Shown here: piece after piece, positions 1-64,000 of the stretch
How positions within the stretch are numbered: position 1 is the stretch's first letter
Layout of the letters: every line of letters starts with the position of its first letter
Assembly (NCBI GenBank): GCA_045538555.1
Contig: JAZSRP010000049.1
Span: 65,476-129,475 of the forward strand
Source: Eubacteriales bacterium
GTDB taxonomy: Bacteria; Bacillota; Clostridia; Oscillospirales; CAG-382
Length of the DNA: 64,000 nt
Reading direction: 5' to 3'
Made by a program: the position numbers and the translations under genes
The notes under the pieces: generated by a model
Told to the model about the DNA's origin: nothing
The model's input: only the letters and a program-made list of their open reading frames with translations
The model's database searches: none

Positions 1-51
1 TAGCTTCACCTGCCGATTTCGCACAGAAATTAAAGTGACTGAAAGAACAAA

Positions 52-516
52 TTACTCTTTATCGCAGCAGCAGTCGCACTCTTCTTCGGCAACAACCTTC
101 AAAACCTTGCCGCAGGAGGGGCACTCAAGCTCCTCAATTTTGTCAAGATCACACTCGTCAATGTAGACGGGTTCGTTGCAAGCAGGGCACTCCAACTCAA
201 CGCAGCTGCAATCGCAGCAATCGCAGTCATCGTCTTCACAATCGCAACAATCACAATCATCATCGTCGCAATCACAGCAATCGCAGTCATCGCAACAATC
301 AAGAAGTTCTTCCTCAACTGCGCCCAGATCCTCATCGATCTCTTCGATGTAGTCGTTGAGGGTGCTGGTCTCGTCCTCGAGATCAAGAATAGAGAGGGAA
401 ATATCCTCAAGCAGGTCTGCCATGGCAGCAAGAACCTTGCCTTGGCCGGAGGTAGTATCAATCTCCATGCCTTCAATAAGCCCTTTGATGTATGCGGCTT
501 TTTCGGAAATGTTCAT
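52..516 (-). CDS. Cys/Asp-rich small protein with C-terminal double CxxC zinc ribbon
   Basis: ORF 52..633 trimmed to the internal ATG at 514-516 (MNISEKAAYIKG...), which has a GGAG a few nt upstream. About 30 residues are almost only C and D, followed by CPAC...CPSC. Confidence 0.7.
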   Translation of the reverse strand: MNISEKAAYIKGLIEGMEIDTTSGQGKVLAAMADLLEDISLSILDLEDETSTLNDYIEEIDEDLGAVEEELLDCCDDCDCCDCDDDDCDCCDCEDDDCDCCDCSCVELECPACNEPVYIDECDLDKIEELECPSCGKVLKVVAEEECDCCCDKE

Positions 517-544
517 GTCAAAAACTCCTTTTGGATCAGATGGA

Positions 545-1102
545 TCAAACGCGCTCAAGATACTCGCAGGTACGGGTATCGATCTTGATAACGTCGCCTT
601 CGTTGATAAAGATGGGAACTTTAACCTCGGCACCGGTCTCGACGGTAGCGGGCTTGGTAACGTTGGTGGCAGTGTTGCCTCTTACGCCGGGCTCGGTTGC
701 GGTGACCTCAAGCTCCACAAATGTGGGGGGCTCAACGGAGAACACTTTGCCCTTGTAGGACATAAGGCGGCAGGTCATGCCTTCTTTTACAAACTTGAAG
801 CTGTCGGGAAGCTGCTCAGAGTTGAGAGGAACCTGATCATATGTCTCAGGATCCATGAAGTAGTACAGGTTGTCATCATTGTAGCTGTACTCCATATCTT
901 TTCTTTCGATGATAGCAGCGGGGAATTTTGCGGTGGGGTTGAAAGAAGTTTCAATAACCGCACCGGAAATAACGTTTTTCATTTTTGTTCTGACAAAAGC
1001 AGCGCCTTTGCCGGGTTTTACGTGCTGAAACTCAACGACCTGCATGACAGCGCCGTCCAATTCAAAGGTAATGCCGTTTTTGAAATCGCCAGCAGAAATC
1101 AT
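545..1102 (-). CDS. efp: translation elongation factor P
   Basis: 185 aa. [10 protein letters not shown]...[16 protein letters not shown]... is a typical EF-P sequence. AGGAGG lies upstream of the ATG. Confidence 0.95.
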
Positions 1103-1153
1103 ATTATGTCCTCCTTATGTCCGCAGTATGCGGATACAAATTTTCTACCTTAT

Positions 1154-1182
1154 ATTTTATAATACAAGTCGATGTTTGTCAA
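1154..1182 (-). promoter_or_regulatory. sigma-70-like promoter for efp
   Basis: On the minus strand: TTGACA (1182-1177), 17-nt spacer, TAAAAT (1159-1154). Confidence 0.5.
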
Positions 1183-1189
1183 GTCCTTT

Positions 1190-2269
1190 TTACAGACACA
1201 TCATCTCTCGTGGGCTGGTGGTGAGGTTTTCACAGCCGTTTTCGGTGACCAGCACCATGTTTTCGATCCTGACGCCGTATTTTCCGGGAATGTAAATGCC
1301 CGGCTCCACAGTGACCACGTTTCCCGAAACCAAAACGTCGGAGCTTCTCGGGGAGAGCGAGGGAAGCTCATGGATCATAAGCCCCAGTGAGTGCCCCAGA
1401 GAGTGACCAAAGCAGGAGCCGTATCCGGCATCGGAAATAATGTCTCGTGCCACCTTGTCTGCCTCTGCACAGGCAACACCTGCTTTTATCACCTTCATCG
1501 CTTCGCTTTGGGCAAGAAGCACGGTGTTGTAGATGTTTTTCATTTCCTCATCTGCTTTGCCCAAAACCACGGTTCTGGTCATATCTGAGCAATAACCCTG
1601 ATATTTTGCGCCGTAATCCATGGTGAAAAATGAATTTTGGGTCAACAGCGAATCCGTGGGAACGCCGTGAGGGAGCGAGCTGTTCTTTCCCGAGACAGAA
1701 ATGGTGTCAAAAGCCATACCCGATGCGCCGTGTGCTCTCATAAAATACTCAAGCTCTGCCGCAACCTCGATTTCGGTTCTGCCGTTATTGATAAAAGTGA
1801 GAATATGCTCAAAAGCACTGTCAGTGATGCTCTGGGCTTTTTTTATCTTTTCGATCTCGGCATCGGTTTTTACCCTCCTGTATTTCAGTACCACGTCGGA
1901 CATGGTGCCAAACTCCACGGAGGGGCAGCTTTCTTTCAACTTTTCCAACTGCAAAACAGTAATGAGTGCAGGATCGATGCACACCCTTTTTGCGGAGTTT
2001 GCGGCAAAATACTCGCTGATCACATCAAAAAGACGCTTTGAAAAAAGCTGAGGAACTACATCATCCGAGAGCTCACCTGCTTTTTTTGCATTTTCTGCCG
2101 CCTCGATGTACCGTGAATCAAGCAGAACCAGTGTCTCGTCCTTTCCGACAATCACAGCACCGTCGGTGGAAAAGAAATCACTGAGGTAATAACAGCTCAC
2201 CTCATCAAGAAACAAAGCGCAGTCAAACCCGCCTTGCTGTATTTCGACAAAAATCTTTCTTCCGTTCAT
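1190..2269 (-). CDS. M24 family Xaa-Pro aminopeptidase/dipeptidase
   Basis: ORF 1190..2536 trimmed to MNGRKIF at 2269, where GGAGG lies 5 nt upstream. The C-terminal half has M24 metal-ligand motifs (HGVPTD, GYCSDMTRT, GHSLGLMIHE, VEPGIY). Confidence 0.85.
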   Translation of the reverse strand: MNGRKIFVEIQQGGFDCALFLDEVSCYYLSDFFSTDGAVIVGKDETLVLLDSRYIEAAENAKKAGELSDDVVPQLFSKRLFDVISEYFAANSAKRVCIDPALITVLQLEKLKESCPSVEFGTMSDVVLKYRRVKTDAEIEKIKKAQSITDSAFEHILTFINNGRTEIEVAAELEYFMRAHGASGMAFDTISVSGKNSSLPHGVPTDSLLTQNSFFTMDYGAKYQGYCSDMTRTVVLGKADEEMKNIYNTVLLAQSEAMKVIKAGVACAEADKVARDIISDAGYGSCFGHSLGHSLGLMIHELPSLSPRSSDVLVSGNVVTVEPGIYIPGKYGVRIENMVLVTENGCENLTTSPREMMCL

Positions 2270-2319
2270 CGGTACCTCCATTGTTTGCAGTAGTAATATT
2301 TTCGTTTTTTTCAAAAAAC

Positions 2320-2518
2320 AAAAAAATCTCTGTCCAAAAAGCGCAGACAGAGCATATGGTATCATTGGTGTATGCGGATATGCACCCGACATGCACTCTC
2401 GTGCATGCAAAAAACTGCACGGCACGATAGCTTGAGGAAGAGTGATGTGCTGACTTTTGCATATGAAATCTCTGTGAAACAGCACAAAAACGGCATTTTC
2501 CTCATCACGGCTTTTGAT
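2320..2518 (-). ncRNA. candidate ~200-nt leader or small RNA bracketed by a promoter and an intrinsic terminator
   Basis: Minus-strand TTGACA (2553-2548), 17 nt, TATACT (2530-2525). Terminator stem is CTCTGTC (2352-2346) with GACAGAG (2334-2328), followed by a T-run. No convincing ORF or RBS inside. Confidence 0.3.
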
Positions 2519-2574
2519 GTGATGAGTATATACCAATATCTGGGATATGTCAACAGTTTTTTGTTAAAAACCTA

Positions 2575-2603
2575 TTGAAAAACAGGTGCTGATGTGCTAA
2601 AAT
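2575..2603 (+). promoter_or_regulatory. sigma-70-like promoter for the oxidoreductase gene
   Basis: TTGAAA (2575-2580), 17 nt, TAAAAT (2598-2603). Confidence 0.5.
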
Positions 2604-2650
2604 TTGTATACCAAAGTATATCCAAAAATACAATTTCGGAGGATGAACTT

Positions 2651-3712
2651 ATGTCAAAAATCAAGGTTGCAATTATCGGTTGCGGCTGCATTGCCAACAG
2701 TGCGCACATTCCTTCATATCTGGCAAACGATGAGGTGGAGATCAAGTATTTCTGTGATATCATTCCCGAGCGTGCACAGGAAGCGGTTGAAAAATATGGT
2801 TGCGGCATTGCTATTACCGATTATCACGATATTCTTACCGACCCCGAGGTGGAGGCGGTTTCTGTATGTACTCCCAACAAAATGCACACCGAGATCACTA
2901 TTGACTGCCTCAATGCAGGCAAGCACGTTCTGTGTGAAAAACCCGCTGCACGCACCTATGAGGAAGCAAAGCTCATGCAGGACGCACAGCACAAGAGCGG
3001 CAAAGTCCTCAACATCGGCGTTGTCAACCGTTTCAATGCGGCTGTTAACAAGCTTCGCGAGATGATCCTGGCGGGTGAGCTTGGTGAGATTTATCACGTG
3101 TACGTCAGCTTCCGTGCTCATCGTTCCATTCCCGGACTGGGCGGTGCCTTTACTACAAAATCCATCGCAGGCGGTGGCGTTCTCATCGACTGGGGCGTTC
3201 ATTATCTTGATATAGTTATGTATTGCACCGGTGATCCCACACCCAAGACCGTTTCTGCAAAAGCATTTTCAAAGCTTGGCGTTGATATGCCCAACTACGT
3301 TTATGAGGGAATGTGGTCCGAGAATACAAAGGATCTCAACGGCACCTATGATGTTGACGATTTTGTCACCGGATTTGTCCGCACAGAGGGTCCCACCATC
3401 ACGTTCAACGGCGCATGGGCACAAAATATCGGCGTTTCCGAGACGTATATTGACTTTATCGGCACAAAGGCAGGCGCGCGCCTCAATTACGGCGGAGATT
3501 TTACGGTTTATACCACTGCCTGCGGCGGCCTCGTAAACCTCAAGCCCAAATTCACTCCCAATGAGCACTTCAAAGAGGAGATCAACGGATTTATACGTTC
3601 TGTCAAGACCGGTGAAAAGCTTGCCTCACATATCGACACTGTAATCGTTACCGCAAAGATGATGCAGGCAATGTATGATTCTTCCGAGCAAGACAAGGAA
3701 ATTGTTCTCTGA
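2651..3712 (+). CDS. Gfo/Idh/MocA family oxidoreductase
   Basis: Trimmed to MSKIKVAIIGCGCIANSAH with GGAGG upstream. Has a Rossmann GxGxxA N-terminus and the EKP motif (LCEKPAA). Confidence 0.85.
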   Translation: MSKIKVAIIGCGCIANSAHIPSYLANDEVEIKYFCDIIPERAQEAVEKYGCGIAITDYHDILTDPEVEAVSVCTPNKMHTEITIDCLNAGKHVLCEKPAARTYEEAKLMQDAQHKSGKVLNIGVVNRFNAAVNKLREMILAGELGEIYHVYVSFRAHRSIPGLGGAFTTKSIAGGGVLIDWGVHYLDIVMYCTGDPTPKTVSAKAFSKLGVDMPNYVYEGMWSENTKDLNGTYDVDDFVTGFVRTEGPTITFNGAWAQNIGVSETYIDFIGTKAGARLNYGGDFTVYTTACGGLVNLKPKFTPNEHFKEEINGFIRSVKTGEKLASHIDTVIVTAKMMQAMYDSSEQDKEIVL

Positions 3713-3730
3713 TTTTCAATGATTTTCAAC

Positions 3731-3764
3731 AAAAAACGCTTCTCCGGCTGAGAAGCGTTTTTTT
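3731..3764. terminator. bidirectional intrinsic terminator between convergent genes
   Basis: Stem CGCTTCTC (3737-3744) with GAGAAGCG (3750-3757), flanked by an A-run and a T-run. Confidence 0.8.
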
Positions 3765-3781
3765 AGTTCAAAATCATTCTG

Positions 3782-4321
3782 TTAGTTCAAAATCATTCTG
3801 TTTTTTCTGAGAGCGTAAATAATGGGCGGGATAATCAGTAGCTGCACAATGATACCGGGCAACGCCGTAGTAAAAGCACCGGCCAAAAAAGAAGAAAAAC
3901 CAAAGCTTGTATTGCGGATACCTGCAATCAAAAACCTAACAGCGCCCCATGCGCCTCTGCCCGCAAGCATTGCGGTAATGAGGGCAAGATAATGCCAAAC
4001 CAGCTTTTTGGGCAGAGCGCGGTAAAGTGCGCCTGCCACAAATCCGTACGTTGCCAGCTCAAAAGCCATGGCAACGGCATCCGGCATCATGGCGGGAAAC
4101 CCAAACATGGTGGATCTGAGCAACGGTGCACTTGCGCCAATAACCAATCCCCATCCCTTTCCGCAAATAAATCCGCACAAAAGCACAGGAATATGCATTG
4201 GGGCAAACATTTTTCCTGCCTGGGGTACAGATCCGAGCAAAAAGGGAAGGAGTATTGCAAGAGCCAAAAACATTGCAGAATATACCAAACGAACCAGATT
4301 TGTGCTGGCAGATTTTTTCAT
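3782..4321 (-). CDS. ECF transporter S (substrate-capture) component, substrate unknown
   Basis: 179 aa starting MKKSAS, about 6 TM helices, glycine-rich small membrane protein typical of ECF S units. No riboswitch seen in the short leader. Confidence 0.6.
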   Translation of the reverse strand: MKKSASTNLVRLVYSAMFLALAILLPFLLGSVPQAGKMFAPMHIPVLLCGFICGKGWGLVIGASAPLLRSTMFGFPAMMPDAVAMAFELATYGFVAGALYRALPKKLVWHYLALITAMLAGRGAWGAVRFLIAGIRNTSFGFSSFLAGAFTTALPGIIVQLLIIPPIIYALRKNRMILN

Positions 4322-4411
4322 AGAACACCTCGGCAATTATCTTGACTGCATTATAGCATCAACGAAAAAAAAAAACAATAAAATGTGGAAAAAAACAGAG
4401 AAAAATGTTTC

Positions 4412-4440
4412 TTGACATATTGGCAAAAGGGATATATAAT
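4412..4440 (+). promoter_or_regulatory. consensus sigma-70 promoter
   Basis: TTGACA (4412-4417), 17 nt, TATAAT (4435-4440). Confidence 0.65.
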
Positions 4441-4469
4441 TTTTTCAGTAAAGTCTGGAGACGATGATT

Positions 4470-5666
4470 ATGAAAAATATTTTGGGCATACTTCTTGCCT
4501 TGCTCATGCTGACATCAATTCTTTGCTCCTGCGAGGATCTGAAAAATGAGGATGACTTTTCCATTCCTACTCTTACTATTCCCGAGGAGTATTCTCAGGT
4601 GAGCGAGGTTTCGGAGGAGCCGGTTTCGACGGTTATTACCGAGTACAAGGATCACGGCGTTCCACTCAAGGAGCGTTATCCCGACGACACCGATACCGCA
4701 CGCAACGTGTGGGATCTGGCTGTGCTTGACGGTTATCTGTACGTGGGGTGTGGTGATTTTGATACAAACGCCGGCCCATGCGACGTGTGGAGGATGGACA
4801 CTTCCACAGGAGAATGGCAGTTGTCCGGAACCGTCAACGATGAGCAGATCAACAGGTTTGAAATGATCGGCGGTTCTTTGGTTATCCCCGGCACGGATCC
4901 AAAAGGAAATTGGAGCCATGGCTCGCACTATCAGCACAACGGCACGGAGTGGCAGGAGATACGTACCATACCCGGCGGTGTTCATGTATTTGATATGATG
5001 ATGTTTGATGGAAAAATATTTGCGGGCCTCGGTGCTCTCGGCGCTGATTCTGCAGCCGCCGTTTCCCTTGACGGAGGGGAGAGCTTCAGCCCGGTTTCCT
5101 TTGTCCGCGACGGAAAGCCCTTTGACGTTTCCGACCACACCATCAACCGTGTATATGACCTTTTTGAAGTAAACGGAACTCTCTACGCACTGTACTGCAA
5201 TGATACCGAAACAAACCTCATCTTCCGCTATAACGGGCGTGAATTTGAATATGATTGCTCCTGGAGATACAAACTGATTTCCACCGGCCTGTGGTACGTG
5301 CCCATCGGGGACAAAACGCTGTATGGTACTGAGCAGTATATTGCCGCCGGATACTTGTATCGAGTATCAGAAAAAGCAGAAGATATCACATTTGTGCAGA
5401 TACCCGATGTTGAGCGTGTATGGGATGTTTTGACTTATGACGGCGTGATGTACGTACTGGGCGACCGCCTCACTGCAAAAGGATATGAGACGGTTGTGGT
5501 CTCCACCACTGACGGCAGTGAGTTTGAGGATGTTGCGCGGCTTCTTACCGGAGTGCCTGCACGCAGCTTTGCTTTTGACGGAAACTCTTTTTTCTTTGGA
5601 CTGGGAAACTTTGAGGATACAGGGGCTGACAGTGGAAGAATTATTTCTGCGGAGGTGATCAAATGA
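4470..5666 (+). CDS. lipoprotein, probable beta-propeller fold, function unknown
   Basis: The second ATG is chosen because GGAG lies 9 nt upstream. Signal peptide with lipobox LCSC. Repeated G-x-hydrophobic-Y/F blade-like segments. Confidence 0.7.
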   Translation: MKNILGILLALLMLTSILCSCEDLKNEDDFSIPTLTIPEEYSQVSEVSEEPVSTVITEYKDHGVPLKERYPDDTDTARNVWDLAVLDGYLYVGCGDFDTNAGPCDVWRMDTSTGEWQLSGTVNDEQINRFEMIGGSLVIPGTDPKGNWSHGSHYQHNGTEWQEIRTIPGGVHVFDMMMFDGKIFAGLGALGADSAAAVSLDGGESFSPVSFVRDGKPFDVSDHTINRVYDLFEVNGTLYALYCNDTETNLIFRYNGREFEYDCSWRYKLISTGLWYVPIGDKTLYGTEQYIAAGYLYRVSEKAEDITFVQIPDVERVWDVLTYDGVMYVLGDRLTAKGYETVVVSTTDGSEFEDVARLLTGVPARSFAFDGNSFFFGLGNFEDTGADSGRIISAEVIK

Positions 5667-6625
5667 GGATAAAAACAAGCATCACCGCAATTTTCCTTGT
5701 GATCTTCTTTGCTTTTTCGCTTTTCTCCTGCCAAGAACCAGTTTTGACGGGAAGCGGAGAGGTTTCGATCCCCGTGCCTGAACATTCGGATGGGCAGTCG
5801 CTACCCCAGCCGGAAGTGATCTATCTTGTCACAAAAGAAATCAAGTACGGAAAATTTATGAGAGTGGAGAGCACCACAACCTATGAGTATGACGACCAAA
5901 ACCGAGAGGTTGTCCGCAGAGTGTACGACTCCTTTGGAGAACTGTCCGGAGGTGTGCTGACCGAGTACGATTCAAAAGGAAACGTCACTGTGGAGACTCA
6001 CAAGGATGACCTTTGGCGTACCTCGCGAACCGATAAGTATTTTTATAACGAAGACGGAAAAATTTCCAAGCAGAATACCTATGCGGCAAACGGAGCGCTG
6101 TGGTACGTGCTGTCCTATGGATACGACAGCTTCGGGCGCAAGATAATGACCCATTATGCTGACGGAGTGGGAAATACACTGTATACCATCGAAAATATCT
6201 ATGACCCCACGGGCAACTATGTTGCAACGTTCCGCCAGATCAGCGGTGCCTCAAAAAGAGCCGAGTGCGACGGAAACGGAAACATCTACGTACAGGAGGA
6301 TTTTGACCCTGAGGGGAATCTTACTTACCGTACTACATACAAGTACGATGAGTCAAAAACAAACCGTGTTTCTGCAGTGACAGAATACGGAGACGGGACC
6401 TACGAGGAGTTGGATTATTTTTATAACGAAAACGGAATCATACAACATATCAATTACACCTGGATGACGGGCGAGCCCATCAGCAGGCATGTATATGAGT
6501 ATGATGAACACGAAAACCTCCTGTGTGAAAAAACCGTAAATATGGCGGGAGTTCCCTCTGAGATGACGGTTTTGGAATACACTGCAGTAGAGCTTGACAC
6601 CGTGTTTTTGTCCATAGAAAACTGA
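5663..6625 (+). CDS. lipoprotein with YD/RHS-like repeats
   Basis: ATGA overlap with the upstream gene. Lipobox LFSC. Repeated YxYDxxG/N motifs (YEYDDQN, YGYDSFGR, YKYDESK, YEYDEHEN). Confidence 0.7.
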   Translation: MRIKTSITAIFLVIFFAFSLFSCQEPVLTGSGEVSIPVPEHSDGQSLPQPEVIYLVTKEIKYGKFMRVESTTTYEYDDQNREVVRRVYDSFGELSGGVLTEYDSKGNVTVETHKDDLWRTSRTDKYFYNEDGKISKQNTYAANGALWYVLSYGYDSFGRKIMTHYADGVGNTLYTIENIYDPTGNYVATFRQISGASKRAECDGNGNIYVQEDFDPEGNLTYRTTYKYDESKTNRVSAVTEYGDGTYEELDYFYNENGIIQHINYTWMTGEPISRHVYEYDEHENLLCEKTVNMAGVPSEMTVLEYTAVELDTVFLSIEN

Positions 6626-6635
6626 AATTTAAACA

Positions 6636-6685
6636 AAAAAACAGGAGTTGCCCTTAATAATGAGGACGGCTCCTGTTTTGTTGTT
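6636..6685 (+). terminator. intrinsic terminator
   Basis: ACAGGAG (6641-6647) pairs with CTCCTGT (6670-6676), then a T-rich tail. Confidence 0.55.
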
Positions 6686-6699
6686 TGTATGGTCAACAT

Positions 6700-6730
6700 A
6701 AAAAATCGGTACGCCCTGAGGGCGTACCGA
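6700..6730 (-). terminator. intrinsic terminator of the surface-protein gene
   Basis: CGGTACGCC (6707-6715) pairs with GGCGTACCG (6721-6729). The minus strand has a T-run after the stem. Confidence 0.75.
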
Positions 6731-6755
6731 AAATCAAATTGTCGTAAAAAACGTT

Positions 6756-7559
6756 TTATCTGCGGGTTCTGATAACAACAGCAGAGCCTGTGATAGCAAC
6801 AAGTGCAATGATTGCAAATACGATAGTGCTGATTCCGTCATCGCCGGTGGGAGCTGCAGAAGTCTCGTCAGCAACGGGAGCGGATGTCTCGTCAGCGGGC
6901 TTGGACTCGTCAGCGGGCTTGGACTCGTCAACGGGCTTGGACTCGTCAGCGGGCTTGGACTCGTCAACGGGCTCAGAGGTCTCATCAACTACTGCATCGG
7001 GATCTGCATAAACTTCAACTTCGTTGAGGAATACAAAAACGCCCTTTGCGATGGTGTAAGAGAATCTGACATATCTTCCCTCAGCAGGTTTGGTGGAAAG
7101 CTCCATCCAAACACCGGAGGTAGAATCATCAACAGGATCAAAGGAACCAACAGTGGTAAATTTCTTTCCGTCATTGGAAACAGAAACAACTACTGCAGAG
7201 GGGTTGCCGATACCGGAAACACCGGGAGGGCAGATGTGAGTGCGGAACTTGTTGAGTCCCTTTGTGACTTTACCAAGGTCAATGGTAACGTCACCGATTC
7301 CGCCGGGTGCGTTGCAATCGGGGGAGTCGGGGTTATCAACGTGGTAATAGAAACCAAACCAAGTGCTGTCATAAAGCAGATCAGCGGGGGCCTCACCGTC
7401 GGTCAGGTTTGCAGAATACACCTGATAACCTTTGCCGGAGCCGGAGATGGTGTAGGACTTGTTCTTGGAAACAAGAGTGCTTGCAGCGGATGCGTTGAGA
7501 GCAAACACCATGGGGATGGTAAGCAGAGCTACCAAAAGAATAGCAACAAACTTTTTCAT
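6756..7559 (-). CDS. secreted surface protein: signal peptide, probable discoidin/carbohydrate-binding-like domain, acidic repeat linker, C-terminal sorting-signal-like tail
   Basis: N-terminal signal peptide (ALNASAAS), (DESKPx)n linker, then the tail AAPTGDDG, a hydrophobic helix and RTRR. Confidence 0.8.
   Translation of the reverse strand: MKKFVAILLVALLTIPMVFALNASAASTLVSKNKSYTISGSGKGYQVYSANLTDGEAPADLLYDSTWFGFYYHVDNPDSPDCNAPGGIGDVTIDLGKVTKGLNKFRTHICPPGVSGIGNPSAVVVSVSNDGKKFTTVGSFDPVDDSTSGVWMELSTKPAEGRYVRFSYTIAKGVFVFLNEVEVYADPDAVVDETSEPVDESKPADESKPVDESKPADESKPADETSAPVADETSAAPTGDDGISTIVFAIIALVAITGSAVVIRTRR
6897..6968. repeat. 4 x 18-bp in-frame tandem repeat (encodes DESKPA/V)
   Basis: GGGCTTGGACTCGTCA(G/A)C is repeated four times head to tail. 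Confidence 0.9.
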
Positions 7560-7713
7560 TTCAATACTCCTTATATTTTTTGATATTTTATTATATCATC
7601 GCAAAACTTTTTTGTAAAGATATTTTTTGTTATTTTCTCATGTTTTTATCAAAAAAATTCAATAAGAATAAACAGTTTTGCGCTTATTTGTACAAAACCG
7701 TTTGAGACCTCTT

Positions 7714-7748
7714 GCAAAAAAACTCCCCCGACATTGCATCGGGGGAGT
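7714..7748 (-). terminator. intrinsic terminator
   Basis: CTCCCCCG (7723-7730) pairs with CGGGGGAG (7740-7747). The minus strand has a T-run after the stem. Confidence 0.8.
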
Positions 7749-7783
7749 CGGCGTCAAAAATTATTATTCAACAACTCCTGCGG

Positions 7784-8968
7784 TTATCTGCGTGTTCTGA
7801 CAACAACTGCAGCGCCTGCAACGGCAACAAGAGCGATGATTGCAAATACGATTGCATTGATTCCGTTGTCACCTGTGGGAGCAGCGGAGGTCTCGTCAGC
7901 GGGCTCGGAGGTCTCGTCAACGGGCTCGGAGGTCTCATCAACGGGATCGGAGGTCTCGTCAACGGGATCGGAAGTCTCATCGTCGCCGCCAAAATCGTGC
8001 TCAGCGGGGTAGAAAGAAACAACTGTGTCGCCGACAACAACAATGTCACCTGCGTTCATGCCGCGGAGCAGCCACTTGCAAGCGGAGAATGCGTCAGAAG
8101 GATCTGCACCGGGGGTAGCGATAGCCAGCAGGATCTCGTTGTCTTGCAGCTCAACGGTGCCGGTGTGTCCTGCGGGGTAGGGGTTGAGCATATTTTGGGT
8201 GATGGTGTAGGTGCCGTCGCCGTTATCCTCGGCAACAACGATCTGGGAGTTTTTGAAGAGCTTTCCGTTTTCGTTGTCAGAGAGGGTAAGAGCGCCGTCT
8301 GCTTTGGTAAAGATGCCGATGCCGGGATTGGGAACGGAGGATGCGGTATAAGCATACTCGGCATTGAGGTCAAGTGCATTGGCAGCATCTGCCTCAACAA
8401 CACCAAGCTCACCTGCAAAGAACCAACCGTTCTTGAAAGTGACGGTAGCTTTTACGTAACGAACGTTGTAAAAACCTCTGGAGGAGAAGTCAAGCTTCAG
8501 AGAAGCTGTCTTGAGCTCAGCAGCGTCTGCGGGGATGGAAACACTTCCGCCGCCGGCGAGAGAGTAGTAGCAATCGCCGTCCATAGAAGCCTCAAATCTG
8601 ATTGAAGTGGGAAGGTCGACCATGCTGTTGGTATCCTTGAAGAAGGACATGAAAACGCCTTTGATGGGCTTGTTCTCACCGAGGTCGAGAACAAACTCAA
8701 CGGTTGCCTCAACAGCGGCATCAACACCGTCTGTGTGAGTAAAACCGGTGTTTTCAAATGCAACAAGACCTGCATCGGAAAAAGCGGTTGCGCCGGAAGC
8801 GTCGTTGCCGTCGCAGAGGAGCCCCAGCTTGTCAGTAAGGATATTTACTGAACCGTCGGTCACGGTTGCGGTAACAGTAGCGTCTGCCGCACCTGCTGCA
8901 AAAGCGCAGAAGGAAAGAACCATGACAGCAACAAGAACAGCCGCAAGGGATTTCTTAAATGTGCTCAT
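7784..8968 (-). CDS. secreted surface protein, paralogous C-terminal linker and sorting tail
   Basis: Signal peptide (FAAGAADA), (DETS[DE]PV)n linker, then the tail AAPTGDNG, a hydrophobic helix and RTRR that is nearly identical to the tail of 6756..7559. Confidence 0.8.
   Translation of the reverse strand: MSTFKKSLAAVLVAVMVLSFCAFAAGAADATVTATVTDGSVNILTDKLGLLCDGNDASGATAFSDAGLVAFENTGFTHTDGVDAAVEATVEFVLDLGENKPIKGVFMSFFKDTNSMVDLPTSIRFEASMDGDCYYSLAGGGSVSIPADAAELKTASLKLDFSSRGFYNVRYVKATVTFKNGWFFAGELGVVEADAANALDLNAEYAYTASSVPNPGIGIFTKADGALTLSDNENGKLFKNSQIVVAEDNGDGTYTITQNMLNPYPAGHTGTVELQDNEILLAIATPGADPSDAFSACKWLLRGMNAGDIVVVGDTVVSFYPAEHDFGGDDETSDPVDETSDPVDETSEPVDETSEPADETSAAPTGDNGINAIVFAIIALVAVAGAAVVVRTRR
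7901..7984. repeat. 4 x 21-bp in-frame tandem repeat (encodes DETS[DE]PV)
   Basis: GGG(C/A)TCGGAGGTCTC(G/A)TCAAC units lie head to tail. Confidence 0.9.
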
Positions 8969-9156
8969 GTGAAGATACTCCTTATAAATTATTTGTATAG
9001 ACCTGTTCTATTTATAACATACAATGTACTTGTGTGTCAAGATGTGTCAGGAAAAAATTGTTGATATTGCCGAAATATAAAAACACAGCACTTTAAACGA
9101 TGCATTTTTTTTAAAATAACGTCGTCAAAACAATTCTTGGAAATTTGATTTATAGG

Positions 9157-9185
9157 TTGAAAATATAAAAACTTTGTAGTATAAT
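9157..9185 (+). promoter_or_regulatory. sigma-70-like promoter
   Basis: TTGAAA (9157-9162), 17 nt, TATAAT (9180-9185). Confidence 0.5.
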
Positions 9186-9265
9186 GTTCCCCAAGGGGAA
9201 AAAATTATTCTTTCCCCGGATCATACAAAAATTTTTGAAAAGCAATACAAGGAGGTTCTGCTGCC

Positions 9266-10627
9266 ATGAGACGTTTGTTGGCATTGTTTGCGGCGTGTAT
9301 TCTTGTTTTTTGTGCAACCGTTACGGTCACCCCTGCGGCCGAAGCACAGACCGCTTACGATGCGATCGTTGAGGGAATTTTGAATTGCGAGAGCTCCATT
9401 GATATTTCAAGGTTCAAGATCTCCACAGGTGATATCCGCGCTCTTTTTCAAAAAATGCTTTACAACGAGCCCGATCTTTTTCATGTACAGACCGGCTATT
9501 CCTACACACACCTTGGTGGCAATGTGGTGGAATTCCGTCCCAAATACGAGATGACAAAAGAGGACTATATCCAGGCGCGCGTTTTTTGCGACAAAGAAAT
9601 CCAAAAGATTCTTTCCCTTGCTCCCGCGGAGCTGACTGATATTCAAAAGGCACTGTTTTTTCATGATTACATATGCCTCAATTATGAGTATGACATGACC
9701 TACACAAACCATGATATGTACTCAATGCTCCGTGACAAAAAAGGTGTTTGTATGTCGTATGCGTTGCTGTACGATATGCTCTTGCAAAAAAACGGTATTG
9801 ACTCGGTTGCGGTTGTCAGCACCACCATCAACCATATGTGGAACGCTATTGAACTTGATGGCGAGTATTATCATGTTGACACCACCTGGGATGATCCCGT
9901 CAACGACAAGTTTGGCAGAGCAAAACACAGCTTTTTCCTCCTGAGCGACGAGGCAATGGCTGCCACAGACCATGGCGTTTTTGAGAACGTAGGTGCTTCC
10001 GACGATCGCTATGATGGACATGAATGGCACCAGTCTGCAAGTGAGTTTGCTTTTGTCAACGGCAAGATCTATTATCTTTATGAAAAGAACGTCAAAGAAA
10101 CCAGTCTTGATTCGTCCCAATCTACCACCTGCTATACCATAGGTGACAAATGGTACGTTTGGGGCAAAACCTCGTGGTGGACCGGTTCTTACAGCGGGCT
10201 TGGATTCTTCAAGAATCAGCTGATACTCAACTCTCCCACAGAGATCTACGCTGTGGATCCGAGCACGGGCAAAAAGACAACTCTTCTCAAGCCCGATGTT
10301 TCAAAGGGATATGTATACGGTCTGTTTGTTTATGGCGACACAGTTCACTACATCATTTCCGAGAGTTATGATTATGCGGTGTCCTCTGTTCACACCGCCA
10401 AGCTGGATTTTGATCCTTCTGTTGATACCGGCACCAAGGGCGATATCAGCGGCAACGGAGGTATTGACAGCTCGGATTATATAATGAGCAAACGGTACGT
10501 CCTGGGCACCTTTGCTTTGGACGAGGTGCAGATAAAAATGGGTGACGTAAACAACGACGGTTCACTCAACGCCACGGATTACTTGATGCTCAAGAGACAC
10601 GTTCTGGGCACCTACGTTATCGGTTGA
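9266..10627 (+). CDS. secreted transglutaminase-like (Cys-His-Asp) protein with C-terminal type I dockerin
   Basis: Signal peptide. Triad candidates are GVCMSYA, NHMWN and VDTTWDD. The C-terminus has two dockerin repeats, GDISGNGGIDSSDYIMSKRYVLG and GDVNNDGSLNATDYLMLKRHVLG. Confidence 0.85.
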   Translation: MRRLLALFAACILVFCATVTVTPAAEAQTAYDAIVEGILNCESSIDISRFKISTGDIRALFQKMLYNEPDLFHVQTGYSYTHLGGNVVEFRPKYEMTKEDYIQARVFCDKEIQKILSLAPAELTDIQKALFFHDYICLNYEYDMTYTNHDMYSMLRDKKGVCMSYALLYDMLLQKNGIDSVAVVSTTINHMWNAIELDGEYYHVDTTWDDPVNDKFGRAKHSFFLLSDEAMAATDHGVFENVGASDDRYDGHEWHQSASEFAFVNGKIYYLYEKNVKETSLDSSQSTTCYTIGDKWYVWGKTSWWTGSYSGLGFFKNQLILNSPTEIYAVDPSTGKKTTLLKPDVSKGYVYGLFVYGDTVHYIISESYDYAVSSVHTAKLDFDPSVDTGTKGDISGNGGIDSSDYIMSKRYVLGTFALDEVQIKMGDVNNDGSLNATDYLMLKRHVLGTYVIG

Positions 10628-10690
10628 ATCAAACATAAATACAACGAAAATGCAGGTACATCCTGCATTTTCACGTTAGAAGGTTTTTTT

Positions 10691-11341
10691 GTGAAAGAAC
10701 TCTTGTCAAAAAGTCCGCTTTTTTCCGGTCTTTCGGATGCGGAGCAGCATCAGGCGCTGGATCTGATGCAAGGTATGAAAAAAGAATACAAAAAGGGTGA
10801 TTATCTCCGCTTGACGGGAGAAAAGTCCACAAAATTCGGCTTTGTTTTGCGCGGAACCCTGCAGGTGTGCTGTGATGATATTGACGGAAACGTTATGATC
10901 ATGGCAACAGTGTCGCAGGGCGATACGTTTGGTGAGTCTTTGTGCTATCTGGCGGTGTCGGAGTCACCGGTGTATATTCGATCTTTTTCGGATTCCTGTG
11001 TGCTGTGGCTCTCCACAGAGGGACTTGGGGATTGCAAGAATCCGCTGTCCGTGGAGCTTTTGCGGCGGTTTTCGGCAATGCTTGCCGCAAGAGCGCTCAA
11101 TATGAACGACAGGATCCAGATTTTGTCCAAGCCCACTATCCGTGAAAAGCTCACTGCGTTTTTTACTCAATGTGAGCGTAATTTCGGCAGCAATATCTTT
11201 TCGGTCCCTTTTGACCGTGAGAGCATGGCGGCGTATCTTGGCACAAACCGCTCCGCACTCTCCCGTGAGCTGTCCAATATGCAAAAAGAGGGAAGGATCA
11301 CTTTTTACAAAAATACTTTCAAAATCATCATAAAAGAATAA
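10691..11341 (+). CDS. Crp/Fnr family transcriptional regulator
   Basis: GTG start. cNMP-binding-like N-terminal domain (LFSGLSD...GDTFGE) and a C-terminal HTH (MAAYLGTNRSALSRELSNMQKEG). Confidence 0.85.
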   Translation: MKELLSKSPLFSGLSDAEQHQALDLMQGMKKEYKKGDYLRLTGEKSTKFGFVLRGTLQVCCDDIDGNVMIMATVSQGDTFGESLCYLAVSESPVYIRSFSDSCVLWLSTEGLGDCKNPLSVELLRRFSAMLAARALNMNDRIQILSKPTIREKLTAFFTQCERNFGSNIFSVPFDRESMAAYLGTNRSALSRELSNMQKEGRITFYKNTFKIIIKE

Positions 11342-11369
11342 TCTTTTGTTGCAAATGCAACGAAAAACA

Positions 11370-11421
11370 CCTCCGGTTTGGTTTATAATACTTATGTAAA
11401 AAGCCAAACAGGAGGTTTTTT
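11370..11421 (+). promoter_or_regulatory. terminator-like hairpin whose 3' arm contains the Shine-Dalgarno of the next gene
   Basis: CCTCCGGTTTGG (11370-11381) pairs with CCAAACAGGAGG (11404-11415) with 1 mismatch, followed by TTTTTT. The ATG is at 11425. Confidence 0.4.
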
Positions 11422-11424
11422 GTT

Positions 11425-12462
11425 ATGAAAACAAAAAATATTGTTGCATTGCTGTTGATTCTCATGCTGGGGCTGACGTTTTTTGCGTCCTGCCAAAACG
11501 ATACCGCAGACGTATCTTCTGCTGTGTCCGATGCGGGAGTTTCTGATGAAACTTCGATTGAGGAAAAACCCGAAAAAATCAGAATTGCGGGACTCAAGGG
11601 CCCCACTTCCATGGGACTTGTAAAAGTTATCAAGGATGATTCGGCCGGAGCTACTGCCAATGATTATGAATTTACTGTTGCGGGATCAGCCGACGAGATC
11701 ACCCCAAAGCTTGTTCAGGGTGAGTTTGACATCGCCGCCGTGCCCGTAAACCTTGCGTCAGTGCTGTACAACAAGACCGGCGGAAAAATCAAGCTTCTTG
11801 CGGTCAATACTCTGGGAGTGCTGTATATCACCGAAAAAGGAGATTCCGTCAGCTCTGTGGCAGACCTGAAGGGAAAGACGATTTATGCGACGGGCAAGGG
11901 ATCAACTCCCGAATATAATCTGCGGTATATTCTTTCTCAAAACGGAATCGATCCCGATGCCGATGTGACCATCGAGTGGAAAACTCAACCCGATGAGGTG
12001 GTGGCAATACTTGCAGGGGCAGAATCCGGAATCGCAATGCTTCCTCAACCCTATGTGACAGTTGCAAAGGGAAAGGTGGAGGGACTGCGTGTTGCTATAG
12101 ACCTCAACGAAGAATGGAAAAAGCTGCAGAACGACAGCATGCTCATCACCGGAGTTCTTGTGGTGAGGGAAGAATTTGCCGCAAAGTATCCCGAGGCGGT
12201 CAAAGCATTTCTTTCGGAATACAAGGCAAGTATTGAATATGTAAATGCCAATGTAAAGGAAGCGTCCGTGCTGGTGGAGGAGGCAGGAATCGTAAAAGCC
12301 GCCGTTGCGGAAAAAGCAATCCCTCAGTGCAACATCGTATATATTGCGGGCGAGGAAATGAAAGCCCCCGTCAACGGCTATCTTGAGGTACTTTTTGCAG
12401 AAAAAACCGAGTCTGTGGGTGGAAAGCTGCCCGAGGCGGATTTCTTCTATGATGCGGAATAA
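11425..12462 (+). CDS. ABC transporter substrate-binding lipoprotein (NitT/TauT / NMT1-like family)
   Basis: Lipobox FFASC. Periplasmic-binding fold sequence. First gene of a binding-protein, permease, ATPase operon. Confidence 0.8.
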   Translation: MKTKNIVALLLILMLGLTFFASCQNDTADVSSAVSDAGVSDETSIEEKPEKIRIAGLKGPTSMGLVKVIKDDSAGATANDYEFTVAGSADEITPKLVQGEFDIAAVPVNLASVLYNKTGGKIKLLAVNTLGVLYITEKGDSVSSVADLKGKTIYATGKGSTPEYNLRYILSQNGIDPDADVTIEWKTQPDEVVAILAGAESGIAMLPQPYVTVAKGKVEGLRVAIDLNEEWKKLQNDSMLITGVLVVREEFAAKYPEAVKAFLSEYKASIEYVNANVKEASVLVEEAGIVKAAVAEKAIPQCNIVYIAGEEMKAPVNGYLEVLFAEKTESVGGKLPEADFFYDAE

Positions 12463-13201
12463 CCGAATATTCAAGATATTTTCGGCTCTCCTTGCCATTG
12501 GAGTGTGGCAGCTTGTATCCGTTGCGGTAGATTCGGCGCTGCTTTTGGCATCTCCCTTTGACGTGGCGATGCGCCTGCTGGTGATATGGAGGGAACCGGG
12601 CTTTTTCCATGCACTGTTTTTTACGTTTTCTCGAATAATCGGCGGTTTTCTTTTGGGATTGCTGGCAGGTACGGTCCTTGCTCTCCTTGCCGGGAGATGG
12701 AAGGCGGCTGAGTATCTGTTCATGCCCTATATGCTTACCGTAAAATCAATCCCCGTGGCGTCTTTTGTGGTGATCGCTCTTATTTGGCTTTCGTCAAAAA
12801 CGCTGTCGGTGTTTATATCTTTCCTTATCGTTTTGCCCATAGTGTATTCAAACCTGTTGGCAGGACTGAAAAACGAGGACAATACGCTGGTGGAAATGGC
12901 CCGGGTGTTTCGTGTACCTTACCGTAGACGGCTTTTGTATATCCGTCTGCCGCAGATACGCCCTTTTGTCACCTCTGCTTGCTCTGTTTCGTGCGGACTT
13001 GCGTGGAAATCGGGCATCGCCGCAGAGATAATCGGTATTCCCGACGGCTCGGTGGGGGAGATGCTGTATTATTCAAGAGTGTATTTTGATACCGAAGGAT
13101 TGTTTGCCTGGACTCTCATCATAGTTCTTTTGAGCGTGGGGTTTGAAAAAATATTCCTGTGGTTGCTCAATTTGATTCTGAACAGGACGGAAAAGCTGTG
13201 A
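12449..13201 (+). CDS. ABC transporter permease (NitT/TauT type)
   Basis: Trimmed to MMRNNRIFKIF. About 6 TM helices. Overlaps the stop of the upstream gene. Confidence 0.8.
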   Translation: MMRNNRIFKIFSALLAIGVWQLVSVAVDSALLLASPFDVAMRLLVIWREPGFFHALFFTFSRIIGGFLLGLLAGTVLALLAGRWKAAEYLFMPYMLTVKSIPVASFVVIALIWLSSKTLSVFISFLIVLPIVYSNLLAGLKNEDNTLVEMARVFRVPYRRRLLYIRLPQIRPFVTSACSVSCGLAWKSGIAAEIIGIPDGSVGEMLYYSRVYFDTEGLFAWTLIIVLLSVGFEKIFLWLLNLILNRTEKL

Positions 13202-13779
13202 TAAAGATCAAAAATGTTTCAAAAAAATTTGACGCCCGCCCGGTGATTGACGGTTTTTGCTGTGAGATTGCCGAGGGCGAACGAGTTTGCTTCATGGGTC
13301 CGTCGGGCTGCGGAAAGACCACGCTTTTGAGAATATTGCTTGGTCTTCTTCTGCCTGATGCGGGTTCTGTGGAGGGGCTCCCCGATGATCTGTCAGTGGT
13401 TTTTCAGGAGGATCGGCTCTGTGAGTCGCTGACACCGCTTGCAAATATTCGGCTGGTGACAGGTGCAAAAAAAGGAGATTCTGCAACAGCAACGCATCTT
13501 GTGGGGCTTGGGCTTGGTGATTCTTTGGAAAAAAAAGTGTCAGATCTGTCGGGCGGCATGAAGCGAAGGGTGTCCATTGCAAGAGCGCTGTCTGTGCCGC
13601 ATTCGCTGCTGATACTTGACGAGCCGTTCAAAGGGCTTGACGTTGAAACAAAAAAGCAAACCGTTGAGTATATTTTGAAAAACTCACCGTTATCCACCGT
13701 GATTGCGGTGACTCACGACCCTGAGGATGCCTACCTTTTGGGAGCACGCACCGTGGTTCTCAAAAAAGCTGAAGAATAG
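13198..13779 (+). CDS. ABC transporter ATP-binding protein
   Basis: GTG at 13198 overlaps the permease stop and gives VIKIKNVSKKF. Walker A GPSGCGKTT, signature LSGGMKRR, Walker B LLILDEP. An ATG at 13159 is the alternative start. Confidence 0.85.
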   Translation: MIKIKNVSKKFDARPVIDGFCCEIAEGERVCFMGPSGCGKTTLLRILLGLLLPDAGSVEGLPDDLSVVFQEDRLCESLTPLANIRLVTGAKKGDSATATHLVGLGLGDSLEKKVSDLSGGMKRRVSIARALSVPHSLLILDEPFKGLDVETKKQTVEYILKNSPLSTVIAVTHDPEDAYLLGARTVVLKKAEE

Positions 13780-13800
13780 ATAAGAACAGAATAATTCAAA

Positions 13801-13843
13801 ACAAAAAGCAGAACGAAAAGGTTCCGTTCTGCTTTGTTTTTTT
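13801..13843. terminator. bidirectional intrinsic terminator
   Basis: AGCAGAACG (13807-13815) pairs with CGTTCTGCT (13825-13833), with an A-run before and a T-run after. Confidence 0.8.
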
Positions 13844-13850
13844 GCGGGAA

Positions 13851-14534
13851 TTATTTGCCGAGAATGATCTTTGTCAGCTCTACGGGAGGGACGATCTTTC
13901 CGTCCTTGTAGACTCTCATGTTGCCGCTGGCAATTTCGTCAATGAGAATAACCTCGCCGTTGTTGTAACCAAACTCAAATTTGATATCCCAGAGCTCAAG
14001 TCCTTTTTCTGCCAGATCGTCGGCAACGATCTTGGTGATGAGCTTGGTCTGCTCCTTCATGGACTCGTACATGGCGGTGTCCATAACACCCAGAGCGGCA
14101 AGAGCATCGCAGGTAACCAGAGGGTCGCCTCTGTCATCATCCTTAAACGTGGTCTCCACGTATCCGCCCTCCAGAGGAGTGCCGTCCTTGATGTAGTCGC
14201 CGTATCTGCGGTTGAAGCTGCCTGTGGCGACCAGACGGCAAATGACCTCAAGCCCCTTGCCGAATACCGTTGCGGGAAGAACCTCCATGGTGGCGTTCTC
14301 AATGTCGGCAGAAACGTAGTGAGTTTTTACGCCTTTGCTTTTCAAAAGCTCAAAATAACCCACGGATACCTCAAGGTTTGCTTTGCCGATGCCGTCGATG
14401 GTGAGTCCCACTGCGTTGGAGCCGGGGTCAAAAACGCCGTCCTCGCCGGTGCAGTCGTCCTTGAATTTGAGCATTACGTTTCCGTTGTCCAGCTTATAAA
14501 CGTCTTTTGTTTTGCCTGTATAGATCTTTTCCAT
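13851..14534 (-). CDS. purC: phosphoribosylaminoimidazole-succinocarboxamide (SAICAR) synthase
   Basis: Trimmed to [15 protein letters not shown]. This is a typical PurC N-terminus and length. Confidence 0.93.
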
Positions 14535-14563
14535 ATCAACACAACCTTTCACTTTATCAATTA

Positions 14564-14592
14564 ATTATACCCAAACGCTCAAGAAATGTCAA
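14564..14592 (-). promoter_or_regulatory. consensus sigma-70 promoter for purC
   Basis: Minus strand: TTGACA (14592-14587), 17 nt, TATAAT (14569-14564). Confidence 0.6.
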
Positions 14593-14652
14593 TAGATTTG
14601 ACTTATTTTGACTTATATAATTTGATTCATATAAAATGAAAATATCAAAACA

Positions 14653-15693
14653 TCAGATATCCAAAATGTATGCCAACAGCAGGTTGCTTGTATTTTTCAA
14701 ACCGTCAATGTGTGTGCGTTCCATGCCGTGGCTGCAATAAACTGCCATACCAAAAGCGGCAGCTCTGATATTGTTGCCGGCTCTCATGGCAGCGTTGGCA
14801 TCGGTGGAGTAGTGATAAAAAACGTCAACTGCGTATTTGCAACCGGCTTTTTTTGCGTATTCCACCATCCGCGTGGTGAGATCAAAATCATATGGCGCAG
14901 CATTGTCCTTTGCACAGATAGAAACTCCGTATTCGTCACCGTCACAATCGGGACCGATGAGCCCAATGTCTATGGCAACGTATTCGGATACGTTTTCGGG
15001 CACGTATGTGCCTCCCAATCCGATCTCCTCGCCGAAAGGAAAGGCAAAAACGGTGTCAAACTTGGGCTTGAGCCCGTTTTCTTTCATGTATTTGATAGCT
15101 GCAAAGCAGCACGCCATACCTGCCTTGTCGTCAATAAATCTGGATTTTACGTAACCGTTGTCTGTCAACTGAAAACGGGGGTCGATAGAAACAAAATCTC
15201 CGTTGCGGATACCCAGCTTGTTTACGTCTTCTTTTGATTTTACGGGCTGGTCAAGAATGATGACCATTGTGTTTTCGGTACGCTCCAGTGTGCGTGCATC
15301 GTCAAATACATGGACGGAATGGGATTGGCAGGCAAAGAGTCCGGTGTATTCCCTTCCGTCTCTGGTATGGACGGTAACCGTTTCTCCCTCGATGCTGTGG
15401 TAGTTGATGCCGCCAAGCTGTCTCACTCTGATTTTTCCGTCGGGATCGATGCGCCTGACGATCAATCCGATTGTGTCTGCGTGAGCACCTACAATAACTG
15501 TTTTTGAGTGATCCTTCCCCTCAACGGTGATATAAGCTGTGGATTTATTGTCATACGAAACGTCATATCCCAGCTCTCCTGCCTTTTTTTCGATGACGGG
15601 TTTGAGCTTGGTGTAAAACCCCACGGGGCTGGGGGTATCCAAAATCTCTCTGAAACAATCAAGAGTGTATTTCATATCAGTCTGAAAAACCAT
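14653..15693 (-). CDS. M42 family metallopeptidase (glutamyl aminopeptidase / FrvX-like)
   Basis: 346 aa with GAHADTIG, DDKAGMAC and FGEEIGLGG motifs. Confidence 0.88.
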   Translation of the reverse strand: MVFQTDMKYTLDCFREILDTPSPVGFYTKLKPVIEKKAGELGYDVSYDNKSTAYITVEGKDHSKTVIVGAHADTIGLIVRRIDPDGKIRVRQLGGINYHSIEGETVTVHTRDGREYTGLFACQSHSVHVFDDARTLERTENTMVIILDQPVKSKEDVNKLGIRNGDFVSIDPRFQLTDNGYVKSRFIDDKAGMACCFAAIKYMKENGLKPKFDTVFAFPFGEEIGLGGTYVPENVSEYVAIDIGLIGPDCDGDEYGVSICAKDNAAPYDFDLTTRMVEYAKKAGCKYAVDVFYHYSTDANAAMRAGNNIRAAAFGMAVYCSHGMERTHIDGLKNTSNLLLAYILDI

Positions 15694-15793
15694 GGTTCCG
15701 CTCCTTGAAAAATGTTTTTATCATTATACCACACAAAAACCGGTTGTCACCAATTTTTTTGAAAAAATGTAAAAAAATGCTGTTGCTCTGTCG

Positions 15794-15822
15794 TTGACAG
15801 AAAAAGGCCTGTGTGCTAAAAT
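15794..15822 (+). promoter_or_regulatory. sigma-70-like promoter
   Basis: TTGACA (15794-15799), 17 nt, TAAAAT (15817-15822). Confidence 0.6.
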
Positions 15823-15853
15823 GTGTAAAAAGACATTTTGGAGGCATTTTTGT

Positions 15854-16561
15854 ATGCTGAGAATAGAAAATCTTACAAAAAGCTATGGGGATAAAAAAGC
15901 CGTTGACGGGCTTTCACTGCATATAAAAGGCGGTGAAATATTTGGATTTATCGGACACAACGGGGCAGGAAAGACCACCACTCTCAAAAGTGTCTGCGGT
16001 GTTTTGAAATTTGATGAAGGAGAGATATACATTGACGGAATCTCTCTCAAAAAGGACCCCATTTCCTGCAAGTCCCGAATTGCGTATATTCCCGACAATC
16101 CGGATCTGTATGATTTTATGACGGGTATCAAATATCTCAATTTTATCGCAGATGTTTTTTGTGTTTCTTCTGCTGACAGGACTGAGAGGATAAAAAGATA
16201 CGGCGATCTTTTCAATTTGACACAAGATCTTGCCGCTCCTATCTCGACCTATTCTCACGGAATGAAGCAAAAACTTGCTGTTATTTCTGCGCTTATACAC
16301 GAACCAAAGCTTTTGATAATGGACGAACCCTTTGTGGGCCTTGATCCAAAGGCGTCTCACGACCTAAAACAGCTGATGCGCGGGATCTGTGACGATGGCA
16401 AAGCCATCTTTTTCTCCACTCACGTTCTTGAGGTTGCTGAGAAACTGTGTGACAAGGTGGCCATCATAAAGGACGGAAGATTGGTAAAAACCGGAACCGT
16501 TGAAGAGGTGATAGGCGACACCTCTCTTGAGTCGGTGTTCCTTGAGCTGGGGGCAGACTGA
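15854..16561 (+). CDS. ABC transporter ATP-binding protein (ABC-2 exporter type)
   Basis: Trimmed to MLRIENLTKSYG with GGAGG upstream. Walker A GHNGAGKTT and Walker B LLIMDEP. Confidence 0.9.
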   Translation: MLRIENLTKSYGDKKAVDGLSLHIKGGEIFGFIGHNGAGKTTTLKSVCGVLKFDEGEIYIDGISLKKDPISCKSRIAYIPDNPDLYDFMTGIKYLNFIADVFCVSSADRTERIKRYGDLFNLTQDLAAPISTYSHGMKQKLAVISALIHEPKLLIMDEPFVGLDPKASHDLKQLMRGICDDGKAIFFSTHVLEVAEKLCDKVAIIKDGRLVKTGTVEEVIGDTSLESVFLELGAD

Positions 16562-18141
16562 TGACGGGCACTCTTACAAAAATTTATCTCACTCAGATAT
16601 TTTCTCGCATGCTTTACGGAAAAAGAAAGCACAAAACCGCCATGTCGGTTCTGCTTTGCTTTGCGGGCGTGTATCTTGTGCTTGCGGCGGGAATGATGTT
16701 CAATGAAATCTGCACCCCGCTGACAAAAGCGGGACTGGGCTGGTTTTATATTCTCATTGTGTCTGTGATCTCTTTGCTTGTGGGAGTTGTGGGGAGCGTA
16801 TTCTCTACATATTCCATGGTGTATCAGTCAAAGGATAACGAGCTTTTGTTTTCTATGCCCATCCCTCCGCAAAAAGTGGTTTTTGCACGGCTTGCGGGCG
16901 TGTATCTGGTAGGAACCTTGTATATGTCGTTGGTGATGCTTCCTGCACTTGCCGTGTATGTGTATACTGTGGGATTTACTGTAAAATCAGTGATTTTGGC
17001 TCTGCTTGCGGTGGCTTTTTTGTCGGTGATGGTGCTTGCGCTTACTTGCGTTTTGGGATTTGCGGTAGCTTTTGTTTCTTCAAAGCTGAGAACGAAAAAA
17101 ATCGTCACTGTTGTGGTTTCGTTGCTTCTTCTTGCGGGGTTTTATGTAATTTATTTTCGTATGATAGGAAAGATCGAAACGATTCTGATGGATGCTTCGA
17201 CCGTTGCCGGAAAAACAAAAACCACGCTGTATCCCTTTTATTTGTTGGGAAAAGGAACGAATGGCCACCTGCCGTCGCTTCTGGCGTTTGGCGGTATCTC
17301 TGTTGGCTTGTTTGCTGTTGTATATTTGTGTATGTCCCGGCTTTTGCTTGGCTTTGCCACGGCCAACAAGGGCGAAAAGAAAAAGAAATACACTCTCACT
17401 GCACAGTCATCCTCCGGTATCACCGCCACTTTGCTTTCAAAAGAATTTTCACGCTTTAAAGGCAGCGTTGCCTATATACTCAATGGCGGTCTGGGGCTTT
17501 TGCTGATGCTTTTTGTGTCAATTTTTGCTATTGTGAAAATGGGCGAGCTTTCACCGATGTTTTTGCTGCTGGCAGGTTCGGGCGACACACTCTCTGTGAT
17601 AGGTGCAACCATGACCATGATGCTTGCTTCCACAGTTTGCATTGCGGCTCCCTCTGTTTCGCTTGAGGGAAAGAGCATACTCGTTACCCGCACACTTCCT
17701 GTGGAGCCGTCAAGAATAATGATGGCAAAGCTGGGCTTACAGCTTATTCCGCAGGTCCCCGCTACGCTGTTTCTTGCGGCAACGCTTCAGTATTTTCTGG
17801 CACCCGATCTTTTGACGGGAATAGCAGCAGTTTTGATTTGTGTTGTTTTTGCAGTGTTTCATGCAGTGATTGGTCTGTTTTTTGGGGTTAGAATGCCAAA
17901 TTTTGACTGGACAAATGAAACTGTGGTAGTGAAACAAAGTGCTCCTGTGATGATATCAATGCTGGGCGGACTGGCTCTTGTGGCAGGATTTTGCGGAATA
18001 TATTTTGCCGTTGACGATTATGTTTCCGCAAACGTATATATGCTTTTGATTGCCCTCGTGTTTTCTGTATTGACAGTCCTTGCTCTGAGATGGATAAAAG
18101 GCAGGGGTGCGTCACGTTTTATGACCGAAGGCGAGCAGTGA
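16561..18141 (+). CDS. multi-pass membrane permease partner of the ABC ATPase
   Basis: ATGA overlap with the ATPase gene. 526 aa with more than 10 predicted TM helices. Confidence 0.7.
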   Translation: MTGTLTKIYLTQIFSRMLYGKRKHKTAMSVLLCFAGVYLVLAAGMMFNEICTPLTKAGLGWFYILIVSVISLLVGVVGSVFSTYSMVYQSKDNELLFSMPIPPQKVVFARLAGVYLVGTLYMSLVMLPALAVYVYTVGFTVKSVILALLAVAFLSVMVLALTCVLGFAVAFVSSKLRTKKIVTVVVSLLLLAGFYVIYFRMIGKIETILMDASTVAGKTKTTLYPFYLLGKGTNGHLPSLLAFGGISVGLFAVVYLCMSRLLLGFATANKGEKKKKYTLTAQSSSGITATLLSKEFSRFKGSVAYILNGGLGLLLMLFVSIFAIVKMGELSPMFLLLAGSGDTLSVIGATMTMMLASTVCIAAPSVSLEGKSILVTRTLPVEPSRIMMAKLGLQLIPQVPATLFLAATLQYFLAPDLLTGIAAVLICVVFAVFHAVIGLFFGVRMPNFDWTNETVVVKQSAPVMISMLGGLALVAGFCGIYFAVDDYVSANVYMLLIALVFSVLTVLALRWIKGRGASRFMTEGEQ

Positions 18142-18185
18142 TTGCTGAATTGTTTTTCGAAAAACAAAACAACCCAAAAGTATCG

Positions 18186-18229
18186 ATCCCCGCATCTTTT
18201 GTGTAAAACAAGGATGCGGGATTTTTTTA
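18186..18229 (+). terminator. intrinsic terminator
   Basis: CCCGCATC (18189-18196) pairs with GATGCGGG (18213-18220), then TTTTTTT. Confidence 0.8.
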
Positions 18230-18404
18230 TAAAAAATGTCGTGGCGCCGTGTTTTTTTTTAAAATATTTTTCGTTATGGGGTTGCAAAGTATATCTTTTG
18301 GTGGTATAATGATGTGTCTAAATATATGGTGCTATGCTATACGGTTTGGTTGCATGCGGGAGTGAACCGTTTTTCCGCAGGTCAACAAGGAGATTTTTCA
18401 CAGT

Positions 18405-19169
18405 ATGAACAATTCGGAAATCAAGACAAAAGAATATTATTCCATCGACCTGATCCATCTGGCAAAAAGTCTTTTGCGTCGGGCGTGGGTCATTGTTCTT
18501 TCGGCGCTGGTTGCCGCTGCGATCGGTTTTTCCGCAGCCACGTTTCTGATTGCGCCCAAGTATTCCTCCTCCATCATGCTTTACGTCAACAACAGCTCTG
18601 TGTCGCTGGGTGAGTTCAGCATCTCCTCCTCGGAGATCAGCGCGGCGCAGAGTCTGCTCAAAACATATATCGTCATGCTTCAGAATCGCACTACTCTCAA
18701 TCAAGTGATTGAGAAATCCGGAGTGGAGTATGATTACGAGCAGCTCAACCGTATGATAGATGCCAAGTCTGTGAACAACACAGAGGTTCTTCGGGTAACC
18801 GTGACCTCGGAGGATCCGTATGAGGCGGCAAATATTGCCAACTGCATTGCGGAGGTACTTCCTGTCAGGATTGCAGAGATCATCGAGGGAGCATCGATGG
18901 AAGTGGTTGATGCCGCCACCGTTGATCTCAAAAAGGTCTCTCCCAGTATCACAAAATATACGGCCATCGGGTTGATTGCCGGCGTTGTTTTGTCAGCAGC
19001 GGCTTTGGTATTGATTGCGGCATTTGACAAAACGGTTCACAATGAGGAGTATCTGCTCCGCACATATGATTATCCTATTCTCGCAAAGATCCCCAACCTT
19101 GTTGATACAAGCTCAAAGGGATACGGATATCGGTACTATCAAAAAAACAAGAATAATCCAAAAACTTGA
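18405..19169 (+). CDS. Wzz/CpsC-type polysaccharide chain-length determinant (tyrosine-kinase modulator)
   Basis: Two-TM topology and a Wzz-like N-terminus (IDLIHLAKSLLRRAWVIV...PKYSSS). Confidence 0.85.
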   Translation: MNNSEIKTKEYYSIDLIHLAKSLLRRAWVIVLSALVAAAIGFSAATFLIAPKYSSSIMLYVNNSSVSLGEFSISSSEISAAQSLLKTYIVMLQNRTTLNQVIEKSGVEYDYEQLNRMIDAKSVNNTEVLRVTVTSEDPYEAANIANCIAEVLPVRIAEIIEGASMEVVDAATVDLKKVSPSITKYTAIGLIAGVVLSAAALVLIAAFDKTVHNEEYLLRTYDYPILAKIPNLVDTSSKGYGYRYYQKNKNNPKT

Positions 19170-19217
19170 GCGCATTTTCAAAAATGAGATCGTGCTCGGA
19201 GTATCAAGAGTGCTTTT

Positions 19218-19949
19218 ATGAAAAACAACACCACAAATACTGCGGCAAACAGCAGCGCAAAGAAAACGCTGCACAAAAATCTTGAGTTTGCCGCATCCGA
19301 ACAATACAAGCTGCTGCGTGCCAATCTTGCGTTTACGATTCCGCAGGACGTCAAGTGCCCGATAATCGGTGTCACCAGTGCCATGCGCGGAGAGGGCAAG
19401 AGCACAACTTCTGTCAACCTTTCATACGTTCTGGCCGAAAACGGAAACCGTGTTCTCCTTATTGACGGGGATCTGCGCCTCCCATCCATTGCAAAAAAAA
19501 TGGGTATTCGCAATACGGGCGGATTGACGGACATTTTGATGGGCAACGGCGCACGCTTGGCGGACTATCGTTCCGCATTGTATGACAATTGGTATATTCT
19601 GCCTTCCGGTCCACTTCCTCCAAATCCATCGGAGCTGCTGTGCTCCGGCAGAATGGAATCGGTGCTGAAGGAGCTTTCGGAGAGCTTTGATTATATTATT
19701 ATTGATCTTCCTCCCGTAAACATTGTGTCCGACGCGGTTGCAGTGTCAAAGTTTATCACCGGGGTGCTTGTGGTTATCCGTGAGGATTATACCGAAAAAG
19801 CTGAGCTTGACGCTTGTTATCGCCAGCTGAAGCTGTCCAACGTAAAGGTTCTGGGCTGCGTTCTCAACGAGTCAAAAAACAACAGCGGCGCATACGGAAA
19901 ATACAAGCGCAAGTATTACAGATCCTACGACAATGACAGCAAGGACTGA
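19218..19949 (+). CDS. CpsD/CapB family tyrosine-protein kinase
   Basis: Walker A-like GEGKSTTSVNLS, the LLIDGDLRLP motif, and a Y-rich C-terminus (YGKYKRKYYRSY). Confidence 0.9.
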   Translation: MKNNTTNTAANSSAKKTLHKNLEFAASEQYKLLRANLAFTIPQDVKCPIIGVTSAMRGEGKSTTSVNLSYVLAENGNRVLLIDGDLRLPSIAKKMGIRNTGGLTDILMGNGARLADYRSALYDNWYILPSGPLPPNPSELLCSGRMESVLKELSESFDYIIIDLPPVNIVSDAVAVSKFITGVLVVIREDYTEKAELDACYRQLKLSNVKVLGCVLNESKNNSGAYGKYKRKYYRSYDNDSKD

Positions 19950-19959
19950 TTTTTGAGAT

Positions 19960-20658
19960 ATGCTGGATCTTCACAGCCACATATTGCCGTGTATGGATGA
20001 CGGCAGCCAAAGTGTTGACGAAAGCAGAGAAATGATTTTGGCTCTTGCCTCGCAGGGGATAGACACTGTTGCGGCAACTCCTCATTATTTTCCTCAGCGT
20101 GAGAGCGTTGATGAATTTTTGGACAGGAGAGCTGCTGCGTTTTCCAAGATCTCGGACTTGCAGACAGAGACGGGTGTTGCTGTGTTGCCGGGCGCTGAGG
20201 TGTGCTACTATGAGGGGATCTCCAGATTGTCCGATATTGAGCGCCTCTGTATTTCGGGAACCGACCTGTTGCTGTTGGAAATGCCTGCAACAGCTTGGAC
20301 GGAATACAAACTCAAAGAGCTGACGGAGATGGCATCCAGGGGTGACGTCACCATAGTACTGGCCCATATCGAGAGATACGTTGCTTACCAATCAAAAAGT
20401 GTTGTCCCCAGATTGCTCGACAGAGGCATTTTGCTTCAGATGAATTCATCTTATGTAGAGGATTTTTTCACAAGAAAAAAAGCGCTTTCAATGCTAAAAA
20501 ACGGTACAGTGTCATTTCTTGGCTCTGACTGCCACGATATGACGTACAGACGCCCCGCCATCGGAAAAAGTATTGAGATCATTGCAAAAAAACTGGGTGA
20601 TGGTTTTTTGGCAGATTTTGATTCATATACAAAAAGTTTTTTATCCCAAACATTGTAA
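19960..20658 (+). CDS. CpsB/YwqE-type PHP-family tyrosine-protein phosphatase
   Basis: N-terminus MLDLHSHILPCMDDG and later AHIERY and GSDCH motifs. Confidence 0.9.
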   Translation: MLDLHSHILPCMDDGSQSVDESREMILALASQGIDTVAATPHYFPQRESVDEFLDRRAAAFSKISDLQTETGVAVLPGAEVCYYEGISRLSDIERLCISGTDLLLLEMPATAWTEYKLKELTEMASRGDVTIVLAHIERYVAYQSKSVVPRLLDRGILLQMNSSYVEDFFTRKKALSMLKNGTVSFLGSDCHDMTYRRPAIGKSIEIIAKKLGDGFLADFDSYTKSFLSQTL

Positions 20659-20698
20659 ACAAATTCGAAAATATACAAAACCCGAAAGGAAACAAACC

Positions 20699-21385
20699 AT
20701 GAAAAAACTACTGACGATCGTACTTGCAGTTATTCTTACTGCATCCACCGCAATGGCAGTTTTTGCCGCTCCCGGTCTGTTTATCAACAGCCCTTCCGAG
20801 AACCCTGTACCTCAGCTTGTTGAGTACAGCAACGAGTCTCACGACTGCTTTGCAAAACTTGTTATCACTGCTTATATCAAGCGTGACACACTCCCTGATG
20901 ACAAGCGCGCTCTTATCGAAAAAGCATACGATGAAATCGTAAAATCAAAAGATCTGTCCGAGCTTACCTCCGATATCAAGGCATATGCAGAAAAAGCAGG
21001 AGTGCCTGTCAGCGCCCTTGCTGTCAGCGACCTGTTTGACGTCAGCTACTATGCATGTGAGCTGCACAACGAGCACGGAAAATTCTTTATCACTCTCAAA
21101 GCAGACACACTCAAAAACTTTGTGGGTCTTATGCACCTGTCCGAAAACGGCTGGGTTATGGTAGACGACGCCAAGGTTGACAGCAAGGAAGAGACGCTCA
21201 CCTTCTCTGCAGACGATCTTTCTCCTTTTGCTGTTGTTGTAAAAACTCAGGGCTCATCTGTTCCTACCGGCGACAACAGCGCAAACTGGATCTATTTTGT
21301 CATCATGATGATCTCTGCAACCGCACTTATCGTGATTGCAGTTGCACAGAAAAAGAAAAACGCACGCAAGACCTTTGTTGAATAA
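20699..21385 (+). CDS. secreted protein with C-terminal sorting-signal-like tail
   Basis: Trimmed to MKKLLTIVLAV (signal peptide). The tail is SVPTGDNS, a hydrophobic helix and KKKNARK. Confidence 0.75.
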   Translation: MKKLLTIVLAVILTASTAMAVFAAPGLFINSPSENPVPQLVEYSNESHDCFAKLVITAYIKRDTLPDDKRALIEKAYDEIVKSKDLSELTSDIKAYAEKAGVPVSALAVSDLFDVSYYACELHNEHGKFFITLKADTLKNFVGLMHLSENGWVMVDDAKVDSKEETLTFSADDLSPFAVVVKTQGSSVPTGDNSANWIYFVIMMISATALIVIAVAQKKKNARKTFVE

Positions 21386-21414
21386 ATAACAAAAAATTCT
21401 GGGAGGAACGGTGG

Positions 21415-22407
21415 ATGAACACTAAACACCAAAAAAAAGTTCCCCTCATGCAGATAATCGCCGTTGTTCTCTTGTTGGTCTTTTTGGTTTCGGCTGTACT
21501 CCTGTTTGTGAACCTGTGGGAGGGCAGTCACTCCGACTATGCGGGAGATGGCAGCGGGCCTTCAACGGATATCACTCACAACGGCAAAGAGTATACTCTC
21601 CGTACCGATATTGAGACATTTTTGGTCATGGGTCTCGACAAATTTGAGGGCGCATTGGATTCCGAATCGTTCAACAACAGCCACCAAGCGGATTTTGTGA
21701 TGTTGTTTGTGTTTGACAAAACCGCAAACAAATGCACCGCACTGCATATCAATCGTGATTCCATGGTTGACGTAAACATTTTGGGCGTGGCAGGTCAGCG
21801 GATCGATACGGTAAAAAAACAGCTTGCTCTTGCCTACAATCAGGGCAACGGAAAAGAAGTGAGCTGCCGCAATACCGTTGATTCGGTCTCAATGCTTTTA
21901 TCCGATATCAGGATCAACCACTACATTTCCGTGACCATGGATTCCGTGTCGGTTTTTAACGACATGGTGGGTGGTGTGGAGATCACCGTGCTGGATGATT
22001 TTTCTTCGGTAGACCCCACGTTGGTTCAGGGAGAGACGGTGACTCTGTCAGGTCCTCAGGCATTGAGATACGTGCGGAGCCGCAAGGACGTTGACGACAG
22101 CTCCAACCAGAGCCGTATGAAGCGTCAGCGCCAGTACCTCAAAGCTCTGTTTGAAAAAACAAAAGCAACTGCCCAAGATGATGACAGCTTTGTTGTGGAC
22201 GCTTGCGTTGAGATGTCTGACTATATTGTATCGGATTGTACGGTCAATCGTTTGCAGACGCTCATGGAGATGTTTTTGGCATATGAACTATCTGAGATCG
22301 TCTCTCTTGAGGGTGAGACAAAGATGGGCAGTCAGTTTATTGAGTTCTATCCCGATCCCGCATTTGTGAAACAGCTTGTGGTCGACCTGTTTTACAAAGA
22401 AAAATAG
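21415..22407 (+). CDS. LCP (LytR-CpsA-Psr) family glycopolymer transferase
   Basis: N-terminal TM helix, then FLVMGLD...QADFVMLFVFD...LHINRDSMV typical of the LCP domain. Confidence 0.9.
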   Translation: MNTKHQKKVPLMQIIAVVLLLVFLVSAVLLFVNLWEGSHSDYAGDGSGPSTDITHNGKEYTLRTDIETFLVMGLDKFEGALDSESFNNSHQADFVMLFVFDKTANKCTALHINRDSMVDVNILGVAGQRIDTVKKQLALAYNQGNGKEVSCRNTVDSVSMLLSDIRINHYISVTMDSVSVFNDMVGGVEITVLDDFSSVDPTLVQGETVTLSGPQALRYVRSRKDVDDSSNQSRMKRQRQYLKALFEKTKATAQDDDSFVVDACVEMSDYIVSDCTVNRLQTLMEMFLAYELSEIVSLEGETKMGSQFIEFYPDPAFVKQLVVDLFYKEK

Positions 22408-22446
22408 TGAATTCTGCGTTAAAAACCAACGTCAGTGTTTAGTAAA

Positions 22447-22484
22447 TAAAAAAACTACCCGATTCTGTTTCGGGTAGTTTTTTG
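22447..22484. terminator. bidirectional intrinsic terminator
   Basis: CTACCCG (22455-22461) pairs with CGGGTAG (22471-22477), with an A-run before and a T-run after. Confidence 0.85.
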
Positions 22485-22498
22485 CTGTGTGTGATAAT

Positions 22499-25168
22499 TT
22501 AATAAATCTTTATAAAAACTACTTTTGCCAGCGGTGATGCAGAATCAAAAACAAAGTTGTTTTCCCCGGGTATCAAGGAAACCTCACAAAAATGCGATTC
22601 TGTTTTACCTTCTGTGCCGCCCACCAAAAATCCGGCTGCGCTTTTTGTGCTGATGTAAAGTGTGATGGCGGTTTGCGTGAGTACCGGAGTGTCCGAGGCA
22701 ATCCCCACTTCCACAATTGCTCTCTCTCCTGCGGGTGAAACAAAAACTGCTTTTCCGTCTGTAACAGAAATAGTTGCTTTTGGCATAGAATTTTCTGTTT
22801 CTGCTTTGAGATCACGCTTGCCAACGCCCTGCTCCTGAGCCATGAAAGAAAGTGAATCAACAGCAAACTCCAAAAGGTGAACGGCGCATTGCTGGAGCTC
22901 ACCGACGGACAATTCGCCGCTTTTGAGCGCATGAGGGAGATTGTCCTCTCTGGAGGGTGCGTGAGGGCAAACCATGTATACGTCATTTTGGGCATGAACC
23001 ATAGCGGCAAGATTTGTGACAGATGCAGAGCCGTCTTCGCCGCTGACTCTTGCCCACCAGTCAGACATAACAAATCCGGAAAAACCAAAATCGTTTCTCA
23101 ACAGGCGTACCGTGAGATCGTAGTTTGAAGCTGCCCAGCGCCCGTTGACGGGGTTGTATGAGGTCATTACAGAACGGACAGGGCTTTCTCTGACGCAGAT
23201 CTCAAAAGGTTTTGCGTATATTTCTCTTATAGCACGCTCGCTGATGACAGAGTCGGCACCATGGCGGTCTGCCTCCTGGTTGTTGGCAAGAAAATGCTTC
23301 ACCGCACCGCTGACACCTGCCTCATCAAGTCCTCTGCAGATAGCGGCCGCCATTTTTCCCGAGAGAAGGGGATCCTCAGAAAAATATTCAAAATTGCGTC
23401 CGCACAAAGGAAATCTGTGAATATTTGTGCCGGGTCCCAGCAAAATATCAACGTTGTGGCTTGCCAGCTCGCATCCACACTCAAAATACATTTTCTGTGC
23501 AAGAGAGGTGTTGAATGAAGCAGCGATACATGTGGCGATGGGATAGGAAACACATTTTGCCTCGCTGACCATGCGAATTCCCGAAGGACCGTCAGTGCAG
23601 CAAAGGGTGGGAATCCCAAGTGCTTTTAGGGATGGTGTAACTCCGCAAAAGGCCGCTGCAGTTCCCGGTGTGACTTTGGGGCTGCTCATACCTTCGGCCC
23701 TCACCATGCAGATGAGATCATCATCGCTCATTCTTGCCACAATATCTCTCACTGTTGCCTCACCTCTTGCGACAGAGGCAAGGGTCAACCCGTCTTTTTC
23801 CACACGGGGTATCTCATCGGGAACAGGTTGAGATAGGGGCGGACGCTGAGGCACGGGGGCATATGTTCGGCTTTTGTTTGAGTTTTCAAGGCGTTCAAAA
23901 ACCTCGGTGGGAGCCAGAGCGCTTTCGCAGGTTTTTACGACCAGCTCTTCGTCGATAAAAAAGTCAAATTCCTCTGTGGCATCTCTTACGTTGTCGCCCA
24001 AAAGGACGTTATATTCTCCCGGCTCAAGAAGATAGGAGTATCTGCATCCCGTTGCTCCCGAGTCATCATATGAGGCGATATCAAGGTCGCAAAATTCCAT
24101 CACCGCAGTATAACTCTCTCCGGGTGAGAGAAGCGGTGTTTTGCAAAAATCCGCCAGTATGCGCGCGGGATTTCCGAGCTTTCCGCAGGGAGGAGCCACG
24201 TAGCACTGAAGCACAAATTTTCCGGTGACATCACCGACGTTTGTAACCACTGCCTGTACTTTTGTTTTTCCGTTTTTGCGATGAAAATCAATGAGACAGT
24301 ATTCAAATTGAGTGTATGAAAGTCCGTATCCAAACGGGTACAAGACTTTTTCCGGAGCAAAGGTGTAAAAATATCTGTATCCGACAAAAATATCTTCTTT
24401 ATAATAATTCTTGCCGGCTTTTCCGTAGTTTTCAAAAGCGGGATAATCGGACAGCTTTTCCGCAACAGTGTCCGGCATACGACCGCTGGGGGATACAACA
24501 CCCATGACAATGTTTGCGGCAGCGGCTCCGCCCATCATTCCGCCCTGCCACAGCAAGAGCATGGCATCGGGATTTGCGGCTCGGAGAAAAGAAAGATCAA
24601 TGATGCCGCATACGTTGAGCAAAATAACCAGACGGTCAAAACGAGAACGCAACAGGGTCACCGTTTGTTTTTCGGCGTCAGTCAGCTCAAATCCGCCTTT
24701 TCCTGCAGGGAGCTCGCAGTCTTCACCCGCAGTACGCGTGATGAGAAAGAAAGCAGTCTTGTTTCTCTCCGCAGCACGGGTCACAAAGCCCTCATCAAGA
24801 AACGGCTCCTGCTGACAGGAGGGAAGAGTCCAACCGTTTCCTTCATCAATGGGGAACTCATTGTTGTGATTGTTGTAAAAATCCTCAACCTCGTGGTCAA
24901 GCTTCAGTCCAAGTGAAGACAGACAGGTGAAAATATCAGGTGATTTTCTGACGTTGACATTGCCTCCCGAACCGGTACCGCTGATGAGATATTTTTTTTG
25001 CATTTTTCCAAAAAAAGCGACGTTGTCTCCTGCGGACAAGGGAAGCACGCCGTTGTTTTCAAGCAAAACAATGCCTTCCTCTGCGCCCTTTTGGGACAGA
25101 GCTTCGGCTTTTTCTTGGTCAAAGATCTTGTTTTTCAAAAGAAAATCAAAAGCATTTTTTGTATTCAT
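22499..25168 (-). CDS. glycoside hydrolase family 3 (beta-glucosidase-like), permuted domain order
   Basis: Trimmed to MNTKNAFDF with GAGGTG upstream. The KHFLANNQE and GFVMSDW (nucleophile Asp) barrel motifs lie in the C-terminal half. The alpha/beta-sandwich and Fn3-like parts lie in the N-terminal half. Confidence 0.9.
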   Translation of the reverse strand: MNTKNAFDFLLKNKIFDQEKAEALSQKGAEEGIVLLENNGVLPLSAGDNVAFFGKMQKKYLISGTGSGGNVNVRKSPDIFTCLSSLGLKLDHEVEDFYNNHNNEFPIDEGNGWTLPSCQQEPFLDEGFVTRAAERNKTAFFLITRTAGEDCELPAGKGGFELTDAEKQTVTLLRSRFDRLVILLNVCGIIDLSFLRAANPDAMLLLWQGGMMGGAAAANIVMGVVSPSGRMPDTVAEKLSDYPAFENYGKAGKNYYKEDIFVGYRYFYTFAPEKVLYPFGYGLSYTQFEYCLIDFHRKNGKTKVQAVVTNVGDVTGKFVLQCYVAPPCGKLGNPARILADFCKTPLLSPGESYTAVMEFCDLDIASYDDSGATGCRYSYLLEPGEYNVLLGDNVRDATEEFDFFIDEELVVKTCESALAPTEVFERLENSNKSRTYAPVPQRPPLSQPVPDEIPRVEKDGLTLASVARGEATVRDIVARMSDDDLICMVRAEGMSSPKVTPGTAAAFCGVTPSLKALGIPTLCCTDGPSGIRMVSEAKCVSYPIATCIAASFNTSLAQKMYFECGCELASHNVDILLGPGTNIHRFPLCGRNFEYFSEDPLLSGKMAAAICRGLDEAGVSGAVKHFLANNQEADRHGADSVISERAIREIYAKPFEICVRESPVRSVMTSYNPVNGRWAASNYDLTVRLLRNDFGFSGFVMSDWWARVSGEDGSASVTNLAAMVHAQNDVYMVCPHAPSREDNLPHALKSGELSVGELQQCAVHLLEFAVDSLSFMAQEQGVGKRDLKAETENSMPKATISVTDGKAVFVSPAGERAIVEVGIASDTPVLTQTAITLYISTKSAAGFLVGGTEGKTESHFCEVSLIPGENNFVFDSASPLAKVVFIKIY

Positions 25169-25230
25169 TCGATAACACCTCGCTTTTTTACATTTTATCA
25201 AAAAAATAAAGCTTGGTCAATAAAATTCGT

Positions 25231-25264
25231 GCAAAAAGAGCGCACCAAACATTTGGTGCGCTCT
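25231..25264 (-). terminator. intrinsic terminator
   Basis: GAGCGCACCA (25238-25247) pairs with TGGTGCGCTC (25254-25263). The minus strand has a T-run after the stem. Confidence 0.8.
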
Positions 25265-25272
25265 CGCAAATG

Positions 25273-26829
25273 TTATTTTTGTTTTTCCTCGTGATATTCC
25301 TTTTCGGTATTCACGTTCCACACGTTGTCCTTGCTCGTTTTGCCGGTCAAAATATTGTTGACCGCCTCAAAAGAGGTGCACATGCTGTGGTCGATGTTAT
25401 TGTATCTGTGCTGACCGTTTCGGCCCACACAGTACAGATTGGGTATGGTGTCCAGATAGTTGCGGAGCTTGTCCATGTGCTCATAGGTGTCAAAATAAGC
25501 GGGATATGCCTTTTTGACACGTTCTACGTGACTGTCCAAAACCTCGCTCTCGCTTCCGATGAGACCCATGACGGTCATTTCTTTGATTGCCATACGAGCA
25601 AATTCATCATCGGTCATGGACCACATCTCGTCGCCTTCATTGCAAAAATATTCAAGTCCGATCCATACGGTGCTGTCAATATCCTTGACCATATACGGCG
25701 ACCAGTTGTTGTAGATCTGAAAACGTCCCATCTTGACGTTTCTGTCATGAACGTATACCCAGTTGTCGGGGACGATGTTGCCAATGGTTTTTGTTTTTGT
25801 CTCATTTTTCAGCAAAAGCTTGGGAATCAGCACGCCGACTGTCATATAATCACGATAGGGCAGTCCCTTTGCGATGTCTGCAAATTCTGCGGGTACGTCA
25901 TTCATGCCGGCCACCAGATCCTTGACGGGCATAGAAGAAATGACAATGTCACCCTCCATCAGGTTTTCAACGCCGTCCTTTTCGTATACAACGCCGGTAA
26001 TATTGTTGGAGGAATCCTTGTTGAGCCGTACCACCTTTGCGTTTTTCAGGATAGTTCCGCCCATTGACACAAAATCCTGTGCAGTCAGCTCCCACAGCTG
26101 ACCGGGTCCGAGCTTGGGATAAGCAAACTCCTCTATCAACGATGTCTCTACCTTGCGGTTTTTTTTGTTAAACATTTTCCCAAAAATGTCCTTCAAAACC
26201 GCTTTGATAGAGAGTCCCTTTACGCGCTGTGCTCCCCATTCGGGAGAAATCTCGCTTGGGTGCCTGCCCCAAAGATTCTCTGTGTAGTTTTCAAAAAACA
26301 TTGAGTAGAGCTTTTTGCCAAACCTGTTGATATAAAAATCCTCAAGTGACTTTTCCTTGCGCTTGAAGATCGCACTTTTGAGATAACTGAATCCCACCAC
26401 GATGGTAGTTCCAAACCCCATGTTTTTGATAGTGTCAAATTTCAGCGATACAGGGTAATCAAAGAATTTGCTGTTAAAAAATATGCGTGACAGACGGTTG
26501 CGTCTGAGCATAACTCTGTCCTCGGTCTCGGGATCGGGTCCGTTTTCAAAAACCGTGGAGGTTCTGCCAAGCAATACGTCGTCGTATGGAAGCGCACCCT
26601 GTGCAGGGAGCATCTTTTCCCACCACAGGTTCACCTCCGGCACCTTGGAAAAGAATCTGTGACCGCCCATATCCATGCGGTTTCCCTTGTAGTTGACGGT
26701 GCGGGATATGCCGCCAAAGCAGTCACTCTCCTCCAGTACAACCACATCGTATTGATCGGATCTGCTCTTCAGTTCGTATGCGGCGGTAAGCCCTGCGGGA
26801 CCTGCGCCGATGATAATAATTTTTTTCAT
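25273..26829 (-). CDS. NAD(P)/FAD-dependent oxidoreductase (amine-oxidase / UDP-galactopyranose-mutase-like fold)
   Basis: Trimmed to [20 protein letters not shown], the dinucleotide-binding GxGxxG N-terminus. Confidence 0.8.
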
Positions 26830-26965
26830 CCAATTACAAGCAGGCGTCTGCCTGCAACCCCTTTCGACAAAAAGCGTATTGCCGTATCCAAGCTTTGAGT
26901 ATACTTGTATCATACCACAAAATGCGTGCAAAATCAACCCAATAAACTCCTGCGGAAAAAAGTAT

Positions 26966-28051
26966 TTATTTGTTGAGTTTTTCAAAAATCTCGCACAGCT
27001 GTTTTCGGGATGAAACACCGAGCTTTCCGTAAATGTTTTTGTTGTGAAATTTCAGTGTGTTTTCTTTGATGTTCAGCTCAGCCATGATTTCTTTTGTAGA
27101 TTTGCCTTGAATATAATAATTAAAAATAATTCTTTCGGTGAGTGTCAGCTCACTGATTCCCGCTTCAAACTGAAGTTCTTTTTCGGTCAAAGTATTATTA
27201 TTGCTCACGCCCGGCATTTCGTGAATGTGAGAATCCTTGAGTGTATCTGCGGCAGTCAGCTGGGATTGGTGTGAGTCGGTGGCGGGCATGGGTGTTTTTG
27301 GCTGCTGTACCGAAACTACCAGATCAATCCCCAGCAAAAACATTTCGCTGATTATGTACGAGACCGACAGCATTTCAAAATCCATGCTGACCATTTGCTC
27401 AATAAACCATACACCGATGTTAACAAAAACAGCGGCAGCAATTATGACGGCGTGCTCGTGGGAGTGGAACAGCTTTTTCTTTGCGGAATAAGCAATGGCA
27501 CAAAGCATTGATGAAAAAAGGAACAGCAAATAGAAAAGATATATGACGTGCCAGCTGCCATAGATCTTTCTCAGAACCGTTGAACCGTTTACGAATTCAA
27601 GAAAAACTTGTTTGTAATAAATATCCGAGTATCCCGGGGAAGCGGCAATTAGAAAAATAACAATTCCCAGTGAAACAAAAACATACGGAATCCATTTTTT
27701 GTAACCGATTCTCGTAACCCGAAGTACAATAAAAAGCATAGAGATAGGCAGGAATACCGACCCGAGATAAGAGACGCGGTTTGCGGTCAGAGCGCCTTCT
27801 ATCGTGGAGGAGATCGACAAAACGTAGTATCCGGTATTTACCACAAGCACCGAAAGAAAAAGCACAAAGAACCAAGCATCAAATTTTCGTGCCAAAAAGC
27901 AGTAACAAACCAACATAAAAAAGGACAGTATCGCCATAGCGGCATAAACGGTGGAGATACTTGCGGTTTTGTCGGAGAAGGTACTGCACCCTCCCAAAAA
28001 AGCGCACAGGATCACAATAAACCCCATTGCAAAAGCTCTCAAACTTTTCAA
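26966..28051 (-). CDS. membrane-embedded LuxR-family transcriptional regulator
   Basis: About 7 N-terminal TM helices. The C-terminal LuxR/GerE HTH reads [43 protein letters not shown]. Confidence 0.8.
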
Positions 28052-28394
28052 ATCAATACCTCAAAAAACAAAGTTGTGATTGCTATCAAAAAAGCAAAAA
28101 CAACATCAAGCCACACCGGTTCCCACACCAAAAAGGGCAAAAACATCGTGCATCCCACACTTTTTATCAAAAAAGTGTGGTGACATCGGCTCAAAAAACG
28201 GTTATTATAAAAGTGTGGTATCGTAGGGATATTTTATGCTTGAACACAAAAATCCACACAAAACAATTATATCACTGTTTTGTGTTTTGTCAATATTTGC
28301 AATTTACAATTTGTACACAAAAAAACAAAAAAAACATAAAAACAATAATTTACAATAAAACAAATCAACTTTTATCATTTGGGAGGAGACCAAA

Positions 28395-28850
28395 ATGAGT
28401 TTTGTAGGAAACTGGAAATTTCATTCCATCGCCACGATGAACGATGACGGAGTGGTGTATTTAACAGCACAGGAGTATCTTGACAGCACTATGCCTTATA
28501 TTGATGAAAACGATGAAGAAGCGGTGGCGGACGAGCTCAAGGAACGCCGCGGCATGATCAATATGAAACTGAAGGTATGTGACGACGGCAAGCTGTATTG
28601 CCTGATGCCCCTTCCCGAGGGAGTAACTCAGGAGGAGGTTGATGCGGCTGTCAAGGAAGGCCAGATCACACTCATGGACGGAATGATATGCGGCGAGCCA
28701 ATGGAGTGGGAGGACCGTGACGGTCAGCTTTGGTTCAACAGCGGCATTGAGGGTGAGTTCATGGGAGAAAAGGCAGACCCCTGGCTCAATGCTTCACAGG
28801 ATGAGGGATTTGTCACTTTCATGACAACAAGGTTTGTAAAAGAAGATTGA
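28395..28850 (+). CDS. hypothetical protein
   Basis: 151-aa ORF with GGGAGGAG upstream. No recognisable motif. Confidence 0.65.
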   Translation: MSFVGNWKFHSIATMNDDGVVYLTAQEYLDSTMPYIDENDEEAVADELKERRGMINMKLKVCDDGKLYCLMPLPEGVTQEEVDAAVKEGQITLMDGMICGEPMEWEDRDGQLWFNSGIEGEFMGEKADPWLNASQDEGFVTFMTTRFVKED

Positions 28851-28900
28851 GTATTTTTTCACACTTGTTCATAAAAAAATCTTATTAAAAGGAGATAGAA

Positions 28901-29500
28901 ATGGGACTTTTTGATTCATTGAAAAATATGGCAGTCAACATTGTAAAAAAAGAGGCAAGAGAAGCAGTCAACGATGCTGTCAAGAATGTCGGAAAGGGCA
29001 AGAACCGTTCAGAGAGCTTTTCTTTTGCCGCGCTTCCCGCAAACCTTGCGGAGATGCAGCAGCTTCCCGAGGCAAAGCTTGACTCTGCGTTCAAAACAAC
29101 CGCACTTGTTATGGCGGCGCTTTGCCGTTATCCCGATGATCCCGATGCGGCAATTGAGATGCTCAACTGGCTCAAGGGCCCCGAGGATCTCAGCACCTAT
29201 GAAAAGGGCTTTATCAAAGAGCGTCTTACAAAAATGAAGTACATCCCCCTTTCTTATTTCAAGGGTGCAACTCCCGAGAACGGATACGTTCCCTCTGTAC
29301 CCTACACCATCAGCGTGTACGAGAATCCCTATTCCTTTGACAACGACGGCTGGGCAACCATGTGGGTTGAGAGCAGCGGAGCAGATAACAAGAGACAGAT
29401 CAAGCTTCGTCAAAAGAAATCCACCAACCAATGGTTCCTCAATGATATCCAGTGCCTGTCAGAGATCCGCATCCCTGTGGCAGAGGATGTCTGGGCATAA
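28901..29500 (+). CDS. hypothetical protein
   Basis: 199-aa ORF with AAAGGAG upstream. No recognisable motif. Confidence 0.65.
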   Translation: MGLFDSLKNMAVNIVKKEAREAVNDAVKNVGKGKNRSESFSFAALPANLAEMQQLPEAKLDSAFKTTALVMAALCRYPDDPDAAIEMLNWLKGPEDLSTYEKGFIKERLTKMKYIPLSYFKGATPENGYVPSVPYTISVYENPYSFDNDGWATMWVESSGADNKRQIKLRQKKSTNQWFLNDIQCLSEIRIPVAEDVWA

Positions 29501-29517
29501 GGTATTTAGTACTTCGA

Positions 29518-29790
29518 ATGGAACACACAAGCATTATCGGTTCTTGGGAAGCGGAGTCCTGGCAGGGAGCGATCTATACCTTTGAAACAAACGGAAGAGG
29601 TGCATATACCTTTTGGGGAGCGTCAAAGGGCTTTTCTTACAAGGATGACGGCACTGCGGTAGAATTGCAGTATGACGGCGATTTTATGGCAAGTATACAC
29701 AAATACAGGATCGAGGATTCAAAGCTGATCATTGATGACAGCTTTGGAATGCCCGTGACCTATTTGCGGATCTTTCCCACGGATTGCTGA
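29518..29790 (+). CDS. hypothetical small protein
   Basis: ORF 29452..29790 trimmed to MEHTSIIGSW. The RBS is weak. Confidence 0.45.
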   Translation: MEHTSIIGSWEAESWQGAIYTFETNGRGAYTFWGASKGFSYKDDGTAVELQYDGDFMASIHKYRIEDSKLIIDDSFGMPVTYLRIFPTDC

Positions 29791-29815
29791 ACCGTACAAA
29801 AACAGAATCACAAAA

Positions 29816-29853
29816 ACCTGTTGTTTTGACCTTGTCAAACAACGGGTTTTTTG
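29816..29853 (+). terminator. intrinsic terminator
   Basis: CCTGTTGTTTTGAC pairs with GTCAAACAACGGG (one bulge), then TTTTTT. Confidence 0.8.
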
Positions 29854-30023
29854 TGTGAAAAGTAAAAATGACCGTTAGGGTATTGGACATTTTGACCAAA
29901 CAATTAAAAAAAGCTTTGCTCGCTATGTTACTTTCGGAAAAAATGCAAAACCCCTATTGTTTTTTTGAAAAAACGGGAGTAAAATACGTCGCTCAAATCA
30001 ATTTGGCAAGGAAAAGGGAAGAC

Positions 30024-31307
30024 ATGAAATTTTTTAGACCAAAGCTTCTTGACGTTTTTAAAGGATATTCAAAAAAACAGCTCGTGTCTGACATTGTGGC
30101 AGGCGTTATAGTTGCCGTCATTGCCCTTCCGCTGTCGATCGCACTTGCGATCGCATCCGGCGTCTCTCCCGAGAGAGGGTTGTATACGGCAATCGTCGCC
30201 GGTTTTGCTATATCGGCATTGGGCGGAAGCCGTGTCAATATCTCAGGCCCCACGGCGGCGTTTGCCGCCATTGTTGCGGGCATTGTTGCTGAGCATGGAG
30301 TGGGCGGTCTTGCGGTTGCAACTCTCATGGCGGGTGGAATTTTGGTGCTCATGGGGATTTTGTGTCTGGGCTCGCTGATAAAATATATTCCCGAATCAAT
30401 AACAGTGGGATTTACATCGGGCATCGCCGTGACCATTGTTATCGGGCAAATCAAGGATTTTTTTGGTCTGACCTTTGCGTCGGGCACCAATGCCGTGGAA
30501 ACAACAGAAAAAATTGAGGCAATTGCAAGCTCTGTTTCCACAACAAACCTTATGGCCGTGCTGGTGGGGGTTTCGGCTTTTTTGATCTTGATTGTTTGGC
30601 CAAAAATAAACAAAAAGATTCCCGGATCACTGGTGGCGGTTGTTGTGCTTACCGTGGTGGTTGCCGTTTCAAGGATTCGTGTAAACACTATTGGTGATTT
30701 GTATTCCATCAGTGCATCACTTCCCGTATTGTCACTTCCTGATTTTTCTGCGTCAAACATTATGGAACTGATACCAAGTGCATTTACCATCGCAATTCTT
30801 GCTGCGATCGAGTCGTTGCTTTCCTGCGTGGTATCGGACAAGATGATAGATGATGCTCACAACTCAAATACAGAGCTTATTGCACAGGGTACAGGCAACA
30901 TATGCTCAGCGCTCTTTGGCGGGATCCCCGCAACGGGAGCAATAGCAAGAACTGCGGCAAACGTAAAAAACGGAGGCAGATCTCCTGTTTCCGGAATGGT
31001 GCATGCCGTCGTGCTGTTGTTGGTTCTTTTGGTTCTCATGACGTATGCGGTATGGATCCCAATGCCCGTGATTGCCGCTGTGCTGTTTGTGGTGGCATAC
31101 AATATGAGCGAGTGGCGTCATTTTGTTTCAATATGCAAAAAAGCGCCCCTGTGTGAAACGACAGTGCTTTTGCTGACCTTTGTTCTCACAGTGGTTTTTG
31201 ATCTTGTGGTGGCAATAGCGGTTGGACTATCAGTGTATTATTTTGTTGTTCTTGGGAAGAAAATACTTAATAGACATTCAAGAAAAATGTCTGCATATAA
31301 TGAATAA
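30024..31307 (+). CDS. SulP family inorganic anion transporter, no STAS domain
   Basis: Trimmed to MKFFRPKLLDVFKGYSKKQLVSDIVAG, a typical SulP N-terminus. The protein ends shortly after the last TM helix. Confidence 0.85.
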   Translation: MKFFRPKLLDVFKGYSKKQLVSDIVAGVIVAVIALPLSIALAIASGVSPERGLYTAIVAGFAISALGGSRVNISGPTAAFAAIVAGIVAEHGVGGLAVATLMAGGILVLMGILCLGSLIKYIPESITVGFTSGIAVTIVIGQIKDFFGLTFASGTNAVETTEKIEAIASSVSTTNLMAVLVGVSAFLILIVWPKINKKIPGSLVAVVVLTVVVAVSRIRVNTIGDLYSISASLPVLSLPDFSASNIMELIPSAFTIAILAAIESLLSCVVSDKMIDDAHNSNTELIAQGTGNICSALFGGIPATGAIARTAANVKNGGRSPVSGMVHAVVLLLVLLVLMTYAVWIPMPVIAAVLFVVAYNMSEWRHFVSICKKAPLCETTVLLLTFVLTVVFDLVVAIAVGLSVYYFVVLGKKILNRHSRKMSAYNE

Positions 31308-31461
31308 GAAACAAGCCCGGGCAACACAAAATTGCTTGGGCTTTGTTGTTGCAAAAAGATCTGCGGGTAGTAAAATAATTATAATGGGCTTTTTTGCGAA
31401 TTATAACAAATTCAACACAATTTCGGTACATAATAAAGTATTCGGAACATCGGAGGTACAA

Positions 31462-32109
31462 ATGGCAAGAATATTGATAGCAGAAGACGAAACTCCCATC
31501 AGAAAGCTTTTGATAAAAAACCTTGAGCTTGTAGGGCACACCTGCACAGGTACAGCCGACGGACCGGGAGCGTTGGAGTTGATGAGCAGCCAAAAATTTG
31601 ATCTTTTGATACTTGATATTATGCTTCCTGTAATCTCGGGTTTTGAACTGATAAATCACGCTGACGGAATGCCGGTGATTTTTGTGACAGCAAAAGAGGG
31701 AATTTCGGACAGACTGAAGGGCTTGTCCCTGGGAGCAGATGACTATATAGTCAAGCCATTTGAAATGCAGGAATTGCTGCTTCGGGTCCGTGCGGTGCTG
31801 CGCAGAACAAAAAAAGATGAAAAAATCCTTTGCTTTGATGAGATTAAAGTGGATTTTGAAGCAAAAAAGGTGTTTTTGGCAGGCAAAGAGGTACTTCTTA
31901 CTCCAAAAGAGTATCTTTTGCTAGAAACGTTGATACTCAACAGAAATATCGCCCTGTCCCGAGAAAAACTCATTTCCCTTGTGTGGGGATACGATTATGA
32001 GGGGGATACACGCACCGTTGATGTGCACGTGCGTCAGATCCGTGCCAAACTGGGCATATCAGGCCGTCTCAAAACACTTTACAAAATGGGGTACAGGTTT
32101 GAGCTATGA
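31462..32109 (+). CDS. OmpR-family response regulator
   Basis: Trimmed to MARILIAEDE with GGAGG upstream. Receiver domain (DLLILDIMLP) plus a winged-helix trans_reg_C domain. Confidence 0.9.
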   Translation: MARILIAEDETPIRKLLIKNLELVGHTCTGTADGPGALELMSSQKFDLLILDIMLPVISGFELINHADGMPVIFVTAKEGISDRLKGLSLGADDYIVKPFEMQELLLRVRAVLRRTKKDEKILCFDEIKVDFEAKKVFLAGKEVLLTPKEYLLLETLILNRNIALSREKLISLVWGYDYEGDTRTVDVHVRQIRAKLGISGRLKTLYKMGYRFEL

Positions 32110-33476
32110 AATTGAAATTTCGTGAAAAAACATTCCTTGCCACTCTTTTTCTGTTTCTGTTGTTTTTCAATGCGGGATTATTCTCGCTTGCGTATTATAC
32201 CTTCCATACAAATGCCAAGGCAGAGGAGGGGGTGTGCCTGACGGGACATCAGGTTATTGCAGAATCCATAGAAAAAGAGCTTGAGTATAAAAAATACGGA
32301 AAAAAGACCGATGAGCATACGATTCTTGCCACATACGGCACTTTTTATAAAGATGATGGGCTGTTTTTCCGCTTGGAAAGAGACGGACAGACCATATACT
32401 CCGGTCTGCCCGATGGGTTGACAGCGCCTCTGTGTGGATATTCGGCAACCAGACGTGCCGACGGCAAAAGATATTTCTTGATAACTTCTGAGATATATGG
32501 CGGCAACTATGTTTTCACCTATGCAAAAGACGTCAGTTACCTTGATGAGGATTTCAAAAAAATGGCAACGGTCTTTGGTATATCGTCGCTGGGGGCATCG
32601 GTGCTGCTTGCGGCTGTCTTGTTTTTTGTTTTGCGCCGCCTGTCCTATCCGCTTGAAAAGCTCAGCAGCGCAACAAAAATGATTGCCGACGGCAATTACA
32701 AGACACGTGCGGATGAAACCGGAAACGACGAGTTTTCGTCCCTTGCCACGGATTTTAACCGAATGGCAGAGCACATTGACCGTCAGGTATGTATGCTGGA
32801 AGAAAATTCAAAAACAAAACAGAGCATGCTGGACAACCTTGCCCACGAAATGCGTACACCGCTAACCTCAATACGCGGGTATGCAGAGTACCTATTAAAT
32901 GCCAATGTTGAAGAATCCGAAAAGATGGAGGCAGCAGAATATATCATCAGTGAGTCTGAACGCCTCAAGCAGATTGGCGAACGTATACTGGATGAATCGT
33001 TTATACGAGAAAACGGAATAGCGGCAGAGCGATGCGATTTGGGTATCGTTGTGTACAACGTTACAAAATCACTTGCACCCATCGCTTCAATGGAAGGAGT
33101 TGCGCTTCGTGCGGAGGGGAAATCCGTATTTGCACAATGCGATCCCTTGCTGGCTGAAATGCTTTTGTCAAATCTTGCAGACAACGCAATCAAGGCATGC
33201 AGAGGGCAGGGAAGCGTGACGGTGGGATGCATGGGGGATGAATCGGGAGCCACACTGTTTGTCAAAGATACCGGAATCGGTATGACGGAGGAACAGCTTG
33301 CCAGAGTAACAGAGCCCTTTTATCGCACGGATTCTTCTCGTTCCCGAAACAGGGGAGGAAACGGACTGGGACTGTCACTTTGCGACCGTATTGCCAAAGC
33401 GCACGGAACCTGCCTGCACTTTAAATCCGCTTTAAACAAAGGCACTTCGGTCTCAGTAACTTTTACAAATCCCTAA
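32106..33476 (+). CDS. sensor histidine kinase (2 TM, HAMP, HisKA, HATPase_c)
   Basis: ATGA overlap with the regulator gene. H-box LAHEMRTPLTSIRGY, plus N-box and G-box (DTGIGM, GGNGLGLS). Confidence 0.9.
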   Translation: MKLKFREKTFLATLFLFLLFFNAGLFSLAYYTFHTNAKAEEGVCLTGHQVIAESIEKELEYKKYGKKTDEHTILATYGTFYKDDGLFFRLERDGQTIYSGLPDGLTAPLCGYSATRRADGKRYFLITSEIYGGNYVFTYAKDVSYLDEDFKKMATVFGISSLGASVLLAAVLFFVLRRLSYPLEKLSSATKMIADGNYKTRADETGNDEFSSLATDFNRMAEHIDRQVCMLEENSKTKQSMLDNLAHEMRTPLTSIRGYAEYLLNANVEESEKMEAAEYIISESERLKQIGERILDESFIRENGIAAERCDLGIVVYNVTKSLAPIASMEGVALRAEGKSVFAQCDPLLAEMLLSNLADNAIKACRGQGSVTVGCMGDESGATLFVKDTGIGMTEEQLARVTEPFYRTDSSRSRNRGGNGLGLSLCDRIAKAHGTCLHFKSALNKGTSVSVTFTNP

Positions 33477-33540
33477 TATTTTCCAAACAGATTCCGAACA
33501 AGCGGAGGGTAGACTCCCTTTACAGAAAGGAGGAATGAAA

Positions 33541-34401
33541 ATGAAAAAACAAACATTGATGCTGATGACGGCAATAATAATTACAGTTGCCGTACTTGCA
33601 TTGACTGCCGGAATGACGCTGCTACACATCTCTGCTGTGGGCGAATCTCCTTTGGAAGACCGCACCTCGGTTCCTGAGGTGGTGCAGGAGGATACCGCTG
33701 CAGACGATCAGAGTGACTCTGCTGCTGATACTTCAGATGTTTGTGAGGAAACACCGGAGGAAGAAGTTCCGGAAGAAGAAGCTCCGGAAGCAGATATCTC
33801 AGCATCGCAAGAGGATTCTGCCCCCAACGGTTTTGAGTATCCCGAGTACGAATATGTTGCGGGAGATGCCAGAGAGGTGTATGTCGGGGGCGGCGAGGAT
33901 GTGAGCAAGGGCGTTGTAATTGACGTTTATTCACATCAGACCGGAAAACTCGTTGGACAGCTGGCATTCAGATCCCAGGAGATCGTGGCGTATATCAGCA
34001 GTCTGGTGCGTGAGACATTTGATCCTGCAAAAGAGCTGTGGATAGACAGAGATGCAGAGGTATGCCAAAATCTTCCCATGGGAGACTACCGCATTGAGGT
34101 CTACGCAGGCACCTGGTTCTCATATACCTATGGAAACGGAGATATGTTTGAGTTGACGCAATGTACCCTCACATTTGCAGGCGGAGAAAAACTCAACGGT
34201 TACATTGATTATCTCATCGCAGACCTTATTGCGGGCATTGAGTCCGGTGAGGTTGCGCCCCCTGCGCCCGAAATGGCAGTATCAAAGCTTTTGTACAGAG
34301 GGCTCGAGGGCTACTGGGAAGGTTATTATGTTGAGGAAATAAACCATTATGTGCCTGCGGCAGGCAGGTTCAACGAGAGATTCCCGTATGTGGCGGAATA
34401 A
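33541..34401 (+). CDS. membrane-anchored hypothetical protein with acidic linker
   Basis: The second ATG is chosen because GGAGG lies 7 nt upstream. N-terminal TM helix, then an E/D-rich tract. Confidence 0.6.
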   Translation: MKKQTLMLMTAIIITVAVLALTAGMTLLHISAVGESPLEDRTSVPEVVQEDTAADDQSDSAADTSDVCEETPEEEVPEEEAPEADISASQEDSAPNGFEYPEYEYVAGDAREVYVGGGEDVSKGVVIDVYSHQTGKLVGQLAFRSQEIVAYISSLVRETFDPAKELWIDRDAEVCQNLPMGDYRIEVYAGTWFSYTYGNGDMFELTQCTLTFAGGEKLNGYIDYLIADLIAGIESGEVAPPAPEMAVSKLLYRGLEGYWEGYYVEEINHYVPAAGRFNERFPYVAE

Positions 34402-34453
34402 AAGAACAAACACAATAACAAAGCCGTAAAATCGATTCGATACTCCTTATACC

Positions 34454-34500
34454 AAAAAATGCAGACTTGCTGATTGTCGTCAGCGGTCTGCATTTTTTTG
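34454..34500 (+). terminator. intrinsic terminator
   Basis: ATGCAGAC (34459-34466) pairs with GTCTGCAT (34487-34494), then TTTTTTT. Confidence 0.8.
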
Positions 34501-34888
34501 ATGCGTTGATATAAAAAGGGAGATATAACTGAACATTCACCCGGCCCACCGCATTTTAGCAGTATCTTTTTTCGCTTTGCATAGAAAAACCGCTTTTTGT
34601 CTTATAACAATTCTAATCTCTATTATCCAAAAACGACAATTTGAGAGAAGAGAGAAGTACCAAGAGTGAAAAGAAAAAAGTACAAAAAGAAAACGACAAT
34701 CTTCTGTCGAAAATTGCCGTTTTTGTCTATGGGCTACAAAAAAGATATTTTTGCTTGCGCAAAAGTGATATAACTTCACTTCGTTCCGCAGTGATATTAT
34801 TTCGCCCATTACTCGCGAAGCGAATACCACTCGGCGAAAGCCGAATATCACTGCTAAGCAATACAACTCGCCACAGGCGAATATAACT

Positions 34889-34924
34889 GAAAACGACAAG
34901 TTTCGAAAGAAACTTGTCGTTTTC
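34889..34924 (-). terminator. 15-bp perfect hairpin directly 3' of the displaced tRNA-Leu end (probable original tRNA terminator)
   Basis: GAAAACGACAAGTTT (34889-34903) pairs with AAACTTGTCGTTTTC (34910-34924). Confidence 0.6.
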
Positions 34925-34978
34925 TGGTGCGGGTGACAGGACTTGGACCTGCACAACATTGCTGCCACTAGAACCTGA
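34925..34978. repeat. attL-like direct repeat: partial copy of the tRNA-Leu 3' end
   Basis: 54 nt identical to 54281-54334 except 34946 (G versus A). The mismatch disrupts the T-loop TTC. Confidence 0.9.
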
Positions 34979-35286
34979 TGGTGATGCCACCTTGTTGTAA
35001 TATTTTCGAGATAATGTTATAAGAACAAAAAATGTATTGATTCTTCATTCTATCTTTTGCACCACCCAAGGAACCGATATAATAGTCTTCCCAAATTGCT
35101 ATAACAGAAATAGAGCCATCGAATAATGATTCATCGGAAAAATAACGCACGGTAGGCTTTCCTAAGTTATAGGATACCGCAATAACAATTGCTGCTTGAT
35201 TTCTTCTTCCTTGCTCAGTTCATAGGAAATCTGTCAAACGCAGCATGTCTATTTTTGAACCATATTTGTAGCAGAGCCTGAATACA

Positions 35287-35559
35287 TTAGTTTTCATGCC
35301 CCAACACGCAAACATTTTGACAAATGCTTTCGATATCGTGAGTGATATATGTTGAAAGCAAAGTCGTTTTAGTAAAGCTTATTCTCGACAATAGATTCAA
35401 GAAATAAAGTCGTTCTTCTGGGGCGAGTCTCGTGGTAGGCTCGTCAATTATCAGCAAATCAGGAGAATCTAACATTGTCTGTGCAATTCCGGCTCTGTGA
35501 AACATACCGTCTGGATATTTTCTAAGAAGTCTTTTCTTTTCGTCTTTAAGCCCTACGAT
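35287..35559 (-). pseudogene. ABC transporter ATPase fragment (C-terminal part only)
   Basis: Reads IVGLKDEKKRLLRKYPDGMFHRAGIAQTMLDSPDLLIIDEPT. The signature motif is degenerate (YPDGM), Walker B is present, and there is no Walker A. Confidence 0.7.
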
Positions 35560-35616
35560 TTACACACATTGCTGGGTTTCGTCCAGTCTCTGGCTATTTG
35601 AGAGTATGCGTTTTGA

Positions 35617-35943
35617 AACGCATATATACCCTTGATACCTGATATTGAAAAATTATTTTTTAAAACCAAAAAGCAACAAGAGAGCAACCGAAGAAAGTGC
35701 TGCAAAGCCTACAATAAGGAATTTCTTGATTATGTATGTGTAGACAACATTGGGAATCTTTTATGACCGGATTATGTGGCGCAACTTTCACAGACTATGA
35801 TCAAAATAAACAACTTAAAGCTTCGGTATCACGATTTGCGATACGCTTGTGCTTCGCTACTACTTGCTAACGGTGTATCTTTAAAAGAAATCCAAGAGTG
35901 AATGGTACATTCGAATTTTAGTACTACGGAAAGTATTTCATAA
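35617..35943 (+). pseudogene. tyrosine integrase remnant (C-terminal third, two in-frame TGA stops)
   Basis: The translation YIPLIPDIEKLFFKTKKQQESNRRKCCKAYNKEFLDYVCVDNIGNLL*PDY...LRYHDLRYACASLLLANGVSLKEIQE*MVHSNFSTT aligns by eye with the C-terminus of the intact integrase at 52971..54146. Stops are at 35764-35766 and 35899-35901. Confidence 0.85.
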
Positions 35944-35994
35944 CAACATGGAGTTATAACTCAGTAAGTATAATTGCCAAGAAATCAAGCCTTA

Positions 35995-36023
35995 AGCAAA
36001 AAGGACGGTCAAAAAACCGTCCC
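35995..36023 (-). terminator. intrinsic terminator
   Basis: GGACGG (36003-36008) pairs with CCGTCC (36017-36022), with a T-run on the minus strand. The same stem sequence follows the intact integrase gene. Confidence 0.65.
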
Positions 36024-36054
36024 TAAAACATATAAAAAACTTTATATTTTAAGA

Positions 36055-37320
36055 TTATTTTTTTGTTTTTGAATACCCGTAGAAAATAAAAAAGGGTATT
36101 GCCATTACAAAAGCAGTAATTAACAGTGTCACTACTATAAATGATAATGCATTACTCGAGGCAAAATCTATCAGTTTGGGTTCAATATATTTATAAGCAA
36201 ATGTTTCAATAAACCACCAGCATAACAATATAACGTAAGAGCATATGATTATAATATTTAATATTACTATGTATGGATATCTCTTAACAATTCTGTTAAT
36301 GAAATTGCATTTGGGATTGCCACAATCGCCCTCTGGACAACCTTTACAATTGACTGCTATGCTCTTATTTGCCAAACGGGCTATCATAAACATAAATAAG
36401 AACAACAAGTTCATAAGGATATGTCCCATTAAAACAAATCTCCCAACATTTACTTGAACAATATTAGATATGCTAAGATTTGTAATTTCTCCCGTTACAG
36501 TAAAATATGCGCCGACAATCACAAAAATTATTGATACAAATATACCCAAGATGGTAAGAACATTGGTTAATAATGAACTCATTTCGGTTTTTGTTTTATC
36601 GAGATCTTCTTTAGTATCATTAAAATTAGTTATTGCTTTATTTAAGTTTTCGCTTGTGGTTTCAAATTCCGTTTTAACTTTATCAAACTTTTGATTAACT
36701 TTATCGATTTTTTTATCTACAATTTCATTGGCTTCTTTGATTTTTTTTTCTACGTTATTATCAAATTCCTTTAAAACTGTTTCGTGATTTTTGATTTGTT
36801 CTTCGAGTTTTTCGTTAGGTAAACTCGAAAACTTCTCAAACTCCTTTTCTTGCTTCTTAATATCTTCTTCAGACTTACTTATTCCTTTTCTAACAAGTAA
36901 TTCGTACTTTAAGGCGGATGAAAACATATTAACATTATATCTGAATTCATTATCATTTAAATAATAATAAAATCCGTCTTTTTCTTGTTTAATTAAACTA
37001 CTATCACATGATTCAAGCGTGTCGCCGAAAGTTTTGATAATAGCTATAGGAGCAATCAACTCGTTCCATCGTTTGTTTTCCAACAAATCAAACATAAAGA
37101 AATAGTGCGGTCTAAACGATGGGTTGATCGAGAAAATATTATATAATTTTATAAGAATAGATTCGATCTTTTTGTCTTTTTCTTGCTTTTCGATACCAAT
37201 ATAATCAACATTAGAAAAACAGATTTCTTTTGCCATCTGTTCGATTAATTTTTGTTGCCTGACTCTTGGATTATCAATTGTCCCGCTTGTTTTTTCGAAA
37301 TTCTCTTTCTTATCATCCAT
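36055..37320 (-). CDS. hypothetical protein: cytoplasmic N-domain, long K/E-rich coiled coil, 4 C-terminal TM helices with a CxxC..C..C loop
   Basis: 421-aa ORF. Its ATG overlaps the stop of the upstream Panacea-domain gene by 8 nt. No recognisable catalytic motif. Confidence 0.75.
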   Translation of the reverse strand: MDDKKENFEKTSGTIDNPRVRQQKLIEQMAKEICFSNVDYIGIEKQEKDKKIESILIKLYNIFSINPSFRPHYFFMFDLLENKRWNELIAPIAIIKTFGDTLESCDSSLIKQEKDGFYYYLNDNEFRYNVNMFSSALKYELLVRKGISKSEEDIKKQEKEFEKFSSLPNEKLEEQIKNHETVLKEFDNNVEKKIKEANEIVDKKIDKVNQKFDKVKTEFETTSENLNKAITNFNDTKEDLDKTKTEMSSLLTNVLTILGIFVSIIFVIVGAYFTVTGEITNLSISNIVQVNVGRFVLMGHILMNLLFLFMFMIARLANKSIAVNCKGCPEGDCGNPKCNFINRIVKRYPYIVILNIIIICSYVILLCWWFIETFAYKYIEPKLIDFASSNALSFIVVTLLITAFVMAIPFFIFYGYSKTKK

Positions 37321-37798
37321 TTATTACGATCTCGCTTTTTAAATCATATACACCCGAAAAATAACTTTGTATGGATTTAGTGCTAATAATATTGTAATCG
37401 ATAGAATCGCAAATAGCTTCTTTCCATGGTGTTTGTTTTTTAGTAGCAATTCCAAGCATTTGCCTATCATATATACCGTATTCCAATATGAAATTTTTAA
37501 AATAATCTCTAATCAGCGAAGGTATTGTGAAAACAAAATCATATGGCTTTGTTATAGGATCGTATTCCCAATCATTAAAGATAAACTCTAATTCTTTTAT
37601 ATATGGTCCACAAGGATATGCATATATATCCTCTTCAAAAATCTTTTCGCCATATTTTGCCAAATAACATCCTTGCGCCAAATATAGCAACTTATTCACT
37701 TTGTAAAAGTCCATTAAGAATTTTTCATCAGACATAGACTCCTTAAATTCTATTCCGTAAGAAATAGCCAATTTAGCTATATCGGCGGCTTTGCACAT
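37313..37798 (-). CDS. Panacea (DUF4065, SocA/GepA-like) domain protein, antitoxin-like
   Basis: 161 aa with AAGGAG upstream. NKLLYLAQGCYLAKYGEKIFEEDIYAYPCGPYIKEL matches my recollection of the DUF4065 core (KLxYyAqg...g.pLf.e.feAw..GPv...vY). Confidence 0.65.
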   Translation of the reverse strand: MCKAADIAKLAISYGIEFKESMSDEKFLMDFYKVNKLLYLAQGCYLAKYGEKIFEEDIYAYPCGPYIKELEFIFNDWEYDPITKPYDFVFTIPSLIRDYFKNFILEYGIYDRQMLGIATKKQTPWKEAICDSIDYNIISTKSIQSYFSGVYDLKSEIVING

Positions 37799-38231
37799 TT
37801 TATATCGGCTCCTTAAAATAAAATACTATTTAATATTAATATATTTCGAAAACTAAAACTGGTGACAGTATGCCAGCAGTGGTTTTTTGAATCAGCTCGG
37901 TAGGATTTACTGTTACCTACTGTCTATGGCATGTGGTTAATTCGCTTGAGTAGTTTAACAAAAACTTGTTGAAAAGTCAAGTATATATTCTATTTTATGT
38001 TCATAATAACAAAATATACATTACAGTGGAAGTGTACTGAAATTCAAAGTTGATAAAATAATAAAGGATTAATTTGACTTGACAATATCGATAGAGTTAA
38101 TATTCAATGTTGTAAAGCATGTGTACAATTTATTCACTTAAAATGAAAACCTTGCTGATGGTGTATGCCAAATGAATAGGTTTTCTTTTAATTTTCTTCG
38201 ATTCAGTTTGGGAAAAAATGTGCAATATTTA

Positions 38232-38260
38232 TTGACAAACTTTAAAAACTGTGCTACACT
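38232..38260 (+). promoter_or_regulatory. sigma-70-like promoter of the LexA-like/UvrD operon
   Basis: TTGACA (38232-38237), 17 nt, TACACT (38255-38260). Confidence 0.55.
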
Positions 38261-38266
38261 CCGGAT

Positions 38267-38281
38267 GAAACAAAATGTTTC
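38267..38281. promoter_or_regulatory. palindromic operator candidate GAAAC-N5-GTTTC
   Basis: GAAACAAAATGTTTC begins 7 nt after the -10 hexamer. It resembles the Gram-positive LexA (Cheo) box GAAC-N4-GTTC but is not identical to it. Confidence 0.45.
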
Positions 38282-38305
38282 TATATTTGCGAGGTAGTTA
38301 TAGTT

Positions 38306-38932
38306 ATGAAGAGTATTCGAAATGAAGCTAAACCAAAGATAATTGAATTTATAGATGCCTATTATAACGATTATTTTACTGTTCCTACTGTACGTGAGAT
38401 TGCGGCAGGAACAGGTATATCTGTTTCTACAGTTCATCGTTGCTTGAATGTGATGAAAGAAAACGGTGAGCTTGAATATAGCGGACGCCGTTCTATTTCG
38501 ACTCCGCGTACTGCTATGGAAGGTAGCTATAATGCAATGCCTGTTCTCGGTTATGTTGCTTGTGGACCGGGTCAGGAGGAAGAAGAACAGCTTCTTGAAT
38601 ATATCCGTATGCCCGAAACTATTGTCGGTAATGATGAATGCTTCGCTTTAATTGCAAAAGGCGAGTCTATGGTTGACATTGGAATCTATCCCGGCGATTA
38701 CGTATTTGTCCGTAAACAAAACACCGCAAGCGTCGGCGACGTTGTTGTCGCGCTTCTTGATGGCAAGAATAATTTAAAGGTTCTTGATTACGATAGCAAT
38801 ACAAAACAATACGTTCTCAAATCCTGTAACGCAGATAAAGAAACCTATGAGGATAAAATTGTTGAAGGTGAGCTTCAAATTCAAGGTGTTGCGGTTTCTG
38901 TATCCCATAAGCTCGGGAAAGTGAAGATTTAA
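38306..38932 (+). CDS. LexA-like repressor (winged HTH plus S24 autopeptidase)
   Basis: N-terminal HTH VREIAAGTGISVSTVHRCL. The cleavage-site region is VLGYVACGPG. Ser is in KGESM and Lys in NNLKVL. Confidence 0.85.
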   Translation: MKSIRNEAKPKIIEFIDAYYNDYFTVPTVREIAAGTGISVSTVHRCLNVMKENGELEYSGRRSISTPRTAMEGSYNAMPVLGYVACGPGQEEEEQLLEYIRMPETIVGNDECFALIAKGESMVDIGIYPGDYVFVRKQNTASVGDVVVALLDGKNNLKVLDYDSNTKQYVLKSCNADKETYEDKIVEGELQIQGVAVSVSHKLGKVKI

Positions 38933-38933
38933 T

Positions 38934-41102
38934 ATGGATAACTTACTTAACGGACTAAACGAATCACAAATAGAAGCTGTTACAACTACCGACGGATATA
39001 TTCGCGTTATTGCAGGCGCAGGAACAGGGAAGACGCGTGCTCTTACTCATAGATATGCCTACCTCGTAAACGAGCTTGGTATATCACCTTCGAATATACT
39101 TTGCATTACCTTTACAAATAAAGCCGCAAACGAAATGAAAAAGCGTATAAAGCGCATGCTAGGCGACGAGTTCGATACTTCGTTTGTCGCAACGCTTCAC
39201 GCTTTCTGCACGAGAATATTGCGCGAGGAAATATATAAGCTCTTTTATCCCGATAATTTCATTGTATTGGATAATGTCGATCAGAAGAAGATCCTTGAAG
39301 AAGTCTATGACGAAATGTGTATTCGTATGGATACCGCAAGTTTCAAGTTTATGATCGATCAGATACGCTATTATAAAAATCTTATAACCTATGTAGAATA
39401 TCTGTCAAACCCTAATTTCGATTATTCAACACTTGTAGCGCAAAATAAGACGGAGGAGATAATCTTTCGTTACATAAATAAGCAACGCAAGTATTTCGGA
39501 CTTGATTTCTTCGACCTTATCAATTTTGTAATATACCTTTTCAGAACATATCCCGATGTACTCGAAAAATGGCAGAAAAAGCTCTGCTACATTATGGTTG
39601 ATGAATTCCAAGACATCACCGCAAAGGAATTCAAACTTATTCGCAGACTCTCAGAATTCAACCGTAATTTGTTTGTGGTTGGCGACCCCGACCAGAACAT
39701 ATACGAATGGCGCGGCGCAAATATGAGTGTTATCGTGGATTTTGAGTCTTGGCTGAACAACGAATGCTTCGAGGATAACCTCAATCTCAAATCACGCGAT
39801 ATTGTTTTAAGCAAGAATTACCGTTCCACAAAGAGTATATTAAGCGTAGCCAATTCATTGATTGAGAAGAACCAAAATCGTGTAGAAAAGGCATTAAGCG
39901 GTTCTTTCGAAGACGGCGAAAAGGTTAAATATCTCCACGCAAAGAACGATAAGGATGAAATCAAATATATTTGCGACGAGATCGCCAACCACGTAAAGAA
40001 TGGCGGTAAATACAGCGATATTGCCGTGCTATACCGTTCTAACTACGTTTCACGCTTTGTTGAGCAGGGCTTTCTTTCAAGAAACATACCTTATGTCGTT
40101 TACGGCGGTGTCGGTTTTTATGAACGAGCAGAAATTAAGGATGTATTGTCTTATATGCGCCTTCTGGAGCATACTGACGATGATTTGTCCTTTAAGCGAA
40201 TTATAAATGTGCCAAGGCGTAAAATCGGTAAGATAAAATTAAAGGTATTATCAGAATATGCCGAGCAAAACGGAACGTCTTTGTATGATGCGTTAAAAGC
40301 GTTATGTGAAACCGATACATTCAAATCCTGCAAGGCGAAGGAGTTTGTCGCTCAAATAGAATTACTTCGTCAACAAGCAGACGAGTTTGCGGTTTCTGAA
40401 CTTCTTCAAGCGATCCTTAATAAAACGGGTTATGAACTGTATATCCGTGAAAGCGGGGATATAGAACGCTTGGATAACGTTTCCGAGCTTATGCGTAGCA
40501 TCGTTACACAGGAAAACGAATTCGGCGAGCCCTTAACGCTTTCGACCTTTTTGCAGAATATAACGCTTCTGCGCGACAGCGATGTGGAGGATAAGAGTGA
40601 TTGCGTTAAGATTATGACAATACATACCGCAAAAGGTCTTGAATTCGACACGGTATTTCTTGTCGGACTTACGGAGGGTATTTTTCCTTCTGCAAGAAGT
40701 CTCGAAGAACGCAAGAACGATGCTCTTGAGGAAGAACGTCGCCTTTGCTTTGTTGCAATAACAAGAGCAAGAAAACGTCTGTACCTCACCGAAAGCGAGG
40801 GATTTGGTGTAAAGGGCTTTTCAAAAGTTCCGTCACGCTTTGTATTTGATATCGACAAATCATTGCTGGATAAAATCGGAACTGTTTCCGCAGACATTAT
40901 GGATGAATATGTCGTATTGAAGAAACGGTTTGATAAAACCGAACTTGAAGTATATAAGGTCGGTGACCAAATACGCCATAAGGTGTTCGGTGAAGGCATA
41001 GTCGAGGAAGTGGACGAGGAAACAAGAACCTATTATATCCGCTTTGTCAACGGCAGAAAACCGATCAACTTTAACTATAACGGCTTAAGCCATGTTTTTT
41101 AA
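38934..41102 (+). CDS. UvrD/PcrA/Rep family ATP-dependent DNA helicase
   Basis: Motifs AGAGTGKT, TFTNKAANEM, VDEFQD, NYRS and TIHTAKGLEF, with a C-terminal Tudor-like tail (GDQIRHKVFGEGIV). Confidence 0.9.
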   Translation: MDNLLNGLNESQIEAVTTTDGYIRVIAGAGTGKTRALTHRYAYLVNELGISPSNILCITFTNKAANEMKKRIKRMLGDEFDTSFVATLHAFCTRILREEIYKLFYPDNFIVLDNVDQKKILEEVYDEMCIRMDTASFKFMIDQIRYYKNLITYVEYLSNPNFDYSTLVAQNKTEEIIFRYINKQRKYFGLDFFDLINFVIYLFRTYPDVLEKWQKKLCYIMVDEFQDITAKEFKLIRRLSEFNRNLFVVGDPDQNIYEWRGANMSVIVDFESWLNNECFEDNLNLKSRDIVLSKNYRSTKSILSVANSLIEKNQNRVEKALSGSFEDGEKVKYLHAKNDKDEIKYICDEIANHVKNGGKYSDIAVLYRSNYVSRFVEQGFLSRNIPYVVYGGVGFYERAEIKDVLSYMRLLEHTDDDLSFKRIINVPRRKIGKIKLKVLSEYAEQNGTSLYDALKALCETDTFKSCKAKEFVAQIELLRQQADEFAVSELLQAILNKTGYELYIRESGDIERLDNVSELMRSIVTQENEFGEPLTLSTFLQNITLLRDSDVEDKSDCVKIMTIHTAKGLEFDTVFLVGLTEGIFPSARSLEERKNDALEEERRLCFVAITRARKRLYLTESEGFGVKGFSKVPSRFVFDIDKSLLDKIGTVSADIMDEYVVLKKRFDKTELEVYKVGDQIRHKVFGEGIVEEVDEETRTYYIRFVNGRKPINFNYNGLSHVF

Positions 41103-41117
41103 TAAGGAGAATTAAAA

Positions 41118-41621
41118 ATGGCAGAGATAATAAAAGTTTTCAAAGAGAATATCCCCAATATGCGCTTTATCGGAAAGAAGTATGGCGAATTCGGTCATTG
41201 GGGTGAATTTTGGGTAAATGATTGGTTTAGTTTGCTTGAAAAATCAATGGGCGGTACAGATGCAATACTCAATATTTGGGAAAACGGTGGCGGTTATGTA
41301 GGGCTCGAGCATTGGACTCCTAATGCACCGTTTGAATATTGGCTCGGCATGTTTGCGCCTATTGATACAGAGGTTCCCGATGGGTTTGAATACATAGATT
41401 TTACCGATCTTGCTCTTGGTACTTGCTGGATATACGGATGTGAAGCAGAGGTTCACGATGCTTCTGCTTGTCAACCAGCATTGATACAAAACGGTATGAC
41501 CATTTGGAAAGATGCTAACGGCGGTACTTGGTCGTTCGAAAACTGCCTCTGCCCAAGATATACTACACCCGACGAAAACGGAAAAATCATTCTTGATTAC
41601 TGTTATTTTGTGGAGAAATAA
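41118..41621 (+). CDS. GyrI-like / effector-binding-domain-like small protein (tentative)
   Basis: 167 aa. MRFIGKKY...WGEFWVNDWFSLLE resembles the C-terminal domain of the XRE regulator at 47259..47933. The fold assignment comes from motif memory only. Confidence 0.4.
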   Translation: MAEIIKVFKENIPNMRFIGKKYGEFGHWGEFWVNDWFSLLEKSMGGTDAILNIWENGGGYVGLEHWTPNAPFEYWLGMFAPIDTEVPDGFEYIDFTDLALGTCWIYGCEAEVHDASACQPALIQNGMTIWKDANGGTWSFENCLCPRYTTPDENGKIILDYCYFVEK

Positions 41622-41623
41622 TT

Positions 41624-42574
41624 ATGGAAAACATTATTAACTGGTTACTCGAAGAAAAAGAACCTTCTATTAGATACAGAACTCTTACCGAGATTTTGGA
41701 CAAACCCGAAACCGATCCCGAAGTTATTGAAGCGAAAGAAGCGGTGCTTCAATCAAAGAATGTTTGCCGTCTGTTTGACCGCTTGGATGACAGAGGATTG
41801 TTTCCTCATATTCAAAAGTTTTACGGCAATTTTACTACTTTCAGTTATCTCTATGCTCTTGCAGAACTTGGCTTGAAAAAGGGTGATCCTCATATTAACG
41901 AGATAGTTGATTGGATATTGATTCCCGGCGAGGACAAGCATGAGCATTTTATGCAGAAAGAGTTTCAAAATGAACATGCATATCTGCTTGACGAAAGCAA
42001 TCTCGGCAGTTGCCGCCAGACCGATTTCCTCGGTACATTGTTAAGACTTGGTTTTGGCGATGATGAGAGAGTAAAGAAGTTGATAGATGCGTTTATCGAA
42101 AAGAACAGATTTGACGGAGGTTATCTCTGTAAATGGAAAAAGAGCCGACATAAAGGTCAAACACCCAAAAGCTGTGTAGGTACTACTGTTAATGCGTTAA
42201 GAGTATTTTCCTATCTTCCCGAAGAATACAGGAACACCGATGCATATAAAAACACACTTGAATATTTTGTCAGCAGAAATATGATTCACAGCAAAATCAA
42301 TCCCGATGAGATCATCTGCTCTACAAATGCTTTCTACAACGGTTGCGGAATGTCTCACGCTTTTGTTCTTGCCGATGCAATGAGCCGTTTAGGACTTGCC
42401 AACATACCCGAAATGAACGAGGTATGGGAGATTATTGAAAGTAAAAAAGATGCCGAAGGCAAAGTAGTGTTAGAAGCTACCGATACAAAGAAAACACTTA
42501 TTATGGACGGCGTAGGCAAGCCTAATAAATATCTTACTCTTAATTTGCTTTTGAGTTATAAACATAGAGGATAG
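41624..42574 (+). CDS. hypothetical protein (possible alpha/alpha-toroid fold)
   Basis: 316 aa. Its N-terminus INWLLEEKEPSIRYRTLTEIL is similar to the N-terminus of 44792..45838. Confidence 0.6.
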   Translation: MENIINWLLEEKEPSIRYRTLTEILDKPETDPEVIEAKEAVLQSKNVCRLFDRLDDRGLFPHIQKFYGNFTTFSYLYALAELGLKKGDPHINEIVDWILIPGEDKHEHFMQKEFQNEHAYLLDESNLGSCRQTDFLGTLLRLGFGDDERVKKLIDAFIEKNRFDGGYLCKWKKSRHKGQTPKSCVGTTVNALRVFSYLPEEYRNTDAYKNTLEYFVSRNMIHSKINPDEIICSTNAFYNGCGMSHAFVLADAMSRLGLANIPEMNEVWEIIESKKDAEGKVVLEATDTKKTLIMDGVGKPNKYLTLNLLLSYKHRG

Positions 42575-42578
42575 TCGT

Positions 42579-42908
42579 ATGAACACAAATATCATAGGTT
42601 GTTGTGGTCACGACTGTTCGAGGTGTATTACATATCTTGCAACAATTAAAAATGATGATGCTTTACGAAAACAGTCGCAGCAGTTTTATAAAACTATGTT
42701 TGGCATGAATATTCCGATTTGTGAAGTCAACTGTCTCGGATGTCGTTCGGATAAGGTGTTTATACTTTGTAAGAGCTGTCCGTTTACAAAATGTGCGTCG
42801 GAACGGAAAATAGACGAGTGCTCTGAGTGTGTAGAATATCCTTGTAAAGCCCTTACGGAATATCAAGAAAAATATGTAAACAAGTGCAATCAGATTAAGT
42901 GTGATTAG
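42579..42908 (+). CDS. DUF3795-like Cys-rich (putative metal-binding) protein
   Basis: Cysteine pattern CCGHDCSRC...CLGC...CKSCPFTKC...CSECVEYPC. Confidence 0.65.
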   Translation: MNTNIIGCCGHDCSRCITYLATIKNDDALRKQSQQFYKTMFGMNIPICEVNCLGCRSDKVFILCKSCPFTKCASERKIDECSECVEYPCKALTEYQEKYVNKCNQIKCD

Positions 42909-42918
42909 GAGAAAAGTT

Positions 42919-43560
42919 ATGAGTACATATATTTTAACAAGTATGTTTAAAAACGAATTAGATGATAAATTTGCCAAACGACTTCGAGAAATAATAACAA
43001 GTAGAAACAGTTTTGTTTTTATAGCTTCTGACTTTGAAACAAATCACGAGAAGAACGACAAGTATTGCAATCATTGGCGTGATATGCTTTGTGACATTGG
43101 AATTGAATTTAAAAGTATCTTTGTGGTTGATGGGAGAATAACTCCCGACGAGGCCAAAAAAATCATTGAAAAAGCTGACTTTATTTGGCTCTCAGGTGGT
43201 GATACGCCAAAACAATTTGGATATATTAAACAATATGGTCTGGATACAGTTTTGAAAGAGTATAGTGGTATTTTATTTGGAATGAGTGCAGGAAGCATAA
43301 ATCTCTCCACTATGGCAGTTTGTTCTTTAGCAAGTGGTCACTATGTTCAAGAAATATATAACGGATTGGGTTGTGTTAATATTTCAATAGAACCTCACTT
43401 CTCACTTGATAAAACCGACGAGATATTGCAATTATCTGAAAAGTACAAACTTTATGGAGTGCCTGACGATAGTGCTATTATACTTCATAACAACGAAGTG
43501 GAGTTTTATGGGGATATTTTTATAGTCGAAAAAAGAATAATTAACAAAGTAACTATTTAA
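42919..43560 (+). CDS. peptidase S51 (dipeptidase E-like) family protein
   Basis: Trimmed to MSTYILTS with AGGAG upstream. FIWLSGGDT...FGMSAGSINLS matches the S51 nucleophile-elbow region. Confidence 0.7.
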   Translation: MSTYILTSMFKNELDDKFAKRLREIITSRNSFVFIASDFETNHEKNDKYCNHWRDMLCDIGIEFKSIFVVDGRITPDEAKKIIEKADFIWLSGGDTPKQFGYIKQYGLDTVLKEYSGILFGMSAGSINLSTMAVCSLASGHYVQEIYNGLGCVNISIEPHFSLDKTDEILQLSEKYKLYGVPDDSAIILHNNEVEFYGDIFIVEKRIINKVTI

Positions 43561-43573
43561 AGAGGAAACAATT

Positions 43574-43945
43574 ATGATAAAACGCCTACCTACCCATTGC
43601 GGTGATGAAACCTGTCCGTCTTGTGTTGTTGCGGGAGATTATATCTTCCTTGCCCATCACGCGGGTGGTTTTGAAAAGAGCGATATTGCTTACCAAACAA
43701 GAGTTGCTTTTGAAGCAATCAAAAACACACTCGCATCCGTCGGCGCAACCCTTGACGATATGGTGCAACTTAATTATTACATCAAAAATACCGAAGACTT
43801 CCGCACAGGACGGGATGTATTTACTGAATATTTCCCAAACGGCGCACCTGCAAGAATGACCGTTGTAACCCAATTCCTTGACGATAACTGTCTTTGCCAA
43901 ATAGACGGTATTGCTTATATAAGAAACGAGGAAAATAATGATTGA
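43574..43945 (+). CDS. RidA/YjgF family protein
   Basis: 123 aa. AYQTRVAFEAIKNTLASVGATLDDMVQLNYYI...ARMTVV is typical of the family. Confidence 0.75.
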   Translation: MIKRLPTHCGDETCPSCVVAGDYIFLAHHAGGFEKSDIAYQTRVAFEAIKNTLASVGATLDDMVQLNYYIKNTEDFRTGRDVFTEYFPNGAPARMTVVTQFLDDNCLCQIDGIAYIRNEENND

Positions 43946-44729
43946 AGCATATATCAACATACAGAACAGGCTCGGTGAAGAAGTCTCGAAGTCTTGGGAA
44001 AAACTTGTTGGCTTCGTCCGTGCATATTACGTTATGGAAGAACTGTGGGATGGAAAGGAAATATTAAAATTTCGCAAAAGCGGCAAAACGCTCGTTTCGT
44101 TAAGCGTGCAGGAAAATCGTTTCAACGCACTTGTTATCTTTGGAAAAGCGGAACGAGAGAAATTTGATGCGGTCAGAGATAACTTTTCGGATTATATACT
44201 TAATTACTATGACAACAGCCGTACATATCACGACGGAAAGTGGATGTTTATTGACGTTGACATCAACGCCAACATCGACGAGATTATTGAACTCATTAAG
44301 ATAAAAAAGAAACCCAACCGTAAGGTTGAGAACTTAAAAGATGCTGAAATAGGTTGTTGCGGTAACCGATGCGACCAATGTCTTTTACGAGCTACTAACG
44401 GCGGTAAAGAAAACCGAGTTCTGTTTACCGACGAGAATTACAAAATATACTTCTCTCCCGATGAACAAAAAGAAGACTATTCAGGCGTTAACTGCGCCGG
44501 TTGTTATCAAGGCTGTAAAACAAGAGATTGTGCAAAGGGAAAAGGATATGACGTTTGCGTGCAATGCGAGAATTATCCTTGCGAAACGGTTTTAGGCGCT
44601 TTTACTCATCCCGGAAGATGCAATGTAGGGCTCACACCCGAACAGCTTGATCTTCTCGTTATTCCGTATTGCGGTAAAGAAAGATTTGACCGTTGTAGAG
44701 ATCAGCTTTGTAAGAAGGATATGAAATAA
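43938..44729 (+). CDS. DUF3788-like N-domain fused to a DUF3795-like Cys-rich domain
   Basis: Overlaps the stop of the upstream gene. The C-terminal cysteine pattern is CCGNRCDQC...CAGC..GC..RDC...C.QC.NYPC. Confidence 0.6.
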   Translation: MIEAYINIQNRLGEEVSKSWEKLVGFVRAYYVMEELWDGKEILKFRKSGKTLVSLSVQENRFNALVIFGKAEREKFDAVRDNFSDYILNYYDNSRTYHDGKWMFIDVDINANIDEIIELIKIKKKPNRKVENLKDAEIGCCGNRCDQCLLRATNGGKENRVLFTDENYKIYFSPDEQKEDYSGVNCAGCYQGCKTRDCAKGKGYDVCVQCENYPCETVLGAFTHPGRCNVGLTPEQLDLLVIPYCGKERFDRCRDQLCKKDMK

Positions 44730-44791
44730 TAAAACGAAGTTAACGCACAAGGCGTCGATACGAAAGCGATAAAGGATCTGAGGTAAATACG

Positions 44792-45838
44792 ATGAAATTT
44801 CAAAAACATATAGATTTTCTTCTTGACAACGCTTGTACGAGCATTAAGTTTCTCGTTCATCGAGATTTTTTGCATACACCTTTGACAGAACCGTTTATGC
44901 AGAAGATGCGCGACGAGATATTGGAGCAAGAAAATATTAAAAAGCATCTTGCTTGCCAACATCCCGACGGATGGTTTGGTGACGAGCTTCACGGCGGCGA
45001 ATACGGAATGGAGCGCTCTATCGGTACACTTTTGAATGCAGGTGTTGAAAAAGAACATCCGGCAATCCAAAAAGGTATTCATGCGCTTATTACTCCCGAA
45101 ATATCATCGCAACACAAAAATTGGTTTCACGGCGGCGACGGATTGGACGCCGAAGGCAGAGGTGGTAATAATGCGATTATTGCATCTATTCTTTCTTGGG
45201 TAGGGTATGACGAAACTTATCCCATTTTGGCTGAACAGATCGTGCTCTCTTGGGAACACGTCGAAGCGGTTCGCAATTATAACGCCGTTGATGATTTCAC
45301 CAAGAAAGGCAAAAACGAGAGATACTATAAACCTAACGCTCGTTTCCCCGGCGCGAATCACATCGGATTGCTTAATGCAACACAAAGCTGGCGATCTAAT
45401 GAAAGAATGGAAATTGCAAAAGCTTCTATGAAACACGCCTATGAGTTGATGAAAGATTTTGATGAATACATCACCTTCAAAAAGCCGAAAGAATTAGGAG
45501 GCAGCTTCGTCGGTCCGTTTAACTATAATTGGCAGGCATTAAAGCCGACAGACGGAAAACAGTTATACGAAATTATCAATGATCCGTATAACTTCAGGTT
45601 TGCGTTTTGGCTTGGTTCTGTTTCGGGTGTTCCCGATTGGGTTCGTCAGTCGAACGAAACATATTTTGTCTTGGCTGACTTTCTTGAAAAAGAGGATAAC
45701 GTCGATGTTATCCCCGATAGAGTGTTCAGCGCATTCCGTAGAGTATCGGGCAAAGAACCCAATTATAGAAAACGCTCTACTGCGAAGTGCGATTTGACAT
45801 ATGCATTGCTTCGTGCCGTTTGGAATATGGTGGATTAA
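44792..45838 (+). CDS. hypothetical protein (distant paralog of 41624..42574)
   Basis: 348-aa ORF with GAGG upstream. Shares an N-terminal motif with 41624..42574. Confidence 0.6.
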   Translation: MKFQKHIDFLLDNACTSIKFLVHRDFLHTPLTEPFMQKMRDEILEQENIKKHLACQHPDGWFGDELHGGEYGMERSIGTLLNAGVEKEHPAIQKGIHALITPEISSQHKNWFHGGDGLDAEGRGGNNAIIASILSWVGYDETYPILAEQIVLSWEHVEAVRNYNAVDDFTKKGKNERYYKPNARFPGANHIGLLNATQSWRSNERMEIAKASMKHAYELMKDFDEYITFKKPKELGGSFVGPFNYNWQALKPTDGKQLYEIINDPYNFRFAFWLGSVSGVPDWVRQSNETYFVLADFLEKEDNVDVIPDRVFSAFRRVSGKEPNYRKRSTAKCDLTYALLRAVWNMVD

Positions 45839-45998
45839 AAGGAAAACGGGAAAATCCACGACTGAATTCCGTAGATCCCATCTATGATTTCTGTGTTTAT
45901 CTCAACATAGCATTTGAATGTGTATCAGAACTTATGAAAATGTATCAGAAATTTGTTTGAAAACTAAACGAATCTAAAATTAAGGAGAAAGAGTATAA

Positions 45999-47129
45999 AT
46001 GAGTAAACCAACAATATTTTTCAGCCACTCGTCAAAAGATAAGGATGCAATACTAGCAATTAAGAATAAGTTGGATAATTCAACTGGCGGAGCATTGGAT
46101 ATATTTATGTCAAGCGATGGACAAAGTATTCCTTTTGGTACAAATTGGATACACAAAATTGAGGAAGGTTTGCAAGCTGCGAAAATTATGTATGTATTTG
46201 TAACCGAAGTATCGGTTACTTCTGGATGGATATATTTTGAGGCTGGCTTTGCATATTCAAAAGGAATTCAAGTTGTTCCCGTCGGTATCGGCATCGATAT
46301 TGGAACTCTAAAGGCTCCTTTGAATTTGCTTCAAGGTTTTAATATCACATCTGAGGATAGTTTGAATAATTTTATTACTATTATAAACAGAACATTTGAT
46401 TATCACTTTAAAGAAGCGTTTGATAAAAATGATTATACTGAGATAATAAGTTTAACTTCGTTGAACACAAATAAGGCAGTTGGATTTGAAAAAATTGTTC
46501 GTCAAACAGAATGCTCAATTTACTCAGACCAAACATCTAATGGCGAGAAAAAAGAGTATGACTTAGAGTTATGTTTCAATAAGATAATTGACTACTTAGA
46601 CCGCAATTCTATCAGTTATTCTCGGGATAATAAATATCACGGAATCGAGTCTCGCGTTTGTATAATGGTATATGGAATAAAGATGGTTTACTACAAAGCC
46701 CAAAAGAAAAATCCAAATGTTCGATATTCGTCAGATGAGCCGGGGGAAATCAAGTTTCAAATATCTCCGTATAATTTTACCAAGTCGTTTGATTTACTCA
46801 AGGAATTGTTATTGCTAATGGAAGACAAACCCACCCACTATCTTAGAGTATATTTACAAGATGAGTATGAATATGTGAATTCGGATGAAAACGTAGCATC
46901 AATTATATCTAATGCAGATGGATTCGATTTTAACAAGTCGTATATCGGTGGATACATTTACAACGAGCTGGATTTGCAGTTTTATATTTTCGAGGAACAT
47001 CGCGACATACGAAATCGTCAAACCGATCATTTGATTTCAATAGTATACAAATGTGATACAGTTTGTGCTAACCATATTACTAACTTGCTACACAGACTTT
47101 GCGATATTGGTTTGATTTGTGAAAAGTAG
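45999..47129 (+). CDS. TIR-domain protein with an unassigned ~240-aa C-terminal region
   Basis: AAGGAG upstream. The N-terminus PTIFFSHSSKDKD...IMYVFVTEVSVTSGWIYFEAGFAY fits the bacterial TIR pattern (beta-A FxSxxxxD and a conserved Glu after a WxxxE-like motif). Confidence 0.7.
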   Translation: MSKPTIFFSHSSKDKDAILAIKNKLDNSTGGALDIFMSSDGQSIPFGTNWIHKIEEGLQAAKIMYVFVTEVSVTSGWIYFEAGFAYSKGIQVVPVGIGIDIGTLKAPLNLLQGFNITSEDSLNNFITIINRTFDYHFKEAFDKNDYTEIISLTSLNTNKAVGFEKIVRQTECSIYSDQTSNGEKKEYDLELCFNKIIDYLDRNSISYSRDNKYHGIESRVCIMVYGIKMVYYKAQKKNPNVRYSSDEPGEIKFQISPYNFTKSFDLLKELLLLMEDKPTHYLRVYLQDEYEYVNSDENVASIISNADGFDFNKSYIGGYIYNELDLQFYIFEEHRDIRNRQTDHLISIVYKCDTVCANHITNLLHRLCDIGLICEK

Positions 47130-47258
47130 ATTTGATACATTTTTAGTATCTATCAAAATATGATAAAAGTCCTTGGCTTTTGCTATACGCAACGAAATGT
47201 TGCTTGATTATTCGTGTTACTTTTGATAAACTGAATTCATCAAAAGAGGTGTTGCAAT

Positions 47259-47933
47259 ATGATAGGAGAGAACATAAAAGATTTTAGAGTAAAAAAGAAT
47301 ATAACTCAAGAAGAACTTGCAGAAAAATTGAATGTGACAAGGCAAGCAATCTCAAAATGGGAAAACAACAAAGGCGAGCCGGACTTGAATATGCTTTGCA
47401 ATATCGCAACTGTGTTGTCCGTGACCGTAGAAGAATTGCTTGATGGCGAATGTACTGTTCAAATGGAAGCCATATGCAAAGAAATACAACCTGCACTTCG
47501 CTTTATTGGGAAAAGATACAAGGGTAACGAAAGCATTCGCACCAAGTGGAATCTGTGGAAAGAAAATGGTTGGTTTACTGTTTTGGAAGGTTTGGATAAC
47601 CGATATGGAAACAATTATATCGGCGCAAAACGTATTGTTGATGGCATGTTGGAGTATTGGATAGGCATGATTTTCTTTCAAAATGCTGCAGTCCCTAATG
47701 GGTTTAACTATATTGATATTGATGCAGTAAATTTGGCTGTATTTCAGTTGCGCGGAAAAGCACATAAAATCACTTCCTTTGAAACACATAACCTTTGTCT
47801 CGATGAACTTGACAAAAACGGAATGATACGTTTTGAAGATCATTGGTGTTTTGAGTGTTATGATGATAAGTCTATTGATTACATTGGAACTGACAAATCA
47901 ATGACAATTGATTATAAAATATCCATATTGTAA
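47259..47933 (+). CDS. XRE-family HTH regulator fused to a GyrI-like/effector-binding-like domain
   Basis: The N-terminal ITQEELAEKLNVTRQAISKWENNKGEPDL is a classic XRE HTH. The C-terminal domain resembles 41118..41621. Confidence 0.8.
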   Translation: MIGENIKDFRVKKNITQEELAEKLNVTRQAISKWENNKGEPDLNMLCNIATVLSVTVEELLDGECTVQMEAICKEIQPALRFIGKRYKGNESIRTKWNLWKENGWFTVLEGLDNRYGNNYIGAKRIVDGMLEYWIGMIFFQNAAVPNGFNYIDIDAVNLAVFQLRGKAHKITSFETHNLCLDELDKNGMIRFEDHWCFECYDDKSIDYIGTDKSMTIDYKISIL

Positions 47934-47968
47934 ACAAACAGCCGAGGAATCACCTCGGCTGTTTGTTT
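47932..47968. terminator. bidirectional terminator, 16-bp perfect stem
   Basis: AAACAAACAGCCGAGG (47932-47947) pairs with CCTCGGCTGTTTGTTT (47953-47968). Confidence 0.9.
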
Positions 47969-48009
47969 ATATGCAGAATCTGAAGAAACTATTTTATAAC
48001 AGAAAAGAA

Positions 48010-48924
48010 CTAAATCGTATTTCTTAAAAACAACATATTTCGTATGGCAAAATAAGGACGCCACCATGCAGTTGCAATATGCTGCTCGGGATAATCCGTC
48101 CACCATTGCCAAGTGACAGGAAAACCTCCGTCTTCGGATTGATATTGTTGCAACAGTTCACGTTCTTTCAATAAAAGTTCTTTGTTGTCCTCGTAGAACA
48201 TGCTGTCCTTTGAGAGAATAAAGTCGGACGGTTTCGTATGATACTCGGCAAACCATAAGTCATAATTGGGATTGATACAATGCTTAACTTGTTTTCGAAG
48301 AAGCTCTGCGAACTTGCTCATGTCCAAAAACGAAACTTTGGGCACAATACAATCATCATACAAATTACAAAAACAGGTTGTAACATGCTGTTCATCAAAA
48401 GGAATACTTGCTTCCAAAAAGGCAAACGCTTCTTTTGCAATCGATACGCCCTTTTGATACAATTCCGATTTGGGATCGGCATACCGTATAATAAACCCTG
48501 CAAGACTTGCTGTCGGGTTATATTTGAACTCGCTGCCACCGTCGCCATATGTCCACCATGTTGCATGCGGATGATCGTTGTTGGTCGGAACAACATTCAG
48601 CCATTGCTGATGCACCTCGTCAAAATCTGCACTGCTTTCCAAATAGCGCAAAATTCCTTCAACAATCGGATGCGTTGCATCTTTCCAACCGATTTCTCTT
48701 AACACTTCGGTTGCAAACCATGTCGCAATCGGTGTTGAATTAGGATTCCAGCAATCCGGCTCCAAAGCATAACCAAACCCACCATCTTCGTTTTGATAGT
48801 AAGACAAGGCGTTCATTACAGTTTCTTTACTGCCGTTTTCAAAATGAAATTGCCACCTTGCAAGATCAAGAGGACGAGCGTAGCGATAAACAAAGCTTCT
48901 TGTTTTTTCAAATATACTCATCAT
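48010..48924 (-). CDS. hypothetical protein with prenyltransferase/terpene-cyclase-like QxxDGGF repeats
   Basis: 304 aa containing YQNEDGGFG and YQSEDGGFP motifs. ATGA coupling to the upstream gene. Confidence 0.6.
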   Translation of the reverse strand: MMSIFEKTRSFVYRYARPLDLARWQFHFENGSKETVMNALSYYQNEDGGFGYALEPDCWNPNSTPIATWFATEVLREIGWKDATHPIVEGILRYLESSADFDEVHQQWLNVVPTNNDHPHATWWTYGDGGSEFKYNPTASLAGFIIRYADPKSELYQKGVSIAKEAFAFLEASIPFDEQHVTTCFCNLYDDCIVPKVSFLDMSKFAELLRKQVKHCINPNYDLWFAEYHTKPSDFILSKDSMFYEDNKELLLKERELLQQYQSEDGGFPVTWQWWTDYPEQHIATAWWRPYFAIRNMLFLRNTI

Positions 48925-50003
48925 AGCAACGCTCCCATAAATCTCACGGGCATTTTTCCGTAGTTAACGGATTGAATGGCATCGACAATTTCTGCCTTGC
49001 GTGCTTCGGCATTTGGCAAATCGCAAACGATATCGTTGAGGTCGTACGGACCGTTGCGGAAGTGACCAACAGATGCGCCGTGAAACTCGCCGTCAATAAG
49101 GAGATATTGCAACGGCTCGTGGTCATATTCAAGACCATCAGTAAGGCGTTTTGCATAGTCTTTTAAAATGTGTTCGTGGGATTTATAAAGAAAATCGTTC
49201 CTGTGGAGTGCGTAAACAAAGTGCATTTCCTTGGTTTCATAAGTTTCGAGCAATTCGGCATCGGTTCTGAGCATGAATCCACTGTCGGATGCTACTAAAA
49301 CGCCTTCGGCCACTAAATCGCTCACCGCAAACTTAATTTCCTTTTCGGGCAGTTTATAGAATGATTTTGCCATTGCGGTATCGAACCAAACAAGTCGGTA
49401 TGCAAATTTCTGTAATACGATTTTTAGAGCTTCGTGTCTTGTGTATTTATCTTGGTTTACATTTGGGAACATTTCACCGAAACGATACCAACCTCTATCC
49501 CATTCACCGTCGTACTGGTCCTCATAAATCAAGAACGCTTCTTGCAAACGGTGAAGAATAGGTGTTATCTGCTTTACAAGCAATCCCGTTTCTTCTTTTA
49601 TCTGCTGAATGGTGTACGGACCCGACGTTTCGATAAGTTCAAGAATGGTTGATTGGTCTGCGGTAGGTTTTGTAAGCGGTTTTCGATATAGACCGATAAA
49701 CAATTCCATATCCTCGGGGACGATCCAACCAAGATTACCACCCGAAAAACGACCTTTAATAAGCTCACGCTTTAACTGTCTTTCACGATTAAACTCAATA
49801 TCGTTGAAATCAGTTCTGAAGGAAAGTGTAGGCGGTTCGCCAAAACCGTTCCAATAAACATTCTGCCCCGGTTGCATATCTCGATAAAGGTTTATGTATT
49901 CGCTTTCATCAGCTTTATTAACAAAGCATTGACGCTCCATACGGAGAGAAATGATTTTTTCGTTCATAGTTGCACCATTATTATCAATCGTCATTTTCAT
50001 CAA
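48921..50003 (-). CDS. winged-helix protein, possibly YcaQ/AlkZ (DUF1006) family
   Basis: About 350 aa. The N-terminus is IISLRMERQCF and an internal wHTH-like segment reads ILELIETSGPYTIQQIKEETGL. The start is uncertain (50003 or 49967). The family call is from memory only. Confidence 0.45.
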   Translation of the reverse strand: MMKMTIDNNGATMNEKIISLRMERQCFVNKADESEYINLYRDMQPGQNVYWNGFGEPPTLSFRTDFNDIEFNRERQLKRELIKGRFSGGNLGWIVPEDMELFIGLYRKPLTKPTADQSTILELIETSGPYTIQQIKEETGLLVKQITPILHRLQEAFLIYEDQYDGEWDRGWYRFGEMFPNVNQDKYTRHEALKIVLQKFAYRLVWFDTAMAKSFYKLPEKEIKFAVSDLVAEGVLVASDSGFMLRTDAELLETYETKEMHFVYALHRNDFLYKSHEHILKDYAKRLTDGLEYDHEPLQYLLIDGEFHGASVGHFRNGPYDLNDIVCDLPNAEARKAEIVDAIQSVNYGKMPVRFMGALL

Positions 50004-50166
50004 AATATATACATTGTTTTAAGCACTCACCACAGTTCATACAATTATTATCGACAACGGGAGATGGAAATCCGTTATCATTCTTCACAAACACAATATG
50101 CTCACAGTTACAAGCGCGACAACCAGTGCATAAACCCGATTCGACAACTTTTGTAATGTTATTCAT
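49984..50166 (-). CDS. small 2x[4Fe-4S]-like ferredoxin-motif protein (may be a gene remnant)
   Basis: 60 aa with CTGCRACNC and CMNCGECLKQC. Overlaps the downstream ORF by 20 nt. Confidence 0.45.
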   Translation of the reverse strand: MNNITKVVESGLCTGCRACNCEHIVFVKNDNGFPSPVVDNNCMNCGECLKQCIYFDENDD

Positions 50167-50167
50167 T

Positions 50168-50446
50168 TTATTTTCCTTCTTCTAACAGATCTCTAAGGTT
50201 TTGAATTTCTATACCGTTACCTTCGGGATTTTCACTTTTACCGATGTTTATAAGCTGTTCGCAGGGAAAATTCTTGCATTGTCCGCAATGGTTAAGTCCT
50301 TGGTTAACTGCACAATCGTGAGTATCGCAAGTACCGCCCCAAACACATTTACCTTGAGGTGCAACGATTCTACAACCCTCGCATTTTTTGTCGATCATAA
50401 AAGGACATTTAGCGCAGTCAATTCCGCATACAGATATATTTTTCAT
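50168..50446 (-). CDS. DUF3795-like Cys-rich protein
   Basis: Cysteine pattern CGIDCAKC...CEGC...C...C..HCGQCKNFPC. Confidence 0.65.
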   Translation of the reverse strand: MKNISVCGIDCAKCPFMIDKKCEGCRIVAPQGKCVWGGTCDTHDCAVNQGLNHCGQCKNFPCEQLINIGKSENPEGNGIEIQNLRDLLEEGK

Positions 50447-50467
50447 TTATGTACTCCTTAAACTATT

Positions 50468-51034
50468 TTAGTCTGTATAAAGTTTTCCATAGATAAGGCA
50501 ATCATGCAATCCATCATTCAAAAGAAAGCAATGGCGCAGATGACCTTCTTTTATGAAGCCGTTCTTTTCGAGAACTCGTTGAGATGCGATATTGTTCGGC
50601 TCGACGGATGTGAAGATGCGTTCAAGCTTTAGCTGTTCGAATCCAAACTTTACAACAGCTTCTGTGCAAGCCGTCATAATACCTTTATTCCAATACTTTC
50701 GGTCAAGGAAATAGCCGATATTTGCGGCAGTATTATTGTTTTGAAAATCGCTTAATAGGATTCTGCCCAAAACCTCGTCGGTATTGCGATCTGCAATAGT
50801 CCAGTTATACTCGCGGTATTTCTCAAAAGCGTTGATTTGGTTTTGAATAATTTTCTTAACTTGTTCAAGGTTTGCAGGCGGTTTACCGTATCCTAAATAA
50901 TACTTAAGGGCATCAGCATCACTGTATATTTCAAAATATTTTTCGCAATCCTGCTCTGGCTTAACTTGTCGCAGGATAATGTTTTCATTAACTGCAATCG
51001 CCTGAAATTCAGCAAATATTTCTTTTGATGTCAT
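50468..51034 (-). CDS. GNAT family N-acetyltransferase (RimJ/RimL-like)
   Basis: Trimmed to MTSKEIFAEF with AAAGGA upstream. YWNKGIMTACTEAVVKFGF is a motif A-like region. Confidence 0.8.
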   Translation of the reverse strand: MTSKEIFAEFQAIAVNENIILRQVKPEQDCEKYFEIYSDADALKYYLGYGKPPANLEQVKKIIQNQINAFEKYREYNWTIADRNTDEVLGRILLSDFQNNNTAANIGYFLDRKYWNKGIMTACTEAVVKFGFEQLKLERIFTSVEPNNIASQRVLEKNGFIKEGHLRHCFLLNDGLHDCLIYGKLYTD

Positions 51035-51059
51035 ATTTATATCCTTTCGAAACTGATTA

Positions 51060-51821
51060 TTATATATTTTGTTTTTGTGCGATGATACAATACCAATCAA
51101 ACGAATCAACATCAAAATCAGCAAATGCAGGCATACACGTTATTCTAATATTTCCATATCCTATATTCTTGAGTTTGTTTACAATATCATTTCGCTTGAT
51201 TGGGAAATAGTGTTCTTCAAATATTTCATTTGATGTAATAACACCATTATCCTCGAACGAATATAAAATATTGAAGTCCATAGAACCATCCATATTGTAA
51301 TCCCATAATTGAACGCAGTTTATTTTTGTTCCGTTTATGAAAGTTGGGTTGTATGGCCAAAAACGTTTTCGTTCAACTAATATCTTGTCCCAATTCCTTG
51401 TATCAATATAGATATATCCGTTTTCATTCACAAGTGAATCCATTTGCTCGATTACATCGAATACTTCTGAATTAGTAACATATGGTAGGGAATTTCCCGT
51501 GGATGCAACACAGTCAAATTTGCGATTAAAATGACATCTTATTTTTCTGAAATCGCATTGTGTGAGTTCAATGTAAATATTCTTGATGTTTGCTTTATTT
51601 GCGCATCTTTCAAGCATAACATCACTTAAGTCTGAACCATACAATTCTATTCCTAATTCCGCCAACGGGAGTGTGAGTGAGCCTGTTCCTATACTAACAT
51701 CAAGAAATGATTTGATGTTAGTGCCTTCCAAAATTTTCTGCCAATGCAATATTGTTTGTTGATATTTTCTCTCGGTATCAAAAGCGTCGTATAAATCAGC
51801 TCTATCATATAAACTTGGCAT
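51060..51821 (-). CDS. class I SAM-dependent methyltransferase (small-molecule type)
   Basis: Motif I LDVSIGTGSLTLPLAE and the acidic loop YGSDLS. Confidence 0.8.
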   Translation of the reverse strand: MPSLYDRADLYDAFDTERKYQQTILHWQKILEGTNIKSFLDVSIGTGSLTLPLAELGIELYGSDLSDVMLERCANKANIKNIYIELTQCDFRKIRCHFNRKFDCVASTGNSLPYVTNSEVFDVIEQMDSLVNENGYIYIDTRNWDKILVERKRFWPYNPTFINGTKINCVQLWDYNMDGSMDFNILYSFEDNGVITSNEIFEEHYFPIKRNDIVNKLKNIGYGNIRITCMPAFADFDVDSFDWYCIIAQKQNI

Positions 51822-51905
51822 TATATATCACCCCACTTACTTCGTTTCTTATAACAATCAATCATCGATATATGACATATCATTTAACTTCGATAACAAC
51901 ATCTA

Positions 51906-51934
51906 ATTATACATCATTTTTCTCTACTTTTCAA
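51906..51934 (-). promoter_or_regulatory. consensus sigma-70 promoter of the methyltransferase operon
   Basis: Minus strand: TTGAAA (51934-51929), 17 nt, TATAAT (51911-51906). Confidence 0.6.
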
Positions 51935-52110
51935 TATCTAAGTAATGGGTAAAAAGCGGTGCATAAAGTGGGGCATAATAAGGGGCATAGTCGGTGTGAA
52001 AATACACCAATTATTGTACCGAATTTACAGCTTTTTCTTATCCCCCTTATTTACAAGATCGTTTTTAAAAACGCATCCCCTTTAGGATATATGATAGTAC
52101 TTATATATCA

Positions 52111-52190
52111 AAAACAGGGTTCGCAGGGGGTTAAAACAGCGTTCACACCCCCTAAAAACGAGGTTGCACCCGGAAAAAACGAAGTTCACA
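52111..52190 (+). repeat. four ~15-nt iterons at 21-22-bp spacing
   Basis: AAAACAGGGTTCGCA (52111), AAAACAGCGTTCACA (52133), AAAACGAGGTTGCAC (52155) and AAAACGAAGTTCACA (52176). Confidence 0.85.
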
Positions 52191-52645
52191 TATGATTTAC
52201 ACGATTTTACAGTATTTTCTATCTAAAGTCTTAGAAGATGATTTTGCCCTCCGAAATGATAAAATTTCGGAATGATTTTGAGATGATTCTCCTGTTTTCT
52301 TATGCCCCATTTTCCCCCCTTATTTATGATAAGAAAAATAATAGATGTTTTCGTTATGATAAGAGGTAAATCCCCCCTGTTTCCGAAATGAGGGAGCAGG
52401 TGCAGTCATCCCGAAACGCACCCCAATCATTCCGAAATGACGGTTCCGCAATCATATTGAAATGATGCGGATGAATCCGCAAGAAAATCAAAAATAAAAC
52501 TTTATGCTTGTCATTTTAAAATGATAGGCATTTTTCATTTAGGAGATTATTTCATAATTTCCCATTAAGATGCTATTGTTTTTTACTTGCCAAATTATAT
52601 GTTGTTATTCAATATAACTCCAACAATACGAAAGGAGTGATATTG

Positions 52646-52864
52646 ATGCCAAAGAAAGATATGACTTTGACTGATGCATATAAGCTGATGTTCGTAGATT
52701 ATCCCGATGTGGTAGCGGTGCCGCAATTGTGTGAAATGCTCGGTGGAATCGGTCGTAAAGAAGCTTACAAGTTATTGCACAGTGGAAAGATTGAATATTT
52801 GAATGATGGAAAGGGATTTAAGATTCCTAAAATATGCGTTTTGGCGTACCTACTGAATGAATGA
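52646..52864 (+). CDS. xis: excisionase-type HTH DNA-binding protein
   Basis: ATG at 52646 is 8 nt after GGAG. 72 aa. VPQLCEMLGGIGRKEAYKLLHSGKIEYLNDGKGFKIPK is an HTH_17/Xis-like pattern. The gene lies directly upstream of int. Confidence 0.75.
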   Translation: MPKKDMTLTDAYKLMFVDYPDVVAVPQLCEMLGGIGRKEAYKLLHSGKIEYLNDGKGFKIPKICVLAYLLNE

Positions 52865-52970
52865 TTTTGCTCCGCTTGCGGAGCTACATATCTTAACTGC
52901 TTTCGTAAATTCTCAAATATGAAAGTCAATAAAGGAGGAATTAAAATGAGGTATGTAGAAAGGAATCATT

Positions 52971-54146
52971 ATGCTGAAAGGCACTGTTCAAAACAAAAAT
53001 GGTATGTTTTACACCGTAATAAGCTACGAAGATGAAAACGGTAAACGAAAACAGAAGTGGGAAAAGACCGGATTAGCCGTCAAGGGAAACAAGCGTAGAG
53101 CTGAGGAGCTTTTAAGACAACGCTTGGAAGAATTTGAACTGTTGCAAAAACAGCCACCAGATGAAGAAACTAAAAAAGACATAGCGTTTTCAAAGTTTAT
53201 GTCAAACTGGTTGGCGATGGTTAAATGCTCGATTGAGATTACAACCTTCGGTAGTTATCAATATTTCATCGAGAAGCGCATTAATCCTTACTTCGACAAA
53301 TTGGGTATGACGCTACAAAAAATCAAAACCAGCGACATTCAGGAGTATTACAACACGATGCTCGGCAAAGGAACAAAGTGGAATTCGGTTGTTAAACATC
53401 ATGCGGTCATTCACAAGGCGCTTGATTACGCAGTGAAAATGGAGTATATACCTTTTAATCCTGCGGCTCGTATTGAAACGCCTAAGAAACAGAAGTATAT
53501 CGGTGATTACTATAATCAAGATGAACTTAACCAACTGTTTTCAGTCATTAAAGGCGATACGGCAGAGGTTGCGATAGTTCTTGCTGCGTATTACGGTTTA
53601 AGACGGAGTGAAGTTCTTGGCATCAAATGGAGCGCAATCGATTTTAAGGAAAAGACTATCTGTATTAAACATACCGTCTGCAAAACACAGATCAATGGAG
53701 AAGACGTGATAATTGCGAAAGATAGGACAAAGAATAAGTCGAGCATAAGAACTTTGCCGTTGATTCCTGCAATAGAAAAGCTTTTATTAGAAATCAAGAA
53801 AAAGCAGGAAGCAAACCGTAAAAAATGTAAAAAGGCTTATTGTAAAGAGTATGTTGACTATGTCTGTGTTGACAGTATGGGTGTGAGGTTAAAACCCGAT
53901 TATTTAACACAACACTTGCAACACATTTTAAAGAAATATAAATTGAAACATATTCGATTTCACGATCTCAGACATAGCTGTGCGAGCTTGTTGTTGGCAA
54001 ATGGTATATCGCTGAAAGAAATTCAAGATTGGTTAGGTCATTCGGATTTCAGTACAACGGCAAATATTTATGGACATTTGGATTACGGTGCAAAATTGAA
54101 ATCAGCAGGGAAGATTGCAGAAATGCTTACCATTGATAATGATTAA
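52971..54146 (+). CDS. int: tyrosine-type site-specific integrase
   Basis: 391 aa. Catalytic Arg in GLRRSEVLGIKW, HDLRHSCASLL (HxxR), and LGHSDFSTTANIYGHL (His and Tyr). The N-terminal arm-binding-like domain is intact. Confidence 0.93.
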   Translation: MLKGTVQNKNGMFYTVISYEDENGKRKQKWEKTGLAVKGNKRRAEELLRQRLEEFELLQKQPPDEETKKDIAFSKFMSNWLAMVKCSIEITTFGSYQYFIEKRINPYFDKLGMTLQKIKTSDIQEYYNTMLGKGTKWNSVVKHHAVIHKALDYAVKMEYIPFNPAARIETPKKQKYIGDYYNQDELNQLFSVIKGDTAEVAIVLAAYYGLRRSEVLGIKWSAIDFKEKTICIKHTVCKTQINGEDVIIAKDRTKNKSSIRTLPLIPAIEKLLLEIKKKQEANRKKCKKAYCKEYVDYVCVDSMGVRLKPDYLTQHLQHILKKYKLKHIRFHDLRHSCASLLLANGISLKEIQDWLGHSDFSTTANIYGHLDYGAKLKSAGKIAEMLTIDND

Positions 54147-54250
54147 AAAGAAAACGGACGGAGTTATCCGTCCGATACATAGGTTTTTCTAACAAAATTC
54201 TAACAGGATTTTTGGCTTTTGTTACTGTTGTGGATAAGATGACAAAAAGT

Positions 54251-54279
54251 CGAAAGTCCTTGCAATGCAAGGACTTTCG
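54251..54279. terminator. 14-bp palindromic hairpin serving as terminator for tRNA-Leu (and int)
   Basis: CGAAAGTCCTTGCA (54251-54264) pairs with TGCAAGGACTTTCG (54266-54279). The minus strand has a T-run after the stem. Confidence 0.75.
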
Positions 54280-54280
54280 G

Positions 54281-54334
54281 TGGTGCGGGTGACAGGACTT
54301 GAACCTGCACAACATTGCTGCCACTAGAACCTGA
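54281..54334. repeat. attR-like direct repeat (3' 54 nt of the functional tRNA-Leu)
   Basis: Matches 34925-34978 at 53 of 54 positions. Confidence 0.9.
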
Positions 54335-54367
54335 ATCTAGCGCGTCTGCCAATTCCGCCACACCCGC
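54281..54367 (-). tRNA. tRNA-Leu (anticodon CAG), type II with long variable arm, CCA encoded
   Basis: Reverse complement is GCGGGTG-T-GGCGGAATTGGCAGACGCGC-TAGATTCAGGTTCTA-GTGGCAGCAATGTTGTGC-AGGTTCAAGTCCTGT-CACCCGC-ACCA. This is 87 nt and folds as a cloverleaf with anticodon loop TTCAGGT. Confidence 0.92.
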
Positions 54368-54400
54368 ATAAAAAGTGTCTGTCTGTTTGGCAGCTTGAGT

Positions 54401-54430
54401 ATTTTAACCCAACGGGGGGGTATTTGTCAA
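54401..54430 (-). promoter_or_regulatory. sigma-70-like promoter for tRNA-Leu
   Basis: Minus strand: TTGACA (54430-54425), 18 nt, TAAAAT (54406-54401). Confidence 0.5.
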
Positions 54431-54503
54431 GAGGGTTTTGGCATATTTTTTGCGTTTTCAAAAAAACATCACCCTGCGGTTATACAGGGTGATGAAAAAA
54501 TCG

Positions 54504-55481
54504 TCACAGATTTGACGCGGGAATAAAGGAAACCAATATTCCGTGAAGCACGTAGCGCTGAGATTTGTCAGAGCTGACGTTTGCACAGGTGATGAGGGTG
54601 CACACTCTTGAGTTTGCGCTGTAATCTCTGCCGCAACGCAGGGTATCCTTTGATTTGATCAGCTTGAGCCAGTCTGTAAACACTGTGTCACTGGAAAATG
54701 TTCCTTTTAGATAAAAAACGTCGTTTGAACGATAACCGCTGAATACCTTGTAGATGTACAGTCCGTCAGGAGTGTATATCTCAATGTTCATATCCTTTGC
54801 AAGTGTATAGCGGTTTGCACTTTCCATAAAAGTCTTGAGAGTGCGGAACATAGAACCGTTTTTCATGCAGTGACCGTATATGACGTTGTTCAGGTTAGCA
54901 TCATAGGTGTCGGACATGAATGAGTCTGCAAAAATGCTTCCTGCAGCGGTCTCTTTGCCGTTGAAATCGTGGTCGAGGTAATAATCATTGTCGTCGCATT
55001 TCATGACCGGATAATCAATTTTTGTGCCGTCAACGTAGATCCACGCATAAACGTTGTCGTATTTATTTTTGAAATACTTGAAATTGTGAAAATAATTGCT
55101 TCTTCTGTTGGGATCGGCAGTGGCAACGTCCTCTCCCACGTAGTCCTGATATTCACCGTCAGAGTCCATCATCTGCTCCAGGGTATACATATCAAGCGGT
55201 TCGGGCAGGGGAGCGGCCTTTTTTACCTCAGACTCAAAATTCTCGGGACGGATGCTGCTGTAGAGCTCCTCGTTTACGTTGGTCTCTACCGCACGGCTTG
55301 CGATCATAAATACGGAATAGCCAAAAATTCCGATGCACAAAGCGATGAGAAAACAACGCAGCAAAAGCCCTGTAATATCCGGTTTTTTGTTTGCACGATG
55401 GTTGTTTTCAAGATCCTTTGACGAAAAATCGGCCACAGAATCCAAAAAACGGTCATGATGCTTTCCGTCGAAAACGCTCAT
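54504..55481 (-). CDS. srtB: class B sortase
   Basis: N-terminal TM anchor, then WIYVDGTKIDYPVMKCDDNDYYLDHDFNGK...AGSIFAD, VIYGHCMKNGSMF and the catalytic TLITC motif. Confidence 0.88.
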   Translation of the reverse strand: MSVFDGKHHDRFLDSVADFSSKDLENNHRANKKPDITGLLLRCFLIALCIGIFGYSVFMIASRAVETNVNEELYSSIRPENFESEVKKAAPLPEPLDMYTLEQMMDSDGEYQDYVGEDVATADPNRRSNYFHNFKYFKNKYDNVYAWIYVDGTKIDYPVMKCDDNDYYLDHDFNGKETAAGSIFADSFMSDTYDANLNNVIYGHCMKNGSMFRTLKTFMESANRYTLAKDMNIEIYTPDGLYIYKVFSGYRSNDVFYLKGTFSSDTVFTDWLKLIKSKDTLRCGRDYSANSRVCTLITCANVSSDKSQRYVLHGILVSFIPASNL

Positions 55482-55670
55482 ATCGGCACCTCCCTTGAAA
55501 ACAGTATATACATATTACACCGAAAAATCAATATTGATGAACACAAATTTCAAAAAACGTTACAAATCGCACCAAATCACGGCAAATTTGGGAAAAACAG
55601 TTGACTTTTTTTGAAATAATATTAAAATGTAAAATAGTATTTTATGATTATTTGGAGGAACAAAAGCATT

Positions 55671-56957
55671 ATGGCTTCCATCAAAGCAAAGGAAATCGAA
55701 AAAAACAAATTTGAATTTGAGTTTCTTATCGAGAAAGAAGTTTTTGACGCAGAGACCGCCAAGGTTTATCGCAAAAACGTTTCAAAAATGAATATTCCCG
55801 GCTTCAGAAAGGGAAAAGCTCCCAGACACATTGTTGAAAAAATGTACGGCTCCGCTGTTTTCTATGATGAGGCGATCGACAATCTTCTTCCCTCCGCATA
55901 TGAAAAGGCACTTGCAGACACAAAGCTTGACAGCGTCAGCCGTCCTGAGATCGATCTGGTTTCCATCGATGACAAGGGCGTTACCCTCAAGGCGGCAATT
56001 TTTATAAAACCCGAAGTTGAGATCTCCGCATACAAGGGACTTGAGGTGGAGAGAGACGAGATCACTGTTACCGATGAGGACGTGGATCAGGACATCAATG
56101 CAGCCAGAGAGCGCAACTCTCGTATGGTTACGGTTGAGGGCAGACCTGCACAGGACGGCGACCAGGCGATTATTGATTTTGAGGGATTCCTTGACGGTGT
56201 AGCATTTGAGGGCGGCAAGGCAGAAAAATATGCGCTCAATCTTGGCAGCGGCAGCTTTATTCCCGGTTTTGAGGATCAGATTATCGGCAAAGAGGCGGGC
56301 GCACAGTTTGATATCAACGTCAGATTCCCCGATGATTACGGCGCTGAGAACCTTGCCGGTAAGGACGTTGTGTTCAAGATCAATCTCCACGAGCTCAAAG
56401 TAAAAGAGCTTCCCGAGCTTGACGATGAATTTGTAAAAGACGTTTCCGAGTTTGATACCGTCGATGAATACAAAGCAGACATCAAGGCAAAAATCACTGA
56501 GCGTCGCGAAAAAGCTGCAGACGGAAAGGTTGAGCAGGCGCTTGTTGATGCACTTCTTGCCAACACCGCCGTTGAGATCCCCGCTTGCATGATTGAAACC
56601 GAGATCGACGGATATATCCGTGATTATGATTACCGTCTCCAGTCTCAGGGCGGCAATCTTGATATGTACTTCCAGTACACCGGCATGACCATGGAGCAGC
56701 TCAGAGAGCAGTTCAAGGATCAGGCGGAAAAGCAGGTCAAGACCCGTCTTGCACTTGAAAAGGTTGCCAAGCTTGAAAAGCTCAAGGCACTGAAAAAAGA
56801 TATGGAAGCTGAATATAAAAAGATCTCTTCCGCCTATAATGTAGATGTTGAGACCGTTAAGAGCAGCATTCCCGAGTCAAGCATCAGCGAGGATATCATT
56901 ATCCGCAAAGCGATTGAACTTGTAAAAGAGAATGCAGTTATCAAACAGAAAGGTTGA
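55671..56957 (+). CDS. tig: trigger factor
   Basis: Trimmed to [16 protein letters not shown] with GGAGG upstream. Contains the GFRKGKAP ribosome-binding motif and an FKBP-like middle domain. Confidence 0.95.
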
Positions 56958-56964
56958 TGTTTTT

Positions 56965-57555
56965 ATGTCTTTGGTCCCGATGGTAGTAGAGCAGACCTCA
57001 AGAGGGGAGAGGTCGTATGACATATTTTCCCGCCTGCTCAATGACAGGATCGTGTTTATAGGAGAACCCATCACAGACACAGTTGCATCATTGGTGGTTG
57101 CTCAGCTGTTGTATCTTGAGAGTCAGGATCCGGAAAAAGAGATAGCTTTGTATATCAACTCTCCGGGCGGCTCTGTTACGGCAGGAATGGCTATCTATGA
57201 CACAATGAAATTCATCAAGTGTCCCGTCAGCACCATCTGTATCGGAATGTGCGCCAGCATGGCGGCCGTTTTGCTTGCCTGTGGTGACAAGGGAAAAAGG
57301 ATCGCGCTTCCTCACTCAAGGATCATGATCCACCAGCCCCTTATCAACGGACATTTTCAGGACCAGACCACAAACCTTGAGATCGAGGCGGATCAACTTA
57401 AAAAGACCCGTCATATGCTCAATGAGCTTCTTTCCGATGCAACAGGCAAGAGCTTGGAGCAGATCGAGAAAGATACCGACCGCAACAACTATATGGATGC
57501 GGTAACAGCCATGGAATATGGGCTGGTTGACAGAGTTCTTGAGAAAAGAGATTGA
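56965..57555 (+). CDS. clpP: ATP-dependent Clp protease proteolytic subunit
   Basis: Trimmed to [25 protein letters not shown]. The catalytic Ser is in GMCASMAA and the His in IMIHQP. Confidence 0.95.
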
Positions 57556-57564
57556 CGTATAATT

Positions 57565-58800
57565 ATGGCAAACGAAAAAAAGATCTGCGGCTTTTGCGGC
57601 AGACCCTCTGCGGAGGTGACGCGGCTCTCTGTTCACGGCAACCTCATTGATTTTTGTGACGAGTGCCTTGATTTGTGCTGTGACATTTCTGAAATTTATG
57701 CCCAAAGTCTGGCGACTGCTGAGGATGCAGAAGCCGCTGAAGATATGGGAGTCATTGCTCTTCCTGCGCCAAAAAGCATCAAGGAGGAGCTTGACAAGCA
57801 TGTTATCGGGCAGGAGGATGCAAAAAAAGTCCTCTCGGTAGCGATATACAACCATTACAAGCGCATCAATGCTCTTTCACAAAAAAAGGACGGCGCGGAT
57901 GATACCGACGACGTGGAGCTGGGAAAAAGCAACGTGCTTTTGCTTGGCCCAACCGGTGTGGGAAAAACACTCCTTGCCCAGACACTTGCCAAAATGCTGG
58001 ATGTCCCCTTTGCGATTGCGGACGCCACCACGCTTACAGAGGCGGGCTACGTGGGCGAAGATGTGGAAAATATTCTTCTTCGCCTGATACAGGCAGCCGA
58101 CTTTGACGTAAAAAAAGCAGAGAGAGGCATTATTTATATCGACGAGATCGACAAGATCTCCCGCAAGAGCGAGAACCGATCCATCACCCGTGATGTGTCG
58201 GGTGAGGGTGTTCAGCAGGCGCTCCTCAAAATCATCGAGGGCACAGTGTCCAACGTTCCGCCTCAGGGTGGACGCAAGCACCCCAACCAGGAGTTCATTC
58301 AGATCGATACAACAAATATTCTGTTTATCTGCGGCGGCGCATTTGACGGCCTCCGCGAGGTGGTGGAAAACCGACTGGGCAGACAGACCGTGGGTTATAA
58401 TGCGCCCATAGTGTCCGGCAAAGAAAAGGATTCTTACAAGGATCTGAAAAAGGTCACCCAGCAGGATATCATAAAATACGGACTGATCCCCGAGCTTGTA
58501 GGCAGAATACCTGTTGTGGTGTCCCTTGAACCGCTGGACAAGGAAGCATTGATCCGTATTCTCAAGGAACCCAAAAATGCTCTTGTAAAGCAGTACCAAA
58601 AGCTTTTTGCGCTTGACGGAGTGGAGCTTGTGTTTGAAGATGATGCCATTGAGGCCATTGCGGAAAAGGCCGTTGAGCTAAAGAGCGGTGCCCGCGGACT
58701 TCGATCCATTGCTGAGGGGCTGATGACGGAGTTTATGTATGAAATTCCGTCTGACAAGAGCAAAAAACGCCTTGTTATCACTCGAGATATGATTGCCTGA
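57565..58800 (+). CDS. clpX: ATP-dependent Clp protease ATP-binding subunit ClpX
   Basis: N-terminal zinc-binding CGFCGR...CDEC, Walker A GPTGVGKT, and IYIDEIDKI. Confidence 0.95.
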
Positions 58801-58858
58801 GCCGTTACGGACGGGCTTATGGCAAAAAAATATTACACAGTCCGAAAAAGGAGAAAAA

Positions 58859-59752
58859 ATGACAGCAATCATTCTTGCCGCAGGACTTGGCAGCCGTTAC
58901 GGCGGACTCAAGCAGATAGACCCTGTGGGCAAACATGGTGAGTTTATTATTGACTATTCGGTTTATGACTGCATCAGGGCCGGCTTTGACAGAGTGGTTT
59001 TTATTATCAAGGAGGAGCATCTTGAGTCCTTTGAGGAGACCATCGGAGCCCGTGTCGGCGACAGAATAAAAATCGAGTATGCATTCCAAAATCCCGAGGA
59101 TCTTCCCGACGGATTTTCTCTCCCCGCAGACCGCACAAAACCCTGGGGAACTGCTCATGCGCTGCGTTCCTGCCGAAATATCGTTCACGACAGTTTTGTT
59201 ATTTTCAACGCTGATGATTTTTATGGCTACGAGACTTTCAAAAATATGCATGACAGTCTCTCGCAGGTCAACTCCAAGCTTTATACAATGCCCGGCTACC
59301 TTTTGTCAAATACCCTTTCTGAGAACGGCCATGTGGCAAGAGGCGTATGCGTGACAGAAAACGGTATGGTCAAGGGCATAAGAGAACTCAAGCAGATCAT
59401 GCGTGTTGACGGTGTCACAAAATATTGTGAGAACGACGTGTGGAGCGAGATCGATGAGAATTCTCCCGTGTCCATGAATTTCTGGGGCTTCACTCCCGAT
59501 ATTTTTGGATATGTTGAGGAGGGCTTTGCCGATTTTCTCCGCAGCCCCGATATCGATTTGACAAAAGAAGAGTATTATATTCCCAACGTCATTGACACCG
59601 GTGTGAGAGCAGGGGATTTTGAGGTAAAGGTCGTGGAGACAAACGCCCGCTGGATGGGTGTTACATACAGCAGCGACAAGCCGCTGTTCCTTGAGTTTTT
59701 GCAATCAAAAATCGATTGCGGCGAGTACCCCGAAAACCTCTGGGGAAATTAA
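58859..59752 (+). CDS. sugar-phosphate nucleotidyltransferase family protein
   Basis: Trimmed to MTAIILAAGLGSRYGGLKQ (the G-x-G-x-R NTP-transferase loop) with GGAG upstream. Confidence 0.8.
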   Translation: MTAIILAAGLGSRYGGLKQIDPVGKHGEFIIDYSVYDCIRAGFDRVVFIIKEEHLESFEETIGARVGDRIKIEYAFQNPEDLPDGFSLPADRTKPWGTAHALRSCRNIVHDSFVIFNADDFYGYETFKNMHDSLSQVNSKLYTMPGYLLSNTLSENGHVARGVCVTENGMVKGIRELKQIMRVDGVTKYCENDVWSEIDENSPVSMNFWGFTPDIFGYVEEGFADFLRSPDIDLTKEEYYIPNVIDTGVRAGDFEVKVVETNARWMGVTYSSDKPLFLEFLQSKIDCGEYPENLWGN

Positions 59753-59765
59753 ATAATCAAAGAAA

Positions 59766-59800
59766 TACCGCCCGATACGGATTCGGGCGGCATTTTTTTA
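59766..59800 (+). terminator. intrinsic terminator
   Basis: CCGCCCGA (59768-59775) pairs with TCGGGCGG (59783-59790), then TTTTTTT. Confidence 0.85.
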
Positions 59801-60925
59801 TTGATTTATGTTGATGTTGATTCCGTTGACTCTGATGTCGCCCTCGGCGCGGATAAGAATGTATTTTGTGCCGTCGATAACCCTTGTTTCCAAAAGATCG
59901 CTCTTGTCGGGAGCAACCTTGACGGATACGTCCGGAGTGTCAAGAGAGAATTTTTTTGTATCCACAATATTTTGCGGACATATACGGGCGCCTTCACCAA
60001 ATTCTTTTTCAAAGCTTTCGCCCATCTTTTCGGCGTTTTCCTTGCACATTCCCGAGGAATGGAAAAGTGTTACCACGTCATTCTTTTGAAACGTGAGGGG
60101 TTCATCCTCTTTGTTTGCCTTGTGGTCCTCCAGCAGATCGTGTATCTGTCCCTGCACGTTTTGTATCAGCTCCAAACCGCATTCTTCTCCGGAAACCGTG
60201 TTGAGCATGGCAGAAAACGCCTCGGTTTGCTCTTTGGCGGGACGTGGGATAGGTGTCTTGAAAAGTGCGTCAACAAGGTCGGAATGATTGTTTTCTACGC
60301 TCTGAGTGTAGTATAGAGCGGAGTAAATATCTGCGGTTCTGCCGGTGAATGCGGGAAACGTAAAACCGCAAACGGGACTGCATACGATGGAGTCGCGCAG
60401 GATGCTTCTGAACTTATTTTCGTGTACGTAATAGGAGAGAGCGGGCTTTGCTGATTTTATGGGACAGACGGCGCAGACGATGTAAGAAAACATCTCGGTA
60501 GATTCTTCTTTCTCGCCATCCTCGCTGTATGAAAAAACATCGTATTTGTCATTGGCAAGAAGTATAAGGTACGCTGATTCTACGTCAACGCTGTCGATGA
60601 CTTTTTTAAAAAAAGCGTTTGCCGAATCATTGTCAGAAAGAGAAGAATCCCGCAAGGAGGTCAAAAGCTTGTGCTCAACTCCCTCAAGCACCTGATCGTT
60701 GGAGAAAGAAATATCAATGAGGTTGCGTCCGATGCCTCCCGACAGTGTTTTTCTCAAAACTGCCAGCAGCTCCTCCGCCTCGCCCTCCGTGATCATTCCC
60801 AGCATCTGGTCAAACTGTGAGATGATCTCCTTTTTTTCATTGACACAGCAGCCGCGGATACGTCCGATATTGTTTTTTTCCGGGCGAAATCTTCTGCGAA
60901 TCTCTGCAATTTCTCTCTCGTTCAT
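59798..60925 (-). CDS. conserved hypothetical protein (DUF4317-like)
   Basis: Trimmed to MNEREIAEIRRRFRPEKNNIGRIRGCCVN with GGAGGG upstream. The family name is from memory of this N-terminal pattern. Confidence 0.6.
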   Translation of the reverse strand: MNEREIAEIRRRFRPEKNNIGRIRGCCVNEKKEIISQFDQMLGMITEGEAEELLAVLRKTLSGGIGRNLIDISFSNDQVLEGVEHKLLTSLRDSSLSDNDSANAFFKKVIDSVDVESAYLILLANDKYDVFSYSEDGEKEESTEMFSYIVCAVCPIKSAKPALSYYVHENKFRSILRDSIVCSPVCGFTFPAFTGRTADIYSALYYTQSVENNHSDLVDALFKTPIPRPAKEQTEAFSAMLNTVSGEECGLELIQNVQGQIHDLLEDHKANKEDEPLTFQKNDVVTLFHSSGMCKENAEKMGESFEKEFGEGARICPQNIVDTKKFSLDTPDVSVKVAPDKSDLLETRVIDGTKYILIRAEGDIRVNGINININQ

Positions 60926-61096
60926 GATACCCTCCTGTAAAAAAGTGATTTTGTATGTTTGAAATCTAATATACCGCTTTTTTCCTTTCGTGTCAAGAAC
61001 GACGGTGGAAAGAAATTTTTGTTTTCCGGTGTTGAAAATGCACAAAGAAAGTATAGACAAAGGAGAAAAAAACATTATGAAAAATCAAATCATTTC

Positions 61097-61126
61097 TTGA
61101 CTAAATATGTATATATATGGTATACT
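61097..61126 (+). promoter_or_regulatory. sigma-70-like promoter with extended -10
   Basis: TTGACT (61097-61102), 18 nt, TGgTATACT (61118-61126). Confidence 0.55.
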
Positions 61127-61133
61127 TGATTGT

Positions 61134-61206
61134 GTCTTTCGTGACTGGCGGAAACAGTGGTCGACCACAGGGGAGCGGAGGACAAATATGCCGACCGCCT
61201 GGGCAG
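61134..61206 (+). promoter_or_regulatory. ZTP (pfl motif) riboswitch
   Basis: GTCTTTC-GTGACTGGCGG-AAACAGTGGTCGACCACAGGGGAGC-GGAGGAC, a short linker, then GCCGACCGCCTGGGCA. It contains the conserved GACUGGCG, GGGGAGC and CCGCCUGGGCA blocks. P1 forms from GTCTTTC and GGAGGAC. It sits upstream of purE. Confidence 0.9.
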
Positions 61207-61245
61207 TTCTATTTTGCACACAATGGGATAGGACTGCTTTTTTTC
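61203..61245 (+). terminator. riboswitch expression-platform terminator
   Basis: GCAGTTCTAT (61203-61212) pairs with ATAGGACTGC (61228-61237), then TTTTTTTT. The 5' arm overlaps the GGGCA of the aptamer. Confidence 0.8.
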
Positions 61246-61269
61246 ATTCAAACGGACAGGAGAAAAACA

Positions 61270-61770
61270 ATGAGCAAAAAAGTTGCAATTATTATGGGAA
61301 GCGACAGTGATCTTCCCGTTGTTGAAAAGGCAATCAAAACCCTTTCTGATTTTTCCGTGCCCTGTGAGGTGCATGTTTTTTCAGCACACAGAACACCCGC
61401 TGAGGCAAGGGAGTTTGCTGTCACGGCAAGAGCCAACGGATTTGGCGTAATTATCTGCGCGGCGGGAAAAGCGGCGCATCTGGCAGGCGCATTTGCCGCC
61501 GGAACAACCATCCCCGTGATCGGCATTCCCATAAAATCATCAAATCTTGACGGCATTGATGCATTGCTTTCCACCGTGATGATGCCCTCGGGGATTCCCG
61601 TGGCAACAGTTGCGATAGACGGATCTGTCAATGCCGCTTTGCTTGCAATCCAGATACTTTCCGTTTCTGATGAGAATCTGGCAAAAAAACTTGATGATCA
61701 CCGTGCCGCCGCATCAAAAAAAGTGCTGGAAAAGAATGCGGAGATCACAAAAAAATACAGCACAGTATAA
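61270..61770 (+). CDS. purE: 5-(carboxyamino)imidazole ribonucleotide mutase
   Basis: Trimmed to MSKKVAIIMGSDSDLPV with AGGAG upstream. This is a typical PurE sequence. Confidence 0.93.
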   Translation: MSKKVAIIMGSDSDLPVVEKAIKTLSDFSVPCEVHVFSAHRTPAEAREFAVTARANGFGVIICAAGKAAHLAGAFAAGTTIPVIGIPIKSSNLDGIDALLSTVMMPSGIPVATVAIDGSVNAALLAIQILSVSDENLAKKLDDHRAAASKKVLEKNAEITKKYSTV

Positions 61771-61833
61771 TTTATTAAACAAAAAATCTGCCCATTAAGG
61801 GTATGTCTTATATATTTTTTTGGAGTAATTGTT

Positions 61834-63264
61834 ATGAGAAAAATTAACGAAGAATGCGGAGTATTTGGGATCTTTTCTCCCACCCGTGACATGCTTGCCG
61901 ATGACGTGTATTACGGTCTTTTTGCTCTCCAGCACAGAGGTCAGGAGAGCTGTGGGATCTCAGTCAATGATGACGGTGTTTTTACCACCTACAAAAACAG
62001 AGGCATAGTCAATGATGTTTTTACCCGTGAGCGCCTTGATTCCCTTGGCATGGGAAACATCGCAGTGGGACACGTGCGCTATGCTTCCAGCGGCACGGAG
62101 GGGAATGAAAATTCCCAGCCCACGGTCATCAACCATATAAAGGGCAGGATGGCAATAGCCCACAATGGTAATATAGTCAATTCATACAAGCTTCGTGAGG
62201 AGTTGGAGCTATGCGGATCCATTTTCCACACCTCCTCCGATACAGAAGTCATTGCTTATCTCATCACAAAAGAGCGTCTGGTGGCGCCTTCGATCGAGGA
62301 AGCGCTCAACCGTGCCATGAGCAGGATCGAGGGTGCGTTTTCGTTGGTTCTTATGTCACCCACAAAGCTTATTGCTGCAAGAGACGAGATGGGATTTCAT
62401 CCTCTTTGTATGGGAATGACAGAGAACGGATCATATGTGTTTGCATCGGAAACCTGTGCTCTTGATGCGGCAAACGCAAGGTTTTTGAGAGATCTTGAGC
62501 CGGGCGAGATAGTTGTTGTGGATAAAAACGGGATCAGAAGCATCAAGGACCATTGCAACAAAAAGCCAAAAAAACTTTGTGTTTTTGAGTATATTTACTT
62601 TGCACGTCCCGATTCTGTGGTTGACGGATGCTCGGTGCACAATGCCCGTCTCCGCGCAGGGGAGTTTTTGGCAGTGGATTCGCCCGTTGATGCAGACGTG
62701 GTCATAGGTGTTCCCGATTCGGGAATCGATGCCGCTATCGGCTACGCAAGAAGATCCGGAATCCCATACGGACTTGGATTTATCAAAAACAAATACATTG
62801 GCCGCACCTTTATTGCTCCCAACCAGAAGTATCGTGAAAACCGTGTCAGGATCAAGCTCAACCCCATTTCCGATACGGTAAAAGGTAAGCGTGTTGTGCT
62901 GATCGACGATTCCATCGTCAGGGGAACCACCAGCGCACGTATCGTCAAGCTTTTGCGAGAAGCAGGTGCCACAGAGGTTCATATGAGAGTTTCTGCACCT
63001 CCTTTTACAGATCCCTGTTATTACGGCACGGATATCGACTCAAAAGAGGTGCTTATTGCCAACAACCACACCGTGGCAGAAATTGCTGAAATCGTGGGAG
63101 TGGATTCGCTGGCATATCTCAGCTACCAACGTCTTGACGAGGTGGCAGCTCCCAACGGAGGATGCATCTGCACCTCCTGCTTTGACGGAAAATACCCCAC
63201 TTCCGTTCCTTCACACAACAAAAAATACAGATACGATAAAAAGATTTCGGAAAGCGAGGAATAA
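61834..63264 (+). CDS. purF: amidophosphoribosyltransferase
   Basis: [14 protein letters not shown] (N-terminal nucleophile Cys), a PRPP-binding [13 protein letters not shown] motif, and C-terminal Fe-S cysteines. Confidence 0.95.
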
Positions 63265-63266
63265 AA

Positions 63267-64000
63267 ATGAAAAGTCACAGCAACAGCTACAAAGAAGCAG
63301 GCGTTGATATAACAGCCGGCTACAAAGCGGTGGAGCTGATGAAGCAGCACATTGCACGCACTGTTACCGACGGAGTGGTTTCGGGTATCGGCGGATTTGG
63401 CGGACTGTTTGAACTGGATGTTACCGATATGCCCCATCCCGTATTGGTGAGCGGCACCGACGGCGTTGGCACAAAACTCAAGCTCGCTTTTCGAACAGGC
63501 AAGCATGATACGGTAGGCATCGACTGCGTGGCAATGTGTGTCAACGACATTGTTTGCTGCGGCGCAAAGCCCTTGTTCTTCCTTGATTACATTGCACTTG
63601 GAAAAAACGTTCCCGAGCGTGTGGCTGAGATCGTTTCCGGTGTGGCAAATGGCTGCGTTATGGCGGGTTGCGCTCTTATCGGCGGCGAGACTGCAGAGAT
63701 GCCGGGCTTTTATCCCGTTGACGAGTATGATATTGCGGGATTCTCCGTAGGCGCAGTGGACAAATCAAAAATTATTGACAACTCAGCCATAAAAGAAGGA
63801 GACGCTATTATTGCAATTCCATCCAGCGGCGTTCATTCCAACGGTTTTTCACTTGTGCGCAAGGTATTTGACATTGAAAATTGCACCGATACCGAGTTGA
63901 TGCTGTCTCTTTTGACTCCCACCCGGATCTACGTAAAGCCCGTTCTTGCGCTGATAAAAGAGGTTCCTGTCAAGGGTATCTCACACATTACAGGCGGCGG
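63267..64000 (+). CDS. purM: phosphoribosylformylglycinamidine cyclo-ligase (AIR synthetase), 3' end beyond the window
   Basis: ATG at 63267 follows GAGGA. My translation is [33 protein letters not shown]...[11 protein letters not shown]. The ORF is open to the end of the window, which is why it is absent from the ORF track. Confidence 0.88.

Follow-up and report, generated by a model that had tools for sequence, protein, structure and literature searches.

A predicted PanAT toxin-antitoxin operon at the end of a clostridial tRNA-Leu island, preceded by a leader resembling the L10 attenuator

Results

A stand-alone panA overlaps a gene for a 421-aa protein

The window, a 64,000-nucleotide stretch of DNA from a Clostridia bacterium, carries two overlapping genes on its minus strand, to which all coordinates refer unless stated otherwise. 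The upstream gene, panA (37313..37798), encodes a stand-alone Panacea/DUF4065 protein of 161 aa that matches PF13274 and phrog_1281 and is a predicted antitoxin. The downstream open reading frame (36055..37320) encodes the larger partner. We found the 161- and 421-aa reading frames and their 8-nt overlap where the first-pass annotation had placed them. The panA stop and the partner start share the 8-nt ATGGATGA (37313..37320), predictive of translational coupling. At the junction (...ATAAATGGATGATAAG...), the partner ATG occupies 37320..37318 and the panA TGA 37315..37313. Read from the sequence, panA has a Shine-Dalgarno AAGGAG (37809..37814) 10 nt 5' of its ATG, and no ribosome binding site comparable to it was found upstream of the partner start.

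An intrinsic terminator with a 10-bp stem followed by a T-run closes the operon (36001..36024) and is conserved in the block shared with related loci. A consensus scan returned a candidate σ70-type promoter at 37952..37980 with 9 of 12 matches: TTGACT (37980..37975), a 17-nt spacer, and a TG-extended TAAACT (37957..37952). It falls within the 2.2 kb block common to loci L009-L012, just 5' of where the Rfam leader match described below begins. Since this AT-rich region shows no enrichment of such sites, we can only infer a promoter at this position. Measured against relatives of 83% identity, both open reading frames have a dN/dS of 0.09-0.16 (0.09-0.10 for panA), indicating purifying selection. 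With homologs for both genes in addition, the pair goes beyond what chance open reading frames would produce.

The assignment of the small protein to DUF4065/Panacea, made earlier from the sequence alone, passed the Pfam check: PanA scored 38.6 bits against SocA_Panacea (PF13274, cut-off 25.7), the alignment covering only positions 2-51 of the 113 in the profile. Precomputed PF13274 matches are also present on the cognate PanAs of relatives, and a homolog 91% identical to PanA carries the NCBI name 'DUF4065 domain-containing protein'. The phrog_1281 match spans PanA residues 25-157 (2.7e-18). Membership of the SocAB type was rejected, PanA scoring 12.8 bits against the SocA_antitoxin equivalog NF047745 with its cut-off of 190. 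The AF2 model of PanA, built on a 5-sequence alignment, reached a pLDDT of 44, too low to support a fold assignment. Sequence and profile searches of the PDB returned no relatives of PanA, a search of viral contigs with the PanA alignment confirmed none, and the PADLOC anti-phage defence models gave no match for it.

The pair forms a mobile unit conserved in diverse surroundings

The module sits at the far end of an island of about 19.4 kb, as judged from its bounding direct repeat, tRNA-Leu and integrase. The insertion end is marked by tRNA-Leu(CAG) (54281..54367) and the integrase gene (52971..54146, plus strand). The distal att-like direct repeat (34925..34978, unstranded) duplicates the 3' half of the tRNA, matching 54281..54334 at 53 of 54 positions. 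Directly downstream of the module are a truncated tyrosine-recombinase fragment (~35700-35900, plus strand) and an ABC-ATPase fragment (35287-35505). Using blastn, we delimited a mobile unit at 35816..38020 that comprises the leader, panA, the partner gene, the terminator and about 240 nt beyond. It is 83.5% identical over 2.2 kb to L009-L011 and L012, while the flanks are otherwise different.

To the first-pass annotation, co-occurrence of homologs of the two genes was a point to be surveyed. We examined 17 distinct loci encoding a relative of the partner (23-83% identity), and every one of them has panA on the same strand immediately 5' of the partner gene, the two either overlapping by 8-32 nt or being separated by a short gap. 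The 8-nt overlap recurs in L004 and L009-11; L001 and L002 have one of 14 nt and L005 one of 32 nt. Pairwise identities of PanA and of the partner correlate across loci (r = 0.965). The flanks of the 17 loci differ and include prophage ends, integrases, transposases and tRNA sites. Integrases accompany L001, housekeeping genes L002, TnpV/RHS genes L004 and a Y1 transposase L009-11. Five loci (L005, L007, L016-18) lie at the end of prophage lysis cassettes and one (L006) in a phage tail module. The remaining settings include a Helicobacter prophage (L019), a Streptococcus satellite phage (L020) and a viral contig (L024).

The partner has a conserved N-domain, a coiled coil and four transmembrane helices

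The first-pass annotation had described the partner as an N-domain followed by a K/E-rich coiled coil, four TM helices and a Cys-rich loop, and all of these were recovered in the 421-aa protein. Residues 1-145 (36886..37320) form a predicted cytoplasmic, all-helical N-domain, based on the 15-member family alignment A1 and an AF2 model in which residues ~18-140 are confidently helical (pLDDT 82-93). This domain is under purifying selection (dN/dS = 0.08-0.10) and contains the motifs FRPHYFF and FRYNVDMF..ALKYE, the former found in only 18 of 160 superfamily representatives. It had no match in Pfam, PDB or Foldseek searches. Residues 146-252 (36565..36885) are by composition (19% K, 17% E) a long, coiled-coil-like helix. 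In the AF2 model an unbroken helix covers residues 168-279, the coiled coil running on into TM1. The length of this segment varies among homologs, with indels in A1, and its dN/dS is 0.26.

Hydropathy and positive-inside analysis place a 4-TM membrane domain at residues 253-421 (36058..36564), with hydrophobic segments at ~254-276, 293-315, 347-370 and 388-410. This domain is the conserved core of the superfamily; it carries the motifs TILGIFVSII, NLLFLFMFM, YPY and WW and has invariant columns in A1. Between TM2 and TM3 lies a C325-x2-C328-x4-C333-x4-C338 loop (36307..36348; C325-K-G-C328-PEGD-C333-GNPK-C338), whose four Cys are invariant across the 15 members of A1. A comparable loop is present in 38 of 160 superfamily representatives. 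The loop is predicted to be cytoplasmic because it holds 5 K/R. AF2 confidence is poor there, and the Cys pattern suggests a possible zinc knuckle that may bind metal.

Several candidate relatives of the partner from Pfam, NCBIfam and PADLOC were rejected. Prominin scored 28.4 bits, below the 34.3 cut-off, with the match confined to the K/E-rich helix. Matches to SMC, Rad50, tape-measure, ZorA, LeoB and JetC proteins all map to the same helix and were treated as coiled-coil noise; for the known defence systems in PADLOC (Zorya ZorA, LeoB, JetC) they cover only residues ~143-300 at an E of 1e-6 or weaker. Foldseek with the full-length model gave no PDB match at E ≤ 0.001, and its top matches, RIFIN and the Mcl-1/Bcl-2 family, were uninterpretable (E ~1, probability ≤ 0.16). 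Nothing relevant emerged from partner profile searches against PDB sequences. The sole standout in BFVD was an uncharacterised 285-aa Siphoviridae protein (probability 0.99, E 0.027).

The partner is homologous to a member of PanT cluster T4

The coiled-coil/TM part of the partner belongs to a superfamily for which a profile search gathered 1,072 clusters; wider representatives share ~15-28% sequence identity with the partner. Residues 147-366 match phrog_5763 (2.8e-18). The partner's own sub-family is very rare, with 17 clusters among 5.8 billion and members in 3 of 185,579 species genomes. The first-pass annotation rightly pointed out that the partner greatly exceeds typical small toxins in size, but this is no oddity within its class, where lengths range from ~250 to 500 aa. 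Short forms of ~283 aa, with PanA upstream, are common in Enterocloster prophages. INPHARED phages gave no match in tblastn with the 421-aa partner and were reached only with the short-form relative P0162.

One member of the superfamily provides a link to a published toxin class. In the Helicobacter rodentium prophage L019, a Panacea gene (2436-2870, 60 bits) overlaps by 20 nt a reading frame at 2851-3735. The pair fits the row 'H. rodentium ATCC 700285 ... T4 ... -20' of the Kurata dataset, an assignment of this single member that was made by genome, Panacea neighbour and overlap length and not by accession. The 2851-3735 product scored 33.0 bits against the family HMM and 94.6 against the superfamily HMM; the best of 500 local shuffles scored 11. 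Aligned with hhalign, the partner family and the H. rodentium T4 protein gave a probability of 92.4% (E 5e-7), the narrow family profile aligning over only 66 columns. The partner TM domain is also homologous to a Javan54 protein. In the partner, as in T4 proteins, a coiled-coil region on the N-terminal side leads into TM helices at the C-terminus. On this profile evidence, the coiled-coil/TM part of the partner is homologous to the published PanT cluster T4 and is not a new kind of protein. The module, whose type the first-pass annotation could not name, can thus be named as PanAT with T4-class toxin homology. Within T4, the toxin of Helicobacter sp. depolarises the membrane and is neutralised by PanA (Kurata 2022, PNAS, PMC8832971), and the C. 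difficile member WP_074138355.1 is listed as 'not Toxic' in E. coli (Kurata dataset, PMC8832971).

An L10-like leader precedes panA

Upstream of panA is a 5' leader (37808..37947) resembling the L10 (rplJ) leader attenuator RF00557, an unexpected feature absent from the first-pass annotation. The covariance model matched over its full length (1-138) with 32.6 bits and an E of 0.0011, below the gathering score of 44 bits. At or above that threshold are the leaders upstream of panA in L015 (64.2 bits), L001 (55.5), L002 (47.9), L009 (47.9) and L012 (44.4), which include a branch whose partner is only 23% identical. Those of L024 (37.2 bits) and L004 (35.7) are sub-threshold.

Compared with rplJ leaders, the kink-turn/UAA core AGACAGUAGGUAACAGUAAAUCCUACCGAG (37925..37896) is by sequence the counterpart of the L10(L12)4 site. 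In the window, the core AGACAGUAGG-UAACAGUAAAU-CCUACCGAG is nearly identical to that of genuine clostridial rplJ leaders; next to the kink-turn, at conserved position 37895, C replaces G (CCGAGG to CCGAGC). Folding predicts a terminator hairpin (~37880..37859) followed by a U-run (37858..37849). The hairpin lies 15 nt past the core and has a predicted dG of -7.0 with one stem mismatch. An alternative pairing of the 5' flank AUGCCAU with the 5' arm of the terminator has a predicted dG of -10.6. All seven panA leaders examined share this predicted AAT/AT/T-like architecture, in agreement with the B. subtilis rplJL mechanism (Yakhnin et al. 2015, PMC4538822).

In metagenomes, the core is followed by genuine rplJ in 69 of 69 classifiable matches; in the window, panA and the partner gene lie downstream, not rplJ-rplL. 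Scanning viral contigs for the motif alone gave six matches; one led to a further PanA module, and five were rejected as chance occurrences in GC-rich coding DNA. Counting only loci that were not found through the motif, 7 of 16 PanA-linked loci carry the leader. Carriers of the PanAT lineage with an L10-type leader are clostridial islands, prophages and one viral contig. We found no report in the literature linking the L10 leader to panA.

Discussion

The best explanation of the module is a PanAT toxin-antitoxin operon that is complete in itself and horizontally mobile, carried here at the far end of a 19.4-kb island integrated into the tRNA-Leu of an uncultured Clostridia bacterium, a reading to which we give a probability of about 0.7. 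That a PanA-like protein restrains a membrane effector in a toxin-antitoxin or abortive-infection module was already the suggestion of the first-pass annotation, and it is supported here by computation. In the proposed mechanism, panA would be translated first and translation of the 421-aa partner coupled to it through the ATGGATGA overlap; because of this coupling, the toxin would never be made without its antitoxin. The partner would sit in the inner membrane with an inside N-terminus and expose the N-domain, coiled coil, Cys4 loop and C-tail to the cytoplasm. Free of PanA, it may dissipate the membrane potential without large pores, like the Helicobacter sp. T4 toxin. PanA probably counters it by binding the cytoplasmic portion that precedes the TM helices, as another stand-alone Panacea protein does with a membrane PanT, which it neutralises through contacts ahead of the TM segment (PMC10440598). 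Transcription would also run through a co-opted rplJ-type leader, in which free ribosomal L10(L12)4, once bound to the kink-turn hairpin, would tip the balance towards the terminator; expression of the operon, and with it the supply of new antitoxin, would in this way follow the state of ribosome assembly.

Several other accounts of the pair have to be weighed. The partner might be no toxin at all and instead a non-toxic accessory factor of phages or mobile elements, for example in superinfection exclusion, lysis timing (holin/antiholin-like) or membrane sensing, with PanA as its cytoplasmic regulator or chaperone. We regard this as unlikely. Many relatives do lie directly after prophage-end holin/endolysin genes (L005, L007, L016-18) and L006 is within a tail module, but the position after a lysis cassette is also the classic slot of morons and defence genes, and the module occurs as well without surrounding phage genes (the window island, L001, L002, L009-11). 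In E. coli, the T4 member from a C. difficile prophage showed no toxicity, and a large, multi-domain partner is unlike the classical small toxins; against this, a member of the T4 class is experimentally toxic and PanA-neutralised (PMC8832971), and antitoxin-first order with translational coupling is typical of toxin-antitoxin systems. A toxin-antitoxin system of the SocAB kind (type VI), with PanA as an adaptor that would hand the toxin over for proteolysis, for instance by ClpXP or FtsH, is very unlikely. Panacea is the SocA domain (PF13274) and the cytoplasmic domains of a membrane toxin would be within reach of either protease, but PanA falls far short of the SocA_antitoxin cut-off, the partner is unrelated to SocB, and the PanAs tested by Kurata and Ernits complex with their toxins and neutralise them directly (PMC8832971, PMC10440598). 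That the window copy is an inactive remnant at an eroded island end, as the recombinase and ATPase fragments directly downstream could suggest, we consider extremely improbable: both open reading frames are intact and full length relative to homologs, a ribosome binding site and terminator are present, and the dN/dS of 0.09-0.16 led us to reject a pseudogene remnant.

The leader of this PanAT operon permits a further proposal, which we make tentatively and hold to be rather doubtful. A mobile PanAT lineage may have co-opted the L10 leader, with free L10(L12)4 setting operon transcription, making the module a ribosome-status switch for toxin-antitoxin or abortive-infection activity. Were rRNA synthesis to stop or ribosomes to be damaged, as in phage takeover, starvation or a ribosome-targeting attack, free L10(L12)4 would rise, the leader would terminate, a labile antitoxin would run down for want of new synthesis, and the membrane toxin would be left to depolarise the cell. 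It is also possible, though on balance improbable, that the likeness has no regulatory meaning, a captured fragment of a host rplJ leader serving as a promoter-proximal spacer or a terminator with the window copy decaying. The window copy is indeed sub-threshold, substituted at a conserved position and mismatched in its terminator stem, and the element is absent from more than half of the PanA-linked loci. Yet the window and L009 agree at 29 of 30 core positions despite divergence at synonymous sites (dS 0.5-0.7). The core is also kept in L001 and L002, whose proteins are ~50% identical, and in L015 and L024, whose partners are ~23% identical and whose terminator sequences differ while the architecture is alike. 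Retention of the core across such diverged loci therefore suggests that the element is under selection or has been acquired repeatedly, and argues against drift.

How toxin-antitoxin and abortive-infection modules are triggered has long been a question. To our knowledge, bacteria normally use the L10 leader switch only to control ribosomal protein L10. We see the leader as a more valuable result than the gene pair itself. Stand-alone Panacea proteins were considered unlikely to autoregulate transcription, a sensor role with unknown cues being favoured (Ernits et al., PMC10440598). An rplJ-type leader in a PanAT lineage offers a concrete input, the level of free L10(L12)4 as a reflection of ribosome biogenesis. 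If true, this would be a rare example of a ribosomal-protein riboregulator governing non-ribosomal, horizontally mobile genes. The pair itself extends the known PanAT class with a T4-type membrane toxin by a rare sub-family that has an extra conserved cytoplasmic domain and Cys4 loop, and these additions could reveal how T4-type toxins are gated.

Comparison with known systems

The closest known systems are PanAT modules with T4 toxins such as that of Helicobacter sp. 13S00482-2. They too have a stand-alone Panacea antitoxin gene first and an overlapping toxin gene, and their toxins likewise have an N-terminal coiled coil and C-terminal TM helices, TM1-TM2 of the window partner being homologous to the H. 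rodentium member. These modules come mostly from Firmicutes and Epsilonproteobacteria and are often prophage-borne. Unlike the Helicobacter T4 protein, the window partner has a 145-aa helical N-domain (FRPHYFF) and an invariant Cys4 loop; as these have no counterpart in the Helicobacter protein, its mode of action could differ. The phage families phrog_5763 and phrog_1281, which match the partner and PanA, respectively, are without functional annotation, and the phage short forms in phrog_5763 differ from the window partner in lacking most of the N-domain and usually the Cys4 loop.

The small membrane PanT toxins T3 and T12 (E. coli STEC O31, Bartonella) are PanA-neutralised membrane depolarisers, as the window partner is predicted to be, and Panacea contacts their cytoplasmic segment ahead of the TM region, as we propose for the window pair. 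Unlike the window partner, they are small peptides that form large pores (SYTOX-positive), and no homology was detected between them and it. SocAB, a type VI toxin-antitoxin system of Caulobacter, has an antitoxin that shares the Pfam domain SocA_Panacea with the window PanA, but its toxin, SocB, is a DNA-clamp binder with no relation to the window partner, and the system works by a protease-adaptor mechanism. The panA leader resembles RF00557 and the B. subtilis rplJL attenuator in its kink-turn and UAA hairpin, its predicted downstream terminator with a U-run and its predicted, mutually exclusive alternative pairing. Unlike the rplJL attenuator, it has a shorter hairpin loop and precedes panA and a predicted membrane toxin on mobile elements.

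Gene pair and encoded proteins

Both open reading frames lie where the first-pass annotation placed them: panA (37313..37798, minus strand) codes for 161 aa and its partner (36055..37320, minus strand) for 421 aa. The junction reads ATAAATGGATGATAAG, and the 8-nt overlap ATGGATGA, as had been described, is common to the partner ATG and the panA TGA. An AAGGAG is found 10 nt 5′ of panA; no comparable ribosome binding site precedes the partner start. A 10-bp stem and T-run at 36024..36001 (minus strand) form a clean intrinsic terminator 3′ of the partner gene. The pair sits in a sharp composition trough, with a GC content of ~28% versus ~45% outside. With the antitoxin gene first and the start and stop codons overlapping, toxin translation would depend on antitoxin translation.

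The small protein, already suspected of being a DUF4065/Panacea member, is one. It scores 38.6 bits against Pfam SocA_Panacea (PF13274; cut-off 25.7) in an alignment that takes in the first half of the model only, and a phrog_1281 match spans residues 25-157. It is a stand-alone Panacea. The partner belongs to no curated family; all Pfam, NCBIfam, and PADLOC matches are below threshold and confined to its K/E-rich helix. The sole exception to these helix-only matches is phrog_5763, a family of unknown function (residues 147-366, 2.8e-18).

Hydropathy and charge analysis bore out the four proposed transmembrane (TM) segments of the partner (about 254-276, 293-315, 347-370, and 388-410). Its N-terminal 250 residues, the Cys loop (5 K/R), and the K-rich tail are predicted to be cytoplasmic. 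The AlphaFold model (mean pLDDT 74, from an alignment of 15 homologs) is confident for an all-helical N-domain (residues 18-140, pLDDT 82-93), and a single long helix (168-279) runs on into TM1. In the family alignment the membrane domain is strongly conserved, with invariant C325, C328, C333, C338, W368-W369, Y348/Y350, and Q289. The N-domain is also conserved, including the motifs FRPHYFF and FRYNVDMF..ALKYE, and the coiled coil varies in length and sequence. The invariant CxxC-x4-C-x4-C loop between TM2 and TM3, predicted to be cytoplasmic, looks like a small zinc knuckle and is a putative metal site; the AF2 model is not confident in this region.

Relation to the T4 toxins

PanA is a hyperpromiscuous antitoxin, and three membrane-targeting PanTs have been validated (Kurata et al. 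2022, PMC8832971). In the T4-cluster PanT of Helicobacter sp. 13S00482-2, a coiled coil at the N-terminus is followed by TM helices at the C-terminus, and this toxin depolarizes cells without SYTOX permeabilization (PMC8832971). About 40 T4 members are in that dataset, mostly from Firmicutes plus Helicobacter and Campylobacter, with the A|T gene order and often -8 or -11 overlaps; one member from a C. difficile prophage was scored as "not Toxic" (PMC8832971). The T4 members there bear CDD labels of the same spurious coiled-coil kind.

An exhaustive profile search recovered 1,072 representative clusters with E <= 1e-3, of which 395 reach <= 1e-10 and 60 reach <= 1e-30, and so nested the partner family in a much larger superfamily. 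Most clusters, 250-500 aa in length, match the coiled-coil/TM part only. Nearly all of 160 superfamily sequences have three to four C-terminal TM helices, with a Cys-rich loop at the same position in 38 and FRPHYFF in 18. A tblastn search with a short-form relative led to a prophage of H. rodentium ATCC 700285 (locus L019), where a Panacea gene of 144 aa (60 bits) and a 294-aa gene share exactly 20 nt, in agreement with the "-20" in the T4 row of Kurata et al. for this strain; the protein is thus tied to that row by genome, Panacea neighbor, and overlap length rather than by accession. Against the window family profile it gave an hhalign probability of 92.4% (E 5e-7) over the TM1-TM2 region (...TILGIF.S.I...), and it scored 33.0 bits with the family HMM and 94.6 bits with the superfamily HMM; among 500 local shuffles that preserved composition, the best reached about 11 bits. 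A protein of the Streptococcus satellite phage Javan54 gave 96.4% probability and 46 (family) and 81 (superfamily) bits. We conclude from these similarities that the 421-aa protein belongs to the T4-type PanT superfamily as a divergent member, and that its sub-family adds a specific N-domain and the Cys4 loop.

Distribution, selection, and mobility

The 421-aa protein has very few close relatives: 17 clusters among 5.8 billion, and members in three of 185,579 species genomes, each of the three an uncultured Clostridia MAG. Homologs of the two genes co-occur. In all 17 distinct loci checked for genomic context, distant relatives included, a Panacea gene (139-167 aa) is immediately upstream on the same strand, with overlaps of 8, 14, 20, or 32 nt or else a short gap. 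Pairwise identities of PanA and partner are correlated (r = 0.965, ten loci). For the window pair and its 83%-identical relatives, dN/dS is 0.09-0.10 for PanA and 0.13-0.16 for the partner (N-domain 0.08-0.10, coiled coil 0.26, TM domain 0.11-0.14); therefore both genes are maintained.

The neighboring genes are unrelated between loci. L001 has integrases around the pair, L002 housekeeping genes, and L004 TnpV and RHS. In L005, L007, and L016-18 the pair is at the end of a prophage lysis cassette, and in L006 it is within a phage tail module. An IS200-like transposase is nearby in L009-11. The L019 pair is in a Helicobacter prophage, that of L020 in a Streptococcus satellite phage, and that of L024 on a 39.6-kb viral contig. 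DNA common to the window and its 83%-identical relatives runs from 38020 to 35816 and holds the leader, panA, partner, terminator, and about 240 nt past the terminator; the unit thus carries its expression signals along when it moves.

The unit tends to favor tRNA/tmRNA integration hot spots. In L001 (5196-5269), L002 (5194-5267), and L012 (3146-3229), a tRNA gene is found 100-150 nt 5′ of the module with its leader, and in L007 a tmRNA gene (3034-3382) is just downstream of the module. The L006 pair (5459-7236) is inserted in a tail-gene block after a PhageMin_Tail tape-measure-like gene, an unusual site for a moron. A short-form module in Enterocloster prophages (L016-L018, 3554-4852; 147-aa PanA, 283-aa partner, 3-nt gap) is very common, with 618 indexed blocks in the collection. 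It is always between endolysin and lysogeny-side HTH genes in prophages that are otherwise mosaic and differ in holins and lysins. In L147, a distant PanA-T4 locus, a sub-threshold abiF RNA motif (RF03085, 4290-4326, plus strand; 31.8 versus 37 bits) is directly 3′ of the toxin gene.

In the window, a 54-nt direct repeat (34925..34978), identical at 53 of 54 positions to the 3′ half (54281..54334) of tRNA-Leu(CAG) (54281-54367), together with this tRNA gene and the adjoining tyrosine integrase (52971..54146), defines a ~19.4-kb genomic island with the module at its far end. The island has a GC content of 28-42%, versus about 45% in the flanks. Between the module and the att repeat are a truncated ABC-transporter ATPase fragment (35287-35505, minus strand) and a stop-interrupted C-terminal tyrosine-recombinase fragment (about 35700-35900, plus strand). 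Two intact integrases hold the equivalent position downstream of the pair in L001, which suggests that the module used to move together with a recombinase of its own.

In the island, divergent from panA, 38306-42574 (plus strand) codes for a LexA-like HTH+S24 peptidase with, immediately after it, a 722-aa UvrD-type helicase (PADLOC GajB 2.6e-101, RTasHel 1.7e-107) and two family-less ORFs (167 and 316 aa). No GajA partner was seen; the set could be a defense-type operon. A 376-aa TIR-domain protein (region 44792-47933, plus strand; Pfam TIR_2 6.4e-10, weak ThsB-like PADLOC matches), flanked by a 348-aa ORF without known family and an XRE-type HTH protein, may be a further defense candidate of this island. 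GNAT and methyltransferase genes are also cargo. Just outside the distal att repeat, a near-threshold Gut-1 RNA motif (RF01706, 34819-34889, minus strand; E 5.5e-7, 45.7 bits with a gathering score of 50) is accompanied by a second, weaker one on the opposite strand (34740-34802, plus). The host backbone has a ZMP/ZTP riboswitch (RF01750, 61131-61211, plus strand; 67.5 bits versus 39).

Proposed toxin-antitoxin mechanism

The first-pass annotation read the pair as a membrane effector checked by a PanA-like protein, of a type it could not name. The Panacea match, the synteny (17/17), and the T4 homology all favor that reading, and the H. rodentium homology supplies the name: the module appears to be PanAT with a T4-type membrane toxin, in a sub-family that is new and rare. 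By analogy to the validated T4 member, the partner freed of PanA would dissipate the membrane potential. For another stand-alone PanA with a membrane toxin, Ernits et al. (2023, PMC10440598) demonstrated direct neutralization by mutagenesis, with Panacea touching the part of the toxin that precedes the TM region. Because of this contact, the cytoplasmic N-domain and coiled coil of the partner are the likely PanA docking site.

An L10-type leader upstream of panA

In L001 and L002, which encode proteins only about 50% identical to those of the window, DNA similarity to the window continues to about 130 nt upstream of the panA start. The aligned leaders have a near-invariant core, CCRUAGACAGUAGG...CAGUAAAUCCUACCGAGGUG, then a hairpin and T-run. 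Rfam assigns them to the ribosomal protein L10 leader (RF00557, gathering score 44 bits). The match spans the whole model and in each case lies immediately 5′ of panA, on the strand of that gene. Scores were 64.2 (L015), 55.5 (L001), 47.9 (L002 and L009), and 44.4 bits (L012), with L024 (37.2), L004 (35.7), and the window leader (37808..37947, minus strand; 32.6) below the gathering score. Partners in the L015 and L024 branches share only about 23% identity with the window protein. The leader is present in seven of the 16 loci not ascertained through the motif; among the module loci searched it is absent from L005-L008, L014, L016-18, L019, L020, and L147.

When 2.9 million viral contigs were scanned with the motif alone, six matches came up, one of them a further leader-PanA-T4 module; the other five are chance matches in GC-rich coding DNA. 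In metagenomes, matches to this motif had a genuine rplJ gene next in 69 of 69 classifiable cases, and the cores of genuine rplJ and panA leaders are almost identical. Because of the Rfam assignment, the motif scans, and these near-identical cores, the panA leader appears to be a genuine regulatory RNA of the rplJ type that a subset of modules has co-opted. The window leader is the weakest copy, with C for G at 37895 (CCGAGG to CCGAGC) and one terminator-stem mismatch. It differs from L009 at one position in the 30-nt core, although dS is 0.5-0.7 at synonymous sites.

The link is unmentioned in the PanA papers and the wider literature searched, whose coverage leaves out many subscription journals. 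Free L10(L12)4 would gate panAT transcription, and antitoxin supply would thereby follow ribosome-assembly status. Co-option of the rplJ leader is the surprising element of the module, and with it the question of the trigger becomes approachable by experiment.

Binding of L10(L12)4 to an anti-antiterminator hairpin that has a kink-turn and UAA motif blocks the antiterminator in B. subtilis and so promotes termination (PMC4538822). All seven panA leaders examined match this mechanism in predicted architecture. Each has a kink-turn core with a UAA-containing loop, and a predicted terminator hairpin and U-run begins 11-15 nt past the core. The terminator sequences vary by lineage (dG -7 to -15), and the 5′ flank of the core could alternatively pair with the 5′ arm of the terminator (dG -8 to -14).

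Follow-up and report, generated by a model that had tools for sequence, protein, structure and literature searches.

The nine genes between 38306 and 45838 of the window (the whole 64 kb stretch of DNA analysed here, from the genome of an uncultured gut Clostridia) are headed by a divergent LexA paralogue with a predicted operator at its own promoter. We lean towards the view that they are the cargo operon of an island derived from a mobilizable element, repressed by the LexA paralogue, induced by DNA damage, and carrying genes for tolerance of genotoxins. The genes, here g1 to g9, are all on the plus strand, are as tightly packed as the original prediction had it, and have the coordinates that it gave, with successive gaps of 1, 15, 2, 4, −8, 13, −8, and 62 nt.

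The LexA paralogue and its operator

The first gene (g1, 38306..38932) codes for a winged HTH joined to an S24 peptidase domain (Pfam Peptidase_S24, 72.7 bits), and its homology to LexA spans residues 7-202. It scores 91 bits with the TIGR00498 lexA model, under the cut-off of 110.95, and also matches the UmuD model NF007621 (3.9e-12). Alignment with the Thermotoga maritima LexA (3K2Z) places Cys86-Gly87 at the Ala-Gly cleavage site, Ser121 at the catalytic serine, and Lys158 at the lysine region, and 16 relatives at 65-72% identity retain all of these residues without exception (alignment A1). The full catalytic apparatus and the Cys-Gly are also invariant over the whole repressor family, which diverges to 53% identity. 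The winged HTH, S24 domain, Ser/Lys dyad, and Cys-Gly variant that had been proposed for this protein are thus all present, and g1 is a divergent LexA paralogue that lacks none of the sequence hallmarks of a self-cleaving LexA-type repressor.

Its promoter is the sigma-70-type sequence that had been recognised previously, at 38232..38260 on the plus strand, with TTGACA at 38232-38237, a 17-nt spacer with the TG of an extended −10, and TACACT at 38255-38260. Beginning 6 nt past the −10 and covering the predicted transcription start is GAAACAAAATGTTTC (38267-38281), which we refer to as operator O1 (GAAACA-AAA-TGTTTC). This was described originally as a perfect, Cheo-box-like palindrome; the position is correct, but the 15-mer differs from its own reverse complement, and is a 6-nt inverted repeat (6+6) around a 3-nt AAA centre. 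Nor does its geometry correspond to that of the Cheo box, GAAC-N4-GTTC, which is found nowhere in the window; the half-sites of the g1-family sequence, GAAAC-N5-GTTTC, are one base pair further apart. O1 is the sole exact GAAAC-N5-GTTTC in the window, and a single site in 64 kb is, taken alone, weak evidence (0.12 are expected, and 11 of 100 shuffles contain at least one).

Comparison of 79 related loci (1.1 Mb, with 67 distinct upstream regions) shows the site to be highly non-random. All 29 of the exact GAAAC-N5-GTTTC sites in these loci are on promoters of the repressor family, an enrichment of ∼340-fold, nearly all of the 67 upstream regions have the −35/−10 arrangement seen in the window, and the operator position is constant at 3-6 nt downstream of the −10. 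In one clade the site is changed symmetrically to GGAAC-N5-GTTCC and the recognition helix is changed from ISVSTVHRCL to IAVTSVHRYL, and the site is absent from two family members with an H-to-F substitution in the recognition helix. This strong phylogenetic footprint argues that the inverted repeat is the operator of g1 itself, as had been predicted. In many loci there is another site, 7 nt upstream of the −35, and in one subclade a third overlies the −35/spacer; because the window and its close relative L001 have one operator each compared with two or three in most relatives, repression may be leaky.

The O1-type operator evidently belongs to the LexA-paralogue family, and is not the host SOS box. 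A canonical Oscillospiraceae lexA has a CGAACagttGTTG box and a VAAG cleavage motif, and its product is only ∼38% identical to g1, which falls below the NCBIfam LexA cut-off. Like canonical LexA of the Firmicutes DinR type, g1 has a two-domain architecture, the S24 Ser/Lys dyad, a cleavage loop at the equivalent position, and a dyad-symmetric operator overlying the core promoter, at which autoregulation is predicted. In contrast to LexA, it has Cys-Gly rather than Ala-Gly at the cleavage position, its family is carried on mobile elements, with 2-4 copies in several genomes, and the sites of the family occur solely at its own promoters within the 1.1 Mb examined. UmuD is also an S24 member with a Cys-Gly cleavage site, but it lacks a DNA-binding domain and is a subunit of polymerase V and not a repressor.

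Island borders and the mobility operons of relatives

The operon is part of an integrated island of ∼19.3 kb and low GC (34979-54280), with tRNA-Leu repeats at both ends. ARAGORN identifies a tRNA-Leu(CAG) gene at 54281..54367 on the minus strand, and its 3′ 54 nt (54281-54334) form the right att repeat; a 98% identical copy at 34925..34978, also on the minus strand and at a spacing of 19356, marks the left end, beyond which the native tRNA terminator hairpin is present at 34890-34923. These repeats and the tRNA call bear out the earlier proposal of an island. Its plus strand encodes an excisionase-like HTH protein (52637..52864; TIGR01764 excise, 7.7e-5), which is 57% identical to the product of the gene before the integrase in the repressor-family locus L047, and a tyrosine integrase (52971..54146) with a SAM-like N-terminal domain (Phage_integrase, 4.3e-26) that groups in protein cluster F1 with the integrases ending the mobility operons of the repressor family. 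We recognised no relaxase, oriT, or Rep within the island, and its left end contains decayed integrase and ABC fragments, suggesting island decay or tandem accretion.

Of the 48 loci whose downstream sequence extends to 5 kb or more, 40 have same-strand genes for Rep, MobC/RHH, relaxase, excisionase, integrase, or serine recombinase behind the repressor, whereas helicase cargo is seen only in the window and L001. The place of the repressor family is primarily at the head of mobility operons in integrative mobilizable elements (IMEs), with the helicase cargo being a secondary capture, and it is part of our best explanation that the island descends from a widespread IME family of gut Clostridia. 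As in the IMEs of Firmicutes, there is integration at a tRNA gene with direct repeats, a tyrosine integrase with an excisionase, low GC, and accessory cargo; the island departs from them in its decayed fragments and in lacking a recognised relaxase, oriT, or Rep. Typical family members, at the head of Rep-relaxase-integrase operons, resemble SetR of SXT/R391, lambda CI, and Arp1 of ICESt3, which are element-encoded, self-cleaving S24 repressors that silence mobility genes until DNA damage occurs (for SXT regulation, see PMC4542580). However, those repressors have a CI/XRE-type HTH and the g1 family a LexA-type winged HTH, and the genes behind the window repressor are helicase and small-enzyme cargo, not mobility genes.

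The helicase/GyrI-like cargo

The identities of the cargo genes are largely as anticipated. Gene g2 (38934..41102) encodes a full-length PcrA/UvrD-type superfamily-1 helicase with its C-terminal domain (UvrD-helicase, 1.9e-69; UvrD_C, 1e-77; TIGR01073 pcrA, 625 bits, under the cut-off of 911), and has homologues at 60-97% identity. Although g3 (41118..41621) has no direct Pfam match, its assignment as a stand-alone, small-molecule-binding GyrI-like domain is supported by its family profile, which matches BrlR (E 3e-7) and SA2223 in their GyrI-like domains, and by 11 of 40 homologues that match Pfam GyrI-like; it resembles these ligand-binding domains and not the known hydrolases. Gene g4 (41624..42574) codes for a predicted (alpha/alpha)6-toroid protein (AF2 model, pLDDT 89; Foldseek TM 0.45-0.51 to GH88/GH105, terpene cyclases, and prenyltransferases) in which Cys130 and Cys184 are invariant and Cys169 is nearly so (alignment A2). 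It was thought to have a relative in g9 (44792..45838), a 348-aa protein with no Pfam, NCBIfam, or PDB sequence match, and this kinship holds for the first ∼100 residues only (hhalign probability 94.6%, E 7e-8). Pfam matches account for the predicted DUF3795 pair, S51 peptidase, and RidA protein: g5 (42579..42908) is a Cys-rich DUF3795 protein (9.7e-15), g6 (42901..43560) an S51 peptidase of the PepE/cyanophycinase type (2.4e-15) with a GMSAGS nucleophile motif, g7 (43574..43945) a RidA/YjgF-family protein (Ribonuc_L-PSP, 3e-15), and g8 (43938..44729) a DUF3788-DUF3795 fusion.

Downstream is a gene for a TIR-domain protein (45999..47129, plus strand; TIR_2, 6.4e-10, with a weak ThsB-like match), and as no terminator is found in the intergenic sequence between it and g9, it is possibly co-transcribed with g1-g9. 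It is followed by an XRE-HTH fused to a GyrI-like/Cass2 domain (47259..47933, plus strand), a g3 paralogue at 30% identity, and a strong bidirectional stem-loop terminator at 47934..47970 (CAAACAGCCGAGG-aatca-CCTCGGCTGTTTG, then a T-run) is the likely end of the plus-strand unit. A SocA/Panacea pair, a toxin-antitoxin system of the PanA type, is present upstream of the operon. The 360-aa ORF at 48921-50003 on the minus strand had been taken as YcaQ/AlkZ-like, but shows no match to HTH_42/AlkZ in Pfam, NCBIfam, or PDB sequences, and no DNA glycosylase could be demonstrated in the island.

When the gene order was sought elsewhere, g1-g4 were found to be collinear in L001 alone. L001 shares only g1-g4, g5, and g7 (the last 97% identical), lacks g6, and has different insertions between these genes and different genes downstream, coding for an alpha/beta-hydrolase fused to DUF3795, a radical SAM protein, and AbiH. 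The nine-gene set is thus mosaic and does not make up a fixed system. The cargo is not random, and its helicase/GyrI-like core recurs as a module in these bacteria. Close relatives of g2 usually have GyrI-like genes beside them. Among those in the 73-82% identity range, the ones in five loci (L081, L164, L165, L168, and L171) follow AraC-GyrI regulators, those in L082 and L165 have WYL/PafC-like regulators downstream, and the one in L170 has uvrB downstream. The C-termini of AraC-GyrI regulators ahead of g2 relatives are 81-82% identical to g3. The L082 and L165 helicases are clustered with homologues of g4, g8 (38% identical in the helicase/WYL cluster of L165), DUF3795, or the 360-aa ORF, and the L082 cluster also has an H2TH glycosylase-type gene. 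Locus L167 has a different LexA-like protein, 39% identical but with the Cys-Gly, Ser, and Lys kept, ahead of a helicase at 80% identity and a g3 homologue at 62%. More distant g2 relatives, at 60-67% identity, are in housekeeping contexts where GyrI-like neighbours are absent, and g2 may be a mere spare copy of the PcrA/UvrD of the lineage.

These recurrent neighbourhoods support a link of the cargo to DNA damage and xenobiotic responses. The sbmC (gyrI) and uvrD genes of Escherichia coli are SOS genes, so that there too LexA-type control extends to both a GyrI-like protein and a UvrD helicase, but the two genes lie apart on the chromosome, not in one operon, and answer to the host LexA, and g3 is distant from characterised GyrI-like proteins. 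Protection against DNA alkylators by GyrI-like proteins is documented, and alkylator self-resistance kits (YtkR7/C10R6 hydrolases; AlkZ/YcaQ HTH_42 glycosylases) similarly bring together GyrI-like and DNA repair functions (PMC9854587). Relatives of the module share with these kits the nearby H2TH, UDG, or Tag-type glycosylase genes; however, the window has no biosynthetic cluster and no detected HTH_42 protein, the g3 profile missed hydrolase structures, and the organisms are gut anaerobes and not producers.

Alternatives and a proposed mechanism

The most serious alternative, which we nevertheless consider unlikely, is that g1 and its promoter are the leftover head of a decayed mobilizable element, followed by eight assorted accessory genes that landed in its cargo slot, are damage-induced as a by-product, and have no joint role in DNA damage. 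The prevalence of mobility genes behind the repressor, the missing relaxase and decayed fragments of the island, and the limited similarity to L001 all fit this, as does the frequent presence of singleton or variable genes directly behind the repressor, for example the g5 homologues (DUF3795, 61% identical) in L003 and L009. It accounts poorly for the recurrence of the S24 repressor/helicase/GyrI-like trio in L167 with so divergent a repressor, and for the co-occurrence of the helicase/GyrI-like pair with the g4, g8, DUF3795, and 360-aa ORF families in chromosomal clusters unrelated to the element. It is quite improbable that the repressor is real but unresponsive to RecA and SOS, being either stable or cleaved or inactivated by a different input, for instance a factor encoded on the element, so that the operon responds to a non-damage cue. 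Some S24-type repressors on mobile elements do take other inputs, and both the low TIGR00498 score and the Cys-Gly would be consistent with this, but the invariance of the catalytic apparatus and of the Cys-Gly down to 53% identity argues for maintained self-cleavage, and cleavage of E. coli UmuD at Cys24-Gly25 is RecA-dependent.

We give little credence to an anti-phage defence module of a GajB-like UvrD helicase, TIR, and PanA-type toxin-antitoxin, induced by infection-linked DNA damage, to which the TIR/ThsB-like gene directly downstream, the SocA/Panacea pair, and AbiH in the corresponding L001 array would lend themselves. Gene g2 does match the PADLOC GajB and DRT-helicase models, but GajB at 338 bits compares with PcrA/UvrD equivalog scores of 625 and 529 bits, a GajA-type partner is absent, and the close g2 relatives are beside uvrB, AraC-GyrI regulators, and housekeeping genes. 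Scarcely any weight attaches to the idea that the helicase serves rolling-circle replication or transfer of the element, a role that PcrA has in ICEBs1 and rolling-circle plasmids, in place of a Rep/AAA_25 gene; the gene directly behind the repressor in relatives is indeed often for a replication protein (AAA_25/DnaB-like or HTH_36), but no relaxase or Rep is recognised in the island, and g2 relatives occur in non-mobile contexts.

For the damage-induced cargo operon that we favour, we infer the following steps of repression and RecA-dependent release, and the following biochemical role for the cargo. A g1 dimer would bind GAAACA-N3-TGTTTC over its own transcription start, repressing itself and the genes behind it. 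Upon DNA damage, RecA-ssDNA filaments would promote self-cleavage of g1 at Cys86-Gly87 by the Ser121/Lys158 dyad, and the cleaved repressor would leave the operator and allow transcription; the operon is probably switched on by DNA damage, and RecA-dependent induction is plausible. In most members of the family the consequence of damage would be excision and mobilisation, through the replication, relaxase, excisionase, and integrase genes behind the repressor. In the window island and L001 the promoter would instead drive PcrA/UvrD-type helicase, GyrI-like, alpha/alpha-toroid, DUF3795, S51, and RidA genes. Because the helicase/GyrI-like core is found elsewhere under ligand-sensing regulators (AraC-GyrI), under DNA-damage-type ones (WYL), or beside uvrB, the most likely role of this cargo, and a plausible one, would be tolerance or repair of DNA damage from small-molecule genotoxins or drugs.

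The repressor g1 and its operator

The nine plus-strand open reading frames between 38306 and 45838 (g1 to g9) are separated by gaps of 1 to 62 nt or overlap by 8 nt, and lie where the original prediction placed them. The product of g1 combines a winged HTH with a Peptidase_S24 domain (PF00717, residues 79-197, 72.7 bits against a cut-off of 23.3). Ser121, in the motif GESM, aligns with the catalytic serine of T. maritima LexA (3K2Z), Cys86-Gly87 aligns with the Ala-Gly cleavage site of the same protein, and Lys158 sits in NNLKVL; all four residues (C86, G87, S121 and K158) are invariant across 16 g1 relatives at 65-72% identity (alignment A1). Cys-Gly is also the cleavage site of UmuD. With this domain, Ser/Lys dyad and scissile Cys-Gly, g1 classifies by alignment as an S24 self-cleaving repressor of the LexA/CI/UmuD superfamily, and self-cleavage is predicted.

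We considered and rejected the identification of g1 as the canonical LexA, the host SOS master regulator. Alignment to the LexA model TIGR00498 runs end to end (residues 7-202) and scores 91.1 bits, below the cut-off of 110.95; the operator is different, and g1 is not a single-copy core gene. Canonical LexA has its SOS box at its own and repair-gene promoters, whereas the LexA-paralogue relatives of g1 (the family, below) have the inverted repeat GAAAC-N5-GTTTC, which in 1.1 Mb of fetched DNA is confined to the family's own promoters. Similarly, canonical lexA is a single-copy core chromosomal gene, whereas g1 lies in an att-flanked island and its family reaches two to four copies in some MAGs, beside relaxases and integrases. 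g1 shares 38% identity with the canonical LexA of Vescimonas (Oscillospiraceae), which has VAAG and whose gene has CGAACagttGTTG at its promoter. Judged by its sequence, the family operator is not the host SOS box.

The promoter ahead of g1 has a -35 hexamer TTGACA (38232-38237) and a -10 hexamer TACACT (38255-38260), separated by a 17-nt spacer with a TG extended -10, and six bases past the -10 lies the inverted repeat GAAACAAAATGTTTC (38267-38281); the positions of promoter and repeat agree with those first reported. The repeat had been described as a perfect, Cheo-box-like palindrome. It is instead a 15-mer of two 6-nt arms around an AAA centre, and the Cheo-box reading is ruled out: GAAC-N4-GTTC is absent from the 64-kb window, and the half-site spacing is off by one base pair. 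A one-mismatch scan found no further operator copies in the island, for example ahead of the excisionase and integrase genes, the only matches being the tRNA terminator hairpin at 34890-34923 and intragenic sites.

No terminator-like hairpin was found 3' of g9, and the plus strand continues past it with a TIR protein gene and an XRE-HTH/GyrI-like fusion gene before a strong bidirectional terminator at 47934-47970, so that the transcription unit of the g1 promoter may comprise eleven genes. Among public sequencing runs, the sequence was found in no RNA run, and DNA runs matched at most 10% of its words.

The protein database holds 525 g1 homologues. A scan of one genome per species gave 139 hits in species-representative genomes, and 79 loci were kept, all of them in MAGs of Clostridia (Eubacteriales, Oscillospiraceae, Ruminococcus). 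Among annotated phages and plasmids, no match exceeded 37% identity. Family upstream regions share a conserved TTGACA-17-TAnAAT promoter with a GAAAC-N5-GTTTC site 3-6 nt 3' of the -10. Most loci have a second copy ending 7 nt 5' of the -35, and one subclade has a third that spans the -35 and spacer; the window and L001, its close relative, have a single site each, 3' of the -10. In 1.1 Mb of fetched DNA, all 29 exact sites are upstream of family members (24 counted directly and five where the crude gene caller took a shadow ORF), an approximately 340-fold enrichment at family promoters. One clade has the symmetric variant GGAAC-N5-GTTCC along with an altered recognition helix, and the operator site is missing from two members in which a His of that helix is replaced by Phe. 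This covariation would fit a dimer reading both half-sites, with shared ancestry confounding the pattern.

A further motif, ACAAAGAAAA, is conserved approximately 90-130 nt 5' of the start of the LexA-like gene in many loci that otherwise diverge (L002-L014, L023-L040). It lies upstream of the second operator, is often preceded by CCGCA(G/T)NAAAC and is frequently just 3' of a DUF6809 gene; it could mark the end of a gene lying upstream, or serve in regulation or transfer.

Mobility genes and the tRNA-Leu island

Family neighbourhoods were compared by clustering adjacent ORFs and running Pfam on representatives. Behind the repressor are found AAA_25/DnaB-like or HTH_36 replication proteins, RHH/MobC proteins, MobL or MobA/VirD2 relaxases, excisionases, and either a large serine recombinase or tyrosine integrases, one or two in number. 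Because such genes occur on the repressor's strand in 40 of the 48 loci with at least 5 kb of downstream sequence, and a recombinase in 36 of the 48, the family forms the head of a mobility operon of integrative mobilizable elements (IMEs). If the family acts as SetR, CI and comparable repressors do, excision and mobilisation of its typical elements would be set off by DNA damage.

In the stretch from roughly 34 to 55 kb, the GC content of the window falls from approximately 46-49% to 30-41%. Direct repeats of 54 nt (34925-34978 and 54281-54334, 98% identical) correspond to the 3' part of a tRNA-Leu(CAG) gene (54281-54367), beside which lie a gene for a 75-aa excisionase-like protein (52637-52864) and a tyrosine integrase gene (52971-54146). 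The repeats, excisionase-like gene and integrase therefore delimit an island of approximately 19.3 kb (34979-54280), which has both the site-specific recombinase and the flanking att repeats of an IME. Its integrase belongs to the same cluster as those of family mobility operons, and the counterparts of its excisionase and integrase in one family locus (L047) are 57% and 45% identical, respectively. Typical relatives encode MobL or MobA/VirD2 relaxases, whereas neither a relaxase nor a replication protein was recognised in the island among ORFs of at least 120 aa and the 75-aa excisionase-like and 92-aa DUF3795 ORFs.

The left end contains a decayed integrase and an ABC ATPase fragment (35287-35900), which suggest decay or tandem accretion. 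L001 has an intact gene that matches the ATPase fragment at 75% identity, and the frameshifted integrase remnant is related to the intact integrase at 52971-54146.

The cargo of the window is common to L001 only, where the g1 protein is 96% identical and the DNA corresponding to 38231-42561 is 90% identical, with homology beginning exactly at the -35 and extending through g4. Beyond g4 only g5, which in L001 is joined to an alpha/beta hydrolase, and g7 are common to both; where the window has g6, g8 and g9, L001 has AbiH and a radical SAM gene. Two other family loci, L003 and L009, have a 61%-identical DUF3795 gene directly after the repressor, between it and the mobility genes. Because L001 differs past g4 and L003 and L009 hold DUF3795 genes behind the repressor, this position is a slot for cargo, and the nine genes form a mosaic.

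Cargo proteins and the contexts of helicase relatives

The g2 product is a full-length PcrA/UvrD-type helicase (PF00580, 1.9e-69; PF13361, 1e-77) with GAGTGKT (Walker A) and DEFQD (DExx) motifs, and falls below equivalog level (625 bits against 911 for the PcrA model TIGR01073, and 529 against 965 for NF008743). No Pfam hit is obtained with g3 alone; a profile of 40 homologues matches the GyrI-like domain of BrlR (E 2.9e-7) and SA2223 (E 1.6e-3), and 11 of the 40 match the GyrI-like family PF06445. Against the PDB this profile gives six hits at E up to 1, with no recognisable cyclopropane hydrolase (YtkR7/C10R6) entry among them. The g4 product is modelled as an (alpha/alpha)6 toroid (pLDDT 89), with Foldseek TM scores of 0.45-0.51 to GH88/GH105 enzymes, terpene cyclases and prenyltransferases; its distant homologues carry PF13243, and the conservation of Cys130 and Cys184 (invariant in the family) and Cys169 (nearly so) hints at a metal or thiol site. 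The remaining genes encode a DUF3795 protein (g5), an S51 peptidase with the nucleophile motif GMSAGS (g6), a RidA family protein (g7), a DUF3788 plus DUF3795 protein (g8) and a protein akin to the g4 family over its N-terminal ~100 residues only (g9). As single queries, g3, g4 and g9 have no significant PDB sequence matches.

Elsewhere in the island, a minus-strand SocA/Panacea-domain gene (37313-37798) overlaps by 8 nt the gene for a 421-aa protein (36055-37320) that contains a coiled coil and a Cys-rich segment and is predicted to have four membrane helices. This arrangement resembles an antitoxin-toxin pair of the PanA type and is oriented divergently from the LexA-like promoter. The TIR-domain protein encoded within 45919-47129 is stand-alone, with weak ThsB-like and retron-TIR matches. 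A short direct repeat, ATGTGTATCAGAA / ATGTATCAGAAA, in the spacer between g9 and the TIR gene, 5' of the latter, could be a putative site for another regulator, perhaps the downstream fusion of an XRE-type HTH with a GyrI-like/Cass2 domain (47259-47933). This second GyrI-like gene of the island is of the regulator form, and its product is 30% identical to g3. A convergent five-gene operon (48010-51821, minus strand) encodes a 304-aa protein with two QxxDGGF motifs, which is the third alpha/alpha-toroid-like protein of the island, a 360-aa protein, the third DUF3795 protein (50168-50446), a GNAT acetyltransferase and a SAM methyltransferase.

Exact-protein look-ups provided ten further contexts of g2 relatives; a metagenome scan for close relatives returned generic PcrA only, at 36-47% identity. 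In L081 and L164, where the helicase is 81-82% identical to g2, the gene immediately upstream encodes an AraC-HTH/GyrI-like regulator whose C-terminus matches g3 at 81-82% identity, and UDG and Tag-type glycosylase genes are nearby. The same kind of regulator is directly upstream in L165, L168 and L171 (75-77% to g2). The helicase is followed by a WYL/PafC-like regulator in L082 (73%) and L165 (77%), and by uvrB in L170 (76%). The same-strand cluster of L082 includes a g4 homologue (55%), DUF3795, GyrI-like and H2TH (Fpg/Nei-type) genes and a 66%-identical homologue of the 360-aa ORF, and that of L165 includes g4 homologues (apparently split fragments, 46-58%), a g8 homologue (38%) and DUF3795. 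In L167 (80%), within another mobile element, a different LexA-like protein, 39% identical to g1 and retaining the Cys-Gly, Ser and Lys, stands ahead of the helicase and of a g3 homologue (62%). L166 and L172, at 60-67% identity to g2, have no such neighbours.

Among the ten contexts counted with at least 73% identity to g2 (the window, L001, L081, L082, L164, L165, L167, L168, L170 and L171), nine have both the helicase and a GyrI-like protein; the pairing is therefore recurrent, and it is wired to ligand-sensing or damage-type regulators.

Two side observations concern these related loci. In L167 (7100-7225) an inverted repeat GTGAATG-N6-CATTTAC lies past the -10 of the LexA-like gene, in the same place as the family operator, and a GAAACA-containing element lies upstream of the -35. 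In L169 (4960-10275) the genes on either side of a 68%-identical g4 homologue encode MutS2 (MutS_V plus Smr), Veg and an MgsA/RarA-type ATPase, which places a cargo family in one more neighbourhood of DNA-maintenance genes.

The original prediction had viewed the cargo as a genotoxin or damage-tolerance kit, and this general idea is supported by the contexts of the g2 relatives, with their recurrent pairing and regulators, by the membership of E. coli sbmC and uvrD in the SOS regulon, and by protection that GyrI-like proteins confer. WYL/PafBC-type regulators are known DNA-damage responders. GyrI-like proteins shield producers of cyclopropane-warhead DNA alkylators (PMC9854587). The AlkZ element of the idea is not supported: the supposed YcaQ/AlkZ-like gene, which encodes the 360-aa protein (48921-50003, minus strand), has no HTH_42 match in Pfam (E up to 0.1) or NCBIfam and retrieves no AlkZ/YcaQ chain in a PDB sequence search. 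Its single-sequence AF2 model (pLDDT 36) is too poor for fold comparison. The 360-aa protein is 66% identical to the product of the second gene upstream of the L082 helicase, and a candidate second homologue in L165 proved unrelated on comparison.

Mechanism, alternatives and implications

In the mechanism that we consider most likely, g1 dimers on 38267-38281 would cover the transcription start and block the promoter; DNA damage would give rise to RecA filaments that stimulate cleavage at Cys86-Gly87, and once g1 is cleaved the helicase, the GyrI-like protein and the other cargo genes would be expressed. Self-repression by g1 at the 38267-38281 operator is probable, and we lean slightly towards RecA-dependent induction of the operon. 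It is possible that the cargo genes act together in tolerance to small molecules that damage DNA, a role that we advance tentatively.

Alternatively, g1 could be a leftover regulator standing before unrelated cargo, or a repressor that responds to a signal other than RecA, or the helicase could serve replication of the element. The gene set could also act in anti-phage defence, as the generic GajB matches of g2, the neighbouring TIR gene, the PanA-type pair and the AbiH gene of L001 might suggest; however, the PcrA/UvrD scores of g2 are much better, and the contexts of its relatives speak against defence. Gabija (GajA/GajB) was rejected, the match of g2 to GajB (338 bits) being generic and below that to PcrA, with no GajA among the neighbours, and a search for known defence systems at the window returned generic helicase and TIR matches only.

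A broader reading of damage-induced tolerance, which we regard as unlikely, is that gut Clostridia share a horizontally mobile tolerance module against DNA-damaging small molecules (microbiota-derived genotoxins, drugs), and that the LexA-paralogue family is an unrecognised second SOS-type circuit. The core of such a module may be the PcrA/UvrD helicase and GyrI-like protein, with Cys-rich alpha/alpha-toroid, DUF3795/DUF3788 and RidA-type partners, and its sensor may differ by genome, being a LexA paralogue with its own operator, an AraC-GyrI protein or a WYL protein. The second circuit may normally trigger IME transfer and here be re-used for a damage-inducible repair kit. Both LexA paralogues and self-cleaving repressors carried by mobile elements are known kinds; in open-access full text we found no description of this family, of the GAAAC-N5-GTTTC operator or of the helicase/GyrI-like module.

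The circuit proposed for g1 would define a LexA-paralogue family with its own operator, common in gut Clostridia (more than 500 homologues), and provides a testable tie by which DNA damage, from gut antibiotics or genotoxins for example, could mobilise integrative elements in commensals that are largely uncultured. The window variant would represent the same switch re-used for a helicase/GyrI-like module that recurs under two other stress-sensing regulators, and the module would be a lead on DUF3795, DUF3788 and the Cys-rich alpha/alpha toroid, and on how anaerobes withstand DNA-damaging small molecules.

Follow-up and report, generated by a model that had tools for sequence, protein, structure and literature searches.

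A TIR-domain protein with a private C-terminal module is a candidate single-gene anti-phage sensor-effector on a tRNA-integrated island

Single-protein NADases of the TIR or TIR-like type that carry private sensors are experimentally established for SpbK (PMC12847820), Swarozyc (10.64898/2026.05.01.722283), Evangelion (10.64898/2026.06.25.731849) and Vulcan (10.64898/2026.09.04.749371). SpbK of B. subtilis is encoded by a single gene on the integrative element ICEBs1 and joins a TIR NADase to a small private sensor. Its TIR domains cluster on the phage portal YonE, which leads to abortive infection without the help of a partner gene (PMC12847820; PMC8880864). In Swarozyc and Evangelion the N-terminal NADase core is TIR-like and has a catalytic Glu, and the C-terminal AUX region behind it diverges fast, lacks recognisable domains and is needed for sensing; both occur as single genes in defence islands or mobile elements (10.64898/2026.05.01.722283; 10.64898/2026.06.25.731849; 10.64898/2026.09.04.749371). 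A TIR-SAVED protein can likewise work alone (10.1101/2025.06.19.660554). Here a TIR gene found in a window of 64,000 nucleotides (the whole stretch of DNA that was analysed) is compared with these systems.

The TIR gene and its island

The gene occupies positions 45999..47129 of the + strand, from an ATG start to a stop codon at 47127-47129, and encodes a protein of 376 aa. Its GC content of 33.8% is the lowest in the island. A ribosome-binding site (AAGGAGA, 45982..45988, +) was read in the sequence 10 nt 5' of the ATG, and the gene is separated from its neighbours by intergenic gaps of 160 nt upstream (45839-45998) and 129 nt downstream (47130-47258). Judged from its sequence, the ORF is a genuine gene and no chance reading frame, because it has 797 homologous clusters and a dN/dS well below 1 in both halves. 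Two exact copies of the repeat TGTATCAGAA were read in the upstream spacer (45921-45930 and 45941-45950, +; start-to-start distance 20 nt), and this pair is a possible operator. A promoter scan of the 160-nt spacer yielded no convincing sigma-70 site, and neither promoter nor terminator scans around the gene gave a signal above shuffled background. Between the TIR gene and the following XRE gene the scan returned, with low confidence, a weak terminator-like hairpin (47189..47203, +) with a stem of 6 bp, 3 of them GC, and a T tract of poor quality. The direct neighbours in the window encode a 348-aa protein without family match and an XRE/GyrI-like regulator (47259..47933; HTH_3, E=2.7e-17). 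These window neighbours are no classical defence genes.

The gene lies inside a 19.4-kb island, the flanks of which are 54-nt direct repeats derived from the 3' half of tRNA-Leu(cag), with 98% identity between the copies. The left copy (34925..34978, +) forms the left island boundary, and the right copy (54281-54334) is the 3' half of the tRNA-Leu(cag) gene itself (54281..54367, -). Family searches identified a tyrosine integrase of the island that adjoins the tRNA (52971..54146, +) and an excisionase-like HTH_17 gene (52637-52864). The cargo is mostly of the detoxification type and includes GNAT, methyltransferase, RidA-like, GyrI-like and DUF3795 proteins. No SIR2, Macro or SLOG domain, as would be expected of a ThsA-like protein, was found among the island ORFs scanned (all except four small ORFs). 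The original prediction had given the gene its own RBS and both spacers, an adjoining XRE regulator, a place in a tRNA-integrated island and no ThsA-like partner there, and each of these points was borne out, the last one for the ORFs scanned.

TIR domain and C-terminal module

The protein has a two-domain layout. Residues 1-137 (45999..46409, +) form an N-terminal TIR domain, predicted from Pfam and Foldseek results to be an NAD+ glycohydrolase effector. TIR_2 (PF13676) was matched over residues 6-115 with E=6.4e-10 and a score of 40 bits, which exceeds the gathering score of 28, and the precomputed annotation of all full-length homologues includes PF13676. In the AlphaFold model strands and helices alternate in this part, giving the flavodoxin-like alpha/beta TIR fold. 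Foldseek matched it with probability 1.0 to ThsB, a B. cereus TIR, the SpbK filament (9phb), MyD88, TcpB and RPS4, and the target-normalised TM of the TIR matches was 0.53-0.69. The best sequence match in the PDB was Cat1 (E=1e-4), confined to the TIR part.

A candidate catalytic glutamate, Glu81 (codon GAG, 46239..46241, +), was located in the segment SGWIYFEAG. In the alignment it coincides with the Glu of the W-x-x-x-E motif in Cat1 ('SDWCWDE') and in the ThsB-like chain 8btn_B ('SLWMPWE'). All 44 homologues and all 45 cross-phylum loci compared have Glu81, which was not part of the patterns with which loci were searched. In these 45 loci, which come from many phyla, W77, F7/F8 and Q112 are likewise invariant. 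For the partner residues, a catalytic role is known from the literature on TIR NADases. At the BB-loop position of TIR domains lies the loop SSDGQSIPFGTNW (residues 38-50; 46110..46148, +), which is near-invariant in sequence and yet has a pLDDT < 50 for residues 41-50. The locus search patterns were FFSHSSKD and FMSSDGQSI, so that the SSDGQSIPFGTNW motif was partly included; the invariance of both patterns across loci is therefore partly circular.

The C-terminal module, residues 138-376 (46410..47126, +), is predicted from the tail model and from null searches to have a trigger-sensing and regulatory function. The model suggests that a linker helix leads into a compact domain of ~215-240 aa, which is acidic and of mixed alpha/beta structure; modelled alone, the tail reached a pLDDT of 86.7 and a pTM of 0.80. 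Searches of Pfam, NCBIfam and PADLOC gave no family for the ~240-aa C-terminus, and 24 tails searched against Pfam had no match even at E<=1. The tail profile found nothing among PDB sequences, Foldseek with the tail alone gave no match at E<=1e-3, and a viral structure library gave no meaningful match. SAVED, CARF, STING, SLOG, Macro and SIR2 were rejected as identities of the tail, there being no profile, PDB sequence or fold signal for any of them. The secondary structure of the tail resembles two beta-beta-alpha-beta4-alpha units; an internal duplication was rejected after its two halves, aligned with each other by hhalign, reached a probability of 0.2%. The tail carries a net charge of about -9 (range -3 to -15), and no TM segment is present, the longest hydrophobic run comprising 5 residues. 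This combination speaks against a role at the membrane and against direct binding of nucleic acids. G226 is the sole tail residue that is invariant across phyla, and the tail therefore holds no conserved catalytic constellation.

For the protein itself the original prediction fared well. Its TIR call clears the curated Pfam cutoff, and its candidate Glu sits at the W-x-x-x-E position. The lack of a TM segment and of any recognisable C-terminal domain, claimed from the sequence, agrees with the searches described above, and a housekeeping origin of the tail is not indicated, as profile and fold searches gave no family at all.

Homologues form an as yet unnamed family of 797 clusters at 90% identity, or about 100 at 50%, spread across many phyla. 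Hosts include gut Clostridia, Melainabacteria, Proteobacteria, Bacteroidota, Planctomycetota and others. The phage and plasmid collections searched contain hardly any members; they yielded shorter TIR proteins of distant similarity and, on a contig of a faecal phage, a single truncated copy. Mean pairwise identity in the family is 81% for the TIR half versus 39% for the tail, and dN/dS is 0.02-0.05 versus 0.08-0.37. The two parts differ little in synonymous divergence, but dN of the tail exceeds that of the TIR half 3-8-fold. Purifying selection on the TIR half is strong, and the tail is quick to diverge. A TIR half this conserved is unusual for an effector that simply depletes NAD+, and it could reflect a specific chemistry, such as the making of a signal, or an interaction partner that is itself conserved.

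Among 1.84 billion proteins the tail profile retrieved 107 representatives, of which 68 have the TIR described here and 39 are fragments. The tail is found almost solely behind this TIR and rarely behind DUF4062/NIR or an unassigned domain. In one relative (P0144) it follows a DUF4062/NIR head (DUF4062, E=2e-24), and the island of this protein also holds a Schlafen helicase, GmrSD and MamI R-M. P0144 matches KpSwz (10wc_A) with E=4e-26 over residues 1-171 only, which is the DUF4062 part. In a second relative (P0136) the tail follows an unassigned domain of 274 aa, which resembles PDC-S31 weakly. A far-reaching and tentative interpretation, against which we would put the odds, is that the tail might be an undescribed portable infection-sensor fold mounted on at least three killing heads (TIR_2, DUF4062/NIR and PDC-S31-like; possibly also a TM head), and that the near-frozen TIR (dN/dS about 0.03 across phyla) might stand for specialised chemistry or a mode of assembly unlike that of the TIR NADases described so far, and not for simple NAD+ hydrolysis.

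Loci of homologues and possible modes of action

The neighbourhoods of homologues were compared by all-against-all BLAST of 4 genes on each side in 44 loci. No neighbour family occurred in more than 4 of the 44 loci, showing that no partner is conserved. The few recurrent families were serine recombinases, integrases and a type III-like MTase. Homologues were found 19-39 nt downstream of DpnI with MTases, of an Eco57I-type MTase with a BsuBI/PstI RE, and of a type I/IIG R-M system with an AAA_15/21 ATPase. Other direct neighbours were Fic, AbiA (RT+HEPN), Schlafen AlbA_2, N6_N4 MTases, NgoPII and HNH proteins, as well as ThsB-like TIRs, an OLD/Gabija-like ATPase, MazG, resolvases and integrases. 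By a qualitative tally, most of the genes right beside homologues serve defence or mobility. SIR2 and SLOG were not among the 25 best neighbour Pfam families that were listed, and CD-NTase and CRISPR genes were not recurrent in the homologue neighbourhoods. The XRE gene at 47259..47933 had been suggested as a partner for co-expression. This suggestion did not hold, as the gene is not a conserved neighbour among the 44 loci; nothing therefore marks it as a system component, and it was rejected as part of the system.

The best explanation, to which we assign a probability of about 60%, is that the gene encodes a single-protein, cytosolic abortive-infection sensor-effector that would consist of a TIR head and a private sensor tail. 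The features of this functional class that were found are an NADase-type head, a variable private tail, the lack of an obligatory partner and a location in defence islands or on mobile elements. In the uninfected cell the protein would be inactive. Upon infection the variable acidic tail (residues 138-376) would recognise a cue that comes from the phage and is most likely one of its proteins. We infer that binding of the cue gathers the TIR domains, and that oligomerisation of this kind would build composite active sites around Glu81 and the invariant BB-type loop. The assembled TIR domains would then hydrolyse NAD+, and growth would stop or the cell would die ahead of the release of phage progeny, which would be the defence phenotype. 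Moving on its own, the gene would pass from one defence island or integrative element to another.

Alternatively, the TIR domain might generate a signal, a specific nucleotide (a cADPR isomer, His-ADPR or similar) that is read by an unlinked effector, as in a Thoeris system with an unlinked ThsB. The best PADLOC matches of the protein are ThsB profiles, which cover residues 3-88 only (E=4.7e-7 to 4e-3), and some homologues carry the precomputed PF08937 (ThsB_TIR). The dN/dS of the TIR half would suit a precise product chemistry, and SpbK, too, makes N1-cADPR, for which no receptor is known (PMC12847820). However, the island ORFs scanned include no ThsA-like gene, and the 44 loci show no partner conserved within 4 genes on each side. 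A cassette that crosses phyla alone could not count on an unlinked receptor in every host. On balance we consider signalling to a separate effector unlikely.

To a similarly low degree we credit a TIR domain gated by a small molecule, in which the tail would bind an infection metabolite or a (modified) nucleotide, for instance a product of genome degradation, and thereby switch on the NADase. There is precedent, as Metis MisA senses m6dAMP (10.1101/2025.11.05.686725) and a stand-alone TIR-SAVED senses c-di-AMP (10.1101/2025.06.19.660554). Several homologues are located directly beside DNA methyltransferases or the methyl-dependent DpnI, and the only fold matches of the tail at a probability of about 0.9 are ligand-binding domains, namely the tandem ACT domains of aspartate kinase. 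These matches are weak (E >= 1.2e-3, TM 0.2-0.28, rmsd about 11 A), and an ACT-like tail was for this reason retained as a low-confidence alternative only. A ligand pocket normally keeps its polar residues, but the tail has almost none, G226 alone being invariant across phyla, and a tail identity of 39% suits arms-race recognition of a protein better than binding of a fixed ligand. SAVED, CARF and PUA signals were all missing from the tail. Sensing of m6dAMP in the manner of Metis was rejected, since MisA consists of PUA and metallophosphatase domains and has no TIR (10.1101/2025.11.05.686725).

A role outside immunity is improbable. The protein would then be a TIR-like nucleotide or nucleoside N-glycosidase of the DNPH1, MilB or deoxyribosyltransferase type with a part in nucleotide metabolism, or else mobile elements would carry it as a selfish toxin or addiction module. 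DNPH1, MilB and nucleoside 2-deoxyribosyltransferase did score about level with true TIRs in Foldseek (E 6e-4 to 4e-3), and the island in the window holds mostly detoxification-type genes. Sequence profiles, in contrast, give TIR_2 and no deoxyribosyltransferase family. A patchy spread across phyla, a fast tail and the presence of R-M, Abi and Schlafen genes directly alongside are typical of conflict systems and not of metabolism, and no antitoxin-like small gene is conserved beside homologues. Finally, an orphan TIR-APAZ protein, with a tail that would be a divergent APAZ of a SPARTA-like short-Argonaute system, is very improbable and this identity was rejected: although the best full-length Foldseek match is the SPARTA chain 8i87_C (E=2.7e-6, about 416 aligned columns), with 8z8y_B, 8spo_M and 8k34_A also among the best, and although size and the TIR-then-tail order are similar, the full-length TM is 0.24-0.30 with an rmsd of 17-23 A, the tail searched alone retrieves no APAZ chain in the top 50, so that the full-length match is carried by the TIR, its profile matches no PDB sequence, and no recurrent neighbour family has the size of a short pAgo.

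If the single-protein sensor-effector reading is true, the gene represents a compact one-gene anti-phage system that has been overlooked by catalogues (PADLOC 2023 gives no full-length match), and the few known phage-recognition modules would be joined by a new sensor fold, that of its tail. The natural head swaps (TIR, DUF4062/NIR and other) would offer a ready-made test of how a sensor is coupled to an NADase head, and the invariant enzyme half joined to a fast tail would be a clean system for mapping trigger specificity. The original prediction of an uncharacterised single-gene TIR defence candidate stands, as far as can be read from sequence, in its single-gene and defence parts, which are favoured by the lack of a conserved partner and by the defence and mobility neighbours; its novelty is smaller than proposed, as precedents exist.

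Comparison with described TIR systems

SPARTA TIR-APAZ proteins resemble the window protein in size and in their N-terminal TIR, and they provide the top full-length Foldseek match. They differ in having an adjacent short Argonaute (MID-PIWI), which is not a recurrent neighbour in the homologue loci among the 25 best families listed. TIR-SAVED of CBASS and Cat1, the TIR-CARF protein of type III CRISPR, also combine an N-terminal TIR NADase with a C-terminal regulatory domain of about 200-250 aa. Their regulatory part is a SAVED or CARF domain, whereas the window tail shows no such profile or fold match. ThsB of Thoeris shares the TIR domain with the W-x-x-x-E Glu, supplies the best PADLOC profiles and is among the fold matches, but it is without a tail of this kind. 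The ThsB profiles match the window protein over residues 3-88 only. Thoeris moreover needs an adjacent ThsA (SIR2-SLOG or Macro/TM), which was neither found among the island ORFs scanned nor recurrent in the 44 loci.

SpbK is alike in being a single gene on a mobile element that joins a TIR to a private sensor, and its filament (9phb) is among the fold matches. It is a protein of 266 aa with the reversed order, an N-terminal 4-helix bundle followed by a C-terminal TIR; the sensor folds are unrelated, and sequence homology is undetectable beyond the generic TIR core. With Swarozyc and Evangelion the window protein shares the NADase-type head with its Glu, the fast and variable tail and the single-gene organisation. 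The head of these two is DUF4062 (PF13271), whereas that of the window protein is TIR_2 without a DUF4062 match. The AUX of KpSwz is an HTH/winged-helix region of about 150 aa (10.64898/2026.05.01.722283), in contrast to the acidic alpha/beta tail of about 215-240 aa described here, and the tail relative P0144 matches KpSwz outside the AUX only. The general principle has been set by SpbK, Swarozyc, Evangelion and Vulcan, and the present finding would therefore extend a known theme and would not open a new one.

The TIR gene and its island

The TIR gene occupies 45999..47129 on the plus strand, exactly where it had been placed from the sequence, and encodes 376 aa from an ATG start. As also predicted, it has its own ribosome-binding site (AAGGAGA, 45982-45988, plus strand, 10 nt 5' of the ATG) and is flanked by spacers of 160 nt and 129 nt, the upstream ORF ending at 45838 and the XRE gene starting at 47259. 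In a scan for consensus promoters and terminators around the gene nothing exceeded the shuffled background, and the sole terminator-type feature was a weak hairpin at 47189-47203. The upstream spacer contains two exact copies of TGTATCAGAA (45921-45930 and 45941-45950), which lie 20 nt or two helical turns apart and 49-78 nt 5' of the start codon, and which may represent a regulator binding site.

Both the tRNA-integrated island and the adjacent XRE regulator of the original prediction were recovered. The 3' half of a single tRNA-Leu(cag) gene (54281-54367, minus strand) is duplicated at 34925-34978 (54 nt, 98% identity; none expected by chance), and the repeats enclose 19.4 kb of lower-GC DNA with a tyrosine integrase (52971-54146) and an HTH_17 excisionase-like gene (52637-52864) at the tRNA end. 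The TIR gene lies between the gene of a 348-aa protein without family match and the XRE/GyrI-like regulator. Its GC content (33.8%) is the lowest among the island genes examined (neighbours 36-43%, flanks ~47%), which suggests that it was acquired separately from, and more recently than, the rest of the island.

Elsewhere on the island, a SocA/Panacea-domain protein (37313-37798, minus strand; PF13274, E=2e-9) shares 8 nt with a 421-aa ORF without real family match (36055-37320, minus strand). The region 36055-37798 is the island's lowest-GC stretch (28-31%), and the pair looks like a Panacea-type toxin-antitoxin. A LexA-like repressor with winged HTH and Peptidase_S24 (38306-38932, plus strand) is followed after 1 nt by a 722-aa UvrD-family helicase (38934-41102, plus strand; PADLOC RTasHel E=1e-107, GajB E=1e-101). 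No GajA-like partner of the helicase was seen, and 38306-41102 may represent a helicase module linked to SOS or to defence. The remainder (41118-51821) holds small-molecule-handling genes with some paralogues among them: two GyrI/Cass2-like domains with 30% identity (41118-41621 and the C-terminus of the XRE protein, 47259-47933), three DUF3795-type Cys-rich proteins (42579-42908, the C-terminus of 43938-44729, and 50168-50446), a Peptidase_S51, a RidA-like ORF, a GNAT, a methyltransferase and three proteins of 300-350 aa without family match (41624-42574, 44792-45838, 48010-48924).

A constrained TIR head and a divergent tail

The predicted N-terminal TIR domain was confirmed by Pfam TIR_2, which matched residues 6-115 above its gathering score (E=6.4e-10; 40 versus 28 bits). 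The best PDB sequence match (E=1e-4) was the Cat1 TIR, in which the Glu of SDWCWDE aligns with Glu81 (SGWIYFEAG); a ThsB-like PDB chain has the Glu of its SLWMPWE motif at the position of Glu81, which is invariant in 45 loci, in agreement with its proposed catalytic role. The AlphaFold model, built from 44 sequences, was confident (pLDDT 82.6). Foldseek returned ThsB, a B. cereus TIR, the SpbK filament, MyD88, TcpB and RPS4 at probability 1.0 (target-normalised TM 0.53-0.69), and DNPH1, MilB and deoxyribosyltransferase, whose folds are related, scored on par with TIRs. The loop SSDGQSIPFGTNW (residues 38-50) is near-invariant in sequence, yet was modelled at pLDDT <50. Such a combination is expected for a functional, mobile BB-type loop, and we infer that SSDGQSIPFGTNW is one.

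A homologue search of 5.8 billion clusters at E<=1e-3 yielded 797 proteins; the top 120, all unnamed and ~375 aa long, align from end to end and have TIR_2 as sole domain. Taking one genome per species gave 58 loci from Clostridia, Bacillota, Melainabacteria, Gammaproteobacteria, Bacteroidota, Planctomycetota, Anaerolineae, Verrucomicrobia, CPR and others, all encoding proteins of 340-390 aa. Among 44 homologues, mean pairwise identity was 81% (minimum 65%) in the head (residues 1-137) and 39% (minimum 21%) in the tail (residues 138-376). In codon analysis of pairs 62-83% identical, synonymous divergence was comparable in both parts while non-synonymous divergence was 3-8 times higher in the tail, so the contrast reflects selection and recombination as its cause is ruled out. 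With dN/dS of 0.02-0.05 (head) and 0.08-0.37 (tail), both parts are under purifying selection. Across the 45 non-redundant loci, F7, F8, S9, H10, D40, W50, W77, E81, G83, Q112 and G113 of the head are invariant, as is G226 alone of the tail. The loci were searched with the patterns FFSHSSKD and FMSSDGQSI, which makes the invariance of these two motifs partly circular; W77, E81 and Q112 lie outside them and are independently invariant.

Two more distant relatives, both of 250 aa, were observed. One, annotated hypothetical, is encoded by Streptococcus phage phiGBSVK-C_GBSInt4 (L067, 4001-4753; also Javan47) and resembles the TIR half, with 27% identity across residues 1-198; S. agalactiae prophages carry its gene as a moron, flanked by those of the late transcriptional activator and the small terminase. 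The other TIR protein (L068) adjoins the rep gene of a 4.6-kb Klebsiella plasmid.

For the tail, described originally as an unrecognised C-terminus of ~240 aa, no family was matched in Pfam, NCBIfam or PADLOC, and scanning 24 tails one by one at E<=1 gave sporadic, mutually inconsistent noise only. A tail profile found no PDB sequence. Modelled alone, the tail was confident (pLDDT 86.7, pTM 0.80), with a compact mixed beta/alpha domain behind a linker helix. For this tail, Foldseek against the PDB returned nothing at E<=1e-3; the top matches were the tandem ACT regulatory domains of aspartate kinase (E=1.2e-3, TM 0.2-0.28, rmsd ~11 A). A viral structure library gave no meaningful match. Secondary structure hinted at two similar units, but hhalign found no internal repeat. 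The tail is consistently acidic (mean net charge -9, range -15 to -3) and contains no hydrophobic segment. It is a candidate for a new sensor fold.

Gene neighbourhoods and exchange of heads

In an all-against-all comparison of four genes on each side at 44 loci, no family occurred in more than four, and no ThsA recurred; none was found among the island ORFs scanned either, in line with the original prediction. The few recurrent families were serine recombinases, integrases and a type III-like methyltransferase; the XRE/GyrI-like regulator that adjoins the TIR gene in the window is not conserved beside it at other loci. Qualitatively, the neighbourhood consists of defence and mobile-element genes. 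The TIR gene lies 19-39 nt 3' of DpnI and methyltransferases (L001, L002), of an Eco57I-type MTase and BsuBI/PstI endonuclease (L004), or of a type I/IIG R-M system and AAA_15/21 ATPase (L005). Also directly adjacent are Fic and AbiA (RT+HEPN; L006), Schlafen AlbA_2 and N6_N4 MTases (L007, L008, L028), NgoPII (L030), HNH (L026), MazG (L047) and OLD/Gabija/AriA-type ATPases. In the clostridial loci L007, L008 and L028 the TIR stop codon and the start of a gene for a 580-670-aa N6_N4 methyltransferase overlap, and a large ResIII-type gene comes next; here the TIR gene would open a type III-like R-M operon. This overlap and the 19-39 nt gaps behind R-M genes suggest frequent co-transcription with R-M systems.

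In two gammaproteobacterial loci, a different second TIR gene directly precedes the family member at 12-39 nt (L033, Paraferrimonas, 9462-9986; L034, Marinomonas, 9093-9959), with a match to ThsB_TIR (E=4e-24) at one locus and to TIR_2 (E=2e-6) at the second. The upstream neighbour set further includes SLATT/DUF4231 genes. The arrangement may reflect a system of two TIRs or mere stacking of defences.

The tail profile retrieved only 107 of 1.84 billion representative proteins at E<=1e-3, including 68 with the family's TIR head (tail start ~residue 139) and 39 fragments. In P0144 (401 aa) the same tail follows a DUF4062 head (E=2e-24), on an island that also encodes a Schlafen-type helicase, NUDIX, GmrSD and MamI R-M. 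In P0136 (499 aa; XRE gene adjoining), which belongs to a cluster of nine members from several contigs, it follows an unassigned head of 274 aa that is weakly similar to PDC-S31. Apparent TM (P0223) and HATPase_c_3 (P0187) heads were found on partial, maybe truncated or chimeric proteins. The tail is a portable module, and heads that change in front of a constant tail typify the sensor or regulatory modules of conflict systems. The metagenomic proteins P0169, P0187 and P0218 share an identical ~95-aa C-terminal stretch of the module behind a truncated TIR, HATPase_c_3 and a TIR with internal deletion, respectively; they may stem from genuine recombination at a single hotspot or from chimeric assembly.

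Predicted working mode and relation to known systems

Given a TIR with intact catalytic Glu, a fast-evolving tail without conserved catalytic residues and no partner, a one-protein abortive-infection system would be the most economical model. The tail would recognise an infection cue, upon which the TIRs would self-associate and, once assembled, hydrolyse NAD+; NADase output, oligomerisation and phenotype are predicted. Since the tail is acidic and lacks a conserved pocket, a protein would be a more likely trigger than a nucleic acid or small ligand. The alternative that a ThsB-like TIR produces a signal for an unlinked receptor would fit the weak ThsB profile matches and the very constrained TIR, but not the absence of ThsA or the mobility as a single cassette. 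Gating by a small molecule, for which Metis and stand-alone TIR-SAVED are precedents, is suggested by the weak ACT resemblance and methylase neighbours; against it, the tail has no conserved pocket residues. A non-immune N-glycosidase or addiction toxin is not favoured, as profile assignment and gene context both disagree. An orphan TIR-APAZ was rejected: SPARTA TIR-APAZ proteins were the top full-length Foldseek matches (8i87_C, E=2.7e-6, ~416 aligned columns), but with TM 0.24-0.30 and rmsd 17-23 A, no APAZ chain among the top 50 matches of the tail alone and no recurrent Argonaute-sized neighbour at 44 loci, the match is carried by the TIR. The originally proposed single-gene TIR defence protein is thus supported as far as computation reaches.

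The paradigm around the TIR protein is already well populated. Experimentally, SpbK, a four-helix sensor with a TIR, clusters on the SPbeta portal (PMC12847820), Swarozyc (DUF4062 and AUX) assembles on the Bas14 portal (10.64898/2026.05.01.722283), and the same logic was shown for Evangelion (DUF4062 and AUX; 10.64898/2026.06.25.731849) and Vulcan (NIR and HEAT repeats; 10.64898/2026.09.04.749371). The TIR protein is predicted to share this working mode but belongs to none of the four. Swarozyc and Evangelion have a DUF4062 head instead of TIR_2, and the helical-bundle sensor of SpbK and the winged-helix AUX of the Swarozyc protein KpSwz are unrelated to the tail, the match of P0144 to KpSwz being limited to DUF4062. 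Likewise, the defining ThsA of Thoeris, APAZ and pAgo of SPARTA, and SAVED or CARF of TIR-SAVED and Cat1 were not found. PADLOC-DB 2.0 has no full-length model for the protein, and a literature search found no paper on TIR_2 with this tail, an absence that is no proof of its being undescribed. With its unusually frozen TIR half, the protein is a credible, widespread, uncatalogued single-gene defence candidate with natural effector swaps. Its predicted strategy and its effector are known; what is new is an apparently undescribed, predicted sensor module that is also paired with other effectors.
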